Part shown: positions 1 to 64,000 of the stretch, piece after piece
Layout: the number at the start of each line of letters is the position of its first letter
How positions within the stretch are numbered: position 1 is the stretch's first letter
Assembly (NCBI GenBank): GCA_965209055.1
Contig: OZ242374.1
Coordinates: forward strand, 1,856,001-1,920,000
Direction of reading: 5' to 3'
From: Acidobacteriota bacterium
GTDB lineage: Bacteria; Acidobacteriota; UBA6911; RPQK01; JAJDTT01
DNA: 64,000 nt
The notes under the pieces: generated by a model
What the model saw: only the letters and a program-made list of their open reading frames with translations
Databases searched by the model: none
Told to the model about the DNA's origin: nothing
Made by a program: the position numbers and the translations under genes

Positions 1-765
1 CTTGTAGGTGCGGACCCGCGTGAATTGGTCCACGTCGCCGGGGCGGGTCATTCCTACGACGGGGTGCAGCAGCAAGGCGCCGCCGGTTTCGTCCATGGCC
101 CGGCGGGTCAGCTCCTCGTGGGCCCGGTGCAGCGGGTTCCGGGTTTGAAAGGCGACCACGTTGGCGAAGCTCATTTTCGCCAGGCGGGAACGGGTTTCAA
201 TCGGGCTCAGGCGCAGCTCGGCGAAGTCGGGCCGGCGGGGCGGACGCAGCACCCGGAGCCTTCCGGACAGGTTGACTTTGCCCCAGCCGTGCATTTCGGT
301 GACCAGGGGATGGCGAATGTCCAGGGTGCCGAGGACGGCGTGGGCCGTCTCCCGGAAGTCCCATTCGTAGATCTCCTCCAACGTCATGATCGCCAGCAGG
401 TCGTTCCTGGAGTCCCGGAGGGCGATCTCCGCGTCCAATCGGAACGCCTCGGAGGGCGCAGCGGGGAGACCGACGGGAACGGGAAAGAGGGCGTCCGTCT
501 CCAGCCGCATCTCCCCCACCACCCGCTCGTGGTCGGCTCGGCTCATGAAGCGGGTCAGAGGGGAGAAGGCCCCGGACGCCATGAGTTCCAGGTCCAGCGC
601 ACTCCGCCGGGAAATTTGAAGCGAAGGGAGATAGGAAGCTCGCGCCCGGAGATCCGCGGACTCTTCCGGGCTCGCCACGAGATCCACGAGCCGGCCTTCC
701 CAGGGCGAGATCAGCTTGGTCTTCGGATCACTGGAATCGTGTGCCTGCGCCTCGGAAGGCTGCAT
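1..765 (-). CDS. sat: sulfate adenylyltransferase (ATP sulfurylase), 5' part; runs off the left edge
   Basis: Manual translation of the minus strand from ATG at 765 gives ...VVAFQTRNPLHRAHEELTRRAM...LLLHPVVGMTRPGDVDQFTRVRTYK, the QTRNPxHxxH signature; lies directly downstream of cysH. Not in the ORF track because it is truncated. Confidence 0.92.
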   Translation of the reverse strand, partial: MQPSEAQAHDSSDPKTKLISPWEGRLVDLVASPEESADLRARASYLPSLQISRRSALDLELMASGAFSPLTRFMSRADHERVVGEMRLETDALFPVPVGLPAAPSEAFRLDAEIALRDSRNDLLAIMTLEEIYEWDFRETAHAVLGTLDIRHPLVTEMHGWGKVNLSGRLRVLRPPRRPDFAELRLSPIETRSRLAKMSFANVVAFQTRNPLHRAHEELTRRAMDETGGALLLHPVVGMTRPGDVDQFTRVRTYK

Positions 766-803
766 TGTGCTCAAGAAGATTTGCGAAACGAAGGGCTACC
801 GAA

Positions 804-1532
804 TCAATCGGCTTTCCGGAGGCAGTGGATCCCGCATTCCCGGTGGCTTCCCTGCTCCCACCACCAGCGTCCGGCGCGTGGGTGCTCGCCGGGACGAAGA
901 GCCCGAGTGCAGGGGGCGCAGCCGATGCTGCCGTAACCCTGATCGTACAAGGGATGATAGGGGACCCGGTTGCGCCGGATGTAGTCCCAGACCTGATCGT
1001 GGGTCCAATCCGCCAGCGGACTCAGTTTGATCTTGGAACCGTGCTCCCAATCGGTTTCCAGCTTGCAGACACCGGCTCGGCTCGAAGACTGTTCCCTCCT
1101 CAGGCCGACCATCCAGGCGTCCAGGGGTTGGAGCATCCGTGTCAAAGGCTCTACCTTGCGGACGTGGCAGCAACGCTCTCGCTCTTCCCGGGATCGGTAG
1201 AAGAGGTTCATCCCGGATTCTCCCACCATGGTCTCCACGCTTGCGGCGTGAGGAAAGAAGACCTCCGGACGGATTCCATAGTGGTCCCGGACGCGGTCCA
1301 TCATTTCGTAGGTTTCGGCCGGAAGCCGTCCCGTGTCGATGGTCATGACCCGGACATCCTTGCGGTAGCGCCAGCAAAGATCCAGGATGACCATTCCCTC
1401 GGCCTGAAAACTGGTGCAGACGGCGATGCGGGGGTGCCACTGATCCAGCGCCCAAGCCACCAGATCCTCGGCCGGCATCATTTCTGCCGGTGCCGGCAGG
1501 GGAGTGACATTGGGTTGAATTTGAGTCTCCAT
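804..1532 (-). CDS. cysH: APS/PAPS reductase (Fe-S type, likely APS reductase)
   Basis: IDTGRLP, CCHVRKVEPL, SIGCAPCT, RAGRW and ECGIH motifs; CC...CxxC cluster ligands present. Confidence 0.93.
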   Translation of the reverse strand: METQIQPNVTPLPAPAEMMPAEDLVAWALDQWHPRIAVCTSFQAEGMVILDLCWRYRKDVRVMTIDTGRLPAETYEMMDRVRDHYGIRPEVFFPHAASVETMVGESGMNLFYRSREERERCCHVRKVEPLTRMLQPLDAWMVGLRREQSSSRAGVCKLETDWEHGSKIKLSPLADWTHDQVWDYIRRNRVPYHPLYDQGYGSIGCAPCTRALRPGEHPRAGRWWWEQGSHRECGIHCLRKAD

Positions 1533-1602
1533 GACCGTGTCTTCCGACGACGCGGCGCATTATCTAGTATTCCGATCGGAGTTGTCAAGAAAGAAAATGG
1601 GA

Positions 1603-1625
1603 GGGCAATTGGAAATCGCCGCTCC
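1603..1625 (-). repeat. GGAG-hairpin REP-like element
   Basis: Reverse complement reads GGAGCGGCGATTTCCAATTGCCC, near-identical to the copy at 8942. Confidence 0.7.
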
Positions 1626-1664
1626 TGTTGAATTCTCCCCACGCGAACCGATACGGTTTTCGGG

Positions 1665-2744
1665 ATGAAGGTCGACGTCCTCATCGTGGGCGCGGGTTTT
1701 GCCGGCGCCTCCACCGCATTTCACCTGAGCCGGTCGTTCCCGGGATCGATCCTGGTGATCGATCAGGAATCGGTGCCCGGCTTCCACGCCTCGGGCCGGA
1801 ATGCGGCCATGGTGAGGCAGCACGAGGAGCGGGAGGACATCCGGCGGGCCGCCGCCGCCAGTCGCCGGGCATACGGCGAGTACGAGTCGGAGCTGGGCTT
1901 TCGCCAGGTCGGGTCGTTGCTCCTGGGACCGGCGAACCGGTTGGAGGCGATGCGGGAACCCGACCGGATCGAATCGTATCTCCTGAGCCCGCGGGAAGCC
2001 CGCCGGAGAGTCCCGTTGCTGGACCGCCACGACTTCGGCGCCGCCCTCTGGACTCCCGCCGACGGCATCATGGACATTTCCGCGCTGCTGCAGCTCTACC
2101 TCGCCGGCAGCCGGGAGCGGGGGGTCTCCTTCCTGTTCGACTGCCAACTGCGAGGCTGCCGGGGGACGGGGCCGTTTCGAATCGACACCACGCAGGGCGA
2201 AATCACGGCCCGCCGCCTGGTCAACGCCACCGGCGCCTGGGCGCCGCTGGTCGGCCGACTCGCGGGCGCCGCGCCGGTTCCCATGCGTCCGTTGAAGCGC
2301 CACCTCTTCGTCCTGGGGGGAGTCCCCGGAGTGAATCCCCATTGGCCCATCGTCTGGAACCTGGCGGACAATTTCTATTTCAGGCCCGAGTCCGACGGAC
2401 TTCTCATCAGCGTCTGCGACGAGGGCGAGACCGAGAGCCTGGAACCGACCGTGGACGCGGACATGACCGAGGCGCTGGCCCAGCTCTGCTGGTCCAAGCT
2501 GCCCCACCTCAGAGACGCGGTCCAGGAGCAAGTCTGGTCCTGCTTTCGCACCAAGGCGTCCGACACCTCCTTCGTCATCGGTTGGGATCCGGAACTGGAG
2601 AATCTGTTCTGGGTCGCCGCCCTGGGGGGGCACGGCATGGGAGTCAGTTGGGAAGTCGGCCGCCGCGCCGCCCGGAAATTCCTGGACCGCGCGCATTCCG
2701 ATTCCTTCGACCCGGACCGGTTCCAATTCGCTCTCCGGCCGTAG
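1665..2744 (+). CDS. FAD-dependent oxidoreductase (DAO/glycine oxidase/sarcosine oxidase beta-like)
   Basis: N-terminal IVGAGFAG Rossmann motif, HASGRNAA, VNATGAW, GGHG near the C-terminus. Confidence 0.85.
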   Translation: MKVDVLIVGAGFAGASTAFHLSRSFPGSILVIDQESVPGFHASGRNAAMVRQHEEREDIRRAAAASRRAYGEYESELGFRQVGSLLLGPANRLEAMREPDRIESYLLSPREARRRVPLLDRHDFGAALWTPADGIMDISALLQLYLAGSRERGVSFLFDCQLRGCRGTGPFRIDTTQGEITARRLVNATGAWAPLVGRLAGAAPVPMRPLKRHLFVLGGVPGVNPHWPIVWNLADNFYFRPESDGLLISVCDEGETESLEPTVDADMTEALAQLCWSKLPHLRDAVQEQVWSCFRTKASDTSFVIGWDPELENLFWVAALGGHGMGVSWEVGRRAARKFLDRAHSDSFDPDRFQFALRP

Positions 2745-2821
2745 CCGTCCGTGGTGAGAGGCGTCTTGCTGGTACACTAGCCACGGAACCTCCCGCTGAG
2801 GTTCGGAGAGGAAGATCGACG

Positions 2822-3676
2822 GTGTTCAGACGACAGACGACCGGTTCGGTGGTGTGCCGATCCTGCGGCCTGTTGGTGGGAGTCAACGACTCCGAATGCT
2901 ATGAGTGCGGCTGCAAGAACCCGGGTCTCTGGGGTTTTGCGCCCCTGGTGCGGATTCTGGGCGACGACTTCGGTTTTCTCCGGCTGGTGACGGTGGGCTG
3001 CATCTTCCTGTACGTCGCGACCCTGGTCGTGGGTTCCGGAGAGTCCCGGGGTGGAGGCATGTTCTCGCTGTTGTCTCCCAGCCAGCACGGCCTGTTTCTG
3101 TTCGGCGCGAGCGGCGCCATTCCCGTGTTCCGTTACGATCGCTGGTGGACCCTGCTCAGTGCCGGTTGGCTCCACGGCGGGTTGCTCCACATCGGTTTCA
3201 ACCTGATGTGGGTCCGCCAACTGGCGCCGGTCACCGCCGAGATCTACGGCCCCGGCCGCATGATCCTCATCTACACCGTGGCCACCGCGGCCGGGTTCGG
3301 CTTGAGCACCGTGACCGGGATGTTTCTTCCCTTCCTGCCCGGACCGCTCCGGGGAGCCATGTTCTCGGTCGGCTCCTCCGCGGCCATATTCGGCCTTCTG
3401 GGGGCGCTGGTCTACGCCGGCCGCCGCGGCATCGGCAGCAACATCAGCCGGCAGGCCCGAGGGTACGCCATTATCCTGGGGATCTTCGGATTCATCTTCC
3501 CGAGAATCGACAACTGGGCTCATCTGGGGGGATTTCTGGGAGGCTACCTGTTGGCTCGCTGGCTGGACCCCATGCAACCCGAGCGCCTGAACCACCTGGC
3601 CGCCGCCGCCGTCTGCATCGTCCTCACGATCCTCTCCATCGTCGTGTCCGTAATCCACGGCTACCCCTTTATATAG
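2822..3676 (+). CDS. rhomboid-family intramembrane serine protease with N-terminal zinc ribbon
   Basis: GTG start inferred; CRSC..CYEC, WWTLLSAGWLHGGLLHIGFN, GSSAAIFG (Ser) and NWAHLGG (His); multiple TM helices. Confidence 0.88.
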   Translation: MFRRQTTGSVVCRSCGLLVGVNDSECYECGCKNPGLWGFAPLVRILGDDFGFLRLVTVGCIFLYVATLVVGSGESRGGGMFSLLSPSQHGLFLFGASGAIPVFRYDRWWTLLSAGWLHGGLLHIGFNLMWVRQLAPVTAEIYGPGRMILIYTVATAAGFGLSTVTGMFLPFLPGPLRGAMFSVGSSAAIFGLLGALVYAGRRGIGSNISRQARGYAIILGIFGFIFPRIDNWAHLGGFLGGYLLARWLDPMQPERLNHLAAAAVCIVLTILSIVVSVIHGYPFI

Positions 3677-3728
3677 TCCGTTCGCGGCTCATCTTTTTTC
3701 GGTCCAATCCAGTGCTATACTTCCCGGC

Positions 3729-4493
3729 ATGAAGAGACTGACCGAAGCTCAAATCACGCAATATCGGGATCAGGGCTACCTGATCGTGGAGAACGTCATC
3801 CCCCCGGACCAGGTGGAGGCGCTGAAGCAGCGGACGGCGGACATCGCCGAGGGACGCGTCCCTTTTCCCGAGACGAATCTGGAGCTGGAACCCACGGCCA
3901 ACGGCCGCCGGTCGGTCGAGACGATTCGCAAGCTGGACCATTGCGCCGAGAACGATCCCGTGTTTCTCCGCCACGCCAAAAACGGTCGTATTCTGGACAT
4001 GGTGGAGGACCTGATCGGTCCCGACGTGAAGCTCTTCGAAAGCCAGCTCTTCATGAAGCCGCCCGGGGGCGTCGAGAAGCCGTACCACCAGGATTCGGCT
4101 TATTTCTTCATCGAGCCCATGGCGCTGGTCACCTGTTGGTCGGCGCTGGATGACGTCACCGTAGCCAACGGGAGCATGTGGGTGATTCCGGGCAGCCACC
4201 TGGGCGGAGTCGTGGACCACGGCGAGCCCTGGCAGATCGGGGACCGCGTCGACAAGCAGGTTCCGGCCAGCGCCATGGACCTGGCGTCCGAGGCGCCCGT
4301 GGTCATGCCGGCGGGGAGCTGCTCATTTCATCACAGCCTGCTGCTGCACAGCTCACGCCCCAACCGGACGAACCATTCCCGGCGCGGTTTCGCCGTGCAC
4401 TACATGACTGCCCGCTCCCGGTGGACGAACCCTTCGCTGCCCATGCCGAGCTATCGGCTTCTGAGGGGGCGGGAGTATCCCGGCTGCGTCTGA
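3729..4493 (+). CDS. phytanoyl-CoA dioxygenase (PhyH) family Fe(II)/2OG dioxygenase
   Basis: YRDQGYL start, KPPG..PYHQD (HxD), NGSMWVIPGSH, HSSRPNRT..RR. Confidence 0.9.
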   Translation: MKRLTEAQITQYRDQGYLIVENVIPPDQVEALKQRTADIAEGRVPFPETNLELEPTANGRRSVETIRKLDHCAENDPVFLRHAKNGRILDMVEDLIGPDVKLFESQLFMKPPGGVEKPYHQDSAYFFIEPMALVTCWSALDDVTVANGSMWVIPGSHLGGVVDHGEPWQIGDRVDKQVPASAMDLASEAPVVMPAGSCSFHHSLLLHSSRPNRTNHSRRGFAVHYMTARSRWTNPSLPMPSYRLLRGREYPGCV

Positions 4494-4528
4494 CCTTTCA
4501 GTCCGTGGCGACTTTTGCCACGGGCTGT

Positions 4529-5131
4529 TCAGTCCGCCTTCTTCTCCTCGTCCTCGCCGGTCTTCTCCTCGGGAGGATCGGGAGCGAGTTCCTGGCCTGA
4601 AACCACTTCCAGCTCGGGCAGCGACTGGCGCAGGGCGTCCACGCCGGCCGGGGTCACCTGGGTCTTCCAGACGAACAACTTCCGGAGTTTGGACAATCCT
4701 TTCAGGTGCTGGAGGCCGGCGTCGCTGACCGCTGTCTCGTACAGGTTCAGGTAGACGAGATTGGTCAGATCCTTGAGATTCTCCAGGCCGGCGTCGGTAA
4801 CGGCGGTCTTTTCCAGGTGGAGGCGCTGGAGGGTCTTGAGGCCCTTCAAGTGGACCAGGCCGGCATCGGTGATGGCCGCCTTGCGAAGGTTCAGGTTGAC
4901 CACGTTCGTGAGCTGCTCCAAGGGCGCCAGGTCTCCGTCCTCCGCCGGTTTCGAGACCAGATGGAAGGCGACGTCGAGGCTGGGGTCGTTTTGGGCGACT
5001 TCCAGCACCAGCCCTCCTTTCTCCTGGATGCCGGCGATGGCTTCCGTCTCCGCCTGTGATCTTTCGGTCTCCCCGAGCGCGGAAATGGATGCCGAAAGCA
5101 GAACAATTGCAAGACCGAACGGTTTCTTCAT
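4529..5131 (-). CDS. secreted leucine-rich-repeat protein
   Basis: Signal-peptide-like MKKPFGLAIVLLSASISALG; repeated LxxLxxLxLxxTxVTDAGLxxL units. Confidence 0.82.
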   Translation of the reverse strand: MKKPFGLAIVLLSASISALGETERSQAETEAIAGIQEKGGLVLEVAQNDPSLDVAFHLVSKPAEDGDLAPLEQLTNVVNLNLRKAAITDAGLVHLKGLKTLQRLHLEKTAVTDAGLENLKDLTNLVYLNLYETAVSDAGLQHLKGLSKLRKLFVWKTQVTPAGVDALRQSLPELEVVSGQELAPDPPEEKTGEDEEKKAD

Positions 5132-5156
5132 GACGTGTGTCTCCCTCATGAAAGGT

Positions 5157-6143
5157 TCATGCAACCAGATGACAGGCCGCCCAGTGGCCCGGTCGAACTT
5201 CCTGAAGCGGGGGATCCTCCCGGTGACACCGATCGACGGCAACCGGGCAGCGGGTGCAGAAGTTGCAGCCGGCGGGCGGGTCCGCCGGGTCGGGAGGATC
5301 GCCCTTCAGAACGATCCTGCTGCGGCGGGTCTCCAGGTCGGGATCGGGCAGGGGAACGGCCGAGATGAGCGCCTGCGTATACGGATGCAAGGGGCTCCCG
5401 TAGAGGTCGTCCCGGGTGGCGAGCTCGACGATCCGGCCCAGGTACATGACCGCGACCCGGTCGCTGATGTGCCGGACCATGCTCAGGTCGTGGGCGATGA
5501 AAAGGTAGGTCAGGCCGAACTGCTTCTGGAGATCCTCCAGAAGATTGATGACCTGCGCCTGAATCGAGACGTCCAGAGCCGAAACCGGCTCGTCGCAGAT
5601 GATGAAGTCGGGCTGCAGGGCCAGGGCCCGGGCGATGCCGATCCGCTGGCGCTGGCCGCCGGAGAACTCGTGAGGATAGCGGTCTGCGTAGCCGGGGTTG
5701 AGACCCACCAATTCCATGAGCTCCCGCACCCTCTCCTGCCGGCGTCCCCGGGCCAGTTGATGGATTTCCAAGGGTTCGGACAGGATCTGTCCCGCCGTCA
5801 TCCGGGGGTTCAGGGAAGCGTACGGATCCTGAAAAATCATCTGCATCCGGCGGCGCATGCGCCTCAGTGCCACGCCCTTGAGTTCCGTCAGTTCCACTCC
5901 GTCCAGGAAGACCCGGCCCGCGGTGGGACGCTGCAACTGCAGGATGGCCCTCCCGGTGCTGGACTTGCCGCAGCCGCTCTCTCCCACCAGCCCCAGCGTC
6001 TCTCCTCTCCGAATGAGGAAGGAGATGCCGTCGACGGCGCGCACCGCACCCACCTGGCGCCGGAACAGGACGCCCCGGTTCACCGGATAGTATTGCTTGA
6101 GTCCCTCCACCCGCACCAGTTCCGGAGCTTCCCGGACAGTCAC
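5157..6143 (-). CDS. oligopeptide/dipeptide ABC transporter ATP-binding protein (OppF/DppF-like)
   Basis: [31 protein letters not shown] and C-terminal Cys motif; GTG start overlaps the upstream stop. Confidence 0.93.
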
Positions 6144-7126
6144 CGGGCACCTCCCGCCAGCTCGTCCTTCTGCCAACAGGACACCCGGTGAGCGGCTCCC
6201 ACCGCCTCCAGATACGGGACCTCCTGCCGGCACCGCTGGACGGTGTGGCCGCACCGCGGCGCGAAGGGACAGCCAGGGAGCTCCTCGATCAGGTCGGGCG
6301 GCTGCCCTGGAATGGAGGCCAGACGCTTCGTCCCGGCCACCGCGTGGGGCGTGGCCCGCAGCAGACCCCTGGTGTAGGGATGCCCGGGGGTATTGTAGAG
6401 AGCCCGGACGTCGGCCTCCTCCACGATGGCGCCGGCGTACATGACCATCACCCGCTGGGCCAGCCGGGCGATCACTCCCAGGTCGTGACTGATCCAGATC
6501 ACCGCCATCCCCAGCTTCTGTTGCAACTCCTTGACCAGATCCACGATCTGGGCCTGCAGGGTCACGTCCAACGCCGTCGTCGGTTCATCCGCAATCAGCA
6601 GGCGTGGATTGCACGCCAGGGCCATGGAGATCATGGCCCGCTGCCGCATGCCTCCGGAGAATTCGTGCGGGTACTGATCGAGCCGCCGCTCCGGGTCGGG
6701 GATTCCCACCAGTCCCAGAAGCTCGCGGGCCCGGTCGCGGGACTGCCGGTAGGTCATCCCCTCATGCAGCCGCAAGACCTCCTGGATCTGGAAGCCTATG
6801 GTGAGGACGGGGTTGAGGGAAGCCAGCGGATCCTGAAAGACCATGGCGATCTCGGACCAGCGGACCTTGCGCATCTCCCGCTCGCTGAACTGGAGCAGGT
6901 CGCGGCCGTCGAAGAGGATCTCGCCTCCCACGATCTTTCCGGGAGGATCGGGCAGGAGCCGGAGCAGGCAGAGGGCGCTGGCGCTCTTGCCGCAGCCGCT
7001 CTCTCCCACCAGTCCCAGCGTTTCTCCCTGATCCAGAGAGTAGGAGATGGAGTCGACGGCTCGAACCACGCCGCCGGGAGTGGTGTAGCGGGCGCTCAAC
7101 CTTTTTACTTCCAGCAGGTGAGTCAC
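6140..7126 (-). CDS. oligopeptide/dipeptide ABC transporter ATP-binding protein (OppD/DppD-like)
   Basis: [40 protein letters not shown]; this is the real C-terminal part of the long 6140..9181 ORF. Confidence 0.92.
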
Positions 7127-7252
7127 AGGTGCGGATCCCCAGTCGCGCCCCGGGGCGGGACATTCACCAGGGGCTGTTGACCCCGGCCCATGGAGGCGGC
7201 CAATATACCGCCGCAAGCCCGGTTCGGGCAAGATGAGGGTCAGGAACTGAAG

Positions 7253-9022
7253 ATGTCGGCGGCGCTGCGGGAATTTCGGCTTTCGCTCCTTGCGGCCTTC
7301 GTCTGTTTGGCCGCTCCCGGTTGTGGCGGGCAGGCGGATCTCCCCGTTCCGGAGCCCGGCAAGACCCTGGTGATCGGCGTTTCCCAGGAACCGGACGCCC
7401 TCTTCGGTATCGTGGGAAACCTGATGGTTTCGGGCGACGTGGGATCCTTCATCTGGCGTCCGCTGCTGCTCATCGATTCCCGGCGCCGGCCCTTCTGCGT
7501 GCTCTGCACCGAGTTGCCCAGCCTGGAGAACGGCCTCTTGAAGGTGGACTACGAAAAGGGGGTGATGGAGGCCACGTTCCAATTGAGGCGGGGTCTCCAA
7601 TGGGCCGACGGGACCGAGATCACCGCCCGCGACGCCGCCTTCGCCTGGGAGCTCATGAGTGACGAGCAGTACCCTCACGGGGCGTCCTACATGGAGCCCA
7701 TCGGCGACGTCCAGGCCCTGGACTCCCACGCCATCCGGGTGTCCTACAAGACGTTGTGGCCCTTCGGGAACGCGGACCTCCGGTTGCGTCTCATCCCCGA
7801 GGGCTACTACCGTCCCATCTGGGAGCGGTACCGTTCGGAGGGAGGGGCCTATTGGGATCGTTTCCTGGCCGATGAGAAGGTCAGCGTCTATCCGAAGGCC
7901 AACGGCCCCTTCCAGGTCCGGGAGTGGGCCTCGGGCAGCCATATCCTGTTGGTCCGCAATCCGGCCTACAACGTGGGCCCGCCGCCCAAACTGGAGCGGA
8001 TCCTGGTGCGGGTGATTCCCGATCTCAACGCCTTGGCCATCGCCGTCTCCACCCGCCAGGTCCACCTGACGGACGGCTGGCTCACTCTGGAACAAGCCCG
8101 CGAATTGGAGGAGACTCCCGCGATCGAGATCCGATATGTCGATTCGGCTTGGCTGGAGCATGCCACCTTGCAGGTCAAACACCCTCCTTTCGACGACCTG
8201 AGGGTGCGGCGGGCGCTCCTCCTGGCCATCGACCGGGCGGGGATCAACCACGCCATCTTCCGGGGCAAGCAGCCCCCGGCCCACTCCTGGGTCCACCCCA
8301 GCCATCCGGCTCACAACCCCGGGCTGTCCCGGTATGGCTATGATCCGGAACGGGCGCAAAGACTCCTGGAGCAGGCCGGCTGGTCCAGGGAAAGGGACGG
8401 GCCGCTCCGAAACGCCCGGGGAGAGCCCATGCGCCTGACCCTGATCACCATCGCGGGGGACAGGACCCGGCTGCAGGTGGTGTCGGTGCTCCAGGCCCTG
8501 TGGCAGGAGTTGGGCATCCAGGTGGAAATCCGGCCCGAGTCGGCACGGCTGCTCTTTCCCGACACGCTGCAGAGGCAGAATCTGCAACCGGGAGGCGTGG
8601 CCGTCTGGCGTTGGGTCATCCAGCCGGAAGCCACGGTCTCCGCCTATGGGCTCTGGTGGCCCAGAGGCACGAACCTGGATCAGTTGACGCCAGGGTCGCC
8701 CTGGAACGCGGTCCAGGAGAACAAGGACCTGATCCGGCAGGCGCTGGGCACCATCGACGACGAAAAACGCTATGGCCTGCTGCGCCGCCAGCAGGAGGTC
8801 TGGGTTCGCGAGCTGCCCACCCTGCCCCTGTACTGGCACGTCCGGGTCGTGAGCATGGACCGGCGCCTCACCGGCTACGTCCCCTACCCGGATCAATTTC
8901 TGGGATGGGGAGTCGAAAACTGGCGCCTGGAAGCGGCGACTGGAGCGGCGATTTCCAATCGCCGACCTCCAAACGAACATAACGCCAATACACCACCGGA
9001 AGACCCCCAACCCTCCCTCTAA
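7253..9022 (+). CDS. peptide ABC transporter substrate-binding lipoprotein (family 5)
   Basis: Lipobox-like LAAPGC, QEPDAL, LRRGLQWADG, NGPFQV, PFDDLRVRRAL, YDPERAQRLLEQAGW. Confidence 0.9.
   Translation: MSAALREFRLSLLAAFVCLAAPGCGGQADLPVPEPGKTLVIGVSQEPDALFGIVGNLMVSGDVGSFIWRPLLLIDSRRRPFCVLCTELPSLENGLLKVDYEKGVMEATFQLRRGLQWADGTEITARDAAFAWELMSDEQYPHGASYMEPIGDVQALDSHAIRVSYKTLWPFGNADLRLRLIPEGYYRPIWERYRSEGGAYWDRFLADEKVSVYPKANGPFQVREWASGSHILLVRNPAYNVGPPPKLERILVRVIPDLNALAIAVSTRQVHLTDGWLTLEQARELEETPAIEIRYVDSAWLEHATLQVKHPPFDDLRVRRALLLAIDRAGINHAIFRGKQPPAHSWVHPSHPAHNPGLSRYGYDPERAQRLLEQAGWSRERDGPLRNARGEPMRLTLITIAGDRTRLQVVSVLQALWQELGIQVEIRPESARLLFPDTLQRQNLQPGGVAVWRWVIQPEATVSAYGLWWPRGTNLDQLTPGSPWNAVQENKDLIRQALGTIDDEKRYGLLRRQQEVWVRELPTLPLYWHVRVVSMDRRLTGYVPYPDQFLGWGVENWRLEAATGAAISNRRPPNEHNANTPPEDPQPSL
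8942..8964 (+). repeat. GGAG-hairpin REP-like element inside the 3' end of the substrate-binding gene
   Basis: GGAG CGGCGA TTTCCAA TCGCCG. Confidence 0.72.
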
Positions 9023-9050
9023 CCTTGGACTGCCACGACCCACCCAAGCC

Positions 9051-10007
9051 ATGGTCCGACACCTGCTGAGACGCTCTCTCCAGACCATCCCCGTGGTCTT
9101 CTTCGTCACCGTCGTGGTCTTCACCCTGATGCAACTGGCGCCCGGGGACCCCATGGACATGCTGGTGTTGTCCAATCCCAACGTGACGCCGGAGGAGGTC
9201 GAGCGGTTGCGGGCCGTCTACGGCCTGGACGATCCGATCCATATCCAATACTTCCGCTGGTTGTCCCAGGTCGCTCAGGGGAACCTGGGATATTCCCGCC
9301 TCTACCATCGTCCCATCACCAGCATCCTTCCCCAACGTCTGGCCAACACCCTGGCCCTGACCGGCCTCAGCCTGCTGGTGAGTATCCTCATCGCCATACC
9401 CATCGGGGTCTACAGCGCTCTGCGCCAGTATTCCGTGGCGGACTATCTGCTCTCTCTGGTGGCCTTCGTGGGAATCTCCTTCCCGGTGTTCTGGTCCGGG
9501 ATTCTGGTCATTCTCCTCTTCTCCGTGGTCCTCGGCTGGTTGCCGCCCGGAGGGCATCCCTCCATCGAGCCGGGTCTGGGCTTCTGGGGGCAGGCCCGGT
9601 ACTACGTGGCTCCGGTTCTGGTGCTGAGCCTTTTCAGCACCGCCAGTTGGATGCGCTACATGCGGTCCAGCCTGTTGGAAGTGATCCGCCAGGACTACAT
9701 TCTGACGGCGCGGGCCAAGGGTCTTGCGGGAAGGGTGATCTGGGTGCGCCACGCCCTCCGGAACGCGCTGATTCCCATCGTGACCCTGATCGCCCTCACC
9801 ATTCCCGCCCTGATCGGCGGGGCCGTGGTGACCGAGATCGTCTTCTCCTGGCCCGGGATGGGGAGATTGATCTTCGATTCGCTGATGAACAACGACTACT
9901 ACCTGGCCATGGCCATCTTCCTCATCTTCGGACTGCTGGTGGCCCTGTTCAATCTGTTGGCCGAAGTGGCCTACGCCTTCCTGGACCCCCGGATCCGAAT
10001 GGAGTAA
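9051..10007 (+). CDS. peptide ABC transporter permease (OppB/DppB-like)
   Basis: APGDP, YGLDDP, DYILTARAKGL, HALRNAL, FSWPGMG, LDPRI. Confidence 0.93.
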   Translation: MVRHLLRRSLQTIPVVFFVTVVVFTLMQLAPGDPMDMLVLSNPNVTPEEVERLRAVYGLDDPIHIQYFRWLSQVAQGNLGYSRLYHRPITSILPQRLANTLALTGLSLLVSILIAIPIGVYSALRQYSVADYLLSLVAFVGISFPVFWSGILVILLFSVVLGWLPPGGHPSIEPGLGFWGQARYYVAPVLVLSLFSTASWMRYMRSSLLEVIRQDYILTARAKGLAGRVIWVRHALRNALIPIVTLIALTIPALIGGAVVTEIVFSWPGMGRLIFDSLMNNDYYLAMAIFLIFGLLVALFNLLAEVAYAFLDPRIRME

Positions 10008-10016
10008 GCGGCGACC

Positions 10017-10871
10017 ATGGAACCGTCTCGAACCCGATCGGGCGTCACCGCCTGGCAGAGGCTCCGCCGGCATCGCCTGGCCATGATCTCGTTGACCGTC
10101 CTGGGACTCATCGCCCTGGTCTCGCTGTTGGGACCCTGGCTCTCGCCTCACAGCTACAGCCGGGTCCATCTGCAGCAGCATCTCGCACCCCCCTCCGCGT
10201 CCCATTGGCTGGGAACGGACGAGCTGGGCCGCGACGTCCTGACGCGGCTGCTCCAAGGGGGGCGGGTCTCCCTCTTCGTGGGACTCTCGGCAGCCCTGCT
10301 GAGCGCGCTGGCCGGCATCCTCATCGGCGCCGTCTCGGGATATTTCGGAGGCTTCATCGACACCCTGTTGATGCGTTTCACCGACCTCATGCTCTCCATC
10401 CCCAGCCTTCCCCTGCTCCTGATCCTCTCCCGCCTGGGGAACGGGACCGTCTGGGAGATCATCGGCATCCTGGTGATCTTCGGGTGGATGAGCCTGGCGC
10501 GCATCGTTCGCGGCTCCTTCCTGTCGCTGCGTGAAATGGAGTTCGTGGACTCGGCCAGGGTGGTGGGGATTCCCCACTGGAGGATCATCCTGCGGCACAT
10601 ACTGCCCAACACCATGGCGCCCATCATCGTCTACGCCACCCTCAACCTGGGCTACGCCATCCTGGCCGAGTCCAGCCTCAGCTACCTGGGGCTCGGTATC
10701 CAGCCCCCCCTGCCCAGTTGGGGCAACATGCTGCTCAACGCTCAGCACTATTTGAAGGTTGCCCCCTGGCTGGCCATCTTCCCGGGTCTCTTGATTTTCG
10801 TGAGTCTGTTGAGCGTAAATTTTCTCGGGGACGGGCTCCGGGACGCCTTGGACCCCCGTCTGAAGATCTGA
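10017..10871 (+). CDS. peptide ABC transporter permease (OppC/DppC-like)
   Basis: HWLGTDELGRDV, EFVDSAR, RHILPN, SLSYLGLG, GDGLRDALDP. Confidence 0.93.
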   Translation: MEPSRTRSGVTAWQRLRRHRLAMISLTVLGLIALVSLLGPWLSPHSYSRVHLQQHLAPPSASHWLGTDELGRDVLTRLLQGGRVSLFVGLSAALLSALAGILIGAVSGYFGGFIDTLLMRFTDLMLSIPSLPLLLILSRLGNGTVWEIIGILVIFGWMSLARIVRGSFLSLREMEFVDSARVVGIPHWRIILRHILPNTMAPIIVYATLNLGYAILAESSLSYLGLGIQPPLPSWGNMLLNAQHYLKVAPWLAIFPGLLIFVSLLSVNFLGDGLRDALDPRLKI

Positions 10872-10904
10872 AACAACCTCCCGCGGCGGGAGATTCGATG
10901 AGGA

Positions 10905-13121
10905 GTGACCGAAATGCCACCGACTCTGCGCCAGAACGTCGCCCTGCTCAAGAGCGGGACTTCGCGGCAACTCTATGTCCAGGAAGCCCAGGCGAAAGAC
11001 GAGATCTACGAGTTCACCGACGCCGGGGGGGAGCGGGCCCGGTGGCTCAAGGGGGAGTACGCCTACCTGGCTCCCAACGCCGCCTCCGCCTTTCTCAACC
11101 GGCTGAACCTGAAGCACGACACCGTCGACGAAGAGGAGTTGCGGGAATCGATCCGGGAGTACCAGACTCTCGTGATTCCCAATGCCGCCCGGCTTGAAGA
11201 GCGCACCCTCTCGCGGATCCGGGACCGTCTACAGGACCCGGATTTCTTTCTCATGGTCACCGGCAGGACCAATCTCCCCGGTTCCCTCCTGGGCCTGGAG
11301 CGATCCCGGCTGGAGCGGCCCCAGGGCTACAGCGGATGGGGCTGGACCGCCGGTTCCCCGTTCGGCGACACGTCGACCTGGGAGGATCTCTACGTCACGG
11401 GCGCCCGCGGCGCGGCCGTTCACCGCGTCGAGGCCGCCGCCGGCGCAGAGGTTGCAGCCGGCCTCTACGAGATTACGGGGGACCTCCGCAACGCCTCGAC
11501 GGCCACCCGGAGCCGGCTCGGCGACGGGATCGTCCTCACCGGCAACACCCTCTACGTGGCCAACCAGGTCTTCGAGTTCCTGGGCGGCGTGCTGCAGGCC
11601 CACCTCTACGTGGACGAGATCCGGAACTGGAACAATCCGGTCCACTGGGGGGACACGCTGGCCTACTTCCTGGCCCGGCTCCTGAAGGAACAAAACCAGG
11701 GCCTGCCCCCTACCCGGCTGCGCGCGTTCGGCAGCTACCGGGGTGTCCTCTCCCTGCGGCACGACGTGGACCAGTCATCCGACCTGGCCATGTTGGAGTA
11801 CGAGGCGGCCAACCTGGTGCCGGCCAGTTGGGACATCCTGGACTGGGTCATTGCGGACGATTCCGCCACCGAGGAGGAGTCCCGGCTCTGGGTCCGCGAG
11901 GTCGCCAAGTACGAGTTCCTGGAGGCGGGGCTGCACAACGACAGCCTGGTGGGCGGTCCCCCCACCTACCTGGTGGGAAAGGGGCTCTACGAACATATCC
12001 GGGTCACCGAGGAGCGTCTGGGGATCCGGGTCTACACCTGCGGCCGGCACGGCGGCGCCCACGCCCACCCTGAAACCCTGGACGCCATGGACTACGCATA
12101 CGAGCAAGTGCCCGACCTGTTGGGAACCTGCACCTTCTGCTTCTACGACATGTGGGAATATGGCGAGCACGCCTACGAGACCGACGGCAGCACCACCGTG
12201 GCCAGTTCCGGCTTCTGGTTTCCCTACCACCCGGTCATCACCAGAGTGGAGAAGCACAAGGCCCTGCGGGGTTGGGATCGCACCCACGAATACGACTGCG
12301 ATTACAATCTGGTCGACCTGATCTACTCGGGCCGGCATGGGAAGGCCCCTTCCCCGGCTCCGGAAGCCACGACGCGCAAGCCTCCCTGGGAGTTTGAGTT
12401 GGGTTCGGGAGAAGGGGACGAAGACCCGTACTGGCTGGACAACGGAGTCTACACGCTCCAATACCATCCCCTCTTCAGCGCCGACGGCAGCGTCAACCAG
12501 GGGCGTGGGACCTTGGACTACCTGATCTACGCCATTACCCGGGCCGAACGGCTCGGTTTCTGGCTGGCCAGCGAGAAGATGCTGTATGAGACCATGACCG
12601 ACTATGAGTCCATCCGATTCCGCGCCGATTCTCCCGGGAGCGTGACGGTGGCCAACCCCACCGGCCGGCGCCTGGAAGGGTTCATGGTGGAGAGCGACGT
12701 TCCCGTGGAAGGGGTCTCGGCGGACGGAGTGAACTACATTCACATCGTGGACGGACGCTATTTCACGGCGCCTCCCCTGGACCCGGGGGAGCAGGTGACC
12801 CTCCGGTTGGCGCCGCCGCCTGCCGGCTGTCCGCTGCTCCTGAACGCCAACTCCAAGGGCCTCCAGGTCTTGAACGCGGTCTACGACAGCGCCGGCGCGA
12901 CGGTTGCTTTGGATCTGAAGCTGATTCGCCGCCACGGCCTCTGCCTTTACGACGTCCTGCCGGAGCGGGATTATCGAGTGACCGTCCGGGCCCGGGATTG
13001 GACGCGGGTCCAGGTCTGCAGGTCTCGTCCCGAGAAGATCCTGACTTTCGAGCTGGAGGGAGATCAGAACCGGTTCGGGCGGTTCAGAGTCGAAGTCGAA
13101 ATCGTGCCGGAGGACGAATGA
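10905..13121 (+). CDS. 738-aa hypothetical protein with a central polysaccharide deacetylase (CE4/NodB)-like region
   Basis: Long ORF with GC-rich codon usage, operonic with the ABC genes; LSLRHDVD, GLHND, RHGG and YHP motifs resemble CE4 metal-site motifs. Start may be ATG 10914. Confidence 0.55.
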   Translation: MTEMPPTLRQNVALLKSGTSRQLYVQEAQAKDEIYEFTDAGGERARWLKGEYAYLAPNAASAFLNRLNLKHDTVDEEELRESIREYQTLVIPNAARLEERTLSRIRDRLQDPDFFLMVTGRTNLPGSLLGLERSRLERPQGYSGWGWTAGSPFGDTSTWEDLYVTGARGAAVHRVEAAAGAEVAAGLYEITGDLRNASTATRSRLGDGIVLTGNTLYVANQVFEFLGGVLQAHLYVDEIRNWNNPVHWGDTLAYFLARLLKEQNQGLPPTRLRAFGSYRGVLSLRHDVDQSSDLAMLEYEAANLVPASWDILDWVIADDSATEEESRLWVREVAKYEFLEAGLHNDSLVGGPPTYLVGKGLYEHIRVTEERLGIRVYTCGRHGGAHAHPETLDAMDYAYEQVPDLLGTCTFCFYDMWEYGEHAYETDGSTTVASSGFWFPYHPVITRVEKHKALRGWDRTHEYDCDYNLVDLIYSGRHGKAPSPAPEATTRKPPWEFELGSGEGDEDPYWLDNGVYTLQYHPLFSADGSVNQGRGTLDYLIYAITRAERLGFWLASEKMLYETMTDYESIRFRADSPGSVTVANPTGRRLEGFMVESDVPVEGVSADGVNYIHIVDGRYFTAPPLDPGEQVTLRLAPPPAGCPLLLNANSKGLQVLNAVYDSAGATVALDLKLIRRHGLCLYDVLPERDYRVTVRARDWTRVQVCRSRPEKILTFELEGDQNRFGRFRVEVEIVPEDE

Positions 13122-14317
13122 GCATCGAGCTGCGGGCCCTGTCCGCCGAAGACTATCCCGCCTGGATCCGGGCCAAGTACAGCGGATTCGGGTACGGCAT
13201 CCCGGAATCGCAGCTACTGACCACTCCGGTTGAAATAGACCGTTCGCTGGCCGCGTACGACTCGGGACGGATCGTGGGCACCATCAACTCCCACACCTTC
13301 CGGCTGCGGATTCCGGGAGGCTGGCTCCCCATGGCCGGGGTGGCCGGAGTGACGGTCCAGCCCACGCACCGGAGGCGGGGGCTCATGACCCGGATGATGA
13401 ACCGCCAGCTCCGGGACATGCATGACCGGAAAGAACCCGCCACCGGCCTCTACGCCTCCGAGAGCATCATCTACGGCCGCTTCGGTTATGGGATCGCCAC
13501 TTTCCACGAGTCCTGGTCCATCGACCGGCTGCGGACGCAGATGATCCCCGGCGACTCGGGCGCAGGACGGGTGGAATACATTTCCCGGCCTGAAGCGCTG
13601 GAATTGTTGCCTGAGGTTCGCGAGCAGGCCTGTTATGGGCGAGCCGGGGCCATCCATCGCCGAACCGCGCGTTGGGAACAGGCTCTCGGCGACCCCCAGG
13701 ACCAGGATCGCCCGGACCGGACCCGGTTGATCCGCGCCGTGTACCGGGACGGGTCCAGCGTCGAAGGCTATGCGCTCTACCGGATCCGCCCCCGGGACCA
13801 GATCGTCGCCGTGGACGAACTCTGCGGCATCAACGCGCGCGCCGAAAGAGCGCTTTGGCAGTTCTGCTTCGGAGTGGACCTGATGACCTGCATCCAGGCG
13901 GGCCACCGACCCTTGCAGGACCCGCTCCTCTGGATGCTGGCCGACCCGCGCCACCTGAAACGCACCCCCTGCGATTCTCTCTGGCTCCGCCTCATCGACG
14001 CGCCGGCGGCGCTCTCAGCCCGGCGGTACGCTTCATCGGGCCGGCTGATTCTCGAATTGGAGGATGCGAGCTGCCCCTGGAACCGGGGCCGCTTCGAGCT
14101 GGAAGGGGGACCCGACGGCGCCGCCTGCCGCCCCACCACCCGGCGCCCCGACCTGGAACTCACGGCCAACGAGCTGGGCGCCGTCTACCTCGGCGGCGTG
14201 AGCTTCGTGACCCTGGCTCGCGCGTCCCGCATCCGGGCCCGCGACCCCAGGAAACTCGCCGAAGCCGACGCCATGTTCCGCGTCACCCCGCCCCCTTGGT
14301 GCAGCGAGCATTTCTGA
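13118..14317 (+). CDS. Eis-family GNAT acetyltransferase
   Basis: VAGVTVQPTHRRRGL, LYASESIIYGRFGYG, LWLRLID, SCP2-like tail ending in F; ATGA overlap with the upstream gene. Confidence 0.9.
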   Translation: MSIELRALSAEDYPAWIRAKYSGFGYGIPESQLLTTPVEIDRSLAAYDSGRIVGTINSHTFRLRIPGGWLPMAGVAGVTVQPTHRRRGLMTRMMNRQLRDMHDRKEPATGLYASESIIYGRFGYGIATFHESWSIDRLRTQMIPGDSGAGRVEYISRPEALELLPEVREQACYGRAGAIHRRTARWEQALGDPQDQDRPDRTRLIRAVYRDGSSVEGYALYRIRPRDQIVAVDELCGINARAERALWQFCFGVDLMTCIQAGHRPLQDPLLWMLADPRHLKRTPCDSLWLRLIDAPAALSARRYASSGRLILELEDASCPWNRGRFELEGGPDGAACRPTTRRPDLELTANELGAVYLGGVSFVTLARASRIRARDPRKLAEADAMFRVTPPPWCSEHF

Positions 14318-14319
14318 GT

Positions 14320-14343
14320 GGAGCGGCGACTTTCCTGTCGCCG
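14320..14343 (+). repeat. GGAG-hairpin REP-like element
   Basis: GGAG CGGCGAC TTTCCT GTCGCCG, 2 nt after the GNAT stop codon. Confidence 0.75.
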
Positions 14344-14404
14344 ACAGGGAACGGAGTCCCCTCTCTGCGCTTCCAAAAATTCAAAACTTGGAAAGCCCGG
14401 GAAA

Positions 14405-14482
14405 TGGGGTGGGCGATGGGACTTGAACCCACGGCCACAGGGGCCACAACCCTGTGCTCTACCTGACTGAGCTACGCCCACC
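14405..14482 (-). tRNA. tRNA-His(GTG)
   Basis: Reverse complement: G-GTGGGCG TA GCTC AGTCAGGTA GAGC A CAGGG TT-GTG-GC CCCTG TGGCC GTGGG TTCAAGT CCCAT CGCCCAC C CCA; cloverleaf, G-1:C73 and encoded CCA. Confidence 0.97.
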
Positions 14483-14541
14483 ACATATTCGAAACGCCAC
14501 GCCCGGAAATGAGGTTTCCGGGCGGAAGGATCGCTATTCTA

Positions 14542-16056
14542 TTAGAAAATCCGATCCGCCAGCAACCTTGAGGCGGTTTGGCGAAAGGGCTCGCGATCCC
14601 GTTTTTCGGCGGCCTCCAGGGCCTCCCGCAGGGACCGTCCCTTGACCAGCGTCTCCTGGTATTCCGCCTCCGGGTCGCTGTCGGCGACGATTCCGGCGCC
14701 CACGTGAAATTCGGCGCGCCCATCCCGGACGACGATGGTGCGAATGGCCACGTTCAGATCCATCCCGCCGGTGAAGCTCAGGTACCCGAGAGACCCGGTG
14801 TAGATCCCCCGCCGGACCGTCTCCAGCTCTTCGATCACCTGCATGGCGCGGATCTTGGGCGCTCCGGTGATGGAGCCTCCGGGGAAGGTGGCCTTGAGAA
14901 GATCCACGCGGTCGCGTCCGGGGGCCAGGATCCCCTCCACCGTCGAGGTCAGGTGAAACAGCGTGGGGAAGGTCTCCAGCAGCGACAATTCCCTCACTTG
15001 GACCGTGCCCACCTGCGCCACCCGGCCCAGGTCGTTCCGCTCCAGGTCCACGATCATGACGTGCTCGGCCCGGTCCTTCCCGCTGTGGACGAGCTCCCGG
15101 GCCAGGAGGCGGTCCTCCGTGACGGTTCGCCCGCGCGGCCGGGTGCCCTTGATGGGACGGGTTTCGACGCGGCGCGTCTCCGGGTCCAGGTGCAGGAAGC
15201 GTTCCGGCGACATGCTGACCACGGCGAAGTCTCCACCGTCCAGGAAGGCGGAGAATGGGGCGGGGGCCGCCTGGCGCAGATCCAGGAAGAGCCGGAACGG
15301 GTCCTTCCTGAAGCGTGTCCGGAAGCGATGGGAGAGGTTGGCCTGGTAGATGTCTCCGGCGGCGATGAATTCCTTGATCCGGTCGACGGCCCGGGCGAAC
15401 CCGGAAGGAGTGAAGTTGGAATCGAAGCCGTCGCCGCCAGCGGATGCCGGCGGTGCCGGTACGGGGCCGCGCATCGGGGCGGCTACCGCGGATTCGACTG
15501 CCGCGGTCAGCTCCCGAATCCGGGATTCCGCCCGTTGGCGGGCCCGGCCGCCGGAATCGGGCTGGCCGGTGGCGCTGAGCACGATCCGTTCCCGCTCCAG
15601 GTCGATGGTCACCGCGGAATCGAACAGACCCAACCAGAGGTCGGGGAGGCCGGTCTCCTGGTCCGCTCTCGGGGGCGCACCGAACGCCGGCTCCATCAGA
15701 GCCCCGAGCTCGTAACCGAAATATCCCAAGGCCCCCGCCGGAAAAGGGGTGGGCCAGTTCGAGTCCGGAAGCCGGAAGCGCTTCAGTACGTCCCGGAGGA
15801 GCGGAAGCGTCGATCCTCTTTCGCAACGGCCGTCTTTCCAGGTCAGGACCGCCCGGTCCCCTCGGGCAGTGAGGAGGGCGAACGGGTCGACGGCGCAGAC
15901 GCAGAACCGGGACAGGGGACCGCCCCGCGCGCCTCCGGGGTCCCAACCGCTGTCGAGAACCGCCCGGGGGCCCCGGGACCGGCTCAGCCGGGCGTACAGC
16001 GCGGCCGGGTCGGAAGAAAGGGGCAGGGACCGGCAATACATGGCTTCAATCTTCAC
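14542..16056 (-). CDS. pabB: aminodeoxychorismate synthase component I
   Basis: AGDIYQANLS, SPERFL, ETRPIKGTRPR (PabB PIKGT Lys), KDRAEHVMIVDLERNDLGRV, FPGGSITGAPKIRAM. Confidence 0.88.
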   Translation of the reverse strand: MKIEAMYCRSLPLSSDPAALYARLSRSRGPRAVLDSGWDPGGARGGPLSRFCVCAVDPFALLTARGDRAVLTWKDGRCERGSTLPLLRDVLKRFRLPDSNWPTPFPAGALGYFGYELGALMEPAFGAPPRADQETGLPDLWLGLFDSAVTIDLERERIVLSATGQPDSGGRARQRAESRIRELTAAVESAVAAPMRGPVPAPPASAGGDGFDSNFTPSGFARAVDRIKEFIAAGDIYQANLSHRFRTRFRKDPFRLFLDLRQAAPAPFSAFLDGGDFAVVSMSPERFLHLDPETRRVETRPIKGTRPRGRTVTEDRLLARELVHSGKDRAEHVMIVDLERNDLGRVAQVGTVQVRELSLLETFPTLFHLTSTVEGILAPGRDRVDLLKATFPGGSITGAPKIRAMQVIEELETVRRGIYTGSLGYLSFTGGMDLNVAIRTIVVRDGRAEFHVGAGIVADSDPEAEYQETLVKGRSLREALEAAEKRDREPFRQTASRLLADRIF

Positions 16057-16396
16057 CCGCCGGCGCGAATCGGTCCGGTCTGGGATGGGGCGCCATGAAG
16101 ACCAGGCAGATCAGAGGATCACCGGAATGGTTGAGCACGCCGTGGGGTTCGCCCGCCGGGGCCCAGGTGGCCTCCCCTTCTTCCAGGGTGTGGGTTTCCT
16201 CACCCACCGTAAAACGACCGCGCCCCTTCAGGACGTGGTAGATCTTGTCGTTGCCCCGGTGGGAGTGAACCTTCTGTTCCTGGCCCGGTTCGAAGCAGTA
16301 GATGTCGCAGAACATGCGGGGGGTTTCGAAGAGGTTCACCTTTTGCATTTTCTCGGGACGAAACCGGGTCAGGTCCCAAACCTGTTTGATCTGCAT
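16046..16396 (-). CDS. cupin domain protein
   Basis: EPGQEQKVHSH..DKIYHVLKG..PAGEPHGVLN; C-terminal part of ORF 16046..18376, ATG at 16396. Confidence 0.85.
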   Translation of the reverse strand: MQIKQVWDLTRFRPEKMQKVNLFETPRMFCDIYCFEPGQEQKVHSHRGNDKIYHVLKGRGRFTVGEETHTLEEGEATWAPAGEPHGVLNHSGDPLICLVFMAPHPRPDRFAPAGED

Positions 16397-16528
16397 GACT
16401 GCTCCTTGTCGGCCCGCGGGAACTGCGTCCCGGAGTTGTTGAGTCGCCTTCGCAGGATTTGGTATAAACTCGCTCCTTCGTCCTGCTGAACAAGCGAAGC
16501 ATATCGAATCTTCCGAAGAGAGGGAATT

Positions 16529-17587
16529 ATGAGAAGAATCCAGATCGGCGACTATGTCGAGGACGTCATCGAACGCAGCGACTACCCCATGGACAAGGTC
16601 CGGGAGATTCTGGGTCGCGAGCGCATCGGCGTCATTGGCTACGGCCCTCAGGGCCACGGGCAGTCCCTGAACTGCCGGGACAACGGGATCGACGTGGTCG
16701 TCGGGCAGCGCCGCGGCGGCAACGGCTGGAAGAAGGCGGTCGAGGACGGCTGGACCCCGGGTGTCAACCTGATCGAGGACATCACGCAGGTGGTGGAGCA
16801 GTCCACGCTGGTCATGTACCTGTTGAGCGACGCCGGGCAGGGCGCGCAGTGGCCCAACATCAAGCCCCACTTCAAACCGGGCGACGCCCTCTGCTTTTCC
16901 CACGGGTTCGCCCTCACCTACAACGACCAGACCGGCGTGGTTCCGCCGCCCGACATCGACGTGATCCTGGTGGCGCCCAAGGGATCCGGGACGACGGTGA
17001 GGCGGCTCTTCCTCGAGGGCCGGGGGATCAATTCCAGCTACGCGGTGGACCAGGACTACACGGGCCGCGCCCGGGAGCGCTGCCTGGCGCTGGGAATCGC
17101 CATCGGGTCCGGGTTCCTCTTCGAGACCGACTTCAAAAAGGAGGTCTACAGCGACCTGACGGGAGAACGGGGGGTCCTGATGGGAGCCATCTACGGACTC
17201 TGGCTGGCCCAGTACGAGGTGCTTCGGGCACGGGGCCACAGTCCTCAGGAGGCTTTCAACGAGACCGTTGAAGAGGCAACCCAGAGCCTCTACCCTCTCA
17301 TCGCCGAGAACGGGATGGATTGGATGTACGCCAACTGCTCCACCACGGCCCAACGCGGCGCCCTGGACTGGTTCAAGCGCTTCCGGGACGCCAACGTCCC
17401 CATCTTCGAGGAGCTCTACGACAAGGTGGCGCGCGGCGAAGAGACGCGCCGGGTCCTGGCTGCGAACCGGGCCGCCGACTACCGGGAGGCCCTCACCCGG
17501 GAGTTGAAGGAGGTCGAGCAATCGGAGATGTGGCGGATCGGCAAGGTGGTCCGGGAGCTTCGGCCCGAACGCCAGTCCGGGGAATGA
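16529..17587 (+). CDS. ilvC: ketol-acid reductoisomerase
   Basis: VIGYGPQGHGQSLN, LLSDAGQ, FSHGF, VAPKGSG, SDLTGERGVLMG, CSTTAQRGALDW. Confidence 0.95.
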   Translation: MRRIQIGDYVEDVIERSDYPMDKVREILGRERIGVIGYGPQGHGQSLNCRDNGIDVVVGQRRGGNGWKKAVEDGWTPGVNLIEDITQVVEQSTLVMYLLSDAGQGAQWPNIKPHFKPGDALCFSHGFALTYNDQTGVVPPPDIDVILVAPKGSGTTVRRLFLEGRGINSSYAVDQDYTGRARERCLALGIAIGSGFLFETDFKKEVYSDLTGERGVLMGAIYGLWLAQYEVLRARGHSPQEAFNETVEEATQSLYPLIAENGMDWMYANCSTTAQRGALDWFKRFRDANVPIFEELYDKVARGEETRRVLAANRAADYREALTRELKEVEQSEMWRIGKVVRELRPERQSGE

Positions 17588-17629
17588 CGAATGGAACGCC
17601 GGGACGGCCCTTGATTCCGGACAGTTGAG

Positions 17630-19267
17630 ATGGCCAACAGGACCGGCGGCGAGGCACTGGTGGAGCGTTTGTCGCTCCACGGGGTCGACCTCCTTTTCGG
17701 CATCATCTCCATCCACAACCTGGATATCTTCGACGCCCTCCACCGCTACCGGGACCGGGTGCGCCACATCGGCGGACGGTCGGAACTGGGTTGCGGATTC
17801 ATGGCCGACGGATACGCTCGTTCCAGCGGCCGTCCCGGCGTCCTGGTCACCAGCACCGGGCCCGGCGCGGCCAACTCCATGCACGCGGTGGGTGAGGCCT
17901 ACCATTCCAGCTCTCCCCTGCTGCATCTGACCACCACCGTGGCGAGAGGCGAGCGGGAGCAGGGTCTGGGCCTGATCCACGAGCCCAAGAAACAGTTTCG
18001 GATGCTGCGCTCCGTGACCGGCCACGCCCGCCGGGTGGAGGATGCGGACTCGCTGGCGGTGGCTGTGGACGAGGCATTCGCGGCTCTCTCCTCCGGCCGC
18101 CGACGCCCTGCGGTCCTCCAGTTTCCCAACGATCTTTTGGGGTCTCCCTGTCCGGCCGGTGGCGATCTCCCGGCGCTTCCCGAACCGCCGGGAGCCGGCG
18201 AGGAGGAACTGGACCAGATCGTGTCCGCCCTGGGGCAGGCCAAACGGCCGCTGATCTGGGCCGGCGAGGAACTGGCCTACACGGGAGCCCATGAGGCCGT
18301 GATCCGGCTGGCCGAGACTCTGGGGATTCCCGTCGTCACGGGAGACGGCGGCAAGGACGCTTTCCCCGAAGACCATGCCCTCTCATTGGGCACCAGCCTG
18401 GGCCAGCGAATTTGGGCCGACAATCCGGTCCACGAGTTCATCCCGCAATGTGACCTGGTGCTGGCATTGGGGTGCGGATTCATCCATCGCAGCACGGTGC
18501 AACTCGGGATCCGGCTTCCGGAGCAACTCGTACAGGTGGTCGCCGACCCGGATTATCTGGGACGTAACTATCCGGTCAGTCTGGGTGTCGTGGCCGACGG
18601 AGGTGCGGTGGCGCGTCAGATCCTGGAGCGGGTTCAGGGCCGGGACTTCGTGACAAGCACCGGATACCGAGACGAGATCCGGAATCTCAAGCGGCAGATC
18701 CGCGCCGAGCTCCAACGTGAATGGCCGTCCCAGACACGAGCCATGGAGGCCATCCGGAGCGTGCTGCCCCGGGAGACCATCACCACTTGGGATACCACCG
18801 TTCCCGCCAGCCGCGCCAGCCGCGCCTTCCAGGCCTATGGGCCCCGCACCTTCCTGAACCCGTATGGCTGGGTCGGCCTCGGTTTCTCCTTGCCAGCCGC
18901 TCTGGGAGCCAAGGCAGCCAATCCCGACACCCCCGTGGTCAGCTTCTCGGGAGACGGCGGGTTCCAATACTGCATGTCCGAGTTGGCCACCTCGGTTCAA
19001 TATGGCTTGAACGTGACGGCGGTCCTCTTCAACGACGACGCGTGGGGTGTCCTGAAGTGGATGCAGAAGAACAGCTACGGCGGCAGGTACCTGGGAACCG
19101 ATCTGGTCAACCCCGATTTCGTGAAGATTGCCGAAGGGTACGGAGTCGCCGGGGCGCGGGTCGATTCCCTGGCCGAACTTCTGCCGGTCCTGGAGGAAGC
19201 CGTCGGGTCCGATGGGACGACCCTGATCGACGTGCGGATCCCCCGCGGTTTCAGCGAGTTCGCTTGA
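17630..19267 (+). CDS. thiamine pyrophosphate-binding enzyme (acetolactate synthase-like)
   Basis: SELGCGFMADGYAR, TGPGAAN, GDGGFQY...FNDDAWG TPP motif. Confidence 0.87.
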   Translation: MANRTGGEALVERLSLHGVDLLFGIISIHNLDIFDALHRYRDRVRHIGGRSELGCGFMADGYARSSGRPGVLVTSTGPGAANSMHAVGEAYHSSSPLLHLTTTVARGEREQGLGLIHEPKKQFRMLRSVTGHARRVEDADSLAVAVDEAFAALSSGRRRPAVLQFPNDLLGSPCPAGGDLPALPEPPGAGEEELDQIVSALGQAKRPLIWAGEELAYTGAHEAVIRLAETLGIPVVTGDGGKDAFPEDHALSLGTSLGQRIWADNPVHEFIPQCDLVLALGCGFIHRSTVQLGIRLPEQLVQVVADPDYLGRNYPVSLGVVADGGAVARQILERVQGRDFVTSTGYRDEIRNLKRQIRAELQREWPSQTRAMEAIRSVLPRETITTWDTTVPASRASRAFQAYGPRTFLNPYGWVGLGFSLPAALGAKAANPDTPVVSFSGDGGFQYCMSELATSVQYGLNVTAVLFNDDAWGVLKWMQKNSYGGRYLGTDLVNPDFVKIAEGYGVAGARVDSLAELLPVLEEAVGSDGTTLIDVRIPRGFSEFA

Positions 19268-20507
19268 CCGGTTCGGACGTGGAAGGCCCGCTCCAGAGGG
19301 TTGAGCGGATCGCTCGAACCGGGACCCGGTCGACAATCGAGGCGCCCACGATTGAAGCCACCCGCTTCCGAAAAGGCACCGCGTCGCCGCGCCCGTTCGG
19401 GTGCAGGCGGCTGGTCAGAATCACCACCAGGGTCTCCGTGTAGGGGTCGATCCAGAGGGAGGTCCCGGTGAACCCGCTGTGGCCGAAGGACCCCACCGGG
19501 AAGAGGTCTCCGCGAGGGGCGTGGTACCGGCTGTGGATGTCGAATCCAAGGCCCCGGAGCACCGGCTTCCCGGTTGGGGACTGGGGCGTGGTCATCTGCA
19601 GGACCCCCAGCGGCGAGAGAATCCGCCTGCCGTCGTAGACGCCCCCGTTGAGGATCATCTGTCCGAACCGGGCCACGTCGTCGGCGGTGGAAAAGGCCCC
19701 GGCGTGTCCGGCGCATCCTCCCATTCGCGCCGCGGTGGGGTCATGAACCCTCCCCTGAAGCATCCTTCCTTCATGCCGTTCCGTGGGAGCGATCCTGGAC
19801 TTCATCCGCTCCCTTGGATTGAAGAAGGTGTCCGTCATGCCCAGGGGCTCGAAGACCCGTTTCCGCGAGAAGGCGTCCAGATGGTCGCCCGAGAGGACTC
19901 TCACCAGCTCGCCGAGAACCACGTAGTTGATGTCGCTATACCTGAAACGGGTTCCGGGCCGGGTCGCCAATTGCTCCCGGCAGGCCCGGGCGACGGCCGC
20001 CTCGTAGCCTCTCCACTTGGCCTTCAGGGACAGACTGGGGCGCAGTCCCGAATAGTGGGTCAGGAGCTGCCGCACGGTGATCCGGTGCTTGCCGTACTGG
20101 GAGAACCGGTTGAGATGCTTGGAGACCGCGTCGGAAAGAGCGAGGCGCCCCTCCTCCACCAGGATCATGACGGCCACGGCCGTGGGCATGATCTTGGTCA
20201 GGGAGGCCAGGTCGAAGATGGTGTCCACTTCCATGGGCGAGCGGCTGGGGGAGACGGTCCGGTCGCCGAAGGCCTTGCGGTAGACGATGCCCCCTTTACG
20301 GGCCACGATAATGACGGCGCCCGGAAACTGCTTCTTTTCGATGTGCTCCAGCGTGATCGCGTCCAGCTTTTCCAGTCTCTGCGGGGAGATGCCCACTTCC
20401 CGGGGATCGACCGGTCTCAACAGGAGCTCGCCGTAAACGGGGTTCGGCGCCGCACCGGCCAGTGCAAGAAACATGAAAACGGCAATGAGGCGGGAGTATC
20501 GGGGCAT
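19251..20507 (-). CDS. serine hydrolase (beta-lactamase class C/esterase family), exported
   Basis: Signal peptide MPRYSRLIAVFMFLALAGA; FDLASLTK (SxxK), LLTHYSGL, YSDINY, GHSGFTG. Confidence 0.88.
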   Translation of the reverse strand: MPRYSRLIAVFMFLALAGAAPNPVYGELLLRPVDPREVGISPQRLEKLDAITLEHIEKKQFPGAVIIVARKGGIVYRKAFGDRTVSPSRSPMEVDTIFDLASLTKIMPTAVAVMILVEEGRLALSDAVSKHLNRFSQYGKHRITVRQLLTHYSGLRPSLSLKAKWRGYEAAVARACREQLATRPGTRFRYSDINYVVLGELVRVLSGDHLDAFSRKRVFEPLGMTDTFFNPRERMKSRIAPTERHEGRMLQGRVHDPTAARMGGCAGHAGAFSTADDVARFGQMILNGGVYDGRRILSPLGVLQMTTPQSPTGKPVLRGLGFDIHSRYHAPRGDLFPVGSFGHSGFTGTSLWIDPYTETLVVILTSRLHPNGRGDAVPFRKRVASIVGASIVDRVPVRAIRSTLWSGPSTSEPVKRTR

Positions 20508-20552
20508 CAATCGGTGCAATACTCTACCAGCCGGTGGTGATAGTTCCGGAGC

Positions 20553-20659
20553 GGAGCGGCGGTTTTCATACCGCCGATGGGGAGTGGCGACTTTCCTGTC
20601 GCCGGTTGGAGCGGCGGTTTTCCGACCGCCGATGGGGAACGGCGACATTCCTGTCGCCG
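20553..20659 (+). repeat. tandem array of four GGAG-hairpin REP-like elements (A-B-A-B)
   Basis: Units start at 20553, 20581, 20608 and 20636; stems alternate CGGCGGT/ACCGCCG and GGCGAC/GTCGCC. Confidence 0.82.
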
Positions 20660-20721
20660 GGTTGGGCGGAGCGCGGCATTTGATAAAGGTGGTGGTCTCT
20701 CCCATGGTTGCCGACCCGAAG

Positions 20722-21345
20722 ATGAGCCGACCGACCGATCCGGAACTGCCCGAGGGACCCCTGGACGGCGAGGGATTCATCCTCGCCGGCGGGAAGAGCG
20801 GGCGGCTGGGGCGTGACAAGGCTTTTCTGCGCTATCGCGGATCACCCTTGATCGAGCTTGCCCGGCGGTGCCTGGTGTCGGCGGGCCTGTCCGTCACCGT
20901 CGTCGCCGACTCCCGTGAGCGGTTTCGGAGCCTGGGCCTGCCCGTGGTGGTCGACCGGGTTTCGGGAGCGGGTCCCCTGGGGGCGGTGTTCACCGCACTG
21001 ACTGCCTCCCGTTCGCAGGACAATTACTTCATTCCCTGCGACACCCCCCTGGTTGCCCCCCGGCTCTACCGGATTCTGGCCCGGGCCGGCCGCGATTTCG
21101 ACGTGGTGGTTCCCCGCGACGCGGCAGGCGGGCTCCATCCCCTTTGCGCCTACTACTCCCGCACTGCCGCGGACCCGATTCGAAGACTCCTGGAGACCGG
21201 AGCCCGCCGGGTCGACTCGGTGTTGGAAGCGGAGGACCTGCGGGTTCACGTCCTGCCGGCCGTCGAATGGAAACTGCCGGACGAGGGTTTTCTCAACGTT
21301 AACACCCCCGCTGACTGGGAACTCCTTCAACGGAAAATGGATTGA
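20722..21345 (+). CDS. mobA: molybdenum cofactor guanylyltransferase
   Basis: ILAGGKSGRLGRDKA, GPLGAV, PCDTP, HPLCAYY, NVNTPAD. Confidence 0.9.
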   Translation: MSRPTDPELPEGPLDGEGFILAGGKSGRLGRDKAFLRYRGSPLIELARRCLVSAGLSVTVVADSRERFRSLGLPVVVDRVSGAGPLGAVFTALTASRSQDNYFIPCDTPLVAPRLYRILARAGRDFDVVVPRDAAGGLHPLCAYYSRTAADPIRRLLETGARRVDSVLEAEDLRVHVLPAVEWKLPDEGFLNVNTPADWELLQRKMD

Positions 21346-21366
21346 GTTCGTTGTAGTAGACAGGCC

Positions 21367-21615
21367 GTGGCGGATTTCGGCGTTGATTGTCAGTCGCGGC
21401 CGAACCATGGAGTTGACGAATTGAGGGAGAACCCTTCGGGCTTGTTCATCATTGCCTTCGTGATCACCGGGATTTTCCTGTTGGTCCTGGTGGCGCTGAT
21501 CTATTTCCTGTTCACCGGGCAGAACGAGGAGGCCAAGAGTGTTCTCAGCCCTTTCCTGGTAGTATTGATTTTCATCGTCTGGAGAATGACGTCCCGTCTG
21601 GGAGCGAAGAGATGA
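21367..21615 (+). CDS. small hypothetical membrane protein (2 TM)
   Basis: Two hydrophobic stretches; alternative TTG start at 21421 preceded by GGAG; stop overlaps the next ATG. Confidence 0.5.
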   Translation: MADFGVDCQSRPNHGVDELRENPSGLFIIAFVITGIFLLVLVALIYFLFTGQNEEAKSVLSPFLVVLIFIVWRMTSRLGAKR

Positions 21616-21764
21616 TCAATGACATCCTGATCGGAATTGCTTGGTTCGGAGCCCTGTTGGCCGCCGGCGTCGGCGGATATTGCACGGAAAAATACCTCCA
21701 ACTGACGAAGAAGCCGGGCTCGGTGGCCAGCTCCGGGAACGGGTCGACTCAAGAAAAGTCATAG
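21612..21764 (+). CDS. 50-aa single-TM protein (below ORF-track cutoff)
   Basis: Manual translation MINDILIGIAWFGALLAAGVGGYCTEKYLQLTKKPGSVASSGNGSTQEKS*; ATGA coupling to the previous ORF. Confidence 0.45.
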   Translation: MINDILIGIAWFGALLAAGVGGYCTEKYLQLTKKPGSVASSGNGSTQEKS

Positions 21765-21770
21765 TCCCCA

Positions 21771-21848
21771 GGAGGGGGGACATTCTTGTCCCGCAGTCTT
21801 TCGTGTCCCAACGTGAATGGGAATCCAGCGGCTGGAAACCGCCGCTCC
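21771..21848. repeat. inverted pair of GGAG-hairpin elements (REPIN-like)
   Basis: Plus copy GGAGGGGGGACATTCTTGTCCCGC at 21771; minus copy GGAGCGGCGGTTTCCAGCCGCTG at 21826-21848. Confidence 0.68.
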
Positions 21849-21866
21849 GCCCGGAGGGATCCCTCC

Positions 21867-22484
21867 TCAGATCAGCTTCCGCTCCTCACAATAGGCTCCG
21901 ATCTCCGCCAAACTGAACAGCGCGTAGATGGGAATCCCCAGGTCGGCCAGCGCATCGACGCCCCCCTGCTCCCGGTCGACGCAGACCACGATGCGTCCCA
22001 CCGGGATCTCCAATTCCTCGAGGCGTGTCACCGCCCGCCGCAGGCTGCCCCCGGACGCCACGACGTCGTCGATCAGATTGGCTTCCCGGCTCGGGTCCGG
22101 CCTGCCCACGAATTCGGAGACGATCTCGCCGGGATAGACTCGCGCCTCCTTCCGCAACACCGAGAGGGTGATGAAGGGTTCCCGGCTTTTCCGGAAGCTG
22201 GCCAGGGATGCCGCCGCGGCGAGAGGGATGCCGGTGTCCGGGACTCCGATCACCTGTTGGGGCGTCTTCGGCGTCGACCACCTTTCCGCGATCTCGGCGA
22301 AACTGGACCCGAGGAGGGAAAACAGCGCCAGATCGGTGTAGACGGCGGTTCGAAGATCGATGAAGACGGGAGTCCGCAGGCCGTAGCGGCGCCGCACCTC
22401 GGCTCCCAGCAAGATGGCCCCGGCGTCGACCAACCCCTCCAGCAGATCCCGCTTGCCGGAAAAGGAGAGGATCGTCGCTTTCAA
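21867..22484 (-). CDS. pyrE: orotate phosphoribosyltransferase
   Basis: TPVFIDLR, GVPDTGIPLA, RKEAR, LIDDVVASGGS PRPP-binding loop, VDREQGG. Confidence 0.78.
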   Translation of the reverse strand: MKATILSFSGKRDLLEGLVDAGAILLGAEVRRRYGLRTPVFIDLRTAVYTDLALFSLLGSSFAEIAERWSTPKTPQQVIGVPDTGIPLAAAASLASFRKSREPFITLSVLRKEARVYPGEIVSEFVGRPDPSREANLIDDVVASGGSLRRAVTRLEELEIPVGRIVVCVDREQGGVDALADLGIPIYALFSLAEIGAYCEERKLI

Positions 22485-22536
22485 CTTTCACCTCGCGAAG
22501 AGTGATTTCCGCTCCGACGTCCTCCCCCGAAGTTCG

Positions 22537-23739
22537 TTACGGAGCCTCGTGGGCCGTCATCATGATCTCCACCAGGGCATCGGGAGACATGAGCACCGAG
22601 CCGAAGGTGGCCCGGGCCGGGGGCGCTCCGGGGAAGACCGTCTTGTAGACCTGGTTCATCTGGCCGTAGTAGCGGATGTCGGACAGATAGACGTTGGCCT
22701 CCACCACGTGGCCGAACTCCAGGCCCGCCCGGGTCAGGACCGCGCGGAGATTCTCCAGGGTCTGACGGGTCTGGGCTTCGATCCCCTCGGCCCAGCCGGT
22801 CTTTCCCCGGCCCACCATGCCGGCCAGGTAGAGCCGGCCGCCGGCTCGGATTCCCGGGGAGTAGGGACTGGCCGGAAGCGGTTCGCCCGCCGGGGCCACC
22901 ACCTCGCGGGAGCCTCCCCGCACGGCGACGCACTGGATCTCCACCTTCCAATCCTGGTGCATGAGCCTGGTCTGGCTGGTGGCCCGGGCCGGGGGATCCT
23001 TGGGGAAGAAGGAACGGTAGACGCGGTTCATTTCGGCAAAATCGCGGGAATCGGCCAGGAAGACCTTGGAGGAGACCACATCCCCGTAGTCCATGCCGGC
23101 TTCCCGCAGGATGGCCCCGACGTTCTCCAGCACCGTGCGTGTCTGGGCCGCGGTATCGCCGGACCTGGAGTGCCCGGTGACGGGATCGCTGCTGATGATT
23201 CCCGAGACGAACAGGGTGTCGCCGGCCAGCACTCCCCAACTGGACGGGGAGCCGGGACGCTTCCAGCCGCCCGGCGTGACGATGGTCTTCCCCCGTTCGG
23301 GCCGTGCGGCCACCAGGGCGATCTCCACCACCGCTTCGGGAAAGACGATGGCCCCTTCCACCGTGGCCCGCGCCGGCGGATTTTCGCGAAAATATTCCCG
23401 GTAGACTTCGTTGAACGGGCGGAAAAGACGGGTGTCCGAGAGGAAGACGTTGGCGCTCACCACGTCGGCGAACCCCATGCCCGCCGCCTTCAGGACGGTT
23501 CGCAGATTCTCCAGGGTCTGGCGGGTCTGAACCCGGATATCCCCTTTGACCTCCCGGGTCCCCGGCGTATTCCCCAGGGCGCCGGACAGATAGAGAAATC
23601 CGTCCGCCTCGACGGCCGGACTGAAGGGCAGCCCCATCCCCGTTCCCGGAGGAGCCACGACCTTGTGCCGGTCGGCCGGCAGGGCCAACGAAACCGTCAG
23701 GATGGAGACTGAACACGCGATGGAAAGACCTCGTCTCAT
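22537..23739 (-). CDS. protein with three tandem RidA (YjgF/YER057c/UK114) domains and a putative signal peptide
   Basis: Three repeats of S..(G.TL/FL)Y.SG..QTR.TLEN...L..AG....VV...V.L.D...F...N.VY...F...PPARAT...VEI; N-terminus MRRGLSIACSVSILTVSLA. Confidence 0.88.
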   Translation of the reverse strand: MRRGLSIACSVSILTVSLALPADRHKVVAPPGTGMGLPFSPAVEADGFLYLSGALGNTPGTREVKGDIRVQTRQTLENLRTVLKAAGMGFADVVSANVFLSDTRLFRPFNEVYREYFRENPPARATVEGAIVFPEAVVEIALVAARPERGKTIVTPGGWKRPGSPSSWGVLAGDTLFVSGIISSDPVTGHSRSGDTAAQTRTVLENVGAILREAGMDYGDVVSSKVFLADSRDFAEMNRVYRSFFPKDPPARATSQTRLMHQDWKVEIQCVAVRGGSREVVAPAGEPLPASPYSPGIRAGGRLYLAGMVGRGKTGWAEGIEAQTRQTLENLRAVLTRAGLEFGHVVEANVYLSDIRYYGQMNQVYKTVFPGAPPARATFGSVLMSPDALVEIMMTAHEAP

Positions 23740-23815
23740 GCCGCGTAATCCTATCGGCTGAGAATCTCCCGGAAAAGTCCCCAATTCCGGGAAGCACTCC
23801 TGTATTCTGCCCGTC

Positions 23816-25045
23816 ATGCTCCGGCGCTACCTCCGGACGGTCCCCTACCGCAGCCGTCCCGCCCTCTACTACGAGAGCCTCTACAGCATCGGCCGGGGGG
23901 CCTTCGTGGCCCTGCTGCCGCTGAGCTGGGTCGTGCTCAAGACCGTCCTGGACGGGGAACTCTGGCAGTTGACGGTCTTGGGATGCATCTGGGGTTTGTC
24001 GGGGCTGCTGGCTCCCGGATGGGCCTACCTGGGCCGCCTGGCCGGTCTCCAGCGCCTGGTGGTCTGGCCCAACATGGCCGGGGGTCTGGCTCTGGCCGGC
24101 GTCGCGCTGGTATCCGGCGCCAACGCTTTCGTCCTCCTGGTGAGTCTGGCCTATCTGCTTGCCGTACCGACTCGTCTCACGGAGATGAGCCTCTATCGGA
24201 TCTTCTATCCGGACTCCCACCGGTCCCTGGCCGTGGGGTGGCTCAAGGGCATCGCGTTCGTCACGGGCGCATTGGCCACTCTGGCCGGAACCTGGCTCAT
24301 CGATGCCGGAGACGCCCTCTACGGGATCGTCTACGTCGTGGTGGGCGTGCTCCTGATCGGCTCCGCCTGGTGTTACGGACGGATCCGGATCCCGGCCCGC
24401 GTGGAGTCTCTGTCCGACGGTTCCATCCGTTACGCCGCGGCGTTGAGGGAAGGACTCAAAGCCCTGCTCGCCGACCGGAGCTTCCTTCTGTACCAGGGGG
24501 CCTTCTTCTCCACCGGTTGGGGCAACTTCATGTCCATGGTGCTGGTGGCCGAGGTGATGAGGGAGTCCCTCGACGCTCCGGTATGGGCCATGGGCCTGGC
24601 CGTGGCGATCCTGCCGCAGGTGCTCCAGCCCATCTCCTCGCCCCTCTGGGGCCGGTTCCTGGACCGGGTGAATCCCATGCAGGGACGCGCCGTCTTCAGT
24701 TTCTTCATGGCCTCCGTCAACGCGCTCTACTGTTACGGAGGGCTCCAACTGCTGGTCTGGCCCTTCCTGGCGGGCAGCCTGATCCAGGGCCTGACCAACA
24801 GCGGCAACCAGATCGTCTGGACCACCGGTTCTCTCTACTTCGCCCGTCCCCGGCAGGTCGTGCTCTACAACACCGTCCACGTGGCCCTGACCGGCTTCCG
24901 GGGCCTTGCGGCGCCCCTGGTGGGAGCCTGGCTCTTCAGCCGGACCGGCCTCGGCTCCTGGGTCTTCGGCATCTCGTCGATCCTGGGCGTCCTGGGCCTG
25001 ATCTCCATGATCTGGCTCCACCTGAAAGAGAGAGACGCCAATTAG
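23816..25045 (+). CDS. MFS transporter
   Basis: 409 aa with about 12 hydrophobic helices; WGRFLDR loop motif. Confidence 0.78.
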   Translation: MLRRYLRTVPYRSRPALYYESLYSIGRGAFVALLPLSWVVLKTVLDGELWQLTVLGCIWGLSGLLAPGWAYLGRLAGLQRLVVWPNMAGGLALAGVALVSGANAFVLLVSLAYLLAVPTRLTEMSLYRIFYPDSHRSLAVGWLKGIAFVTGALATLAGTWLIDAGDALYGIVYVVVGVLLIGSAWCYGRIRIPARVESLSDGSIRYAAALREGLKALLADRSFLLYQGAFFSTGWGNFMSMVLVAEVMRESLDAPVWAMGLAVAILPQVLQPISSPLWGRFLDRVNPMQGRAVFSFFMASVNALYCYGGLQLLVWPFLAGSLIQGLTNSGNQIVWTTGSLYFARPRQVVLYNTVHVALTGFRGLAAPLVGAWLFSRTGLGSWVFGISSILGVLGLISMIWLHLKERDAN

Positions 25046-25046
25046 C

Positions 25047-25069
25047 GGAGCGGCGGTTTCCAACCGCCG
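25047..25069 (+). repeat. GGAG-hairpin REP-like element
   Basis: GGAG CGGCGGT TTCCA ACCGCCG, 1 nt after the MFS stop codon. Confidence 0.75.
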
Positions 25070-25113
25070 ACTCCCCCGCTGAATCCCACCACGACCTGAT
25101 AGTAAACTGACCC

Positions 25114-27522
25114 ATGAACATGCACCCCTCCCGTCCCGACAGAACGGTCCCCACCCGTCTCCCGGCCCTTCTGATCGCGTGCTGCCTGACGGCGCTCTCC
25201 GGAGCCTGCAATTCCCCCGGCCACGCCCAGAAACCCGCCGGCCCCGTCACCTTCAACCGGGACATCGCCCCCATCGTCTACAAGCGTTGCGCTCCCTGCC
25301 ACCGTCCGGGGCAGGTGGCCCCCTTCAGCCTCCTGAGCTACGAGGACGTCAAGTCGCGGGCGAGCCAGATCGAGGTGGTCACCCGGACCCGCTACATGCC
25401 TCCCTGGCTGCCCGAGTCGGGAAAAGGCCGCTTCGTCGGGAACCGGCGCCTCACCGTCCGGGAGCTGGAGCTGCTCCAGGAATGGCTCCAGGGAGACCTG
25501 CCTCAAGGGGACCCGGCGAACCTTCCCCCTCCCCCCGAATGGCCCCAGGGCTGGCAGTTGGGCGAGCCCGACCTGGTCATCCGGATGCCGCGGACCTACA
25601 CCCTCCCGGCCGACGGACCCGACGTGGTCCGCAACTTCGTGATCCCCAGCCCCGTCGACCGCACCCGCTACGTGAGAGGCGTGGAATTCCGGCCCGGCAA
25701 CGCCCCCATCGTCCACCACGTGGTGATTCTGGTGGACACCACCGGGACCTCCCGCGCCCACGAGGCCAAAGACCCGGAGGCGGGCTACGACGGCATGCTC
25801 TACAACCAGGCCACGAGTCCCGGCGGCCACTTCGAGGGCTGGACGCCGGGCAAGAGCCCCTTTCTGCGGCCCGCGGACATGGCGTGGCGCCTCGACCCCG
25901 GCACGGACGTGGTCTTCCAGCTCCACATGCTGCCCACCGGAAAACCGGAGCCGATTCAATCCTCCCTGGGACTCTTCTTCGCCCGGAAGCCGCCGACCAA
26001 GACGCCCTACATGCTCCGCCTGGGCTCCAAGGTGATCGACATCGAGGCCGGGGAGGCCGACTACAAGATCCGCGACACCTACCGCCTCCCCGTGGATACT
26101 CGGCTCCTGAGCGTCTATCCTCACGCCCACTACCTGGCCCGGGAAATGAAGGGCACCGCCCGGCTGCCCGACGGACGGCTCCGGTGGCTGGTCCATATCC
26201 GGGACTGGGACTTCAACTGGCAGGACGAGTACCGCTACTCTTCCCCCATCTCGTTGCCCGCCGGCACCACCCTGGAGATGGAGTACACCTACGACAACTC
26301 GGCGGAAAACCTGCGAAATCCTCACAGTCCTCCCGAGAGAGTCGTCTACGGGCCCCAATCCTCGGACGAGATGGGGGACCTCTGGTTTCAGGTTTTGGCC
26401 GCCGACGGGAAGGGCTTGGACCGGCTGGTCCGGGACCACGCCCACCGGGAGTTGCTGGCCGACGTGGAGGGCTATCGGAAGCTGGTTCGGGACCATCCCG
26501 AGGACCCCCACTTTCGCGACACGCTGGCCCATCGCTACATCCGGCTCGGGGAAGTCACCAGGGCCATCGGGGAGTGGAAGGAGGCCATCCGCCTGAGCCC
26601 CGAGTTCTGGGGCTACTATTTCAACCTGGGCCACGCCCTCGATCAGATGAAACGGCCGGCCGAAGCCGTGACCTGGTACCGGAAGACGCTGGAGCTGAAG
26701 CCGCGGCAGGTCCGGGCCCACAACAACCTGGCCGTGGCTCTTCAATCCACGGGCAGGCGGCCGGAGGCGATCCGGCATTTCCGGCGGGCGGTCGGGATCG
26801 ATCCCGATTCCATGGAGTCGCACCGGAACCTGGCCGCCGCACTGGCGGAGGAGGGGAACTTCAGGGATGCGGCGATCCACTTTCGCCGGGCTCTGGAGAC
26901 GGGCCCCCCGTCGGTGGAGGTCCACACCGGCCTGGGGCGCGCCCTGGCGGGCCAGAATCGAATGCCGGAGGCGGTCGAGCAGTTCAGGAACGCCCTGCGG
27001 CTCGACGCGAACAGCTTCGACGCCCACAACAATCTGGGGAACCTGCTGGCGGCCGGGGGACGCATGGAGGAGGCCCTGGAGCATTTCCGCAAGGCGGTGG
27101 AGTTGCAGCCGGACTCGGTGGAAGCCCTGGGCAACCTGGGCCTGGCCCTCCGGATGACCGGACGCTTCAATGAGGCCGGCCGCTACCTGGAGGAGGCGGC
27201 CCGCCGCCAGCCCGGATGGCCCGCTCCCCAGGCCGCCTTGGCCTGGATCCTCGCCACCCACCCCGACCCCGCCCGGCGCCGGCCTCAGGACGCGGTCCAA
27301 CTGGGCCGCAGGGTCGTCCGGATGACCCGGGAGCAGGATCCTCGAATGCTGGATGTCCTGGCGGCAGCCTACGCCGCCGCGGGGGAGTTCGATCAAGCCG
27401 TCGCCACGGCCCAAAAGGCGATCCGGCTGGCCGCCACCCGTCCCGGGAACCCGCTGGGACGGTTGCTGCAGGAGCGCCTGATGCTCTACCGTCAGCGCCG
27501 CGCCTACGTCGAAGGTGAATGA
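25114..27522 (+). CDS. lipoprotein: heme-c motif + copper type II (PHM/DBH-like) monooxygenase domains + TPR array
   Basis: Lipobox-like LSGAC; CAPCH..MPPW; IVHHV, QLHM, YPHAHY, DWDFNWQ and DEMG motifs; C-terminal half is TPRs (AHNNLA, SHRNLA, AHNNLG, ALGNLG). Confidence 0.82.
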   Translation: MNMHPSRPDRTVPTRLPALLIACCLTALSGACNSPGHAQKPAGPVTFNRDIAPIVYKRCAPCHRPGQVAPFSLLSYEDVKSRASQIEVVTRTRYMPPWLPESGKGRFVGNRRLTVRELELLQEWLQGDLPQGDPANLPPPPEWPQGWQLGEPDLVIRMPRTYTLPADGPDVVRNFVIPSPVDRTRYVRGVEFRPGNAPIVHHVVILVDTTGTSRAHEAKDPEAGYDGMLYNQATSPGGHFEGWTPGKSPFLRPADMAWRLDPGTDVVFQLHMLPTGKPEPIQSSLGLFFARKPPTKTPYMLRLGSKVIDIEAGEADYKIRDTYRLPVDTRLLSVYPHAHYLAREMKGTARLPDGRLRWLVHIRDWDFNWQDEYRYSSPISLPAGTTLEMEYTYDNSAENLRNPHSPPERVVYGPQSSDEMGDLWFQVLAADGKGLDRLVRDHAHRELLADVEGYRKLVRDHPEDPHFRDTLAHRYIRLGEVTRAIGEWKEAIRLSPEFWGYYFNLGHALDQMKRPAEAVTWYRKTLELKPRQVRAHNNLAVALQSTGRRPEAIRHFRRAVGIDPDSMESHRNLAAALAEEGNFRDAAIHFRRALETGPPSVEVHTGLGRALAGQNRMPEAVEQFRNALRLDANSFDAHNNLGNLLAAGGRMEEALEHFRKAVELQPDSVEALGNLGLALRMTGRFNEAGRYLEEAARRQPGWPAPQAALAWILATHPDPARRRPQDAVQLGRRVVRMTREQDPRMLDVLAAAYAAAGEFDQAVATAQKAIRLAATRPGNPLGRLLQERLMLYRQRRAYVEGE

Positions 27523-27638
27523 AGCGGAAAGAGTAAATCCAAGGGCGGCGGAAAAGGCAGCGAAAAGCGATCCCAACGATCTTTTCGAGGCCGGCCGAGC
27601 CAATCTGGCGCAGTCCTAAGTTTTTTCTTCTGAATTGT

Positions 27639-27667
27639 TTGACTCTCCGAATCGGGTCCTGTAAAAA
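27639..27667 (+). promoter_or_regulatory. putative sigma70 promoter of TonB receptor 1
   Basis: TTGACT-N17-TAAAAA; an equivalent element precedes the paralog. Confidence 0.45.
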
Positions 27668-27767
27668 GACCCCAACAACGACGCTCACCATACGTCTTTT
27701 TCATTGCGAACGGTCGAGACGGCCGGAAGTTCGTAACCGTTCTCGACCTTCCAGGAGGGAACAACTC

Positions 27768-30700
27768 ATGGGCTACAGGAGCAAGACTCTGTGGCTGGCG
27801 ACCGCGTGCCTGGTGCTCGTGGTGCATGCGCTTGCGGCGCCGCTGGCCTACGGACAGGCCGCCACCTTCTCCCGGTTGCTGGGGACCGTCAGGGACCAGA
27901 CCGGAGCGGTGGTGCCTGGGGTGGAGGTCACGGCCACGGCCACGGCCACCAACATTCCGAATATGGCGGTGACCAACGACCGCGGTGACTACGTCATCGA
28001 CAAGTTGATCCCCGGTTTCTATGACATCTCGGCGGAGCTGCCCGGCTTCAAGGTGGCGCGCTCGCTGGGTGTCCGTCTCGAGGTCCAGAGCGTATCCCGC
28101 GTCGACCTCACCATGGAACCGGGAGACATCTCCGAGCAGGTGACGGTCACGGGACAGTCCACCATCATCGACACCGACAATGCCGAGGTGGCGGCGGTCA
28201 TCGAAGAGAAGAAGATCCTGGATCTTCCTCTGGCGGGCCGCGACATGGTGAAGCTGGCCTACCTGACCACGGGCGGCACGCAGGAGCGGCAGGAGATCGG
28301 CTACACCGCCCTCTACGCCTACGGCGGCGGGTATCCCACCTTCAACGGCCTGTATTCGCACTCCAACCAGATCCAGTTGGACGGCTCCAACAACATGGGC
28401 TACATCACGCAGCGGCCCACGGTGCAGCCGACCCCTGAGACGGTGCAGGAGTTCAAGGTGATCACGAACAACTACTCGGCCGAGTACGGCCGCGTGGGCG
28501 GGGCGGTCATCACCATGCTCTCCAAGAGCGGGAGCAACGAGTTCCACGGCCATGCCTGGTACTACTTCCGGGACGAGACTCTGGATGCGAACAACTTCTT
28601 CGCGAACCGGTCCCTGCGGGAGAAGCTGCCGGTGGACTACCACATCGGCGGCGGCTCCATCGGCGGTCCCATCCTCAAGGACAAGACCTTTTTCCACGGC
28701 CACTACGAGAAGTTCGTCGACGACCTGAACGTGGCCGGCTTCGCCACGGTGCCTTCCACGGCCATCGTCCAGGGCGACTTCTCCGGCAGTGGTGCCAAGG
28801 GGCCCATCAATCAGCTCTACAATCCGTTCGACTTCACCGGAAGCCGGGCCGAAGGAACGGGCAAGCGGGCGCCTTTCGCCAACAACCAGATCCCGGCCAG
28901 CATGCAGGGGGCGGTCTACAGGAAGGTGATGGAGATGATGCCCCCTCCGGCGCCCAACCAGTCGGGCGTGACCGCCAACAACTACGCCTATCCCCGGGCC
29001 ACCAACACCCGGATCGACAAGTACTCGTTCCGCGTCGATCACCAGTTCGCCAACGACGACAACCTCTTCGGACGTTACAGTTGGCAGCGATCGCCCACGT
29101 TCGCGCATTCCGGGGATCTGGGAATCCCCGGCGCCACCCAGGACGGAATCTACCGGTATTTCTATGACCGGTCCCGCGGCTACCAGATCGGCATCAGTTG
29201 GGTGAACCCCATCGGATCCAACCTGGTCACCGAGTACACCCAGTCCATCTGGAAGTTCACCTGGCTCATCGGACGGCCCATCGAGGACACCAACTGGCCT
29301 CGGGTGCTGGGTTACGACGACGGACACAACTGGGAGGTGTATCTGCCCAACGGCAACCGCGGCGGCGCCAACATGCCCCGCCTGCAGCCCGACGGCTACA
29401 CCCGTTATCGCGGCGGCAGGGAATCGCCGCTGGCGGACTGGGGCCTGGGCTTCAAGTACACGGCCTCCTGGAGAAAGGGAAACCACTACCTGAAGTTCGG
29501 TTTCGAGCACGTCCGGAACCTGGATGTCCACTACTACTACATTCCGGAGTACGGAAACGGGTCCGACACCTTCAACGGCTATGCCACGGGCCAGCTCCAG
29601 TACGGTCCCGACGGAAGCTTTTCCGGGGTCACCTATGGCGAGGGCTGGGCCGACTTCCTGCTGGGGACGCCCTCCGCGGTCAGCGGCAACGTCCTCGGCA
29701 TCGGCGAGAACACGGGCCACTTCAACCAGAGCCACTACAACTGGTTCATCAACGACGACTGGAAGGTGAGTCCCGACTTGACCCTGAACATCGGCCTTCG
29801 CTGGGAGCAGCCGCGGCCGCCGTACTACGAGGGCCATCCCAGCGGGTCGTACACCACCGACTACTACTACTGTGCGTACGACTACAGCCGGGTCACCAAC
29901 CGCATCGATCCGGTGGAAATGATGCCCAAGGGCTTCGACATCGCCCAGTGGCAGGGGCCCGACGGTATTGCGGTTCCCTTCGAAAACCTGCCTCACCGCG
30001 GTTGCTACAAGGCCAAGTGGCGCTACTTCGCGCCCCGGTTCGGACTGGCCTGGCGCATCTTCGGGACCAACCGGACCGTGCTTCGCGCCGGCGCCGGCCT
30101 GACCTACGACCAGGAGTTCGGCATCCTCAGAGCCCGGACCATGAGACCGAATGCCGGTGTCATCAGTTTGAGCGCAACCCGGGGGTACGAGTTCCCGGAA
30201 CTCATCACCGGGAAACGGATCGACCTTCCCCGTCAGAGGGGTAACGTCAATGCGGATGGAGTGCTGGTCGACAGCAACTACTACGTCTGCTACTTCTCCG
30301 AGTTGGACTGGCAGGAGGGGCAGGTCTACTCCTACAACCTGGCGATCCAGCACGAGCTGTTCCAGGGGACCAAGTGGGAGGTGGCTTACGTGGGCAACCA
30401 GGGGCGCCACATCCGCGAGATCAGCCCCTTCAACGTGGCCATGCCGGAAGGGTACGTGGTTCCTCTCGTGGCGGGAGGCACTGCCACGCTGACCAGCGAC
30501 ACCATCACGGCCGGTCCCCGGGAGTGGATTCCGGCCGAGAATCGCACGGAAACCAGCCGCGCCTGGACGGGACAGTTGGCCCGGCGGCCCTATCCCCAGG
30601 TCATTCCCAACACCATGCTGCGGCCGCACGGGAGCATGAACTACAACTCCCTGCAGACCAAGTTGGAGCGCCGGTTCAGCGACGGTGTGGCCATTTCCAT

Positions 30701-31415
30701 GGGCTACACCTGGTCCAAGGCCATGGCCATGAACTACAACGGCAACTGGGGCGACTGGTCCGGATCGCGCGACTATGAGCGCCACGCCCTGCGTGCGCCC
30801 ATGCAGCACGACCGCTCCAGCACCTACTACATGTCCGCCATCTGGGTGCTGCCCTTCTTCCAGAACGCGGGGGGACTGACCAAGTCCCTGCTGGGCGGCT
30901 GGGAGCTCACCGGCATCACCACCCTCACCACGGGAGCCCCGTTCCGGGTCTTCTACGGCACCGACCTGTGGAACCAGGGCCGCCGGTCGCGCCGTTACAC
31001 CGACCGCATCAAGGACGGGAATCTCGGCGGCGGAGCCACGGTGGAGCGGTGGTACGACACCAGCGCCTTCACGGCCCCCGGCATCGAGAACCCCGACGTG
31101 CCGGGTCAGCGGATCATGGACACCTCCCTTTGCGGCGGAGCCAGCTTCTGTCACGAATCGGCGAGGCGGGCCCTGGGCAACGGCGCCCCTTATCCGCTGC
31201 GGTACGATGGAGTTCCCGTCGTGGATCTCTCGCTGCACAAGAATTTCGCTTTCGGAGAGGAAAAGACCTTCGACGTCCGGGCGGACTTCTTCAACGCCTT
31301 CAACCACGCCATCTTCAATGCTCCCAACGGGAACCATTCCTCTTCGGCCGTGGGCCGGGTGACCTCGGCGGCGACGGCGCGGCAGATTCAGATCGGGTTC
31401 CGCTTCTCGTTCTAG
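27768..31415 (+). CDS. TonB-dependent receptor with N-terminal carboxypeptidase-regulatory-like domain (paralog 1)
   Basis: RBS AGGAGG, signal peptide, GTVRDQTGAVVPGV, VQEFKVITNNYSAEYGR, KSGSNEFHG, C-terminal RQIQIGFRFSF. Confidence 0.93.
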   Translation: MGYRSKTLWLATACLVLVVHALAAPLAYGQAATFSRLLGTVRDQTGAVVPGVEVTATATATNIPNMAVTNDRGDYVIDKLIPGFYDISAELPGFKVARSLGVRLEVQSVSRVDLTMEPGDISEQVTVTGQSTIIDTDNAEVAAVIEEKKILDLPLAGRDMVKLAYLTTGGTQERQEIGYTALYAYGGGYPTFNGLYSHSNQIQLDGSNNMGYITQRPTVQPTPETVQEFKVITNNYSAEYGRVGGAVITMLSKSGSNEFHGHAWYYFRDETLDANNFFANRSLREKLPVDYHIGGGSIGGPILKDKTFFHGHYEKFVDDLNVAGFATVPSTAIVQGDFSGSGAKGPINQLYNPFDFTGSRAEGTGKRAPFANNQIPASMQGAVYRKVMEMMPPPAPNQSGVTANNYAYPRATNTRIDKYSFRVDHQFANDDNLFGRYSWQRSPTFAHSGDLGIPGATQDGIYRYFYDRSRGYQIGISWVNPIGSNLVTEYTQSIWKFTWLIGRPIEDTNWPRVLGYDDGHNWEVYLPNGNRGGANMPRLQPDGYTRYRGGRESPLADWGLGFKYTASWRKGNHYLKFGFEHVRNLDVHYYYIPEYGNGSDTFNGYATGQLQYGPDGSFSGVTYGEGWADFLLGTPSAVSGNVLGIGENTGHFNQSHYNWFINDDWKVSPDLTLNIGLRWEQPRPPYYEGHPSGSYTTDYYYCAYDYSRVTNRIDPVEMMPKGFDIAQWQGPDGIAVPFENLPHRGCYKAKWRYFAPRFGLAWRIFGTNRTVLRAGAGLTYDQEFGILRARTMRPNAGVISLSATRGYEFPELITGKRIDLPRQRGNVNADGVLVDSNYYVCYFSELDWQEGQVYSYNLAIQHELFQGTKWEVAYVGNQGRHIREISPFNVAMPEGYVVPLVAGGTATLTSDTITAGPREWIPAENRTETSRAWTGQLARRPYPQVIPNTMLRPHGSMNYNSLQTKLERRFSDGVAISMGYTWSKAMAMNYNGNWGDWSGSRDYERHALRAPMQHDRSSTYYMSAIWVLPFFQNAGGLTKSLLGGWELTGITTLTTGAPFRVFYGTDLWNQGRRSRRYTDRIKDGNLGGGATVERWYDTSAFTAPGIENPDVPGQRIMDTSLCGGASFCHESARRALGNGAPYPLRYDGVPVVDLSLHKNFAFGEEKTFDVRADFFNAFNHAIFNAPNGNHSSSAVGRVTSAATARQIQIGFRFSF

Positions 31416-31424
31416 CGGTCCATA

Positions 31425-31452
31425 GGAGGGGGGACTTTCCTGTCCCCCCTCC
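31425..31452 (+). repeat. GGAG-hairpin REP-like element
   Basis: GGAG GGGGGAC TTTCCT GTCCCCC, 9 nt after the receptor stop codon. Confidence 0.72.
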
Positions 31453-31728
31453 CCCCTTCCTCATTCCCTGGCGACCCCGTGGAGGTTCGGTGGCTGCCGG
31501 GTCGACGCCCGCGCTCTTCGGCGCGCCGATCCGGCCAACCTCGGACGCCATCCGATTCGAAAGTCCCCGGAATTTACCCCCTCCCGCGCCAAAAAAATCA
31601 CGATTCAGTTTTTTGGCCCGAATTCGTGGCCACAGTTCAAATCGATGGAGTATCGGCCAGGCGTGAAAGCTTGTCGGAAATGCCTAAGTACAGTATTAGA
31701 AAGACTTTATTTGGTCCCGGTCAAATCT

Positions 31729-31744
31729 TGGCACCCAAGTTGCT
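31729..31744 (+). promoter_or_regulatory. putative sigma54 -24/-12 promoter
   Basis: TGGCAC-CCAAG-TTGCT matches TGGCAC-N5-TTGCW, downstream of an AT-rich tract and upstream of receptor 2. Confidence 0.6.
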
Positions 31745-31823
31745 TAATTGGATGGCGAGTCCGCAAAGCGGATTCAGCCTGCCGCCAGGAAGCGCGGGCT
31801 GCTGGAGCAGGCGAATTTTTTTG

Positions 31824-31852
31824 TTGACGCGCCGAAACGAATCGGCTAAAAG
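31824..31852 (+). promoter_or_regulatory. putative sigma70 promoter of TonB receptor 2
   Basis: TTGACG-N17-TAAAAG, about 100 nt before the start codon, same layout as at 27639. Confidence 0.42.
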
Positions 31853-31948
31853 AGCCCGGACGTGTAGGCGTAAACCCATTTTTGGTGCGGACGACCGCAA
31901 AGGTTTGGTACCGCGTAACATGAGTAGCTTCGAGGAGGAAAGAGGGTA

Positions 31949-34900
31949 ATGAGCTACAAGAACAAGTCTCTATGGCTGGCGACGGCGGCTTTGGTGCTCG
32001 TCGTGCATGCGCTGGCAGCGCCGCTGGCCTATGGACAGGCCGCCACCTTCTCCCGGTTGCTGGGAACCGTCAGGGACCAGACCGGAGCGGTGGTGCCGGG
32101 AGTGGAAGTCACGGCTACGGCCACGGCGACCAACATCCCGCACATGGCGGTGACCAACGACCGCGGTGACTACGTCATCGACAAGTTGATCCCCGGTTTC
32201 TATGACATCTCGGCAGAGCTGCCCGGCTTCAAGGTGGCGCGCTCGCTGGGTGTCCGTCTGGAGGTCCAGACCGTATCCCGCGTCGACCTCACCATGGAGC
32301 CCGGTGACATCTCCGAGCAGGTGACGGTCACGGGACAGTCCACCATCATCGACACCGACAATGCCGAGGTGGCAGCGGTCATCGAAGAGAAGAAGATCCT
32401 GGATCTTCCTCTGGCGGGCCGCGACATGGTGAAACTGGCCTACCTGACCACGGGCGGCACGCAGGAACGGCAGGAGATCGGCTACTCTACGCTGTACGCA
32501 TACGGCGGCGGGTATCCCACCTTCAACGGCCTGTATTCGCACTCCAACCAGATCCAGTTGGACGGCTCCAACAACATGGGCTACATCACGCAGCGGCCCA
32601 CGGTGCAGCCGACCCCTGAGACGGTGCAGGAGTTCAAGGTGATCACCAACAACTACTCGGCCGAGTACGGCCGCGTGGGCGGGGCGGTCATCACGATGTT
32701 GTCCAAGAGCGGGAGCAACGAGTTCCACGGCCATGCCTGGTACTACTTCCGGGACGAGGCTCTGGATGCGAACAACTTTTTCGCCAACCGAGCTCTGCGG
32801 GAGAAGCTGCCGGTCGACTACCACATCGGCGGCGGTTCCATTGGCGGTCCCATCCTCAAGGATAAGACCTTCTTCCACGGCCACTATGAGAAGTTCATCG
32901 ACAACCTGAATGTGGCGGGATTCGCTACCGCGCCTTCCACGGCCATCACCCAGGGCGACTTTTCGGGATCGGGCGCCAAGGGCCCCATCAACCAGCTCTA
33001 CAATCCGTTCGACTTCACCGGAAGCCGCGACGATGCAACTGGAATGCGGGCAGCTTTCGCCAACAACCAGATCCCGGCCAGCATGCAGGGGGCGGTCTAC
33101 AAGAAGATGATGGAGCTGATGCCTCCTCCGGCCCCCAACCAGCCGGACCTCACCAGCAACTACGCCTATCCTCGTGCGACCAATACCAAGATCGACAAGT
33201 ACTCGTTCCGCGTCGACCACCAGTTCGGCAACGACGACAACATCTTCGGTCGTTACAGCTGGCAGCGGTCGCCTGCCTTTACCCATACCGGCAGTTGGGG
33301 AGTCCCCGGCGCCGAACAGGACGGCATCTACCGCCAGTTCCAGGACCGGTCCCGCGGCTACCAGATCGGCATCAGTTGGGTGAACCCCATCGGATCCAAC
33401 CTGGTCACCGAGTACACCCAGTCCATCTGGAAGTTCACGTGGCTCATCTCACGGCCCATCGAGGACACCAACTGGCCTCGGGTTCTGGGATTCGACGACG
33501 GCCAGAACTGGGAAGTGTATCTGCCCAACGGCAACCGCGGCGGCGCCAACATGCCCCGCATGAGGCCTGACGGTTACACGGGCTGGGGCGGCGCCACCGA
33601 ATCGCCTCTGGCCGACTGGGGTTTGGGCTTCAAGTACACGGCCTCCTGGAGAAAGGGAGACCATTACCTGAAGTTCGGCGTCGAGCACGTCCGGAATCTG
33701 GATGTGCACTACTACTGGATTCCCCCCTATGCGGCCGGTGGAGACACCTTCAACGGGTTCGGTACGGGCCAGCTCCAGTACAACGAGGACGGAAGCTTCG
33801 CCGGCGTCACCTATGGCGAGGGCTGGGCGGACTTCATGCTGGGAACGCCCTCTTCGGTCTTCGGCAACGTGCTGGGAATCGGCGAGAACACCGGCCACTT
33901 CAACCAGAGCCACTACAACTGGTTCATCAACGACGACTGGAAGGTGGGTCCGAACCTGACCATAAACATGGGTCTTCGCTGGGAGCAGCCGCGGCCGCCC
34001 TATTACGAGGGCCACCCCAATGGGTCGTACACCAAGGACTACTACTACTGCGCGTATGACTACACCAAGGCCAAGAACCGGATCGATCCGGTGGAGATGA
34101 TGCCTGCGGGTTTCGACATCGCCCAGTGGCAGGGTGACGTCGGCATCGCCATCCCATTCGAAAACCTGCCTCACAGGGGTTGTTACAAGGCCAAGTGGCG
34201 CTATTTCGCGCCCCGGTTCGGACTGGCATGGCGGATGTTCGGGACCAACCGGACGGTGCTCCGCGCCGGCGCCGGCCTGACCTATGACCAGGAGTTCGGT
34301 ATTCTCCGCGCCCGGGTCATGCGGCCCAACGTCGGTGTCATCAACCTGCCGGCCGTGCGAGGAGAGGCTGTTCCTTCCCTCATCAGCGGCACCCGGCTCA
34401 ACCTGCCCCGCGATACCGGCGCCATCAACGCGGACGGTATTCGGGTCAACAGCAACTACCGCACCTGCTACTTCTCAGAGTTGGATTGGCAGGAAGGCCA
34501 AGTCTATTCCTACAACCTCATGATTCAGCACGAGCTGTTCCAGGGGACCAAGTGGGAGATCGGCTACGTCGGCAACCAGGGGCGCCACATTCGTGAGATC
34601 AGCCCCTTCAACGTCGCCATGCCGGAAGGCTATGTTGTGCCACTGATCGGTGGCGGCTCCGCCACACTGACCAGCGACCCCATCACGGCTGGACCTCGCG
34701 AGTGGATTCCTGCCGAAACACGTGGCGAGGTTGGTCGTGAGTGGAATGGGCAGTTGGCCCGGCGGCCTTATCCCCAGGTCATTCCCAACACCATGCTGCG
34801 GCCGCACGGGAGCATGAACTACAACTCCCTGCAGACCAAGTTGGAGCGGCGCTTCAGCGACGGTTTGGCCCTTTCCATGGGCTACACCTGGTCCAAGGCC

Positions 34901-35593
34901 ATGGCCATGAACTACAACGGCAACTGGGGAGACTGGTCCGGATCGCGCGACTATGAGCGCCACGCCCTGCGTGCGCCCATGCAGCACGACCGCTCCAGCA
35001 CCTACTACATGTCTGCCATCTGGGAGTTGCCCTTCTTCAAGAACGCTGGTGGGCTCACCAAGTCCCTGCTGGGCGGTTGGGAACTCACCGGTATCACCAC
35101 ACTCACCACGGGAGCCCCATTCCGGGTCTTCTACGGCACCGATCTGTGGAACCAGGGCGGTCGTTCGCGCCGGTACACCGACCGGATCAAGGACGGGAAT
35201 CTCGGCGGCGGAGCCACGGTGGAGCGGTGGTATGACACCAGCGCCTTCACGGCCCCTGGTGTCGAGAACCCGGACGTGCCGGGTCAGCGGATCATGGACC
35301 GGTCGCTTTGCGGCGGCGCCCCCACCTGCCATGAGGCAGCCAGGCGCTCGCTGGGTAACGGTGCCCCCTATCCGCTACGGTATGACGGAGTACCCGTCGT
35401 GGATCTCTCGCTGCACAAGAATTTCGCCCTCGGCGAAGACAAGACCTTCGACGTCCGGGCGGACTTCTTCAACGCCTTCAACCACGCCATCTTCAACGCG
35501 CCCAACGGCAACCATGCCAGTGGCGGCGTTGGCCGGGTGACCTCGGCGGCGACAGCGCGTCAGATTCAGATTGGGTTCCGCTTCTCGTTCTAG
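31949..35593 (+). CDS. TonB-dependent receptor (paralog 2)
   Basis: Colinear and largely identical to 27768..31415; RBS GAGGAGG; same C-terminal motif. Confidence 0.93.
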   Translation: MSYKNKSLWLATAALVLVVHALAAPLAYGQAATFSRLLGTVRDQTGAVVPGVEVTATATATNIPHMAVTNDRGDYVIDKLIPGFYDISAELPGFKVARSLGVRLEVQTVSRVDLTMEPGDISEQVTVTGQSTIIDTDNAEVAAVIEEKKILDLPLAGRDMVKLAYLTTGGTQERQEIGYSTLYAYGGGYPTFNGLYSHSNQIQLDGSNNMGYITQRPTVQPTPETVQEFKVITNNYSAEYGRVGGAVITMLSKSGSNEFHGHAWYYFRDEALDANNFFANRALREKLPVDYHIGGGSIGGPILKDKTFFHGHYEKFIDNLNVAGFATAPSTAITQGDFSGSGAKGPINQLYNPFDFTGSRDDATGMRAAFANNQIPASMQGAVYKKMMELMPPPAPNQPDLTSNYAYPRATNTKIDKYSFRVDHQFGNDDNIFGRYSWQRSPAFTHTGSWGVPGAEQDGIYRQFQDRSRGYQIGISWVNPIGSNLVTEYTQSIWKFTWLISRPIEDTNWPRVLGFDDGQNWEVYLPNGNRGGANMPRMRPDGYTGWGGATESPLADWGLGFKYTASWRKGDHYLKFGVEHVRNLDVHYYWIPPYAAGGDTFNGFGTGQLQYNEDGSFAGVTYGEGWADFMLGTPSSVFGNVLGIGENTGHFNQSHYNWFINDDWKVGPNLTINMGLRWEQPRPPYYEGHPNGSYTKDYYYCAYDYTKAKNRIDPVEMMPAGFDIAQWQGDVGIAIPFENLPHRGCYKAKWRYFAPRFGLAWRMFGTNRTVLRAGAGLTYDQEFGILRARVMRPNVGVINLPAVRGEAVPSLISGTRLNLPRDTGAINADGIRVNSNYRTCYFSELDWQEGQVYSYNLMIQHELFQGTKWEIGYVGNQGRHIREISPFNVAMPEGYVVPLIGGGSATLTSDPITAGPREWIPAETRGEVGREWNGQLARRPYPQVIPNTMLRPHGSMNYNSLQTKLERRFSDGLALSMGYTWSKAMAMNYNGNWGDWSGSRDYERHALRAPMQHDRSSTYYMSAIWELPFFKNAGGLTKSLLGGWELTGITTLTTGAPFRVFYGTDLWNQGGRSRRYTDRIKDGNLGGGATVERWYDTSAFTAPGVENPDVPGQRIMDRSLCGGAPTCHEAARRSLGNGAPYPLRYDGVPVVDLSLHKNFALGEDKTFDVRADFFNAFNHAIFNAPNGNHASGGVGRVTSAATARQIQIGFRFSF

Positions 35594-35618
35594 CGATCCA
35601 AGCAAGATCTAGCGATCG

Positions 35619-35653
35619 AAAAAGGGCCAGCCTCCGGGCTGGCCCTTTTTTTT
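35619..35653 (+). terminator. rho-independent terminator (potentially bidirectional)
   Basis: AAAAAGGGCCAGCC-TCCG-GGCTGGCCC-TTTTTTTT just after the receptor 2 stop. Confidence 0.9.
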
Positions 35654-35831
35654 GCCGCAAGCAGCGTAGATTCCGTCGCTGAAGCGTTACAGCTATAGAG
35701 GGACCGGAAAAAGCTCAGGAGACGGTGTCCAGCCTCGGCACAGGACATAATGGATTCTGTAGGAGCTGGCCTGGAGAATCCTGGTGCGCGACGATTCCGG
35801 TCAAATGTGGACGTGATAACATGAGGAGTTG

Positions 35832-36143
35832 ATGTTGACCGAACTTACCCAGTGGTTCACTCCTGCCCTTGCCCAGTGGTTCACCCCTGCCATCGTGATA
35901 TTGGGGTTCCTTTTCACGTCCCGAACGATTCGCAACCAGCGCGTGGATATGGAGTCCCGGTTGGACCGGATGGAGTTTCGCTTGACTGGGAGAATTGACG
36001 GTGTCGAGACTCGCTTGGCTGCGAGGATCGACGGCTTGGAGTCTCGGTACAGCGACCTGCGGGACCGCATGGGGCGGATCGACGGAACTCTCGACTTGCT
36101 GCGGAAATCTATCGTCGGGAACGGACGCGGCACCGCAGCGTGA
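35832..36143 (+). CDS. small N-terminally anchored coiled-coil protein, copy 1 (103 aa, two 11-aa repeats)
   Basis: RBS GAGGAG; TM segment AIVILGFLF; ORF is conserved in both repeat copies. Confidence 0.72.
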   Translation: MLTELTQWFTPALAQWFTPAIVILGFLFTSRTIRNQRVDMESRLDRMEFRLTGRIDGVETRLAARIDGLESRYSDLRDRMGRIDGTLDLLRKSIVGNGRGTAA

Positions 36144-36208
36144 CACTTCTTCCTTTTCCCCGACAATCGGCCCCTCTGACCGGTGTCGGATCCGACGCTG
36201 TCATTGAG

Positions 36209-36400
36209 TCATGCCGATCCGTAAGCTCGATCCAGCAACTCGACCGTATGGAGCCCCGGTAGCCTACCGTTCCGCCGCTGCAGGTGGCTCTCAATCTGCT
36301 ACAGGTAACAGGCGTTCCCGGCGGCCACCGCATCCGGCTGCAATCGCTCGACGAAGGCCGCCCTATTGGCCCCCAGGCGAATTGCGCTCTCCGGCCGTTC
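36209..36400 (-). pseudogene. glcF: decayed duplicate of the glcF 3' end
   Basis: ERPESAIRLGANRAAFVERLQPDAVAAGNACYL*QIESHLQ...HTVELLDRAYGSA* aligns with the C-terminus of GlcF at 38430; internal TAG at 36299-36301 and no 5' part. Confidence 0.85.
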
Positions 36401-36487
36401 CGGAGTGTCAGTTTCTACGGGAAGAAAGTGGATGCCCCCGCCTCGGCGCTCTGAAGTCTCTGGAGCCGAGCTCACTCGGATGTCCAC

Positions 36488-37711
36488 TCAGGCGCCGGAT
36501 GCAACGGGCGACTGAACCAAGCCGTCACCACGGTCCAGCACGTCAACGCCGGCTCGGAATACATCGGTCCGGCAGCTTGAGCGCATTCGGGTCACCACCG
36601 CGGTCGCGGTCACCGGAATGCTGGCGTCCTCCTTCAGTCTCTGCCACCACAGGGCCGCGACACCTGCGGCATGGGGACAAGCCATTGAAGTGCCCTGGAG
36701 CGCCACCAATCCGCCTCCGGCTTTCGCTGACACCACATCGACGCCGGGGGCGCTCAACATCGGGTTGGTGTTGGAAAAGTCGGCGACGTTCAACCCGCCG
36801 CCGGTTTGCCCGAGTGCCCCCACCGACACAATGCCCTTGGCTGCCGCCGGCACAGATGCGCTGACCTCGTACTTCGGATTCTTCTGGCGCTTGCTCTCGT
36901 TGCCCGAGGCCGCAACGATGACGATGCCGCCATTGAATGCCGCCCTGGCTGCAATCAAATCCATCAGGTTGTCAAAGACCCGCAGATTGGCCCGGAATCC
37001 CTCCAGTGCGATGGAGGTCGCCAGGTCCACCGGATATCCCCGAGCGGCCAGCTTTTTGCTCAGGCCGGGAAAATCGAGGCCGAGTGACATGGAGAGCACT
37101 TTTGCATTCAGGGACGAAGCCCACAGGATCGCGTTGAACAGCATGTCCGATTCACCGCCGCCTTTATCGTCCAACACCTTGCCGATCAGAGCCCGGCTCA
37201 CGCCCGGCGCCACGCCGATACGCGTTCCGTCCACGTCGCGTCCGAACACCGTTCCCGCACAATGGGTGCCGTGGCCCTGGACGTCTCCATTGCCCTTTCC
37301 TGTAAAGTCCCGTTGGACCAGATCGACCCCCGCAAAGGCCTGGTGGCCGGCGTCAATGCCGGTGTCCAGAACACAGACCAGAACGTCGCGGCCGTCGGCG
37401 GAGCTGTTGTCAGCTCCTACGGCTTGAATCCCCCAAGTCGGTCCGGCCGTTACGGCGGCAGCCGATGCCATCGGTTCAATCAAGCGTGTCGGCATGGTCC
37501 GCGCCAAATCCAGAATGCCCGGGTCACGAGCCGCTTCCCGCAGGTCTTGCGGCTCCAGGTCCTCCACGCTCACTTCCGGTTCGGGCGGCATGTCCCCGGA
37601 CATCGTTGACATCCCGCCGGGGGACGGCACCCCGCTTACGCGCTGCCGACTCTCGAACCAACTCCGCCGCCGTCCCGCATTGGCATCTTTCAAAATGACG
37701 TAGCTTGTCAT
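36488..37711 (-). CDS. S8 (subtilisin-family) serine peptidase without obvious signal peptide
   Basis: VLDTGID, GHGTHCAG, AASGN and QGTSMACPH catalytic motifs; ATG 37711 after AGAGGAG. Confidence 0.9.
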   Translation of the reverse strand: MTSYVILKDANAGRRRSWFESRQRVSGVPSPGGMSTMSGDMPPEPEVSVEDLEPQDLREAARDPGILDLARTMPTRLIEPMASAAAVTAGPTWGIQAVGADNSSADGRDVLVCVLDTGIDAGHQAFAGVDLVQRDFTGKGNGDVQGHGTHCAGTVFGRDVDGTRIGVAPGVSRALIGKVLDDKGGGESDMLFNAILWASSLNAKVLSMSLGLDFPGLSKKLAARGYPVDLATSIALEGFRANLRVFDNLMDLIAARAAFNGGIVIVAASGNESKRQKNPKYEVSASVPAAAKGIVSVGALGQTGGGLNVADFSNTNPMLSAPGVDVVSAKAGGGLVALQGTSMACPHAAGVAALWWQRLKEDASIPVTATAVVTRMRSSCRTDVFRAGVDVLDRGDGLVQSPVASGA

Positions 37712-37986
37712 GTCTGAACTCCTCTGTGTGTTGGGTTTGTGCCTTTGGAGGGCACCGAGGGCAATAAAGCGACTGTCCCCGACTCGAGCCTTTCGGGTAG
37801 CCCTTTTTGGCCGGAATCGTCGCAGATTCTGCGATTGAAGCGTTACGGTTATGGAGGGACCGAAAAAACTCAGGAGAGGGCGACCAGCCTCGGAACAGAA
37901 CATAACCGGTTCCGTAGGGGCTGGCCCGGAGAATCGTGGTGGCCGACGATTCCGGTCAAATGGGGACGTGATAACATGAGGAACCG

Positions 37987-38364
37987 ATGTTGACCGAACT
38001 TGCCCAGTGGTTCACCCCGGCTCTTGCCCAGTGGTTCACCCCTGCCATCGTGATATTGGGGTTCCTTTTCACGGCCCGAACGATTCGCAACCAGCGCGTG
38101 GATATGGAGTCCCGGATGGACCGGTTGGAGACTCGCTTGACCGGGAGAATCGACGAAGTCGAGACTCGCTTGACTGGGAGAATCGACCAAGTCGAGACCC
38201 GCTTGACTGAGAGAATGGATGGCGTGGAGACTCGCTTGACCGTGAGGATCGACGGCTTGGAGTCCCGGTACAGCGACCTGCGGGACCGCATGGGACGGAT
38301 CGACGGAACTCTCGACCTGCTGCGGAAGTCTTTCGCCGGGAGCGGACCCGGCACCGCAGCGTGA
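37987..38364 (+). CDS. small N-terminally anchored coiled-coil protein, copy 2 (125 aa, four 11-aa repeats)
   Basis: LAQWFTPA x2, TM helix, (ETRLTGRIDEV)-like x4. Confidence 0.75.
   Translation: MLTELAQWFTPALAQWFTPAIVILGFLFTARTIRNQRVDMESRMDRLETRLTGRIDEVETRLTGRIDQVETRLTERMDGVETRLTVRIDGLESRYSDLRDRMGRIDGTLDLLRKSFAGSGPGTAA
38128..38259 (+). repeat. 4 x 33-bp in-frame tandem repeat
   Basis: Units like GAGACTCGCTTGACCGGGAGAATCGACGAAGTC start at 38128, 38161, 38194 and 38227. Confidence 0.88.
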
Positions 38365-38429
38365 CCCTTCTTCCTTTTCCCCGGCAATCAGCCACTCTGA
38401 CAGGTGTCGGATCCGACGCAGCCGTTGAG

Positions 38430-39692
38430 TCATACCGATTCGTAAGCTCGATCCAGCAGCTCGACCGTGTGGAGCACAGGTAGCGTACTGTTCAGGCGCC
38501 GCAGGTGGCTTTCGATCTGCATCAGGCAGCCGACGTTCCCGGCGGCCACGGCATCCGGCTGGACTCGCTCTATGACGGCCGCCTTGTTTGCGCCCAAGCG
38601 GTTTGCGATCTCCGGCTGTTCCAGATTGTAGGTCCCCGCGGAGCCGCAGCAGGTTTCGCCGTCCATCAGCTCCATCAGGGTAAGATTCGGAATCCGTCCC
38701 AGGAGCTTTCGCGGTGCCGACCGGATACCCTGCGCGTGGGCCAGGTGGCAGGCATCGTGATAGGCGACCTTCATGGCCGACGGCAGCGGCGGAGGTTCCC
38801 GTTCCAAGCCCAGATTGTCCAGGAACTCGCTGACGTCCTGGACCCGAGTTGAAAAGCGGCGGGCCTTCTCCTCCCGCCCATCCCCCCGGAAAAGGAGCGG
38901 ATACTCCTTGATGCCGGAACCGCAGCCGGCGGCGTTGGTGATGACGGCGTCCACGTCGTTGGGAATGGCGTCGAAGTTGCGGACCGCCAGGCGCCGGGCG
39001 TGGTCGGCGTCCCCGGTGTGCAGCGCCAGGGCGCCGCAGCACCCCTGTTTGGCCGGGACGATCACCTCGACGCCGTTTCGAGCCAGAACCCGCAGCGTTG
39101 CCCAGTTGATGTCCGGCGACAGCACCTGCTGCACGCACCCCGACAACAGAGCAACACGAGCCCTGCGGCTTCCGAGGGCGGGATAGACGGACGGCAGGGA
39201 AGCAGACGACGGCAGTTTCCGGGGCAGCAACTCCAACATGGCCGCCATCCGCTCCGGCAGCATCCCGGTGAACGGCCGTGCCAGTCGGCCCAGAGCCGCG
39301 GCGGCCCGGAACCGCCGTGGATAGGGCAGCAGGAGCCGAAAGCCGAGGCGGGTGAGACGATCCAGCAGCGTTCCCTTGACCTGGTTTCGGGCCAGCGCCC
39401 GAAAGGGGGTTAGCAGTTCACCGTACTCGACGCCCGAGGGGCAGGCGGTGACGCACGCCATGCAACCGAGGCACTTGTCCACGTAGGGGAGGCCTGCCTC
39501 GATTTCGAGGCTCCCCTCCAGCATTTCCTTCATGAGCAGGATGCGGCCGCGGGGAGAGTCCATCTCCTGTCCCAGGTCCTTGTAAGTGGGACAGACGGGC
39601 AGGCAGAAGCCGCAGTGCACGCACGTCTTCACCTGGTGGGCCATGGCATCGCCCTGCGGTCCGAACCGTTCCGGCTCAATGCTGTGTTGCAC
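38430..39692 (-). CDS. glcF: glycolate oxidase iron-sulfur subunit
   Basis: CVHCGFCLPVCPTY, DSPRGRI, CLGCMACVTACPSGV, GCCGA, YHDACHLAHAQG, CCGSAGTYN. Confidence 0.93.
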   Translation of the reverse strand: MQHSIEPERFGPQGDAMAHQVKTCVHCGFCLPVCPTYKDLGQEMDSPRGRILLMKEMLEGSLEIEAGLPYVDKCLGCMACVTACPSGVEYGELLTPFRALARNQVKGTLLDRLTRLGFRLLLPYPRRFRAAAALGRLARPFTGMLPERMAAMLELLPRKLPSSASLPSVYPALGSRRARVALLSGCVQQVLSPDINWATLRVLARNGVEVIVPAKQGCCGALALHTGDADHARRLAVRNFDAIPNDVDAVITNAAGCGSGIKEYPLLFRGDGREEKARRFSTRVQDVSEFLDNLGLEREPPPLPSAMKVAYHDACHLAHAQGIRSAPRKLLGRIPNLTLMELMDGETCCGSAGTYNLEQPEIANRLGANKAAVIERVQPDAVAAGNVGCLMQIESHLRRLNSTLPVLHTVELLDRAYESV

Positions 39693-42191
39693 CTATGCCT
39701 CCGAAAAACGCCCGTCCGGATCGAGCGCGTCCTGAATCCTCTTGGAGAAGACCCGGTCCTGGGTACGGCCCGGGCGGGCCGTGTCTCCGTTTCCCCGGAT
39801 CACGAGTCCCGTGAGATCCAAATGGCCCAACGCCCGGTCCACGGGGTCCATTGGACCCGGCCAAGCCAGCCAAGCCAAGCTCCCGCCGGCACAGTAGCGC
39901 GTCCGGCAAGGAATGGACCTCAGGTTCTCTTCCAACTCGGCGATCCGGCCCGTGGTCATGGGCACCTTCATCAGGTTCCAATCGGGAGGCGCCCAGTCAA
40001 ATTCCCGGTCCGCATCCCAGTGGTCACGTTCCTCCTGCCCCTGCAGTTGGGCGCCGTGACCCACCAACTCTCGAACCCGTTCCAACCGGGCGCCGACCGA
40101 CTCCCTCCGGCCTCCCACCCGCACCAACAGCCGCCCGGGAGGCTCCAGGTCAACGGCCGCCAGATCCAGAGGAGCGGCCCGCAGGCGCCGTATGGCCTCC
40201 AGCGCCTCCGGGAGGCTCGGCAGCGACGCCTCCAAGGTCAACCAGCGCCGCGCGAGAGGAAAGACCTTGAACGTCATTTCCACCAGAACTCCCAGTCGTC
40301 CCAGACTGCCGACCATGAGCTTGGGAAGATCGAAGCCGGCGGCGTTCTTGACCACGCGGCTGCCGCCTCGCACCAGCTCGGCGCGGCCGCTGACGAAACG
40401 GATTCCCAGGAGAAAATCCCGGATGCCGCCGTAGCGGTAACGCCCCGAGCCGCCGGTCCCCGCCGCCACCGTCCCGCCGAGTGTGGCTCCGGCCCGCACC
40501 AACACCGGATCGAAGGGCAGGTACTGTCCTTCTCGAGCCAATCGCTCCCGGACCTGGGCCACCGGGGTCCCCGCCAGAGCCGTAAAGGTGTACTCCTCCG
40601 GTTCGTACTCCACAATGCCGGACAAGCCGCTCAACTCCAGAGAGGCAATTCCCGCGGACGGCCGGGAGAGAGCCGGCTTGGTGCCGCCGCCGCGCGGCCG
40701 GATGCGCGCGTGATCCGCGACGGCCTGCTGCACCTCACGGAACGACCCGGGCCGCAACGTCGCCCCAGCACCATTGCCCGAACGCGTGATCTCGGACGCG
40801 GACACCCGCCCATGCCCGTTCTCGTCGGGGAACATCTTGCGCCGGTTGGCGATTTCCAGCGGATCGATGGACCGCCGCATCCGCTTCATGACCTCCATAT
40901 CGGTCGGTGCGAACATGTGGGCCAGGTATTCGCGCTTCTCCATGCCCACTCCGTGCTCTCCGGTGATGGAGCCGCCCCTGCGAATACACATCTGCAGGAT
41001 GTCACCGGCCAGTTCCTCCGCCTTCTCCAATGCTCCCGCCTCGGTGCCGTCGAACAGGATCAGGGGATGGAGATTGCCGTCTCCGGCGTGAAAGACGTTG
41101 GCCACCCGGATCCCATGCTTCCGTCCCAGCATCTCGATTTCAGCCAGGGCCGAGCCCAGTTGCTTCCGGGGGACCACCCCGTCCTGGACGATGTAGTCGG
41201 GGCTGAGCCGTCCCACCGCCGAGAACGCGCTCTTGCGTCCCTTCCAGATCCGCAATCGTTCTCCCTCGTCCCGGGCGACGCGGATCTCGAAGGCGCCGGA
41301 AGCGCGAATCACCGGCTCCAGGAGCTGGAACTCGGCCTCCACCTCGGCGGCTTCTCCTTCCAGTTCCACGATGAGAAGGGCGGTGGCCTCCTGCGGGTAA
41401 CCGGCGTGGACGGCGGCCTCCGCCGCTTCGATGGCCAGATGGTCCATGATCTCCATGGCGCCCGGAAGGAGTCCCGTGGCCACCACCCGGGCCACGGCGT
41501 CACCGGCAGCTTCCAGGCTGTTGTAGGCGGCGAGGATCGTCTTGTACGACTCGGGCTTGGGGATGAGCCGGACCGTGATCTCCAGAGCGATGCCGAAGAG
41601 CCCCTCCGAACCCACGAAGAACCCGGTGAGGTCCGGTCCCACCCCCTCCAGGCTCTTGCTCCCCAGCTCCACCACGGCGCCGTCAGGCAGCACCGCCTTC
41701 AGCCCCAGGACATGGTTGCTGGTCATGCCGTGGCGGAGGCAATGGGCGCCGCCCGAGTTGAAGGCCACGTTCCCGCCGATGGTGCAGATGGATTGGCTCG
41801 AGGGGTCGGGAGCGTAGTAGAGCCCGTGGGGAGCGCCCAGCGCGCTCAGGTCCAGGTTGATGACTCCCGGCTCCACCACGGCGCACCGCTCCGCCGGGTC
41901 CAGCTCCAGGACCCGGTTCAGGCGGTTGAGTCCGATGATGATGCCCTCCCGGATCGGCAGCGATCCCCCCGAGAGGCTGGTGCCGCTGCCTCGCGCCACG
42001 AAGGGCAGGTTCTCCCGGTGGCAGAGGCGGACCGTCTCGATCACTTCCTCCTGCGACTCGGCCAGGACCACGGCCAACGGCCGCTCCCGAAACGCCGTCA
42101 GCGCATCCGACTCATAGGGGGCCACCTGGGCCGGACCCGAGAGGACCCGCTCCGGGGGATAGATGGTATTCAGGGCGCCTAAGGACCGCAT
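39693..42191 (-). CDS. glcD: glycolate oxidase GlcD-GlcE fusion (FAD-linked oxidase)
   Basis: N-half [34 protein letters not shown] (GlcD); C-half [34 protein letters not shown] (GlcE); one open frame. Confidence 0.88.
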
Positions 42192-42342
42192 TTCCCGGCG
42201 ACCAGTCTACTACGCCGTCTCCGGGATGGGCCACAGGCGGCGATTGCACGCTCGTCGTTTTCGATCCGGCGGCGTTGAAGTAGAGGCAGGTCTCAACAGA
42301 GCAGGAACGGAGAAAGCGGGAATCATGGAACAGGAGGTCCGA

Positions 42343-42636
42343 ATGGACGTCAGGGAAGCGGTGGAAAAGGCGCGGCACTGCGTTGCGGAATTCTTTGCCG
42401 GGGAAGATATCAGTCACGTGGGTGTCGAAGAGGTGGTCTTCGACGGCGAGAATAGCGTCTGGAAGGTGACCATCGGATTCTTCCGGTCCTGGAATCGATT
42501 GGACGGCCTCCCGGCATCCATGTACTGCGCTTGGGACGAGCGTTCCTACAAAGTGGTTCTCATCGACGATCCCACCGGGGACGTCGGCTCCATGATCCAT
42601 TGCACGTTCACCAACATGGGCGTCAAGGCCGATTGA
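42343..42636 (+). CDS. small conserved-looking hypothetical protein
   Basis: RBS AGGAGG before ATG; MDVREAV...GVEEVVFD...WKVTIGF...RSYKVV has an alpha/beta (PepSY-like) pattern. Confidence 0.6.
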   Translation: MDVREAVEKARHCVAEFFAGEDISHVGVEEVVFDGENSVWKVTIGFFRSWNRLDGLPASMYCAWDERSYKVVLIDDPTGDVGSMIHCTFTNMGVKAD

Positions 42637-42774
42637 CCCGGCGTGTTCCGGCGGTCCTGGAGCACGCCGCCAAGCCGTCCGTATCCGGTCTTCTTCCGAA
42701 CGGGACGGTCTCGGTTGGGTGAATTCCCATGATAGACTGCGAGTTGCATCAAGTTCTCATCGCATTGGAGTGAC

Positions 42775-43041
42775 ATGAGCATCAACAAATACCTTGAGAA
42801 AAAGGACTTCGATGCTCAGATGAATGTAATCGACGGGCGATTCAAGCACCTGGAAACGAGGTTCGACACGCTTGAAACTCGAATGGACGGACTTGAATCC
42901 GGACTCATCCGCCTTGAAACCGAGTTCAAGACCGGGATGAAGCATGTGGCCACGAAGGCGTGGGTCCTCGGCGGGCTCGCCGGAGGCATGGGAATCGCGG
43001 CCACGATAGCCGCGGTCTTTGTGAAGCTTTTTGCTGTGTGA
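42775..43041 (+). CDS. small coiled-coil protein with C-terminal TM anchor
   Basis: RBS GGAG; heptads LETRFDT-LETRMDG-LESGLIR-LETEF, then ATKAWVLGG...hydrophobic tail. Confidence 0.65.
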   Translation: MSINKYLEKKDFDAQMNVIDGRFKHLETRFDTLETRMDGLESGLIRLETEFKTGMKHVATKAWVLGGLAGGMGIAATIAAVFVKLFAV

Positions 43042-43086
43042 CGGGATTCCGATCGTATCGACCGGTTAATCCCCCTGCGCCGACGG

Positions 43087-43115
43087 TTGACCGCCCCGCC
43101 GGACCTCCCGATAAT
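43087..43115 (+). promoter_or_regulatory. putative sigma70 promoter
   Basis: TTGACC-N17-GATAAT about 190 nt upstream of the TPP enzyme gene. Confidence 0.55.
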
Positions 43116-43301
43116 GTCCCCGATGGGTGCGGCGCCGCGATGGTGCGTCCATCCTTGGCCACCGGGGACACTTCATGCGGGTTGGGGCCGCACTCCTGAT
43201 CAGCTCGATTTCCTTCGCGACTCCCATGCTCCGCTCCCATGGTCCATCCCCGGCGCGCTTGGTTCTTGCCGCGGACCGTCACGAAAAGGAGAAGATTGTC
43301 A

Positions 43302-44975
43302 ATGAACGGTAACTCCGTGATCGCCAGGATACTGAAGCTGGAAGGGGTGGAATGGATCGCCGCCTTTCCCGAACAGAAACTCATCGACGCCGTGGCCAAG
43401 GAGGGCATCCGTCCCATCATCACCCGGCAGGAGCGGGCCGGCGTCAACATGGCCGATGGATTCAGCCGCATCCGCAACGGGAACCAGGTCGGCATCTTCA
43501 CCATGCAGCGGGGTCCCGGCGCCGAGAACGCCTATGGCGGCGTGGCCCAGGCCTTCGCCGACTCGGTGCCCATTCTCCTGTTCCCGGGAGGGGCGCCCCG
43601 GCGGCGGATGCAGGTCCATCCCGACTTCGCCTCCTGCGATCAGTACCACGGGGTCACCAAGTACACCCGAAACTGCAACCTGGTGGAGCGGCTTCCCGAG
43701 ATGTTGCGCTACGCCTTCACTCTGCTCAAGCACGGACGCCCCGGGCCGGTTCTGCTGGAGATCCCCGACGACGTGGGGACCGAGGAGTACCCGGGCGAGC
43801 TCGACTACACGCCGGTTCGCAAGCACCGCTCCGCGGCGGACCCGGATGAGGTCCGGGACCTGGTCCGGGCCATGCTGGCCGCCGATTGTCCCGTCATCAA
43901 CGCCGGTCAGGGGGCGCTCTACGCCGAAGCCACGCCCGAGCTGGTGGAGCTGGCGGAGCTGATCCACATCCCGGTGCTCACCTCCCTGGCGGGGAAGAGC
44001 GCCTTCCCCGAGAACCATCCCCTGGCCCTGGGAACCGCGGGCCACAGCAGCACCCTCATGGTCGACCACTTTCTCCGCAAGACCGACTTCATCCTGGGCG
44101 CCGGAACCAGCTTCACCCACTCGGTCTTCAACGGTCCCGTCCCGGTAGGCGTCCCCTTGGCCCAGCTCACCAACTGTCCCGAGGACCTGAACAAGGATCA
44201 CGCCGTCGACTACGGCGCCATCGGCGATGCCAAGGTCGTTCTGCGGCAGATCATTCAGGAGGTCGAGCGCCAGATCGGCGCCGGCGGCCGGCCGGACGAG
44301 CAGGGGGTGGCGGCGGAAATCGCCCGGGTCCGGGCGGATTTCGAGGCCGAATGGCGCCCCCACTTCGAGTCGGACGAGGTCCCCATCAGTCCCTACCGCG
44401 TCTTCCGGGAGGTGATCCGCGCCGTGGACCCGGCCAACGCCATCGCCACCCATGATTCGGGCTTTCCCCGGGACCAGTTGGTCCCCTTCTGGCCGGCCGT
44501 CGCTCCCCGGGGCTACATCGGATGGGGCAAGTCCACCCAGTTGGGCTACGGCCTGGGCCTGGCCCTGGGAGCCAAGATGGCGGCGCCCGAAAAGGACGTG
44601 ATCCACATCATGGGGGACGCCGCCTTCGGAATGGCGGGGCTGGACCTGGAGACGGCCGCCCGCAACCGGATCGCGACGCTTCACATCGTCCTGAACAACG
44701 GCGTCATGACCCACTATTCCAGCCACATGCCCTATGCCACCAAGCACTGGGGCAGCAACGCCTTCAGCGGCGAGTACGCGCAGGTTGTGCGCGGATTGGG
44801 GGTCCATGCCGAACGCGTGGACACGCCCGACGGCCTGGCCCCCGCCATCCGCAAGGCTCTGGAGGTGACCCGCGGCGGAGAGCCGGCCTTCATAGAGACC
44901 ATCACCAAGGAAGAGGAACACATCCCCAGGTTCTGGGCTCCCGGCACCTGGGACTATCCCATGGGAGGGGAGTGA
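43302..44975 (+). CDS. thiamine pyrophosphate-requiring enzyme
   Basis: RQERAGVNMADGFSR, GPGAENA, GRPGPVLLEIP, MGDAAFGM...LNNG; RBS AAGGAG. Confidence 0.88.
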   Translation: MNGNSVIARILKLEGVEWIAAFPEQKLIDAVAKEGIRPIITRQERAGVNMADGFSRIRNGNQVGIFTMQRGPGAENAYGGVAQAFADSVPILLFPGGAPRRRMQVHPDFASCDQYHGVTKYTRNCNLVERLPEMLRYAFTLLKHGRPGPVLLEIPDDVGTEEYPGELDYTPVRKHRSAADPDEVRDLVRAMLAADCPVINAGQGALYAEATPELVELAELIHIPVLTSLAGKSAFPENHPLALGTAGHSSTLMVDHFLRKTDFILGAGTSFTHSVFNGPVPVGVPLAQLTNCPEDLNKDHAVDYGAIGDAKVVLRQIIQEVERQIGAGGRPDEQGVAAEIARVRADFEAEWRPHFESDEVPISPYRVFREVIRAVDPANAIATHDSGFPRDQLVPFWPAVAPRGYIGWGKSTQLGYGLGLALGAKMAAPEKDVIHIMGDAAFGMAGLDLETAARNRIATLHIVLNNGVMTHYSSHMPYATKHWGSNAFSGEYAQVVRGLGVHAERVDTPDGLAPAIRKALEVTRGGEPAFIETITKEEEHIPRFWAPGTWDYPMGGE

Positions 44976-44981
44976 GATCAC

Positions 44982-46475
44982 ATGCAAACGAGAATCGGCA
45001 CCACGGCAGCCGCCCTCTGGCTCCTGGCGGTCCAGGTCCAGGCGGGACTGATCCACATCGGGTCGCAGAAGCAGTTCTTCATCGACGATTATCTGATCGA
45101 GAGCATGCTGGCCACCCGCCAGGTCCTGAATCCCGCCCGGAAGGTTGACCACAACCCCATTATCCGTCCCGAGAAGCCCTGGGAGGGCAACGACGTCCGG
45201 GTCAGCAAGGTGATCTACGAGGAGGAAGAGGGCCTCTTCCGGATGTGGTACATCGTGAATTCCTACAAGGTCAGCCGGGACCAGGGGGAGTTCGTCGTCG
45301 AATCAGCCGGCGGCAATATCTGCATCGCCGTTTCCAAGGACGGTTTCCACTGGGAGAAGCCCAACCTGGGCAAGGTGGAATACCAGGGCTCCCGTGAGAA
45401 CAACATCCTCCCCCGGGAGCAGTTCCGGCCCTACTTTTTCAAGGACCGGCACGAGAAGGATCCGGCCAAGCGATACAAGGGGTTCGAGCGGGAGGGGTCC
45501 ACCCGGACGCCGGGGATGCAATTTTACCTCTACTATTCCCCCGACGGCTTCGAGTGGACGGAATACGAGAACAACCCCGTCATCGACACCTCACCCCGGG
45601 TGGGACGCTGGGGACCCACCGTCTTCATGGGTTGGGACCCCATCCGCAAGACCTACGCCGTGCACATGGAAAACTGCGCCCATCTTCGTTGTCCCCTGGG
45701 AAAGCGGCTCATCGGCCGGGCGGAAAGCCCCGACATGATTCACTGGAGCCAGCCCGAGACGATTATCCTCCCGGACGAAGAGGACTATCCGGACCTCCAG
45801 TTCTACCACATGCCGGTGGTCGTCTATGAGGGGATGTACGTGGGAATGCTCTGGAACTTCCGGACCACCAACACCAGCATCCTGCCCCAGGCGGTCTTCA
45901 GCCGCGACGGCATCCACTACAACCGGGATTACCGGGAGCCCTTCATACCGCCCGGACCCGGCAACAGTTTCGACTCGGCCGTGGTCTATTCGCAGGACCC
46001 TCAGGTCCACGAGGGGCGCCTCCTCAACTACTACACTGGAGTGAACTGGCGATCACCGGAGATGCTGTTCAATCTGAAGGACAAGGCCCTGGGAGCCATT
46101 GGTCTGGCCGTGACTCCGCCGGACGGGTTCGTCTCCCTGGACGGCGTTCACGGACACGAGCGCCAGCGCTATCCCTTCAGCGAGGTGGTGACGCGTTCCT
46201 TCACCTTCGAGGGAGACCGCCTCCATCTCAACGTGCGGTCGGCTCTGCGGCAGTGGGGAGCCGGTCCCTGCGAGGTGCGGGCGGAGATTGTGGGAGGCGA
46301 CCACCACGCCATCGAGGGCTACGGCTTCGACGATGCGGATCCCATCACCACCACCGGCGTGGCCCACGTCGCGTCCTGGAATGGGAAGAGCGACCTCAGT
46401 GGATTGCGGGACAGGCCCATCAAGCTGCGGATCTACTTCAAGAACGCCAAGCTCTACTCGTTCCAGTTCAAGTAG
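44982..46475 (+). CDS. secreted glycoside-hydrolase-like five-bladed beta-propeller protein
   Basis: Signal peptide; KQFFIDD, PEKPWEG, AVSKDGFHWEKP, SPDGFEW, SPDMIHW and SRDGIHY blade motifs. Confidence 0.62.
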   Translation: MQTRIGTTAAALWLLAVQVQAGLIHIGSQKQFFIDDYLIESMLATRQVLNPARKVDHNPIIRPEKPWEGNDVRVSKVIYEEEEGLFRMWYIVNSYKVSRDQGEFVVESAGGNICIAVSKDGFHWEKPNLGKVEYQGSRENNILPREQFRPYFFKDRHEKDPAKRYKGFEREGSTRTPGMQFYLYYSPDGFEWTEYENNPVIDTSPRVGRWGPTVFMGWDPIRKTYAVHMENCAHLRCPLGKRLIGRAESPDMIHWSQPETIILPDEEDYPDLQFYHMPVVVYEGMYVGMLWNFRTTNTSILPQAVFSRDGIHYNRDYREPFIPPGPGNSFDSAVVYSQDPQVHEGRLLNYYTGVNWRSPEMLFNLKDKALGAIGLAVTPPDGFVSLDGVHGHERQRYPFSEVVTRSFTFEGDRLHLNVRSALRQWGAGPCEVRAEIVGGDHHAIEGYGFDDADPITTTGVAHVASWNGKSDLSGLRDRPIKLRIYFKNAKLYSFQFK

Positions 46476-47861
46476 TCACCGGGTCCGGCCCGTCCCCTCC
46501 TCCAGGTGGGTCCGGCGCCGGAACTGCTCCTGGGCCAGTTCCGGCCGCCCCAACTGTTGGTAGGCCAGGCCCAACTGGTAGTAGGCCCCCGAAAAGTTGG
46601 GTTGGAGCCGGATGGCCCGCTGGAGTTGGACCACCGCGTCCTGGTGGCGTCCCAGGGAGTTGAAGATCCTTCCCCTCAGGTAGTAGAGATCCGCGTCCTG
46701 CGGGGAGATCCGCTCCGCCTTGTCCAGGGCCGCCAGGACCTGCCCGGGCGGCGCCCCCTCCTCGGCCAGGGATTGAGCCAGGAAGATATTGGCCATGGGG
46801 TAGCGCGGCTGTTGCCGTAGCAGTCTCCGCCAGGTCTGGGACGCCTTCGCCGCATCCCCGGCGGACCGGTAGGCCTGGGCCAGGAGCCGGAGGGCGTCTC
46901 CATGGTTGGGATGCCGGGAGGTCAGAAGCACCAGAACCCGGACCGCTTCCTCGGGGTCGCCGGCGGCCAGAAGTTGCCGGCTCAGCGATTGTCCGATCCC
47001 GGGCGCGCCGGGAAGCCGTTCCCACCCCCGCCTCAAGGCTTGGACGGCCGACCCCGCGTTTTCGGCCTGCTGATGGGCGCTGGCCAGGGAAAGGTAGTAG
47101 TCCTCGACCTGCGGAGAGTGCCGGATGGCCTGCTCCAGGAACTCCACCGCCTTGGCCTCGTTGCGCAGTATGGCGTAGCTCTTTCCGGCCAGAGCCGCCG
47201 CCTCTCCCCGGAGCCGGGAATCCAGGCCGGGAGTGACGGTGATGGAGGCGGCGGTGTCGATGGCGTCCTCCAGCGCACCGGCCCGGGCCAGGAGGCTGGC
47301 CAGGACAAGGTTCGTCTGGGGGTCCCGCAGACCGGTCTGTTGGGCACGGAGCAGCTCGGCCAGAGCGAGGTCGGTCTGCCGGCGGCCGTACAACCAGCGT
47401 CCCAGGTTGGCGTGCAGCTCGGTGTCATGGGGGAACCGGGCCGCGGCCGACCGCAGGTCCGCCTTGGCTCGATCCAGGTCCCCTTCCAGGACCGCCAACT
47501 GCACCAGGTCGATGGCATAGATGGCCCGGGCCGGGTGCTCCTTGCCGAGCGCCTCCAGGGTCGCCCGGCCTTGGCCATGCAGCTTCCGCCGTTCGTATTC
47601 CTCCAGGACAATGGTGTGCGCCGCGGCGGCCGTCGTTCCCTCCAGGACCCGGTGCAGGACGGCGGGCGCCCTCGCATCCGGCACGGTCCGGAAGAACTGT
47701 TGCAACCGTGCCAGGGCCTGCTGGCTCTGGGGGCCCTCCAGTTCGGAGAGCTGCGGCGGTTCCTGGAGAGGCGCTGCCGCGAAGGCGAACGCCGCCACCG
47801 TAACCAGCGACAGGAAAGCGGCAATCGAAGCCGCCGGGATCAGGATCAGAGCACGTTGCAT
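46476..47861 (-). CDS. exported tetratricopeptide repeat protein
   Basis: Hydrophobic N-terminus; repeated helical TPR units (LHANLG, LYYLRG, AYYQLG). Confidence 0.8.
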   Translation of the reverse strand: MQRALILIPAASIAAFLSLVTVAAFAFAAAPLQEPPQLSELEGPQSQQALARLQQFFRTVPDARAPAVLHRVLEGTTAAAAHTIVLEEYERRKLHGQGRATLEALGKEHPARAIYAIDLVQLAVLEGDLDRAKADLRSAAARFPHDTELHANLGRWLYGRRQTDLALAELLRAQQTGLRDPQTNLVLASLLARAGALEDAIDTAASITVTPGLDSRLRGEAAALAGKSYAILRNEAKAVEFLEQAIRHSPQVEDYYLSLASAHQQAENAGSAVQALRRGWERLPGAPGIGQSLSRQLLAAGDPEEAVRVLVLLTSRHPNHGDALRLLAQAYRSAGDAAKASQTWRRLLRQQPRYPMANIFLAQSLAEEGAPPGQVLAALDKAERISPQDADLYYLRGRIFNSLGRHQDAVVQLQRAIRLQPNFSGAYYQLGLAYQQLGRPELAQEQFRRRTHLEEGTGRTR

Positions 47862-48964
47862 TGGACGGAAGGGTACCAGTTGAGTTCGTATCCGTCGGTT
47901 CTGTTGGTGTCCCGCCGAATCGGCTGCCAGCGCCCCCGATGATCCTGGGCCCGGGCCATCAGCAGGTGCTCCCCCTTGGGCGCCGTCCAGTCATAACTCC
48001 ACCGGACCCAGGTAAAGGGGCGGGATTCGCCTTCCAACCGGGCCGGGCTCCAGGTTCCGCCCCGGTCCGGACTGACCTGGACGGCGCCCACGCGGTGGGG
48101 ACCGGCCCAGGCAAAACCCCGAACCGGATATCGGCCCGGCGCCAGATTGGCTCCCGGCGGCGGAAAGGAGAACCCTGAATTGACCTGGACCTCCGAGACC
48201 CGTCCGGTGATCTCTTCCCGCGATCCGAACTTGACGTACCTCTGGTAAAGCAGGTCCATGCCGCTGGAATAGTAGGCGGAGGGCCAGTCGAAGGCGTCCA
48301 GGACGCGGACCCGCGTCAACCACTTGACCGAGTCCATGCCGTACCAGCCCGGAATGAAGGCCCGGGCCGGAAAACCGTTGCGCCGGGGCAGGAATTGCCC
48401 GTTGAGCTTGAAGGCCACCAGGGTTTCGGGAGCCAGGCATTTCTCCAGCGGCAGGATCCGCGAGTAGGGGGACTCGGGCATTTCGGGCATCAGGGCCCCC
48501 TTGTCCGCCCCCTGGAGCAGCACCCTCTTGGCTCCCTCCTTGGGCTGGGCCCGCCGGATCAGGTCGGAAAGGGGGATGCCCTCCCAGAGTCCGTTGCTCA
48601 CCAGCCCCGTCCGGTTTCCCGCGCACTCCAGGAGTCCCTCCAAAGTCCTGGTGGAGGTCTCCACCATGTCGGAGAAGGACAACTCCAGTGGATTGTCCAC
48701 GGCCCCTTCCACCCGCAGCCGCCAGGTCTTGAGCGACAGCCGGGGTTGCGGATGATGGCTCCGGACGAAGAACCGGTCGACGGGAGTCAGCGTTCCCTCC
48801 ACGTCCGCCATGGAGCTCAGGGAGACCCGGTCGTCCTCCAGCGGGGTCCCCTGAGTCGATTGCGACTGGGCCCGGACCGATCGCGTCAGCAACAACGCGG
48901 ACGCGACCCCGAACCACCTGCGCCGGCTGATCCTGCCGGAATTCTCGTCAGCTCTCATGGCCAA
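47846..48964 (-). CDS. Tat-exported sulfite oxidase-family molybdoenzyme
   Basis: ISRRRWF Tat-like motif; FFVRSH, LECAGN (Mo-ligating Cys), NGFPAR..PGWYGMDSVKWL, C-terminal dimerisation domain. Confidence 0.88.
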   Translation of the reverse strand: MAMRADENSGRISRRRWFGVASALLLTRSVRAQSQSTQGTPLEDDRVSLSSMADVEGTLTPVDRFFVRSHHPQPRLSLKTWRLRVEGAVDNPLELSFSDMVETSTRTLEGLLECAGNRTGLVSNGLWEGIPLSDLIRRAQPKEGAKRVLLQGADKGALMPEMPESPYSRILPLEKCLAPETLVAFKLNGQFLPRRNGFPARAFIPGWYGMDSVKWLTRVRVLDAFDWPSAYYSSGMDLLYQRYVKFGSREEITGRVSEVQVNSGFSFPPPGANLAPGRYPVRGFAWAGPHRVGAVQVSPDRGGTWSPARLEGESRPFTWVRWSYDWTAPKGEHLLMARAQDHRGRWQPIRRDTNRTDGYELNWYPSVQCNVL

Positions 48965-49023
48965 AGGTTAGCAGCCAATGGCGAAACTCGCCAAGCCGTT
49001 CAATCCTCTCCAGCACCGTCTGT

Positions 49024-50655
49024 TCACTCTTTCCTCTTTCCTCCTTCCACCACCACGTACTCCCGATCCGCCTCCAGTTTCTCCAGAACCTGGCGTTGTC
49101 CCCGGCTCCAACGCACCTCGATCCGCTGGACCTCGCCGGCCGTCCCCAACCCGAAGTGAAGCCGCGGGTCGTCGGACGACTGGTACCCCGACCCGGCCCG
49201 CACCTCCCGGATCTGAGTCGAATCCCCGGCGATGAGCGTGACCCGGGTTCCCACGGCGTCCCGATTGGATTCCGTCCCCTCCAATCTCAGGCGCAGCCAG
49301 TGGCCCTTGCTCCCCTCGTTGCGGTAAAGGGACAGCCCCCCGTCCATGTTGGAGACGGCCACGTCCACGTCCCCGTCATTGTCGAAGTCGGCAATTGCGG
49401 CGCCGCGGCTGGAATCAGCCTGGGAAAGCCCCAATGCCTCATCTGAAGCCATCTCCCGGAAACGGCCGTTGCCCAGGTTTCGAAACAGGAGGCTCCTCTG
49501 CCGGAACCGGGTCCCCGTTGGCCGGGTATCCACTTGCGGAAAGACGTGCCCGTTGGCCACGAAAAGGTCCTCCCAGCCGTCGTGGTCGTAGTCGAAGAAG
49601 TGGGCGCTCCACCCCAGGAAGCGCAGACTGGGCAGGCTCAAACCGGTGGGGCGGGTCACGTCACGGAAACGGCCGCCTCCCAGGTTCCGGTACAGGGTGT
49701 TGTAGTCGGCGGAGAAGTTGGTGACGTAGACGTCGAATCGTCCGTCCCGATCGTAGTCGCCAAAGGCGATCCCCATGCCGGCCTGAGCCTGCCCGTCCTC
49801 GTTGAAGGCCACGGCCGCCACGACTCCCCGTTCCTCGAAGGTTCCGTCTCCCCGATTGCGGAAGAGAAAGTTGGCCATGGAGTCGTTGGCCACATAGAGG
49901 TCGCTGGCGCCGTCGCCGTCGTAGTCGCACCAGACGGCGCCCATCCCGTAGGAAGCCGGAGCCTCCATCCCCGCCGCCTTGGTGGCTTCCCGGAAGGTGC
50001 CGTCGCCGTTGCTGAGGTAGAAGGTGTCCCGGGTCGCCGGAAGCCCCCCCGGCCCACAGTGGACCTGGACTCCGCGGTACTGGCAATCGGGCGATGCGGC
50101 GGGCGGATTCTCGTGGTCGAACTCCACGTAGTTGGCCACGTAGAGGTCCAGCCACCCGTCCCCGTTGGCGTCGGCGAAGGCGGCGCTGGAACTCCAGGAG
50201 GAGTCCCCCACCCCCGCTTCCCGGGTCACGTCCCGGAAGGTGCCGTCGCCGTTGTTCCGGTACAGGAGGTTGGGACCGTAGTTGCAGACGTAGAGGTCGG
50301 ACCAGCCGTCGTTGTCGTAGTCGGCGATGGTCACTCCCATGCCCCAATGGCGCCCTCCCACGCCCGCCTCGGAGGTTACCGGCCGGAAGGTGCCGTCCCC
50401 CTGGTTGCGGTAGAGGGCATTGGAGACGCTGCGTTTCCCGGTTCCCAGCTCCTCCCAGAGGCCCCCGTTGACGGCATACAGATCGAGCCAGCCGTCCCGG
50501 TCGTAGTCGATCCAACCGACTCCGCTGCCCACCGTCTCCAGGATGTGGTCCTTGGCGCTGCCGCCGCCCCGGTGCCGGAAGTTCAGCCCCGCTTCACGGC
50601 TCATCTCCGTGAAGTGAACTCCGCCGGAAAGCAGTAGCAGGAACGCCATGATCAT
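49024..50655 (-). CDS. CRTAC1-family / FG-GAP + ASPIC/UnbV protein
   Basis: ILETVGSG, repeated DYDxDGxxDLYV and LYRNxGDGTF, SRGAAIADFDNDGD, SNRDAVG, LHFGLG. Confidence 0.88.
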   Translation of the reverse strand: MIMAFLLLLSGGVHFTEMSREAGLNFRHRGGGSAKDHILETVGSGVGWIDYDRDGWLDLYAVNGGLWEELGTGKRSVSNALYRNQGDGTFRPVTSEAGVGGRHWGMGVTIADYDNDGWSDLYVCNYGPNLLYRNNGDGTFRDVTREAGVGDSSWSSSAAFADANGDGWLDLYVANYVEFDHENPPAASPDCQYRGVQVHCGPGGLPATRDTFYLSNGDGTFREATKAAGMEAPASYGMGAVWCDYDGDGASDLYVANDSMANFLFRNRGDGTFEERGVVAAVAFNEDGQAQAGMGIAFGDYDRDGRFDVYVTNFSADYNTLYRNLGGGRFRDVTRPTGLSLPSLRFLGWSAHFFDYDHDGWEDLFVANGHVFPQVDTRPTGTRFRQRSLLFRNLGNGRFREMASDEALGLSQADSSRGAAIADFDNDGDVDVAVSNMDGGLSLYRNEGSKGHWLRLRLEGTESNRDAVGTRVTLIAGDSTQIREVRAGSGYQSSDDPRLHFGLGTAGEVQRIEVRWSRGQRQVLEKLEADREYVVVEGGKRKE

Positions 50656-50721
50656 CTCCGCCAGTCTAGCAAGATGAGGAGGCCGCTCGCGTACGCTGGC
50701 GCATCGTGTAAAAATTGAAGC

Positions 50722-51312
50722 GTGAAGACTTCGCGACGGCGCCAATCCGGCGTGGCGGCTTGGACCCTGAGCCTCTTTATCTTCTGGGGCTACGGTTCGG
50801 GTCCTTCGGAGTTGAACCTGACGACCCTGTCAGGCGAGCGGGTGGACCCGTTCGCCGCCGTAGACTCGACTGGCGTCTTCTTGTTCATGCGCAGCGACTG
50901 TCCCATCTCCAACCGGTATGCGCCCGAACTTCGGCGGCTGCATGAGGCATTCTCGCCCCGGGGAGTGCGGTTCTGGTTCGTCTACGTGGACCCCCGGGAA
51001 GAGCCCGAGTCCATCCGGCGGCACGCGGAGGAATATCAAATTCCGGGAGAGATCCTTCGTGATTCCCACCACGACCTGGTGCGCCGCACGGGCGCCCGGG
51101 TCACTCCGGAGGCGGCCGTCTTCGCCGCCGGCGGACGGCTCGTCTACCGTGGGCGAATCGACGACCGGTACACCGATTTCGGCAAGGCGCGGGCCAAACC
51201 CAATCGCCGCGATTTGAAGCTGGCGCTGGAGGCTGTGCTCAACGGGGAATCGGTCGCGGAACCGGAGACGCAGGCCGTGGGGTGCTTCATCGCGGACCTG
51301 GCCGGCAGATAA
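50722..51312 (+). CDS. redoxin/thioredoxin-like domain protein
   Basis: DCPISNRY, GARVTPEAAV, YRGRIDD, AVGCFI. Confidence 0.8.
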   Translation: MKTSRRRQSGVAAWTLSLFIFWGYGSGPSELNLTTLSGERVDPFAAVDSTGVFLFMRSDCPISNRYAPELRRLHEAFSPRGVRFWFVYVDPREEPESIRRHAEEYQIPGEILRDSHHDLVRRTGARVTPEAAVFAAGGRLVYRGRIDDRYTDFGKARAKPNRRDLKLALEAVLNGESVAEPETQAVGCFIADLAGR

Positions 51313-51331
51313 CGGATAGGAGAACTTTGAG

Positions 51332-54160
51332 ATGCCAGTTCGGGGGCTTGCGGTCTTTTGTGTCCTTTGGTCCGGGTTCATGGGAATTTCGCCGGCCAGG
51401 GACGGCGCCATCCGCCATTCCGGCTTCGAGGACTTCAGCCAGGGGACCCTGGGGAACGCAGGGGCCAACGTCTACGTTTCCAGGAAGGGGACCGTCCAGG
51501 TCATCAACCAGTGGGATCTGAACCGGGACGGACACGTGGACCTGGTGCTGAGCAACACCCACGACAACATGAGCGTGGTTGACGCTCTCGTCTACTGGGG
51601 CAGCGCCGACGGTCCCCGTTCCCTTCTCCCCGAACTCTGGAGGGAACGGCCCCTGGCGCAGGTGGTCTACGGCCTGATGGACCGGACCGATCACGTGACC
51701 CGGCTCCCCTCCTTCGGCGGCGGCCGGTCGGCGGTTGCGGATCTGAACCGGGACGGATTCCCCGATCTGGTCTTCTGCAACTACATCCACAACTATCCGG
51801 GCGTCCGGACGGCGTACGTCTACTGGGGGAGCCGGGACGGGTATTCCCGCGTCGGGCGCACCGAACTGCCCACCCGGTGGGCGGCGGGCGTCGTGGCCCG
51901 GGACCTCAACTCCGACGGATACATGGACCTGGTCTTCGCCAATCAGGGGGTGGAAGCGGGAGCTGAGAAGATCTCGCCCAAGGTGGATCTCTCCTCCTAC
52001 ATCTACTGGGGCAGCGCCAACGGTTTCGATCCCGACCGCCCGGGACTGGTTCCCACCCGCGGCGCCCGGGACGTGGCCGGCGGCGACGTGAACGGGGACG
52101 GGGACCCTGACCTGATCTTCATCAACAACAGCCCTCAATCGAAAGGGATCCAGATCTTTTTTGGCCGCCAGGGCGTCTACGCCGCCGACCGCTCGTGGGA
52201 GGCGGAGACGGCTCCTCCCGGGAGCATCGGGACCGGCGACCTGGATCGGGACGGTTTCGACGACGTGGTGGTCACGGTGTCGGGTGAGGGCGCCCGGGAC
52301 GGCAACGTCCTCCTGTTCCTGGGAGGGAAGGACGGACCGGTCCCATCTCCCAGCCAGACCCTTCCGGCCATCGCTCCCACCGGCTCGGACATCGCCGATC
52401 TGAACGGGGACGGATACCTGGATCTGGCCGTGTCCAACTCCTCGAACGGGGAGCCGCTGCCCGAGTCCTACGTCTACTGGGGCGGGGCAGAGGGCTTCTC
52501 GGCGCAACTGCGGTCCCAGCTCCCGACCCTGGCCCCGGCCGACGTGGCTTCGGGCGACCTGAACCGGGACGGCCACCTCGACCTGGTCTTCGCCAACGCC
52601 CATGACGGTCAGTCCGCCGACGTGCCCTCGTACGTCTACTGGGGAAGTTCCACCGGCTTCGCGCCGTATATGCGGACCGAACTGCAGGGGTTCGGCGGCA
52701 ACAGCGTCAACCTGGCCGACCTGAACCTCGACGGAAACCTGGATGTGGTGCTGGTGAACCGGTGGAGCGGCAAGCACGCCGGCCAGGTCCTGAACAACAT
52801 CTACTGGGGCAACCCACACCACTACTATTCCACGGCGTCCCGCACGGCCCTGCCCGGACACGGCGCCTACGCCGTCGCCGTCGCCGACCTCAACGACGAC
52901 GGCTTCAACGATCTGGTCCTCACCAACTCCTACGTCGGGTACAGTTGGATCTATTGGGGCAGCCGGGACGGCTACTCCCCCGGGAACCGCCAGGAGTTGG
53001 CCGCCGCCAACGCCCATGGGGTCAGCGCCGCCGATCTGAACCGGGACGGCTACCTGGAGCTGGTCTTCACCCACGGCCGGGGCCGAAAGCTGGGGACCGT
53101 CTACTGGGGCGGAGAAGAGGGCTACTCCGACGCCCGCCGGACCTCGCTCCCCCTGAAGAACCAGAGGTGCACCAACAACCGGGTGGCGGACCTGAACCGG
53201 GACGGCCATCTGGACCTGCTCTTCCCCGGGAGCTGGTACGGCATCTACGAGATCTTCTGGGGCGCCGAGGACGGCTATTCGCCGGAGCGGAGCTGGAGCC
53301 GGGTGCTGCCGGCCGGCAACGTGGAACTGGCCGACCTGAATTCGGACGGAAACCTGGATTTCATGCTGGTGGGGAGCTTCGACCCCGAGACCCGGACCTA
53401 CACCGGCAACAGCTACCTGCTCTGGGGGACCGCCGAGGGGGTTCCCACGCTCGAGAACAAGGTGGAGCTGGAGGGTCACTCGCCCATCGAGTGCGGCATC
53501 GCCGACCTGAACCGGGACGGACACCTGGACCTGGTATTGTCCAACTACATGTCGGGCCGCACCCGCACCCTGCCGGTGTTCATCTACTGGGGCGGGGAAG
53601 GAGGCGCCTACAGCCGGACCAACCGGACCGATCTTCCCGCCTATTCCTCCTCCGCCATCCAGACGGTGGACCTGAACCGGGATGGCTGGCCCGAGATCGT
53701 GGTCCACAATCACATGAAAGACGGTGACCACTCCATCAACACTTACATCTATTGGAACGGCCCTGAAGGGTTCCACCGGGACCGGAAGACCGAAATCCCC
53801 AGCTTCGGTCCCCACTACAGCCAGATGACCGATCCGGGGGACATCTACACCCGGCGCTTGGAGGAGGAATACCTCTCGCCGCCGCTGGAACTACCCGGAC
53901 GCGGCGGCGTCCGGCTGATCTGGGAGGGGGAGGAGCCCCACGGAGCCCGACTGCAGTTCCAGGTCCGCACCGCGTCCAGCCGCGACGGCCTGGAATCCGC
54001 CGAGTGGACCGGGCCCTCCGGCGCCGGCTCCTTCTACCGGGAGTCCGGAACCGGGATCGCCGGCCTGGATGGAACCCGCCGCTGGGCCCAGTACCGGGCC
54101 GTCTTCACCTCTCCGGCCGGCGGTGTCTGGCCCATCCTGTCGGCCGTGGAATTGCGCTAG
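51332..54160 (+). CDS. secreted FG-GAP/VCBS repeat protein
   Basis: 14 DLNxDGxxD-type repeats, most followed by (I/V)YWG. Confidence 0.87.
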   Translation: MPVRGLAVFCVLWSGFMGISPARDGAIRHSGFEDFSQGTLGNAGANVYVSRKGTVQVINQWDLNRDGHVDLVLSNTHDNMSVVDALVYWGSADGPRSLLPELWRERPLAQVVYGLMDRTDHVTRLPSFGGGRSAVADLNRDGFPDLVFCNYIHNYPGVRTAYVYWGSRDGYSRVGRTELPTRWAAGVVARDLNSDGYMDLVFANQGVEAGAEKISPKVDLSSYIYWGSANGFDPDRPGLVPTRGARDVAGGDVNGDGDPDLIFINNSPQSKGIQIFFGRQGVYAADRSWEAETAPPGSIGTGDLDRDGFDDVVVTVSGEGARDGNVLLFLGGKDGPVPSPSQTLPAIAPTGSDIADLNGDGYLDLAVSNSSNGEPLPESYVYWGGAEGFSAQLRSQLPTLAPADVASGDLNRDGHLDLVFANAHDGQSADVPSYVYWGSSTGFAPYMRTELQGFGGNSVNLADLNLDGNLDVVLVNRWSGKHAGQVLNNIYWGNPHHYYSTASRTALPGHGAYAVAVADLNDDGFNDLVLTNSYVGYSWIYWGSRDGYSPGNRQELAAANAHGVSAADLNRDGYLELVFTHGRGRKLGTVYWGGEEGYSDARRTSLPLKNQRCTNNRVADLNRDGHLDLLFPGSWYGIYEIFWGAEDGYSPERSWSRVLPAGNVELADLNSDGNLDFMLVGSFDPETRTYTGNSYLLWGTAEGVPTLENKVELEGHSPIECGIADLNRDGHLDLVLSNYMSGRTRTLPVFIYWGGEGGAYSRTNRTDLPAYSSSAIQTVDLNRDGWPEIVVHNHMKDGDHSINTYIYWNGPEGFHRDRKTEIPSFGPHYSQMTDPGDIYTRRLEEEYLSPPLELPGRGGVRLIWEGEEPHGARLQFQVRTASSRDGLESAEWTGPSGAGSFYRESGTGIAGLDGTRRWAQYRAVFTSPAGGVWPILSAVELR

Positions 54161-54239
54161 GAGGGGCGACTTTCCTGTCGCCCGGTTTCCCCTCGTTCGG
54201 CGATGCCCAAAGAACCGGCGGTTAGGAAACCGCCGCTCC
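54160..54239. repeat. inverted pair of GGAG-hairpin elements (REPIN-like)
   Basis: Plus GGAG GGGCGAC TTTCCT GTCGCCC at 54160; minus GGAG CGGCGGT TTCCTA ACCGCCG at 54216-54239; between convergent genes. Confidence 0.8.
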
Positions 54240-54246
54240 GCTCCGA

Positions 54247-55458
54247 CTAATACTCTTCCGAAGTCTGCTCGATCCGGTACAGGTGGATGTCGGTTCTCAA
54301 CAGCAGGGTTTCACCCGCGACCGCCAGGGAAGCCAGCGTGCGGCCCTCGACCTGGTTCCTCGCCAGTTCCCGAAAAGCTTTCCTGGGATTGACTACGAAG
54401 GTCTCCCCGGTCTCGTTGAGAAAATAGATCCGATCGGCGCCGTAGAGGGGCGAGGCGGAGAATTGGCCTGGCAGACGCTGTTTCCAATGGACCTCCCCGG
54501 TCTTGGCGTCCAGGCAGCTCGCCACGCCCACGTCGCTGACCAGGTAGAGCTCGTCCCCCACCAGGATCGGTGAGGGGTTCAGAGGCGCTCCCCGGGTGAG
54601 CTTCCAGGCGATGTGGCTCTCGGTGACGTCTCCGCTGCCGCCGGGCCGGACGGCGTAGAGGACAGGACGAATGTACCCGGAGATGACGTAAACCAGATCG
54701 TGGCCGAAGACGGGGCGGGGCACGCCCGAGAATCCGTTGTGGGTGATCCACCAGATCACCTTCCCGTTGCGGGGATCGTAGGCTCCAACCTGGTTTCCAC
54801 CGGGACTGACCACCTGGGTCTGCTCCCCCACCTGGATGACCAAGGGAGTGGCATAGGCCATGTATCCCTGCCGTTGGGTCTTCCAGCGAACCTGTCCGCT
54901 CTCCTTGTCCAGCGCGGCCACGTACTGCACGTCGGTCCCGTCGCAAGCGACGATGAGCAGGTCCTCGAAGAGCACCGGAGAGCCGCCCGGACCGTGGCCG
55001 TGCTCGTACTCGAACTGGTTGCGCCAGAGCACTCGTCCATCGGTGGACACTGCGGCCGTGCCGTTTGCCCCGTAATGGACGTAGACCCGATCGCCCTCCA
55101 GCAACGCCGAGGGGGACGCATAGCTGTTCTTGGAGTGGATGCTTCCCGGGTCTTCCCGGCGGAAGACCTCCAGGTCGTGAAGCAGTTTTCCGGTCTCCAG
55201 ATCCAGGCAGACGAGTCGAAGCGAGCGGCCTTTGTCTTGTGCCGAAGTCATCCAGATCCGGCCGCTCCGGACCACCGGGGAAGACCAGCCGGAGCCGGGG
55301 ACCGGGACCTTCCAGAGGATGTTCTTCTCCTCGGACCAGTTCAGGGGCAGTTTTTCTGCGTGCGAGTGGCCCTGTCCGGCCGGACCCCGGAACTGGGGCC
55401 ATTCCTCCGCCTGCAGGAGACTGACGTTGAGGACCAGGAAGGGGAGGAGGCGGTTCAT
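54247..55458 (-). CDS. PQQ-like beta-propeller repeat protein, exported
   Basis: Signal peptide, EWPQFRGP, GWSSPVV, NSYASPS, GGSPVL, FSASP. Confidence 0.85.
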   Translation of the reverse strand: MNRLLPFLVLNVSLLQAEEWPQFRGPAGQGHSHAEKLPLNWSEEKNILWKVPVPGSGWSSPVVRSGRIWMTSAQDKGRSLRLVCLDLETGKLLHDLEVFRREDPGSIHSKNSYASPSALLEGDRVYVHYGANGTAAVSTDGRVLWRNQFEYEHGHGPGGSPVLFEDLLIVACDGTDVQYVAALDKESGQVRWKTQRQGYMAYATPLVIQVGEQTQVVSPGGNQVGAYDPRNGKVIWWITHNGFSGVPRPVFGHDLVYVISGYIRPVLYAVRPGGSGDVTESHIAWKLTRGAPLNPSPILVGDELYLVSDVGVASCLDAKTGEVHWKQRLPGQFSASPLYGADRIYFLNETGETFVVNPRKAFRELARNQVEGRTLASLAVAGETLLLRTDIHLYRIEQTSEEY

Positions 55459-55507
55459 GGTATGGCGGGTTCGGCCGGCGACGGTCTCGGCCCCGGGACC
55501 TGGGCGG

Positions 55508-56512
55508 TCAGTCCTCCTCGGCAAAGGCGGCGTCGAAAGCCACGCTGGAGGGCTTGAAGTCGATGGATCGGACGAAGGCGGCGGATTCGGTGGCGCCATG
55601 CTCCCGGTCCATGCCCGCGTCTTCCCACTCCACCGAGAGCGGGCCGTCGTAGCCGATGTCGTTCAGCGCCCGGATGATCTCTTCGAATCGGACGCTGCCC
55701 CGGCCCAGGGAACGGAAATTCCAGAACCGGTCCGGGTGCCCGAAGGGGAGATGCCCGCCGAACACGCCGGCGCGGGTGAGCGACGGCGACCAGTACGCGT
55801 CCTTCATGTGGACGTGGACGATCCGGTCCCCGAAGGTCCGGATGAAGTCCACATAGTCGACTCCCTGGTAGCCCAGGTGGCTGGGGTCGTAGTTGAAGCC
55901 GAAGCATTCGTGCCCGCCGACGGCTTCGATGGTCTTCTCGGCGGTGGCGATGTCGAAGGCGATCTCGGTGGGGTGGACCTCCAGTCCGAACCGCACGCCG
56001 CAATCCTGAAACACCTGGAGGATGGGCAGCCAGCGGCGTCCCACGTCCTGGAAACCCTGCTCGATGGTTTCAGGGTCCACGGGGGGAAAGGAGTAGAGGA
56101 GGTGCCAGATGCTGCTTCCCGTAAACCCGTTGACGATCTTGAGCCCGAACTCGGCCGCGGCCCGGGCCGTGTTTTCCATCTCCCGGGCGGCTCTTTCGCG
56201 AACTCCCTCCGGATCGCCGTCTCCCCAGACCGACGGGGGCAGGATGGCCTGGTGCCGGTCGTCGATGTTGTCGCAGACCGCCTGGCCCACCAGGTGGTTG
56301 CTCACGGCGTAGCACTGGAGTCCATACCGGTTCAGCGTGTCCCGGTGATTCCGGCAGTAGGAATCCTCTTCCAGCGCCCGATGGACCTCGAAATGATCAC
56401 CCCAGCAGGCCAGTTCCAGGCCGTCGTAGCCGAACTCCTTGGCCTTGCGGCACATGGTGTCGAAATCCAGGTCCGCCCATTGCCCTGTAAACAATGTGAC
56501 CGGTCGTCCCAT
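55508..56512 (-). CDS. sugar phosphate isomerase/epimerase (xylose isomerase-like TIM barrel)
   Basis: [49 protein letters not shown]. Confidence 0.87.
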
Positions 56513-56737
56513 AAACGCCTCCCGAACCGCGAGAATAGCACATGGATAAGGGGGTTTCAGCACCCTTTGGTCAAGGCGCGGCAACCCCGGTTCGAACTCC
56601 GGAGTCCAAGTCCGGAATCCTGATTCCAGACTCCGGGGTTCCCAATCGCACCTCCTGCGCCTTGCGGCTAACGCCATGGCTGACTATACTTTCCTCCGCC
56701 GGCACGGGAGTACCGTGTCCGAAGAAAGGACCTGAAA

Positions 56738-57466
56738 ATGATATTCCTCTATGCGGCCATCTATTTGGCCGTGGTGGTTCAGATTTCCAATTTGTGCACC
56801 ACCATCTACCTTCACCGGTACATGTCCCACCATGCCCTCAAGTTGCATCCTGCCGTGGCCATGGGCATGCAGTTCTGGCTCTGGTTGCATACCGCCATCG
56901 ACCCGCGGGAGTGGGTCGCGGTTCACCGCAAGCACCACCAGTTTCCCGACGAACATGGCGACCCTCACAGCCCCAAGCTGGAGGGCCTCTGGAAGGTCTT
57001 GCTGACCAACGCCTACCTCTACCGCAAGGAAGCGGCCAACCCGGAGACCGTGGCCCGGTACACCCGGGACATCCGCACCAACCGGTTCGAGGACTTCATG
57101 CACCGCCAGGGCTACCTGGGGTTGTTTCTGGGCGTCGTGGCGGCAGGCGTGTTGTTGGGACCCATCGCCGGGATCGTGACGTTTCTGTTGCAGGCGGTCG
57201 TCTACGTCTTCCTCAACGGCATGATCAACGGCGCCTGCCACGCCGTGGGCTACAAGAACTTCCGCAACACCGCCACCAACCTCCGTTGGGTGGCTTGGCT
57301 GACCGCCGGCGAGGGGCTGCACAACAACCACCACCACGCCCCGTCGTCACCCAAGCTGAGTCTTCGTTTGAGCGAGATCGATCCGGCATGGCCCGTCATC
57401 CGCCTGCTCGAGTGGTTGAAGCTGTGCAAGGTCAGGCCGCACCTCAAGCGCATGCCCTCGTCGTGA
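56738..57466 (+). CDS. membrane fatty acid (acyl-CoA, delta-9-like) desaturase
   Basis: His boxes HRYMSH, HRKHH and GEGLHNNHH; DPHSP. Confidence 0.9.
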   Translation: MIFLYAAIYLAVVVQISNLCTTIYLHRYMSHHALKLHPAVAMGMQFWLWLHTAIDPREWVAVHRKHHQFPDEHGDPHSPKLEGLWKVLLTNAYLYRKEAANPETVARYTRDIRTNRFEDFMHRQGYLGLFLGVVAAGVLLGPIAGIVTFLLQAVVYVFLNGMINGACHAVGYKNFRNTATNLRWVAWLTAGEGLHNNHHHAPSSPKLSLRLSEIDPAWPVIRLLEWLKLCKVRPHLKRMPSS

Positions 57467-57481
57467 ACCCCGGCGTTGGGG

Positions 57482-58375
57482 CTACCGGGCAGGTGGTCCC
57501 AGCGTGAACGTCTTTCCCCCCAACTCGAAGCGGACACCGCCGGCTCCCGGCGAGAATGGTGTCTCTTCGCCTTTTCGGGGAGACTCCGTCAATTCCAATG
57601 CTTCGCCGGAAACGGTCCGGACCAGAGCCGGATCGATTCTGCGGACGGTGCTGTTGCGAAGGTCCATCAGGAGCGGTCCGTCCAGGCCGGGCGCCTGAAT
57701 CAGAAATCCGCCGGCCCCTTCCGATTCATAGATCCGGGCTCGTTCTTCGGGTTGGCCTTCGATGGTCAGAGAGTAGCTCGAACTGGGCACGAACCGGGAG
57801 GTTTCTCCCAGTGAGCCCAGCCGATGGGCCGCCTCGATAAACTCGATGTCCGCGCTCCTGTAGGCCCAGATGGAGGCCCCGAGAGCCGCCAGCAGCGCCA
57901 AGCCGAGTCGCCTTTTCGGAATTCCTGCTGATTTGCGCCGCCTCCAGAAACAAAGCAGGGTCATAGGAACCATGAACAGTAGATCCTGCCAGAACGCCTC
58001 CGCGGGAGTGCGCTCGATCAGGGACCCGAAGCAGCCGCAACTTCCCGGTTCCCTCAGTCCCTGGGAGACGAGCCAATAGTCGCGTCCGTTGAGGAAGATA
58101 AGGAAGATCACCAAGGCCGCGGTCGGCAGCAGGACGACGAGGTGGCGAACTCCCAACAGCAACGCCGTCCCCAATCCCGCCTGAAGGGCCAGGGCGATCA
58201 GCGCCACCTGAACGGCGGTGAAAAGGAAGTCCAGTTCTTCCTGCCGGATCCGATCGATGAACGCGCCGAAGTCGTCAGGGTTCCAGCCCTTGCCATAGGT
58301 GGCAACCAGGAACCACACACCGAGGAGTATCGCCCCGGCCGTTCCGGCATGTTTTTTCCAACGGCTATGGTCCAT
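57482..58375 (-). CDS. MauE/DoxX-like membrane protein with C-terminal soluble domain
   Basis: Four to five TM helices and a CGCFG motif. Confidence 0.68.
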   Translation of the reverse strand: MDHSRWKKHAGTAGAILLGVWFLVATYGKGWNPDDFGAFIDRIRQEELDFLFTAVQVALIALALQAGLGTALLLGVRHLVVLLPTAALVIFLIFLNGRDYWLVSQGLREPGSCGCFGSLIERTPAEAFWQDLLFMVPMTLLCFWRRRKSAGIPKRRLGLALLAALGASIWAYRSADIEFIEAAHRLGSLGETSRFVPSSSYSLTIEGQPEERARIYESEGAGGFLIQAPGLDGPLLMDLRNSTVRRIDPALVRTVSGEALELTESPRKGEETPFSPGAGGVRFELGGKTFTLGPPAR

Positions 58376-58462
58376 GTGCGGTTATTCTACCCTTGCGTTC
58401 ATCCCGGATGCAGGCCGCCAGCTTGATCCCGGCAACGTCCGATAGGAGGGTGGAGATTCCGG

Positions 58463-59029
58463 CTAGTGTCTTGCTGAAATCCGTTTGGCCAAGCTGTGGG
58501 GCAACACCGGTATCGTTCCTTCCGCAAGCAGATCGCCGACTTCCGTCACCAGCGAAGAACTGTCCGGATCGATGGCCAGGTTTCTCTCCACCAGCGCCCG
58601 CGCCTCGCGGTCCCGCTCCTTCATGCTCTGGGCCAGGATCGCCGCCGCCAGAGCTTGGCCGTAGAAGGACGCGACGAGTTCCGCCCGCGGGCTCATTTCA
58701 CCCAGCAGGTGGAGTCCCTTGAGCAGGTCGGTCACCTCTTGGAAGATGTGTCCCAGCCGCCGCCGCGTTCCGCTCCAGTTCTCCCCCGACGTCAATTGAC
58801 GGGCGACCTGCATGTGGTAGGTCCGAAGCCCTTCGGCCAGCGTCGTCGCCACCACCATGTCCTGGTCCGCCGCTTTCTTCCCGGCCTCCAGCAACTGCTT
58901 CCGGGTCAGCCCCATGGCCGGAACGAACACGATGGGAGTCCTCTGCGTTCTTCCCAAAATGGATTCCACCACCCGCAGGATCGTGTCCGCCGACTGGATC
59001 TCTCCGCTCTTCAATTCCAATGTGTCCAT
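58463..59029 (-). CDS. aspartokinase-like N-terminal domain protein lacking catalytic motifs
   Basis: PIVFVPAMG..QLL, H..VARQL, LLKGLHLLGEMSPRA...YGQAL and LLAEGTIPVL recall LysC/ThrA kinase segments; KFGG, GF and RGGSD motifs are absent. Confidence 0.55.
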   Translation of the reverse strand: MDTLELKSGEIQSADTILRVVESILGRTQRTPIVFVPAMGLTRKQLLEAGKKAADQDMVVATTLAEGLRTYHMQVARQLTSGENWSGTRRRLGHIFQEVTDLLKGLHLLGEMSPRAELVASFYGQALAAAILAQSMKERDREARALVERNLAIDPDSSSLVTEVGDLLAEGTIPVLPHSLAKRISARH

Positions 59030-59192
59030 GGCAGTGAAACCTGTAACGAACGACTTCCTGGAAACGCCACATTACCAAAATCAGGCTCTCTGCTCACCCC
59101 TCCACCGGCGTTCATGGACCGGTTTTGTGCCAAGTGATATAACTCTTTGAAGCCCAGACCGAGTCAGGCATTCACCCGCGCCAGGAGGCCTC

Positions 59193-60446
59193 ATGGGTCG
59201 AAAAGCTTTCCTTGCAAGTTCCTTGATGCTGGCCCTGGCCACTTCATTTCTTCCCGGACAGCAGAATTCCATAGGCCGGGGAGACCGTGAAGGGCCAAAC
59301 CGGCAACCCGGGGGAAGAAACGTCGACGGGCCGGCCGAGCAGGTCTGGAGCGAGCGGGCCGGAGAGATGCGAGACCGGAGAATGCCCAGGCCCATGTTCC
59401 TCGCCGGCAAGGTGGTGACCGAGGACGGGGGGCCGGTCCCCGAGACCATCGTGGTGGAACTGGTTTGCCACGCATCGGTGCGGCAGCAGGTCCATACCTT
59501 CAAGGGAGGGCAGTTCAGCTTCGACCTGAGTCCGAATCCAAGCTCCGCGTTCCTCGATGCCAGCGTCGCGCGCAACGACGCCGACAACGTGAACCCCTTC
59601 GCCCGGGTTCCGGGAGGCGAGTACACCGCCGGTGGAGATCAGGTGGACCTGTCCGGCTGCGAGGTGAGGGCCAATCTTCCCGGCTTCGTCTCGGACCGGA
59701 TCCAACTCGGGCTGCGAAGAGCTCTGGACCGTCCCGACATCGGCGCCATCGTCATCAAACGCCGGGAGGGCGTCGTCGGCTCCACTGTGAGCTTCACCGC
59801 CCTGGCGGCGCCCAGAAAGGCCAGGAAGGCGTACGCCAAGGCCGAAAAGGAACTGAGAAAAGAAAAGACGAATCTGGACAAGGTTCGGAAGGAGTTGGAG
59901 AAGGCGGTCCGAGCCTATCCCAAGTACGCCACCGCCTGGCATCTCCTGGGTCTGGTCCGGATGGACCACCAGGACGAAGAGGGGGCGCGGCAAGCCTTCG
60001 AAGCCTCCATCGAGGCGGATGAGAATTACATTCGTCCCTATATATCTCTGGTGGACATGGAAATCCGCGCCGGCGACTGGCCGCGGATTTCCGAACTGTG
60101 CGGGAAGGTGGTGGAGTTGAACCCCTTCATGGTGCGGTGCCGGTACTACCACGCCGTGGCCAGTCTGAACCTGGGCCGGATGGAGGCGGCGGAAGCGTCG
60201 GCCATCAAGGTGCAGGAGAGCCAGGATTTCCGGTTCCTGTCCGGAAGCCACTACATCCGGGGAGCCGTCCTGGCCCGCAGGGGGGACTTCGAGTCGGCCG
60301 CAAAACAGTTCCGGCATTTTCTGAAGATCGCTCCGGAAGGCCGGGGTGCGGCCCGGATCAAGGAGAATCTCGTGGCCTGGGAGCGGCAGGGCCTGATCCA
60401 GGCCGATAAACCATCTCTCACCCAAGCCGGACAAACATTCCAATAG
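59193..60446 (+). CDS. exported protein with beta-rich N-domain and TPRs (paralog 1)
   Basis: Signal peptide; GKVV.EDG..VELVC...LSGC; STVSF..LAAP.KA; TPRs. Confidence 0.8.
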   Translation: MGRKAFLASSLMLALATSFLPGQQNSIGRGDREGPNRQPGGRNVDGPAEQVWSERAGEMRDRRMPRPMFLAGKVVTEDGGPVPETIVVELVCHASVRQQVHTFKGGQFSFDLSPNPSSAFLDASVARNDADNVNPFARVPGGEYTAGGDQVDLSGCEVRANLPGFVSDRIQLGLRRALDRPDIGAIVIKRREGVVGSTVSFTALAAPRKARKAYAKAEKELRKEKTNLDKVRKELEKAVRAYPKYATAWHLLGLVRMDHQDEEGARQAFEASIEADENYIRPYISLVDMEIRAGDWPRISELCGKVVELNPFMVRCRYYHAVASLNLGRMEAAEASAIKVQESQDFRFLSGSHYIRGAVLARRGDFESAAKQFRHFLKIAPEGRGAARIKENLVAWERQGLIQADKPSLTQAGQTFQ

Positions 60447-60469
60447 ACACGCAGGCAGGCGGCTCTTTC

Positions 60470-61675
60470 ATGTGCAGAAACAAACTGACCCGGTTCCGGC
60501 TGGCGGCGTTGCTGGCCGGGCCGCTGCTGTTCGTGCCCGTGTCTCCGGCCCAGAACGTCCGGCCGGGTCCTCTGTTCGGGACGACTGACGACCGGCCGCA
60601 GGACGCCGACCTCACCGGTAGAAGCTTCGATGACAACCGTTTCGAGGTCCCGAAGCGGCTGCTGCTGGCCGGACAGGTGATCCTGGAGGACGGAAATCCC
60701 CTCCCCGAGTCCCTGAATGTCGAGCTGGCCTGCGGCGGCTCGGTCCGGCAGGAGACTCACACCTACGGAGACGAAGGCCGGTTCAGCTTCGAGTTGGGCG
60801 GCAGCGGGGGGTCCAACAACCGCGCCGGAACGGGCTCCGACACCTTCGATCCCTTTTCCCGCGTTCCCGGGGAACGCCAGGACGCCCAGAGATTCGATCT
60901 CAGCGGTTGCGTGATCCGGACGGCGCTGGAAGGTTTCCGGTCCAACACCATCTCCCTGGGTGTCCGCAGCTACATGGACAGCTCGGACGTGGGAGTGATC
61001 GTACTGAGGCGCCTGGAACACGTGGGCGGTTCGACGGTCAGCTTCAACACCCTCGCCGCTCCCAAGAAGGCGCAGAGGCACTACCGGGAGGCCGACCTGG
61101 AGTTGAAGAAGCAGCAGGGGGACGTCCAAAAGGCCATCCGGCACCTGAAAGAGGCCATCGAACTCTACCCCGAGTTCGCCGCCGCCTGGTACCTCCTGGG
61201 CCGATGCCACCATGCTCTCCGGGACCGGGAGACGGCCCGGAAGCATTTCCGAAGGGCGGCGGACGCCGATCCCAAGTACCTGCGGCCCTACATGTTTCTG
61301 GCCATGATGGCGGTCCGGGATGAGTCCTGGGAGGAAGCGGCGCGCAACTGTGACCACGTCGTCGGCCTGAATCCGCATATCATGCGGGCCCAGTACTTCA
61401 GCGCCGTCGCCAACCTGCAACTGGGCCGGCTGGACCGGGCCTTGAAGTCGATCAAGGCGGTCCGGGAGAACGGCTCCAAGAGATACCTCGCCGGAAGCCA
61501 CTACGTCCACGGAGCCATCCTGGCGCAGAAAAGGGACTTCGCCGGCGCCGCCCGGGAGTTCCGGAACTTCATCGCCCTCAAATCAGGCGACAAGGCTTCC
61601 CGGGAACTCCAACAGAGGCTGGCCGCCTGGGAGCAGCAAGGCCTGATCCGGCCGGAAAGGAGCGGCGACTTTTAG
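60470..61675 (+). CDS. exported protein with beta-rich N-domain and TPRs (paralog 2)
   Basis: Colinear with the upstream gene (PFxRVPG, DLSGC, GSHYxxGAxLA, AWExQGLI). Confidence 0.8.
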   Translation: MCRNKLTRFRLAALLAGPLLFVPVSPAQNVRPGPLFGTTDDRPQDADLTGRSFDDNRFEVPKRLLLAGQVILEDGNPLPESLNVELACGGSVRQETHTYGDEGRFSFELGGSGGSNNRAGTGSDTFDPFSRVPGERQDAQRFDLSGCVIRTALEGFRSNTISLGVRSYMDSSDVGVIVLRRLEHVGGSTVSFNTLAAPKKAQRHYREADLELKKQQGDVQKAIRHLKEAIELYPEFAAAWYLLGRCHHALRDRETARKHFRRAADADPKYLRPYMFLAMMAVRDESWEEAARNCDHVVGLNPHIMRAQYFSAVANLQLGRLDRALKSIKAVRENGSKRYLAGSHYVHGAILAQKRDFAGAAREFRNFIALKSGDKASRELQQRLAAWEQQGLIRPERSGDF

Positions 61676-61776
61676 TCGCCGGGAGGGGGGGTAGCGGAAC
61701 AGAGTCCCTCTCTCCACTTTCCATCCAGCGAGTCGCGTGGCAGCAGGAAACAGGGGGGACTAACAGTCCCCCCTCC
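61659..61776. repeat. inverted pair of GGAG-hairpin elements overlapping both convergent stop codons
   Basis: Plus GGAG CGGCGAC TTTTA GTCGCCG (61659-61681, contains the TAG); minus GGAG GGGGGAC TGTTA GTCCCCC (61754-61776). Confidence 0.78.
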
Positions 61777-63566
61777 TATTCGGCGATAAACGTCATCTCC
61801 CACTCCCCCACCTTGGTCAGAGGCGTCGAGGCATGGACCAGGTTCGGTTCGCCGGCCTGAATCCAGTCGTCCAGCTCCTGCATGTGGCCGAGCCGACGGA
61901 GGTGCTGGTAGGACCCCGCGTCGATCTTGTCGACGGCCCAGGTCTTGGAGCTGTCCCAGAAGGCCAGGTAGGGAACGCCGGCCTTCAGGAGCTGGTGGGC
62001 TTTCCTCCGGTACTGTTCGGGCATCAAGACCCTGGGCATGACGTTGAGTGCCAGCTCGCATTCCGTTCCCCGAGTCAGCGACAGCCAATACTCGACGTCC
62101 CCGGCCCTCTCCCAGGCCAACTCCCAACTGAAGAGACCCTCGGCCGAGGTATAGGGGACGACGCCGTCGATGAGTCCCTCGCGGATCCAACCGGGCACGT
62201 CCATGGCATAGAAGAGGTTCTCCTCTTCGCCGCCGAAGACCCACGCCGACAGGGCCGGCGGCCGGGAACGTCCCTGGCGGCGGGCCTGCCGGTGCATCCT
62301 CTCCCGGAGCTCCCGCATGAAACCGGTGAGAACGCTCGCCCTGAAACGAAGCCAACGCGGATCTCTCTCGTCGATCTCCCGGGGGTCCTGGCCGTGCTTC
62401 TCCCGGAATCCATCCACCACCGGAGGCTCGTACTCGACATACGGAGGCCGGCGATTGTAGAGGATCGAGATCCCGTCGACGGGATACCCGGCCATCTCCA
62501 GGAAGAGCGAGATCAAAAACTCCCGGGTCTCCGGGTAGCTCAACGAGATCCGGGGCGCCCGGCTGCCATCCCGGCGCACCGCCCTCAGTTCGGGATGCCG
62601 GTCGTAGAATCCTCCCCGGTTGATCTGGTCGAAGGGCGGGGAGAAGTGAAACGGCCCCATGCCCTCGCAGAACCGGTAGCTGGCGTGGAACTCGAGTCCC
62701 AGCTCGTGGCTGTAGTCGATGGCGACGCGGAAGGGATCGATCCCCCGCTTCTCGTATTCGGCGAAGTTCTCCACGATCCGCCGGTAGGCGGGAACCGGAT
62801 AGTCCTCCATCCGCGCGTATTCCGGAGTCCAGGTCCTGGCGACCCGGCTGAAGTAGGAGCAGAGGTCGCCGGCGGCCCCCTCCCAGTAGATCCGCTTGAA
62901 GTCGGTGTGCCGGTAGGCCTCCAACTGGTCCCGGATCGCCCCCTCGCCGGCATCCCAGGCGAAACCCGAACCCCAGTCCTGGGTGGCGAAGAGCCTTCGG
63001 GTGCCGGTCTGTTTCCGGTCTGATTGAAGCGCCGTGACCTCATCGGCATCGAGGGGGACCAATTTGATGTAGGCAACCCAGACCGTGTCGCAGGTGCTGC
63101 GGCAGGGATGGCCGTCGGGGATCAGCTCGGTGGCCACCTGCTTGAAGCTCAGGCGCTGTCCCGTCAGGTCGGCGGTCCTCCAGAACAGGTCCTGGATCAC
63201 CTGACCCTTCTCGACGTCGGGAGCCTGGAGAAAGAGGCAACTGAAGGCGGGGTCTTCCGTCAATTTCACCCAGAGGCGCTGATCCAGGTACGGCCTCCAA
63301 GCGGTATTGAACAATCCCAGGTAGACATCGTGCCACCCTTCGAGTTCCAGGGGATATTCCACGGCGGCGGCCGCCGTCTCGGGTCCGGCCCGCAGCATGA
63401 TGCCCTTGAAGTGCTCCGTCTCGTAGTCGATCATCCGCCAGCCGAAGAGCCGGCCCTCCCGGCTCAGCGCCGAGGCCGGCAGGCAGCGATCCAGATCGGA
63501 CAGGTACCGAGGGGAATTCCGCCGGGCAGGCCCCATGATCTCCGTTGCTTCCGGTGGACTCGTCAT
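61776..63566 (-). CDS. hypothetical protein with a glycoside-hydrolase-like (GHL10/DUF187-like) TIM barrel
   Basis: IDPFRVAIDYSHELGLEFHASYR, FYDRHPE, SLSYPETRE, YPVDG, MDVPGWIREGLID. Confidence 0.6.
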   Translation of the reverse strand: MTSPPEATEIMGPARRNSPRYLSDLDRCLPASALSREGRLFGWRMIDYETEHFKGIMLRAGPETAAAAVEYPLELEGWHDVYLGLFNTAWRPYLDQRLWVKLTEDPAFSCLFLQAPDVEKGQVIQDLFWRTADLTGQRLSFKQVATELIPDGHPCRSTCDTVWVAYIKLVPLDADEVTALQSDRKQTGTRRLFATQDWGSGFAWDAGEGAIRDQLEAYRHTDFKRIYWEGAAGDLCSYFSRVARTWTPEYARMEDYPVPAYRRIVENFAEYEKRGIDPFRVAIDYSHELGLEFHASYRFCEGMGPFHFSPPFDQINRGGFYDRHPELRAVRRDGSRAPRISLSYPETREFLISLFLEMAGYPVDGISILYNRRPPYVEYEPPVVDGFREKHGQDPREIDERDPRWLRFRASVLTGFMRELRERMHRQARRQGRSRPPALSAWVFGGEEENLFYAMDVPGWIREGLIDGVVPYTSAEGLFSWELAWERAGDVEYWLSLTRGTECELALNVMPRVLMPEQYRRKAHQLLKAGVPYLAFWDSSKTWAVDKIDAGSYQHLRRLGHMQELDDWIQAGEPNLVHASTPLTKVGEWEMTFIAE

Positions 63567-63682
63567 CGCCTCCTCTCCGAGGCGGGGAGCGAGATTGCCG
63601 GACCTCCCGTAGCCGAAACTCCTGTTGCCACGAATTCGCGTCGATTCATCGGCGAATTCTACCTACAATCGTCTATCTGAAC

Positions 63683-64000
63683 ATGCGTCTGTTGACTCGT
63701 TGGCACAGGGAACCGGGGGCGCGGGTCGAAGGGTCAAGGGATCTGGACCGGTCCAAGGTGCAGGCGCCCGGCGTGGTGGTGGTTCCGTCGGGCGGGTTCC
63801 GCCTCTTTTACACCGCCGTGGGACCGGCCAAGCCCTTCCCGGAGTGCCAGGGCTACATCCTCAGCGCATTCTCCCACGACGGTCTCCGATTCCGCCCTGA
63901 GCCGGGAATTCGGGTGGCGCCCCGGCCCGGCATTCCCCACCTGTCGCTGCGGGTGCTGGCCCCTTCGGCGACCCGGACGGACGAGGGCCATTGGCGGATG
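63683..64000 (+). CDS. 5' part of a beta-propeller/glycosidase-like protein; runs off the right edge
   Basis: Manual translation MRLLTRWHREPGARVEG...APGVVVVPSGGFRLFYT...ILSAFSHDGLRFRPEPGIRV...APS...GHWRM is open to the window end. Confidence 0.6.
   Translation, partial: MRLLTRWHREPGARVEGSRDLDRSKVQAPGVVVVPSGGFRLFYTAVGPAKPFPECQGYILSAFSHDGLRFRPEPGIRVAPRPGIPHLSLRVLAPSATRTDEGHWRM

Follow-up and report, generated by a model that had tools for sequence, protein, structure and literature searches.

The window analyzed in this study, i.e., the whole stretch of 64,000 nucleotides, harbors a gene whose product is, on balance, a periplasmic, probably lipid-anchored redox enzyme composed of three modules, namely, a c-type heme domain, a two-copper core of the PHM/DBH type, and a TPR array, and supplied with a thioredoxin-fold partner (Table 1). 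The corresponding reading frame is open from its ATG start over 802 codons, and its codon-position GC values (GC3 0.88, GC2 0.48) indicated that the plus strand is the coding one. An antisense ORF of 853 aa (25042–27603, minus strand) was rejected as a high-GC shadow ORF. A further candidate, an approximately 400-aa 'conserved neighbor' (cluster 4, without Pfam matches), likewise proved to be a shadow ORF lying antisense to the enzyme gene and was discarded as a gene-caller artefact. Scanning the region between 21.5 and 36.5 kb for promoters and terminators revealed nothing exceeding the shuffled expectation.

Table 1. Features of the enzyme gene, its partner gene, and their neighbors, with positions counted within the window.
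Feature	Position	Strand	Evidence
Whole gene, 802 aa (P0001): signal/lipobox, cytochrome c domain, PHM/DBH-like two-domain copper core, TPR array	25114..27522	+	Sequence, Pfam, AF2, Foldseek
Signal peptide, lipobox-like LSGAC with Cys31; alternative LIAC with Cys23	25114..25206	+	Sequence
Small helical c-type cytochrome domain, about residues 44–130, C59xxC62H63 heme attachment, M95-P-P-W	25243..25503	+	AF2, Pfam, conservation
First beta-sandwich, about residues 150–290, H201/H202/H271 (candidate CuH site)	25561..25983	+	Foldseek, conservation
Second beta-sandwich, about residues 295–431, H337/H339/M420 (candidate CuM site)	25996..26406	+	Foldseek, weak Cu2_monoox_C, conservation
C-terminal TPR array, about residues 460–802	26491..27519	+	Pfam TPR_2 E 8.8e-49 (6 stretches), TPR_1 8e-46, others
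MFS-type transporter, upstream	23816..25045	+	Pfam MFS_1 E 9.2e-10
Outer-membrane barrel protein 1 (CarboxypepD_reg + OMP_b-brl_4)	27639..31415	+	Pfam
Outer-membrane barrel protein 2, tandem duplicate	31949..35593	+	Pfam
FG-GAP / UnbV_ASPIC protein adjoining the partner gene	49024..50745	-	Pfam
Thioredoxin-fold (AhpC/TSA-Redoxin-like) partner, 196 aa, DCPISNRYAP (Cys60), C-terminal GCF (Cys188)	50722..51312	+	hmmsearch, Pfam
FG-GAP repeat protein, opposite flank of the partner gene	51332..54160	+	Pfam

All motifs listed in the initial annotation (LSGAC, C59-A-P-C62-H63, M95-P-P-W, I-V-H201-H202-V, Q-L-H271-M, P-H337-A-H339, D-E-M420-G, and the TPRs) were located in the translated sequence. The lipobox-like signal makes export of the enzyme plausible. 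Both LSGAC and LIAC fit the loose lipobox pattern, which was found in 129 of 248 homologues, and residues 1–37 were modeled by AF2 with low confidence.

The evidence for a PHM/DBH-type core originates mainly from the predicted fold. The AF2 model of residues 1–460 achieved a pLDDT of 87.4 and a pTM of 0.82, and in the Foldseek comparison with the PDB, residues ~150–431 of this model matched PHM and DBH best, which supports the fold proposed initially. Among the matches listed, ranks 1 to 31 were all occupied by rat PHM or human DBH, the best being 3mll, whose chain of 304 residues was aligned over 286 columns (E 8.2e-15, TM 0.67 on the target), and the DBH chain 4zel_A was matched with an E value of 4.3e-12. 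The first protein other than PHM or DBH appeared at rank 32 (E 3.4e-5, TM 0.12). The strands formed by residues 200–208 and 265–272 of the model bear H201/H202 and H271, respectively.

The six candidate copper ligands named initially were indeed present in the right order and appeared to be nearly invariant. Among 274 homologous domains, H202 and H339 were retained in all 274, H271, H337, and M420 in 273, and H201 in 272, and the candidate ligands of both heme and copper were invariant in alignments A1 and A2. According to the available text of PMC12164859 and to PDB entry titles, the ligands of PHM are H107/H108, H172, H242/H244, and M314. The spacing found in the enzyme (H-H, 69, H, 66, HxH, 81, M) parallels the order and spacing of these residues as far as these sources give them, H201/H202/H271 being equated with H107/H108/H172 by order and spacing only. 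Given that the ligands are retained at an overall identity to the query of ~45–57%, the sequence comparison argues that the motif pattern is not a product of chance.

At the level of primary sequence, the enzyme is about 16% identical to PHM, a match without significance. The HMM search proposed in the initial annotation gave a divided outcome: TPR models matched strongly, Cytochrome_CBB3 and Cu2_monoox_C stayed below their cut-offs on the query, and, at E<=1, the N-terminal PHM model (Cu2_monooxygen) matched none of the 32 family members compared. For Cu2_monoox_C, the query scored 11.3 bits (E 0.24, residues 331–420) against a curated cut-off of 23, and 29 of the 32 family members were matched at E<=1, the best with 4.8e-6. 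PHM or DBH chains of the PDB were not recovered at E<=10, either by phmmer with residues 1–460 or by the whole-domain profile A2 and the second-sandwich profile A4. Apart from the heme-site matches described below, the PDB sequence matches were to Rho GTPases and ribosomal uS4 and were dismissed as chance.

The cytochrome segment (residues 47–126) is helical in the model, with helices at 47–62, 76–81, 83–92, and 115–126. Its CxxCH heme attachment motif, located downstream of the signal peptide, was kept in 272 of the 274 domains at each of C59, C62, and H63, the remaining two domains having gaps. M95, lying within the invariant MPPW, was present in 273 domains and is the likely sixth (distal) heme ligand. 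Cytochrome_CBB3 of Pfam reached 12.9 bits on the query (E 0.15), which is below the curated cut-off of 27, but, at E<=1, 29 of the 32 members were matched (best 1e-4). In the search of the PDB with the family profile, heme sites of 5c2v and 4rlr were recovered at E values of about 0.1. The long C-terminal TPR array postulated in the initial annotation was verified by Pfam TPR_2 (E 8.8e-49), the TPR matches spanning residues ~460 to 790.

The initial annotation presented the protein as a singular fusion, a view that had to be abandoned: the family around the enzyme is very large, at least 16,396 cluster representatives matching it at E<=1e-3, and most of these are named only 'TPR protein'. Homologues from Acidobacteriota, Gemmatimonadota, Planctomycetota, Latescibacterota, and other phyla are included, and their public names read 'tetratricopeptide repeat protein' or 'cytochrome c family protein'. 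An EF-hand appendage was observed in 5 of the 120 homologues listed. Pfam and NCBIfam hold no model covering the catalytic part (0 families in NCBIfam), and NCBIfam returned solely TPR families on the whole enzyme, all of them under their cut-offs. The atlas search yielded clusters of the same family only, named 'c-type cytochrome family protein', 'Thiol-disulfide isomerase family protein', or hypothetical, with Cu2_monoox_C reported on 11–16% of their members. In the full-text literature outside subscription journals, no publication describing a bacterial family of heme-c/PHM-like proteins was found. For the comparison of gene neighborhoods, 79 related loci were used, all of which originate from metagenome-assembled genomes.

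These loci revealed that a thioredoxin-fold protein of ~190 aa, overlooked in the initial annotation, is the conserved partner of the enzyme. It adjoins the enzyme in 31 of the 79 loci, always on the same strand and 3–1268 bp from the catalytic domain, and it accounts for 19 of the 127 genes at gene offset 1 and for none at every other offset. Furthermore, fusion to the enzyme was observed in 80 of the 97 longer proteins in which the partner domain was detected (E<=1e-10). In the window, the partner gene lies 24.3 kb away from the enzyme gene and was detected with a model built from the partners at related loci (hmmsearch E 2.4e-74). Its product exceeded the Pfam cut-offs for AhpC-TSA (E 9.9e-10) and Redoxin, and none of the NCBIfam models attained its cut-off on it. 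Proteins of the FG-GAP / UnbV_ASPIC family, one of which adjoins the partner gene in the window, neighbor the enzyme in 16 of the 79 loci, and in nine proteins this family is fused to the redoxin-like partner domain.

The active site of the partner is CPxS, i.e., of the CxxS and not the CxxC type, and a second invariant cysteine is located near the C-terminus (alignment A3). The CxxS arrangement makes a simple role as thioredoxin-like two-electron donor doubtful. Regarding its fold, the partner resembles the extracytoplasmic, uncharacterized proteins 2ywi (chain B, E 1.1e-12, TM 0.70/0.72, 28% identity), 2cvb, and 3u5r, followed by thiol-disulfide oxidoreductases of the ResA/DsbE/TlpA type (ResA chains at E about 1e-7). 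However, it differs from these thioredoxin-fold relatives by the CPxS motif, the invariant C-terminal cysteine, and the genetic tie to a heme-copper enzyme.

Structure prediction of the enzyme–partner complex resulted in an ipSAE of 0.80 in each of three runs, the best of three controls scoring 0.00. At least 90% of the contacts were shared between the runs, and the partner was modeled with a pLDDT of at least 88. In the benchmark for the ipSAE mark, 116 of the 157 solved complexes reach it, compared with 2 of the 215 mismatched pairs, figures that apply only roughly here, our own alignments having been supplied. According to this model, the partner is predicted to dock over the cleft that separates the heme domain from the two copper domains. 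The predicted interface involves the invariant DCP/NRYAP and GC(F/Y) motifs of the partner and, on the side of the enzyme, P274–K277 following H271, Y340 following H339, S417 preceding M420, and residues 70–94 of the heme domain. The enzyme motifs adjoining the copper ligands represent conserved surface motifs.

Compared to PHM (the catalytic core of PAM; 1phm, 3mll), the enzyme features the same two-beta-sandwich fold and, within the numbering available, the same ligand types and order at similar spacing (HH...H, HxH...M). In contrast to PHM, it is bacterial and periplasmic, possesses a covalently fused cytochrome c domain, TPRs, and a thioredoxin-fold partner, and probably does not use ascorbate as donor. 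DBH and tyramine beta-hydroxylase (4zel) share the core fold and are also multidomain proteins, their core being linked to accessory domains, described for DBH as DOMON and a dimerization domain in the available text of PMC12164859. The accessory parts of the enzyme are, in contrast, cytochrome c and TPR, and DBH is eukaryotic and ascorbate-dependent. In cytochrome-fused copper nitrite reductases, a tethered cytochrome c represents the built-in electron donor of a copper enzyme. As proposed for the enzyme studied here, their c-type heme is fused to a copper domain and wired to the periplasmic electron pool; however, they are cupredoxin trimers with other chemistry, so that the comparison is an analogy only.

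Based on these features, a catalytic sequence can be proposed. The heme module would be a class-I-type c cytochrome in which heme is covalently bound at C59xxC62H63 and Met95 probably supplies the sixth ligand, and H201/H202/H271 and H337/H339/M420 would provide full ligand sets for two separate copper ions. The presence of a fused heme suggests a donor other than ascorbate, and single electrons from the periplasmic respiratory pool may enter through this heme in ascorbate's place. The heme would then reduce the His3 copper, from which electrons would pass to the His2Met copper; O2 would be activated there, and a periplasmic substrate hydroxylated or oxidized. The partner at the cleft could act as a redox relay, as a copper or heme maturation factor, or as a gate. 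Regarding the substrate, Tyr335 of the enzyme, which appears to occupy the position held in PHM, near its HxH and Met motifs, by the carboxylate-binding Arg240, was retained in 203 of the 274 domains. A tyrosine at this position would argue against a peptidyl-glycine substrate. The substrate anchor of PHM consists of Arg240, Tyr318, and Asn316, as described in the available text of PMC12164859.

The initial annotation also suggested an import-and-oxygenate module. Spelled out, the enzyme would oxygenate a compound imported by the barrels and the MFS transporter would carry it onward, the genes forming a dedicated uptake-and-oxidation operon. The flanking genes were described correctly in so far as an MFS gene lies upstream and two large outer-membrane barrels (CarboxypepD_reg plus OMP_b-brl_4 in Pfam, E 1e-174 and 7e-175) lie downstream. 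The two barrels are 89% identical in an alignment starting from residue 44 of the barrel 1 ORF, and the true start of barrel 1 is likely near Met44. Concerning their assignment as TonB receptors, a Plug domain was found in neither barrel at E<=0.01 in Pfam, NCBIfam giving no matches either, and 'TonB receptor' therefore describes a resemblance rather than an established family assignment. In favor of the module, the MFS, enzyme, and barrel genes run in the same direction, separated by 68, 116, and 533 bp, and the barrel family occurs within 10 kb of the enzyme in 29 of the 79 loci. Within the loci compared, members of this abundant barrel family are also commoner near the enzyme than farther away (10/127, 6/112, 5/100, 3/94, 2/81, 2/65, and 0/50 at gene offsets 1 to 7). 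This frequency decays with gene distance, and the association was graded as loose. However, barrels are immediately adjacent in just 10 of the 69 loci in which the gene caller recovered the enzyme, and the MFS cluster is present only in the window and in its three closest relatives (L001–L003) among the 79 loci compared. Furthermore, the enzyme–partner pair was found in quite different contexts, for example with sulfatase, PhyH, and enolase-superfamily genes (L029, L033, and L077). An operon dedicated to uptake and oxidation is, thus, improbable.

The chemistry of the enzyme–partner pair could also be one other than C-H hydroxylation. A PHM-fold heme-copper redox enzyme might pass cytochrome c electrons to O2, peroxide, nitrite, or NO, or might be a copper-dependent thiol oxidase or disulfide relay for which the partner is the substrate rather than a helper. 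Consistent with this, the two invariant cysteines of the partner sit in the predicted cleft interface, fusions and adjacency point to obligate pairing, and PDB entry titles indicate that PHM copper takes nitrite, azide, CO, and peroxide-type ligands. In addition, no conserved candidate substrate gene lies beside the pair, the remaining neighborhood being variable. However, the complete PHM ligand set is retained including the methionine, and Met314 is essential for PHM catalysis according to the available text of PMC12164859. The appended TPRs and the EF-hands of the five homologues mentioned above suggest a role in regulation or in the recognition of clients and not a simple oxidase. We regard this explanation as possible, if unlikely. 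Alternatively, the PHM-like sandwiches might serve binding instead of catalysis, as is the case in other jelly-roll proteins, the whole protein being a TPR scaffold or a cytochrome devoid of copper chemistry. This would agree with the public names of the homologues and with the insignificant sequence similarity to PHM. Nevertheless, six PHM-type ligand positions that are near-absolute among ~50%-identical sequences are hard to explain without metal sites, and the fold match is specific to PHM/DBH; this option appears very improbable.

PHM and DBH are textbook examples of copper enzymes that depend on ascorbate, and animals employ cores of this kind in producing hormones. In the part of a 2020 review that is available, they are listed in a table among the cuproproteins restricted to eukaryotes (PMC7435645). 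The enzyme described here places a PHM-type core, fused to a c-type heme and provided with a thioredoxin-fold partner, in a bacterial family of at least 16,396 cluster representatives, and thousands of proteins labeled only 'TPR protein' conceal a putative metalloenzyme. If active, the three-module enzyme would offer a natural 'self-reducing' system for studying how electrons move between the two coppers of PHM, a question under debate for long; it would also be a candidate for hydroxylating or amidating biocatalysis independent of ascorbate and would bring a new oxygenation chemistry to the periplasm of abundant phyla of soil and sediment. Quite tentatively, the bacterial family may be regarded as relatives of PHM and DBH powered by the respiratory chain, in which cytochrome c stands in for ascorbate, the thioredoxin-fold protein, as a dedicated subunit, forms a cap over the active-site cleft, and the TPR and EF-hand tails select clients. 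Should this prove true, PHM-type hydroxylation, possibly of peptides or proteins, would take place in the bacterial periplasm, and two-copper monooxygenase chemistry would not be a eukaryotic invention.

The 802-residue product of the enzyme gene (P0001) starts with a basic and hydrophobic N-terminus featuring two lipobox-like sites, LIAC (Cys23) and LSGAC (Cys31), followed by the motifs C59APC62H63, M95PPW, IVH201H202V, QLH271M, PH337AH339, and DEM420G in this order, and by a TPR array from approximately residue 460 onwards (Pfam TPR_2, E = 8.8e-49). All motif elements named in the initial annotation, which had proposed a fusion of cytochrome c, copper monooxygenase, and TPR parts, were found in the sequence. 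Codon-position GC (GC3 0.88, GC2 0.48) placed the coding frame on the plus strand. An 853-aa ORF running antisense across the whole gene (25042-27603, minus strand) was rejected as a high-GC shadow ORF; shadow ORFs at matching places in related loci had clustered into a false 'conserved family'.

Features of the window discussed in the text
Feature	Position (nt)	Strand	Content or evidence
Triple RidA/L-PSP gene, 426 aa	22537-23817	-	three tandem Endoribonuclease L-PSP domains; E 2.4e-85, 3 stretches
Enzyme gene (P0001), 802 aa	25114-27522	+	open reading frame, codon-position GC, motifs
Barrel gene 1	27639-31415	+	CarboxypepD_reg + OMP_b-brl_4
Barrel gene 2	31949-35593	+	CarboxypepD_reg + OMP_b-brl_4
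FAD-linked oxidase (832 aa), then Fe-S/CCG-domain protein	38430-42191	-	FAD_binding_4 in two stretches + FAD-oxidase_C
TPR protein near partner	46476-47861	-	
Sulfite-oxidase-like molybdoenzyme near partner	47846-48964	-	
FG-GAP/UnbV_ASPIC gene flanking partner	49024-50745	-	Pfam
Partner gene, 196 aa	50722-51312	+	sole HMM match in the window, E 2.4e-74
FG-GAP gene flanking partner on the other side	51332-54160	+	Pfam

The N-terminal 460 residues alone yielded sub-threshold Pfam matches, namely Cytochrome_CBB3 over residues 51-100 (E = 0.15) and Cu2_monoox_C over residues 331-420 (E = 0.24), and no PDB match with phmmer; PHM chains in the PDB were not recovered by sequence with profiles of the whole enzyme domain or of the second beta-sandwich. 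Each of the two Pfam models matched 29 of 32 family members (best E-values 1e-4 and 4.8e-6, respectively). Since homologues were plentiful, an alignment of 46 sequences (A1) was built and the domain was folded, resulting in a predicted structure (pLDDT 87.4, pTM 0.82) composed of a short helical domain (residues 47-126) and two beta-sandwiches (154-290 and 299-429). In the Foldseek comparison with the PDB, all matches listed through rank 31 were rat PHM or human DBH; the top one, 3mll, reached E = 8.2e-15 over 286 aligned columns with a PHM-normalised TM of 0.67, DBH 4zel_A scored E = 4.3e-12, and the first match beyond them fell to E = 3.4e-5 and TM 0.12. Because of this series and the sharp drop following it, the assignment of the core to the PHM/DBH fold, as claimed initially, stands.

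Conservation was evaluated for 274 homologous domains (the query and 273 domains from 264 proteins), which typically share only 45-57% identity with the query. The heme-motif residues C59, C62, and H63 were each kept in 272 domains and M95 in 273, while the candidate copper ligands were kept in 272 (H201), 274 (H202), and 273 (H271) domains for the first sandwich and in 273 (H337), 274 (H339), and 273 (M420) for the second. According to PMC12164859 and PDB entry titles, the copper ligands of PHM are H107/H108/H172 and H242/H244/M314. The candidate ligands of P0001 are similar to them in order and spacing (1, 64, 70, 2, 70 in PHM versus 1, 69, 66, 2, 81 in P0001). The candidate His ligands of P0001 are located on sandwich strands of the predicted structure. 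The carboxylate-binding Arg240 of PHM presumably corresponds, judging from the PHM motifs, to Tyr335 of P0001, a position occupied by Tyr in 203 of the 274 domains; because of this replacement, peptidyl-glycine would be disfavoured as substrate.

A word-indexed protein search returned at least 7,990 proteins with E ≤ 1e-3 among 8,000 candidates scored, and an exhaustive search of 50%-identity representatives returned 16,396, 9,935, and 3,331 at E ≤ 1e-3, 1e-10, and 1e-30, respectively; in species genomes, confirmation was obtained for at least 594 out of 605 pattern matches. Among 120 listed homologues, TPR Pfam domains were appended in 114, EF-hands instead of TPR in five (P0012, P0014, P0015, P0017, and P0018), and no domain in one (P0088, 472 aa). 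Two or three tandem catalytic domains were present in 13/265 proteins, and P0006-P0011 (1072-1277 aa) carry the heme-copper module as a tandem double copy in one chain. Homologues bear database names such as 'tetratricopeptide repeat protein' or 'mono/diheme cytochrome c family protein', and NCBIfam provided no model over the catalytic part of the enzyme. By record label, the best 79 loci, which are MAGs throughout and skewed toward the query's relatives, comprise 53 Acidobacteriota-type, 14 Gemmatimonadota, 5 Planctomycetota, 3 Latescibacterota, 1 Verrucomicrobia, and 1 Sumerlaeia members, plus two oddly labelled ones. The latter (L058 and L065) are recorded as Heliobacteriaceae and Bifidobacteriaceae, at odds with the other 77 loci, which may represent bin mislabelling. 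The locus with 97% identity (L001) is labelled Candidatus Aminicenantes.

Calling and clustering of ORFs in the 79 loci revealed a recurrent partner of about 190 aa with the motifs DCPISNRYAP and GC(Y/F)I. Its HMM matched in 31 loci, always on the same strand as the catalytic domain and 3-1268 bp apart (27 upstream, 4 downstream); in the 69 loci with the enzyme found by the gene caller, it accounted for 19 of 127 genes at offset 1 and none at larger offsets. In L053 (9282-9965), the upstream partner gene is broken into two parts in different reading frames, with an HMM match in each; a frameshift or an error of assembly may be the cause. For the partner family, Pfam matches to AhpC-TSA (E = 9.9e-10) and Redoxin exceeded the cut-offs, and the nearest structural matches of the predicted fold (pLDDT 89.6) were 2ywi, 2cvb, and 3u5r, thioredoxin-like proteins that are themselves uncharacterised (E about 1e-12), ahead of ResA/DsbE-type oxidoreductases. 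Cys60, within CPxS, and Cys188 are invariant in the alignment. Among 97 longer proteins with the partner domain (E ≤ 1e-10), 80 are fusions to the heme-copper domain, the redoxin part being N-terminal in 65 and C-terminal in 15, and 9 of the 17 others carry FG-GAP/UnbV_ASPIC domains (Pfam). In the window, the partner gene lies 24.3 kb downstream of the enzyme; its FG-GAP/UnbV_ASPIC-type neighbours and the molybdoenzyme and TPR genes nearby, together with the nine fusions, hint at a wider functional network.

For the window's catalytic domain (alignment A2) and partner residues 28-196 (alignment A3), complex prediction resulted in an ipSAE of 0.80 in three of three runs, the best of three controls reaching 0.00. 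This ipSAE mark is attained in 116 of 157 solved complexes and in 2 of 215 mismatched pairs, counts that apply only roughly here given the custom alignments. At least 90% of the contacts recur between runs, the partner pLDDT is at least 88, and the prediction supports, rather than demonstrates, binding of the partner to the enzyme. On the partner side, the predicted interface comprises D59-C60-P61, N64-P68, and G187-C188-F189; on the enzyme side, it comprises residues 70-71 and 80-94 of the heme domain and, in the core, 274-277 (right after H271), Y340 (right after H339), 366/368, 400-405, and S417 (right before M420). These enzyme residues form conserved surface motifs otherwise without explanation.

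The initial annotation had also placed the enzyme in an import-and-oxygenate module together with the MFS and TonB-receptor genes. The upstream MFS gene recurred in three of the 79 loci only (L001-L003). The outer-membrane barrel family was found in 29/79 loci, and its genes are somewhat more frequent near the enzyme than at larger offsets (10/127, 6/112, 5/100, 3/94, 2/81, 2/65, and 0/50 genes at offsets 1-7 in the 69 loci). FG-GAP/UnbV_ASPIC proteins occur in 16/79 loci; sulfatase/PhyH/enolase-type genes lie near the enzyme in L029, L033, and L077, and FG-GAP/ASPIC genes at other loci. Since the gene context around the enzyme-partner pair varies, the import idea is only weakly supported, and the pair is suggested to be a portable module. 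The two barrel genes of the window are tandem duplicates (89% identity over 1,215 residues), the first probably starting at Met44, and identical minus-strand terminator-like hairpins lie inside both. The triple RidA/L-PSP gene is divergent from the MFS gene, and the FAD-linked oxidase and Fe-S/CCG protein represent a glycolate-oxidase-like pair.

These results are best explained by a PHM-type two-copper oxidoreductase of the periplasm, wired through heme c and acting together with a thioredoxin-fold subunit placed over its cleft. Electrons would enter through the fused heme, given the near-universal fusion, the general absence of ascorbate from bacteria, and the known design of heme-tethered copper enzymes. 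The partner may act as redox relay, in copper or heme maturation, as a gate, or even as substrate. A simple cycle of the thioredoxin kind is disfavoured by the partner's CxxS site. No description of the enzyme family was found in the freely accessible full-text literature, and a table of a 2020 review (PMC7435645) assigns PHM and DBM to the cuproproteins restricted to eukaryotes. As databases already contain the sequences, a few with a Cu2_monoox_C label, the family is unnamed rather than unseen. Compared to the PHM/DBH core, which is itself already known, the new features are the fused cytochrome c wiring, the obligate thioredoxin-fold partner, and the phylogenetic realm, namely bacterial hosts.
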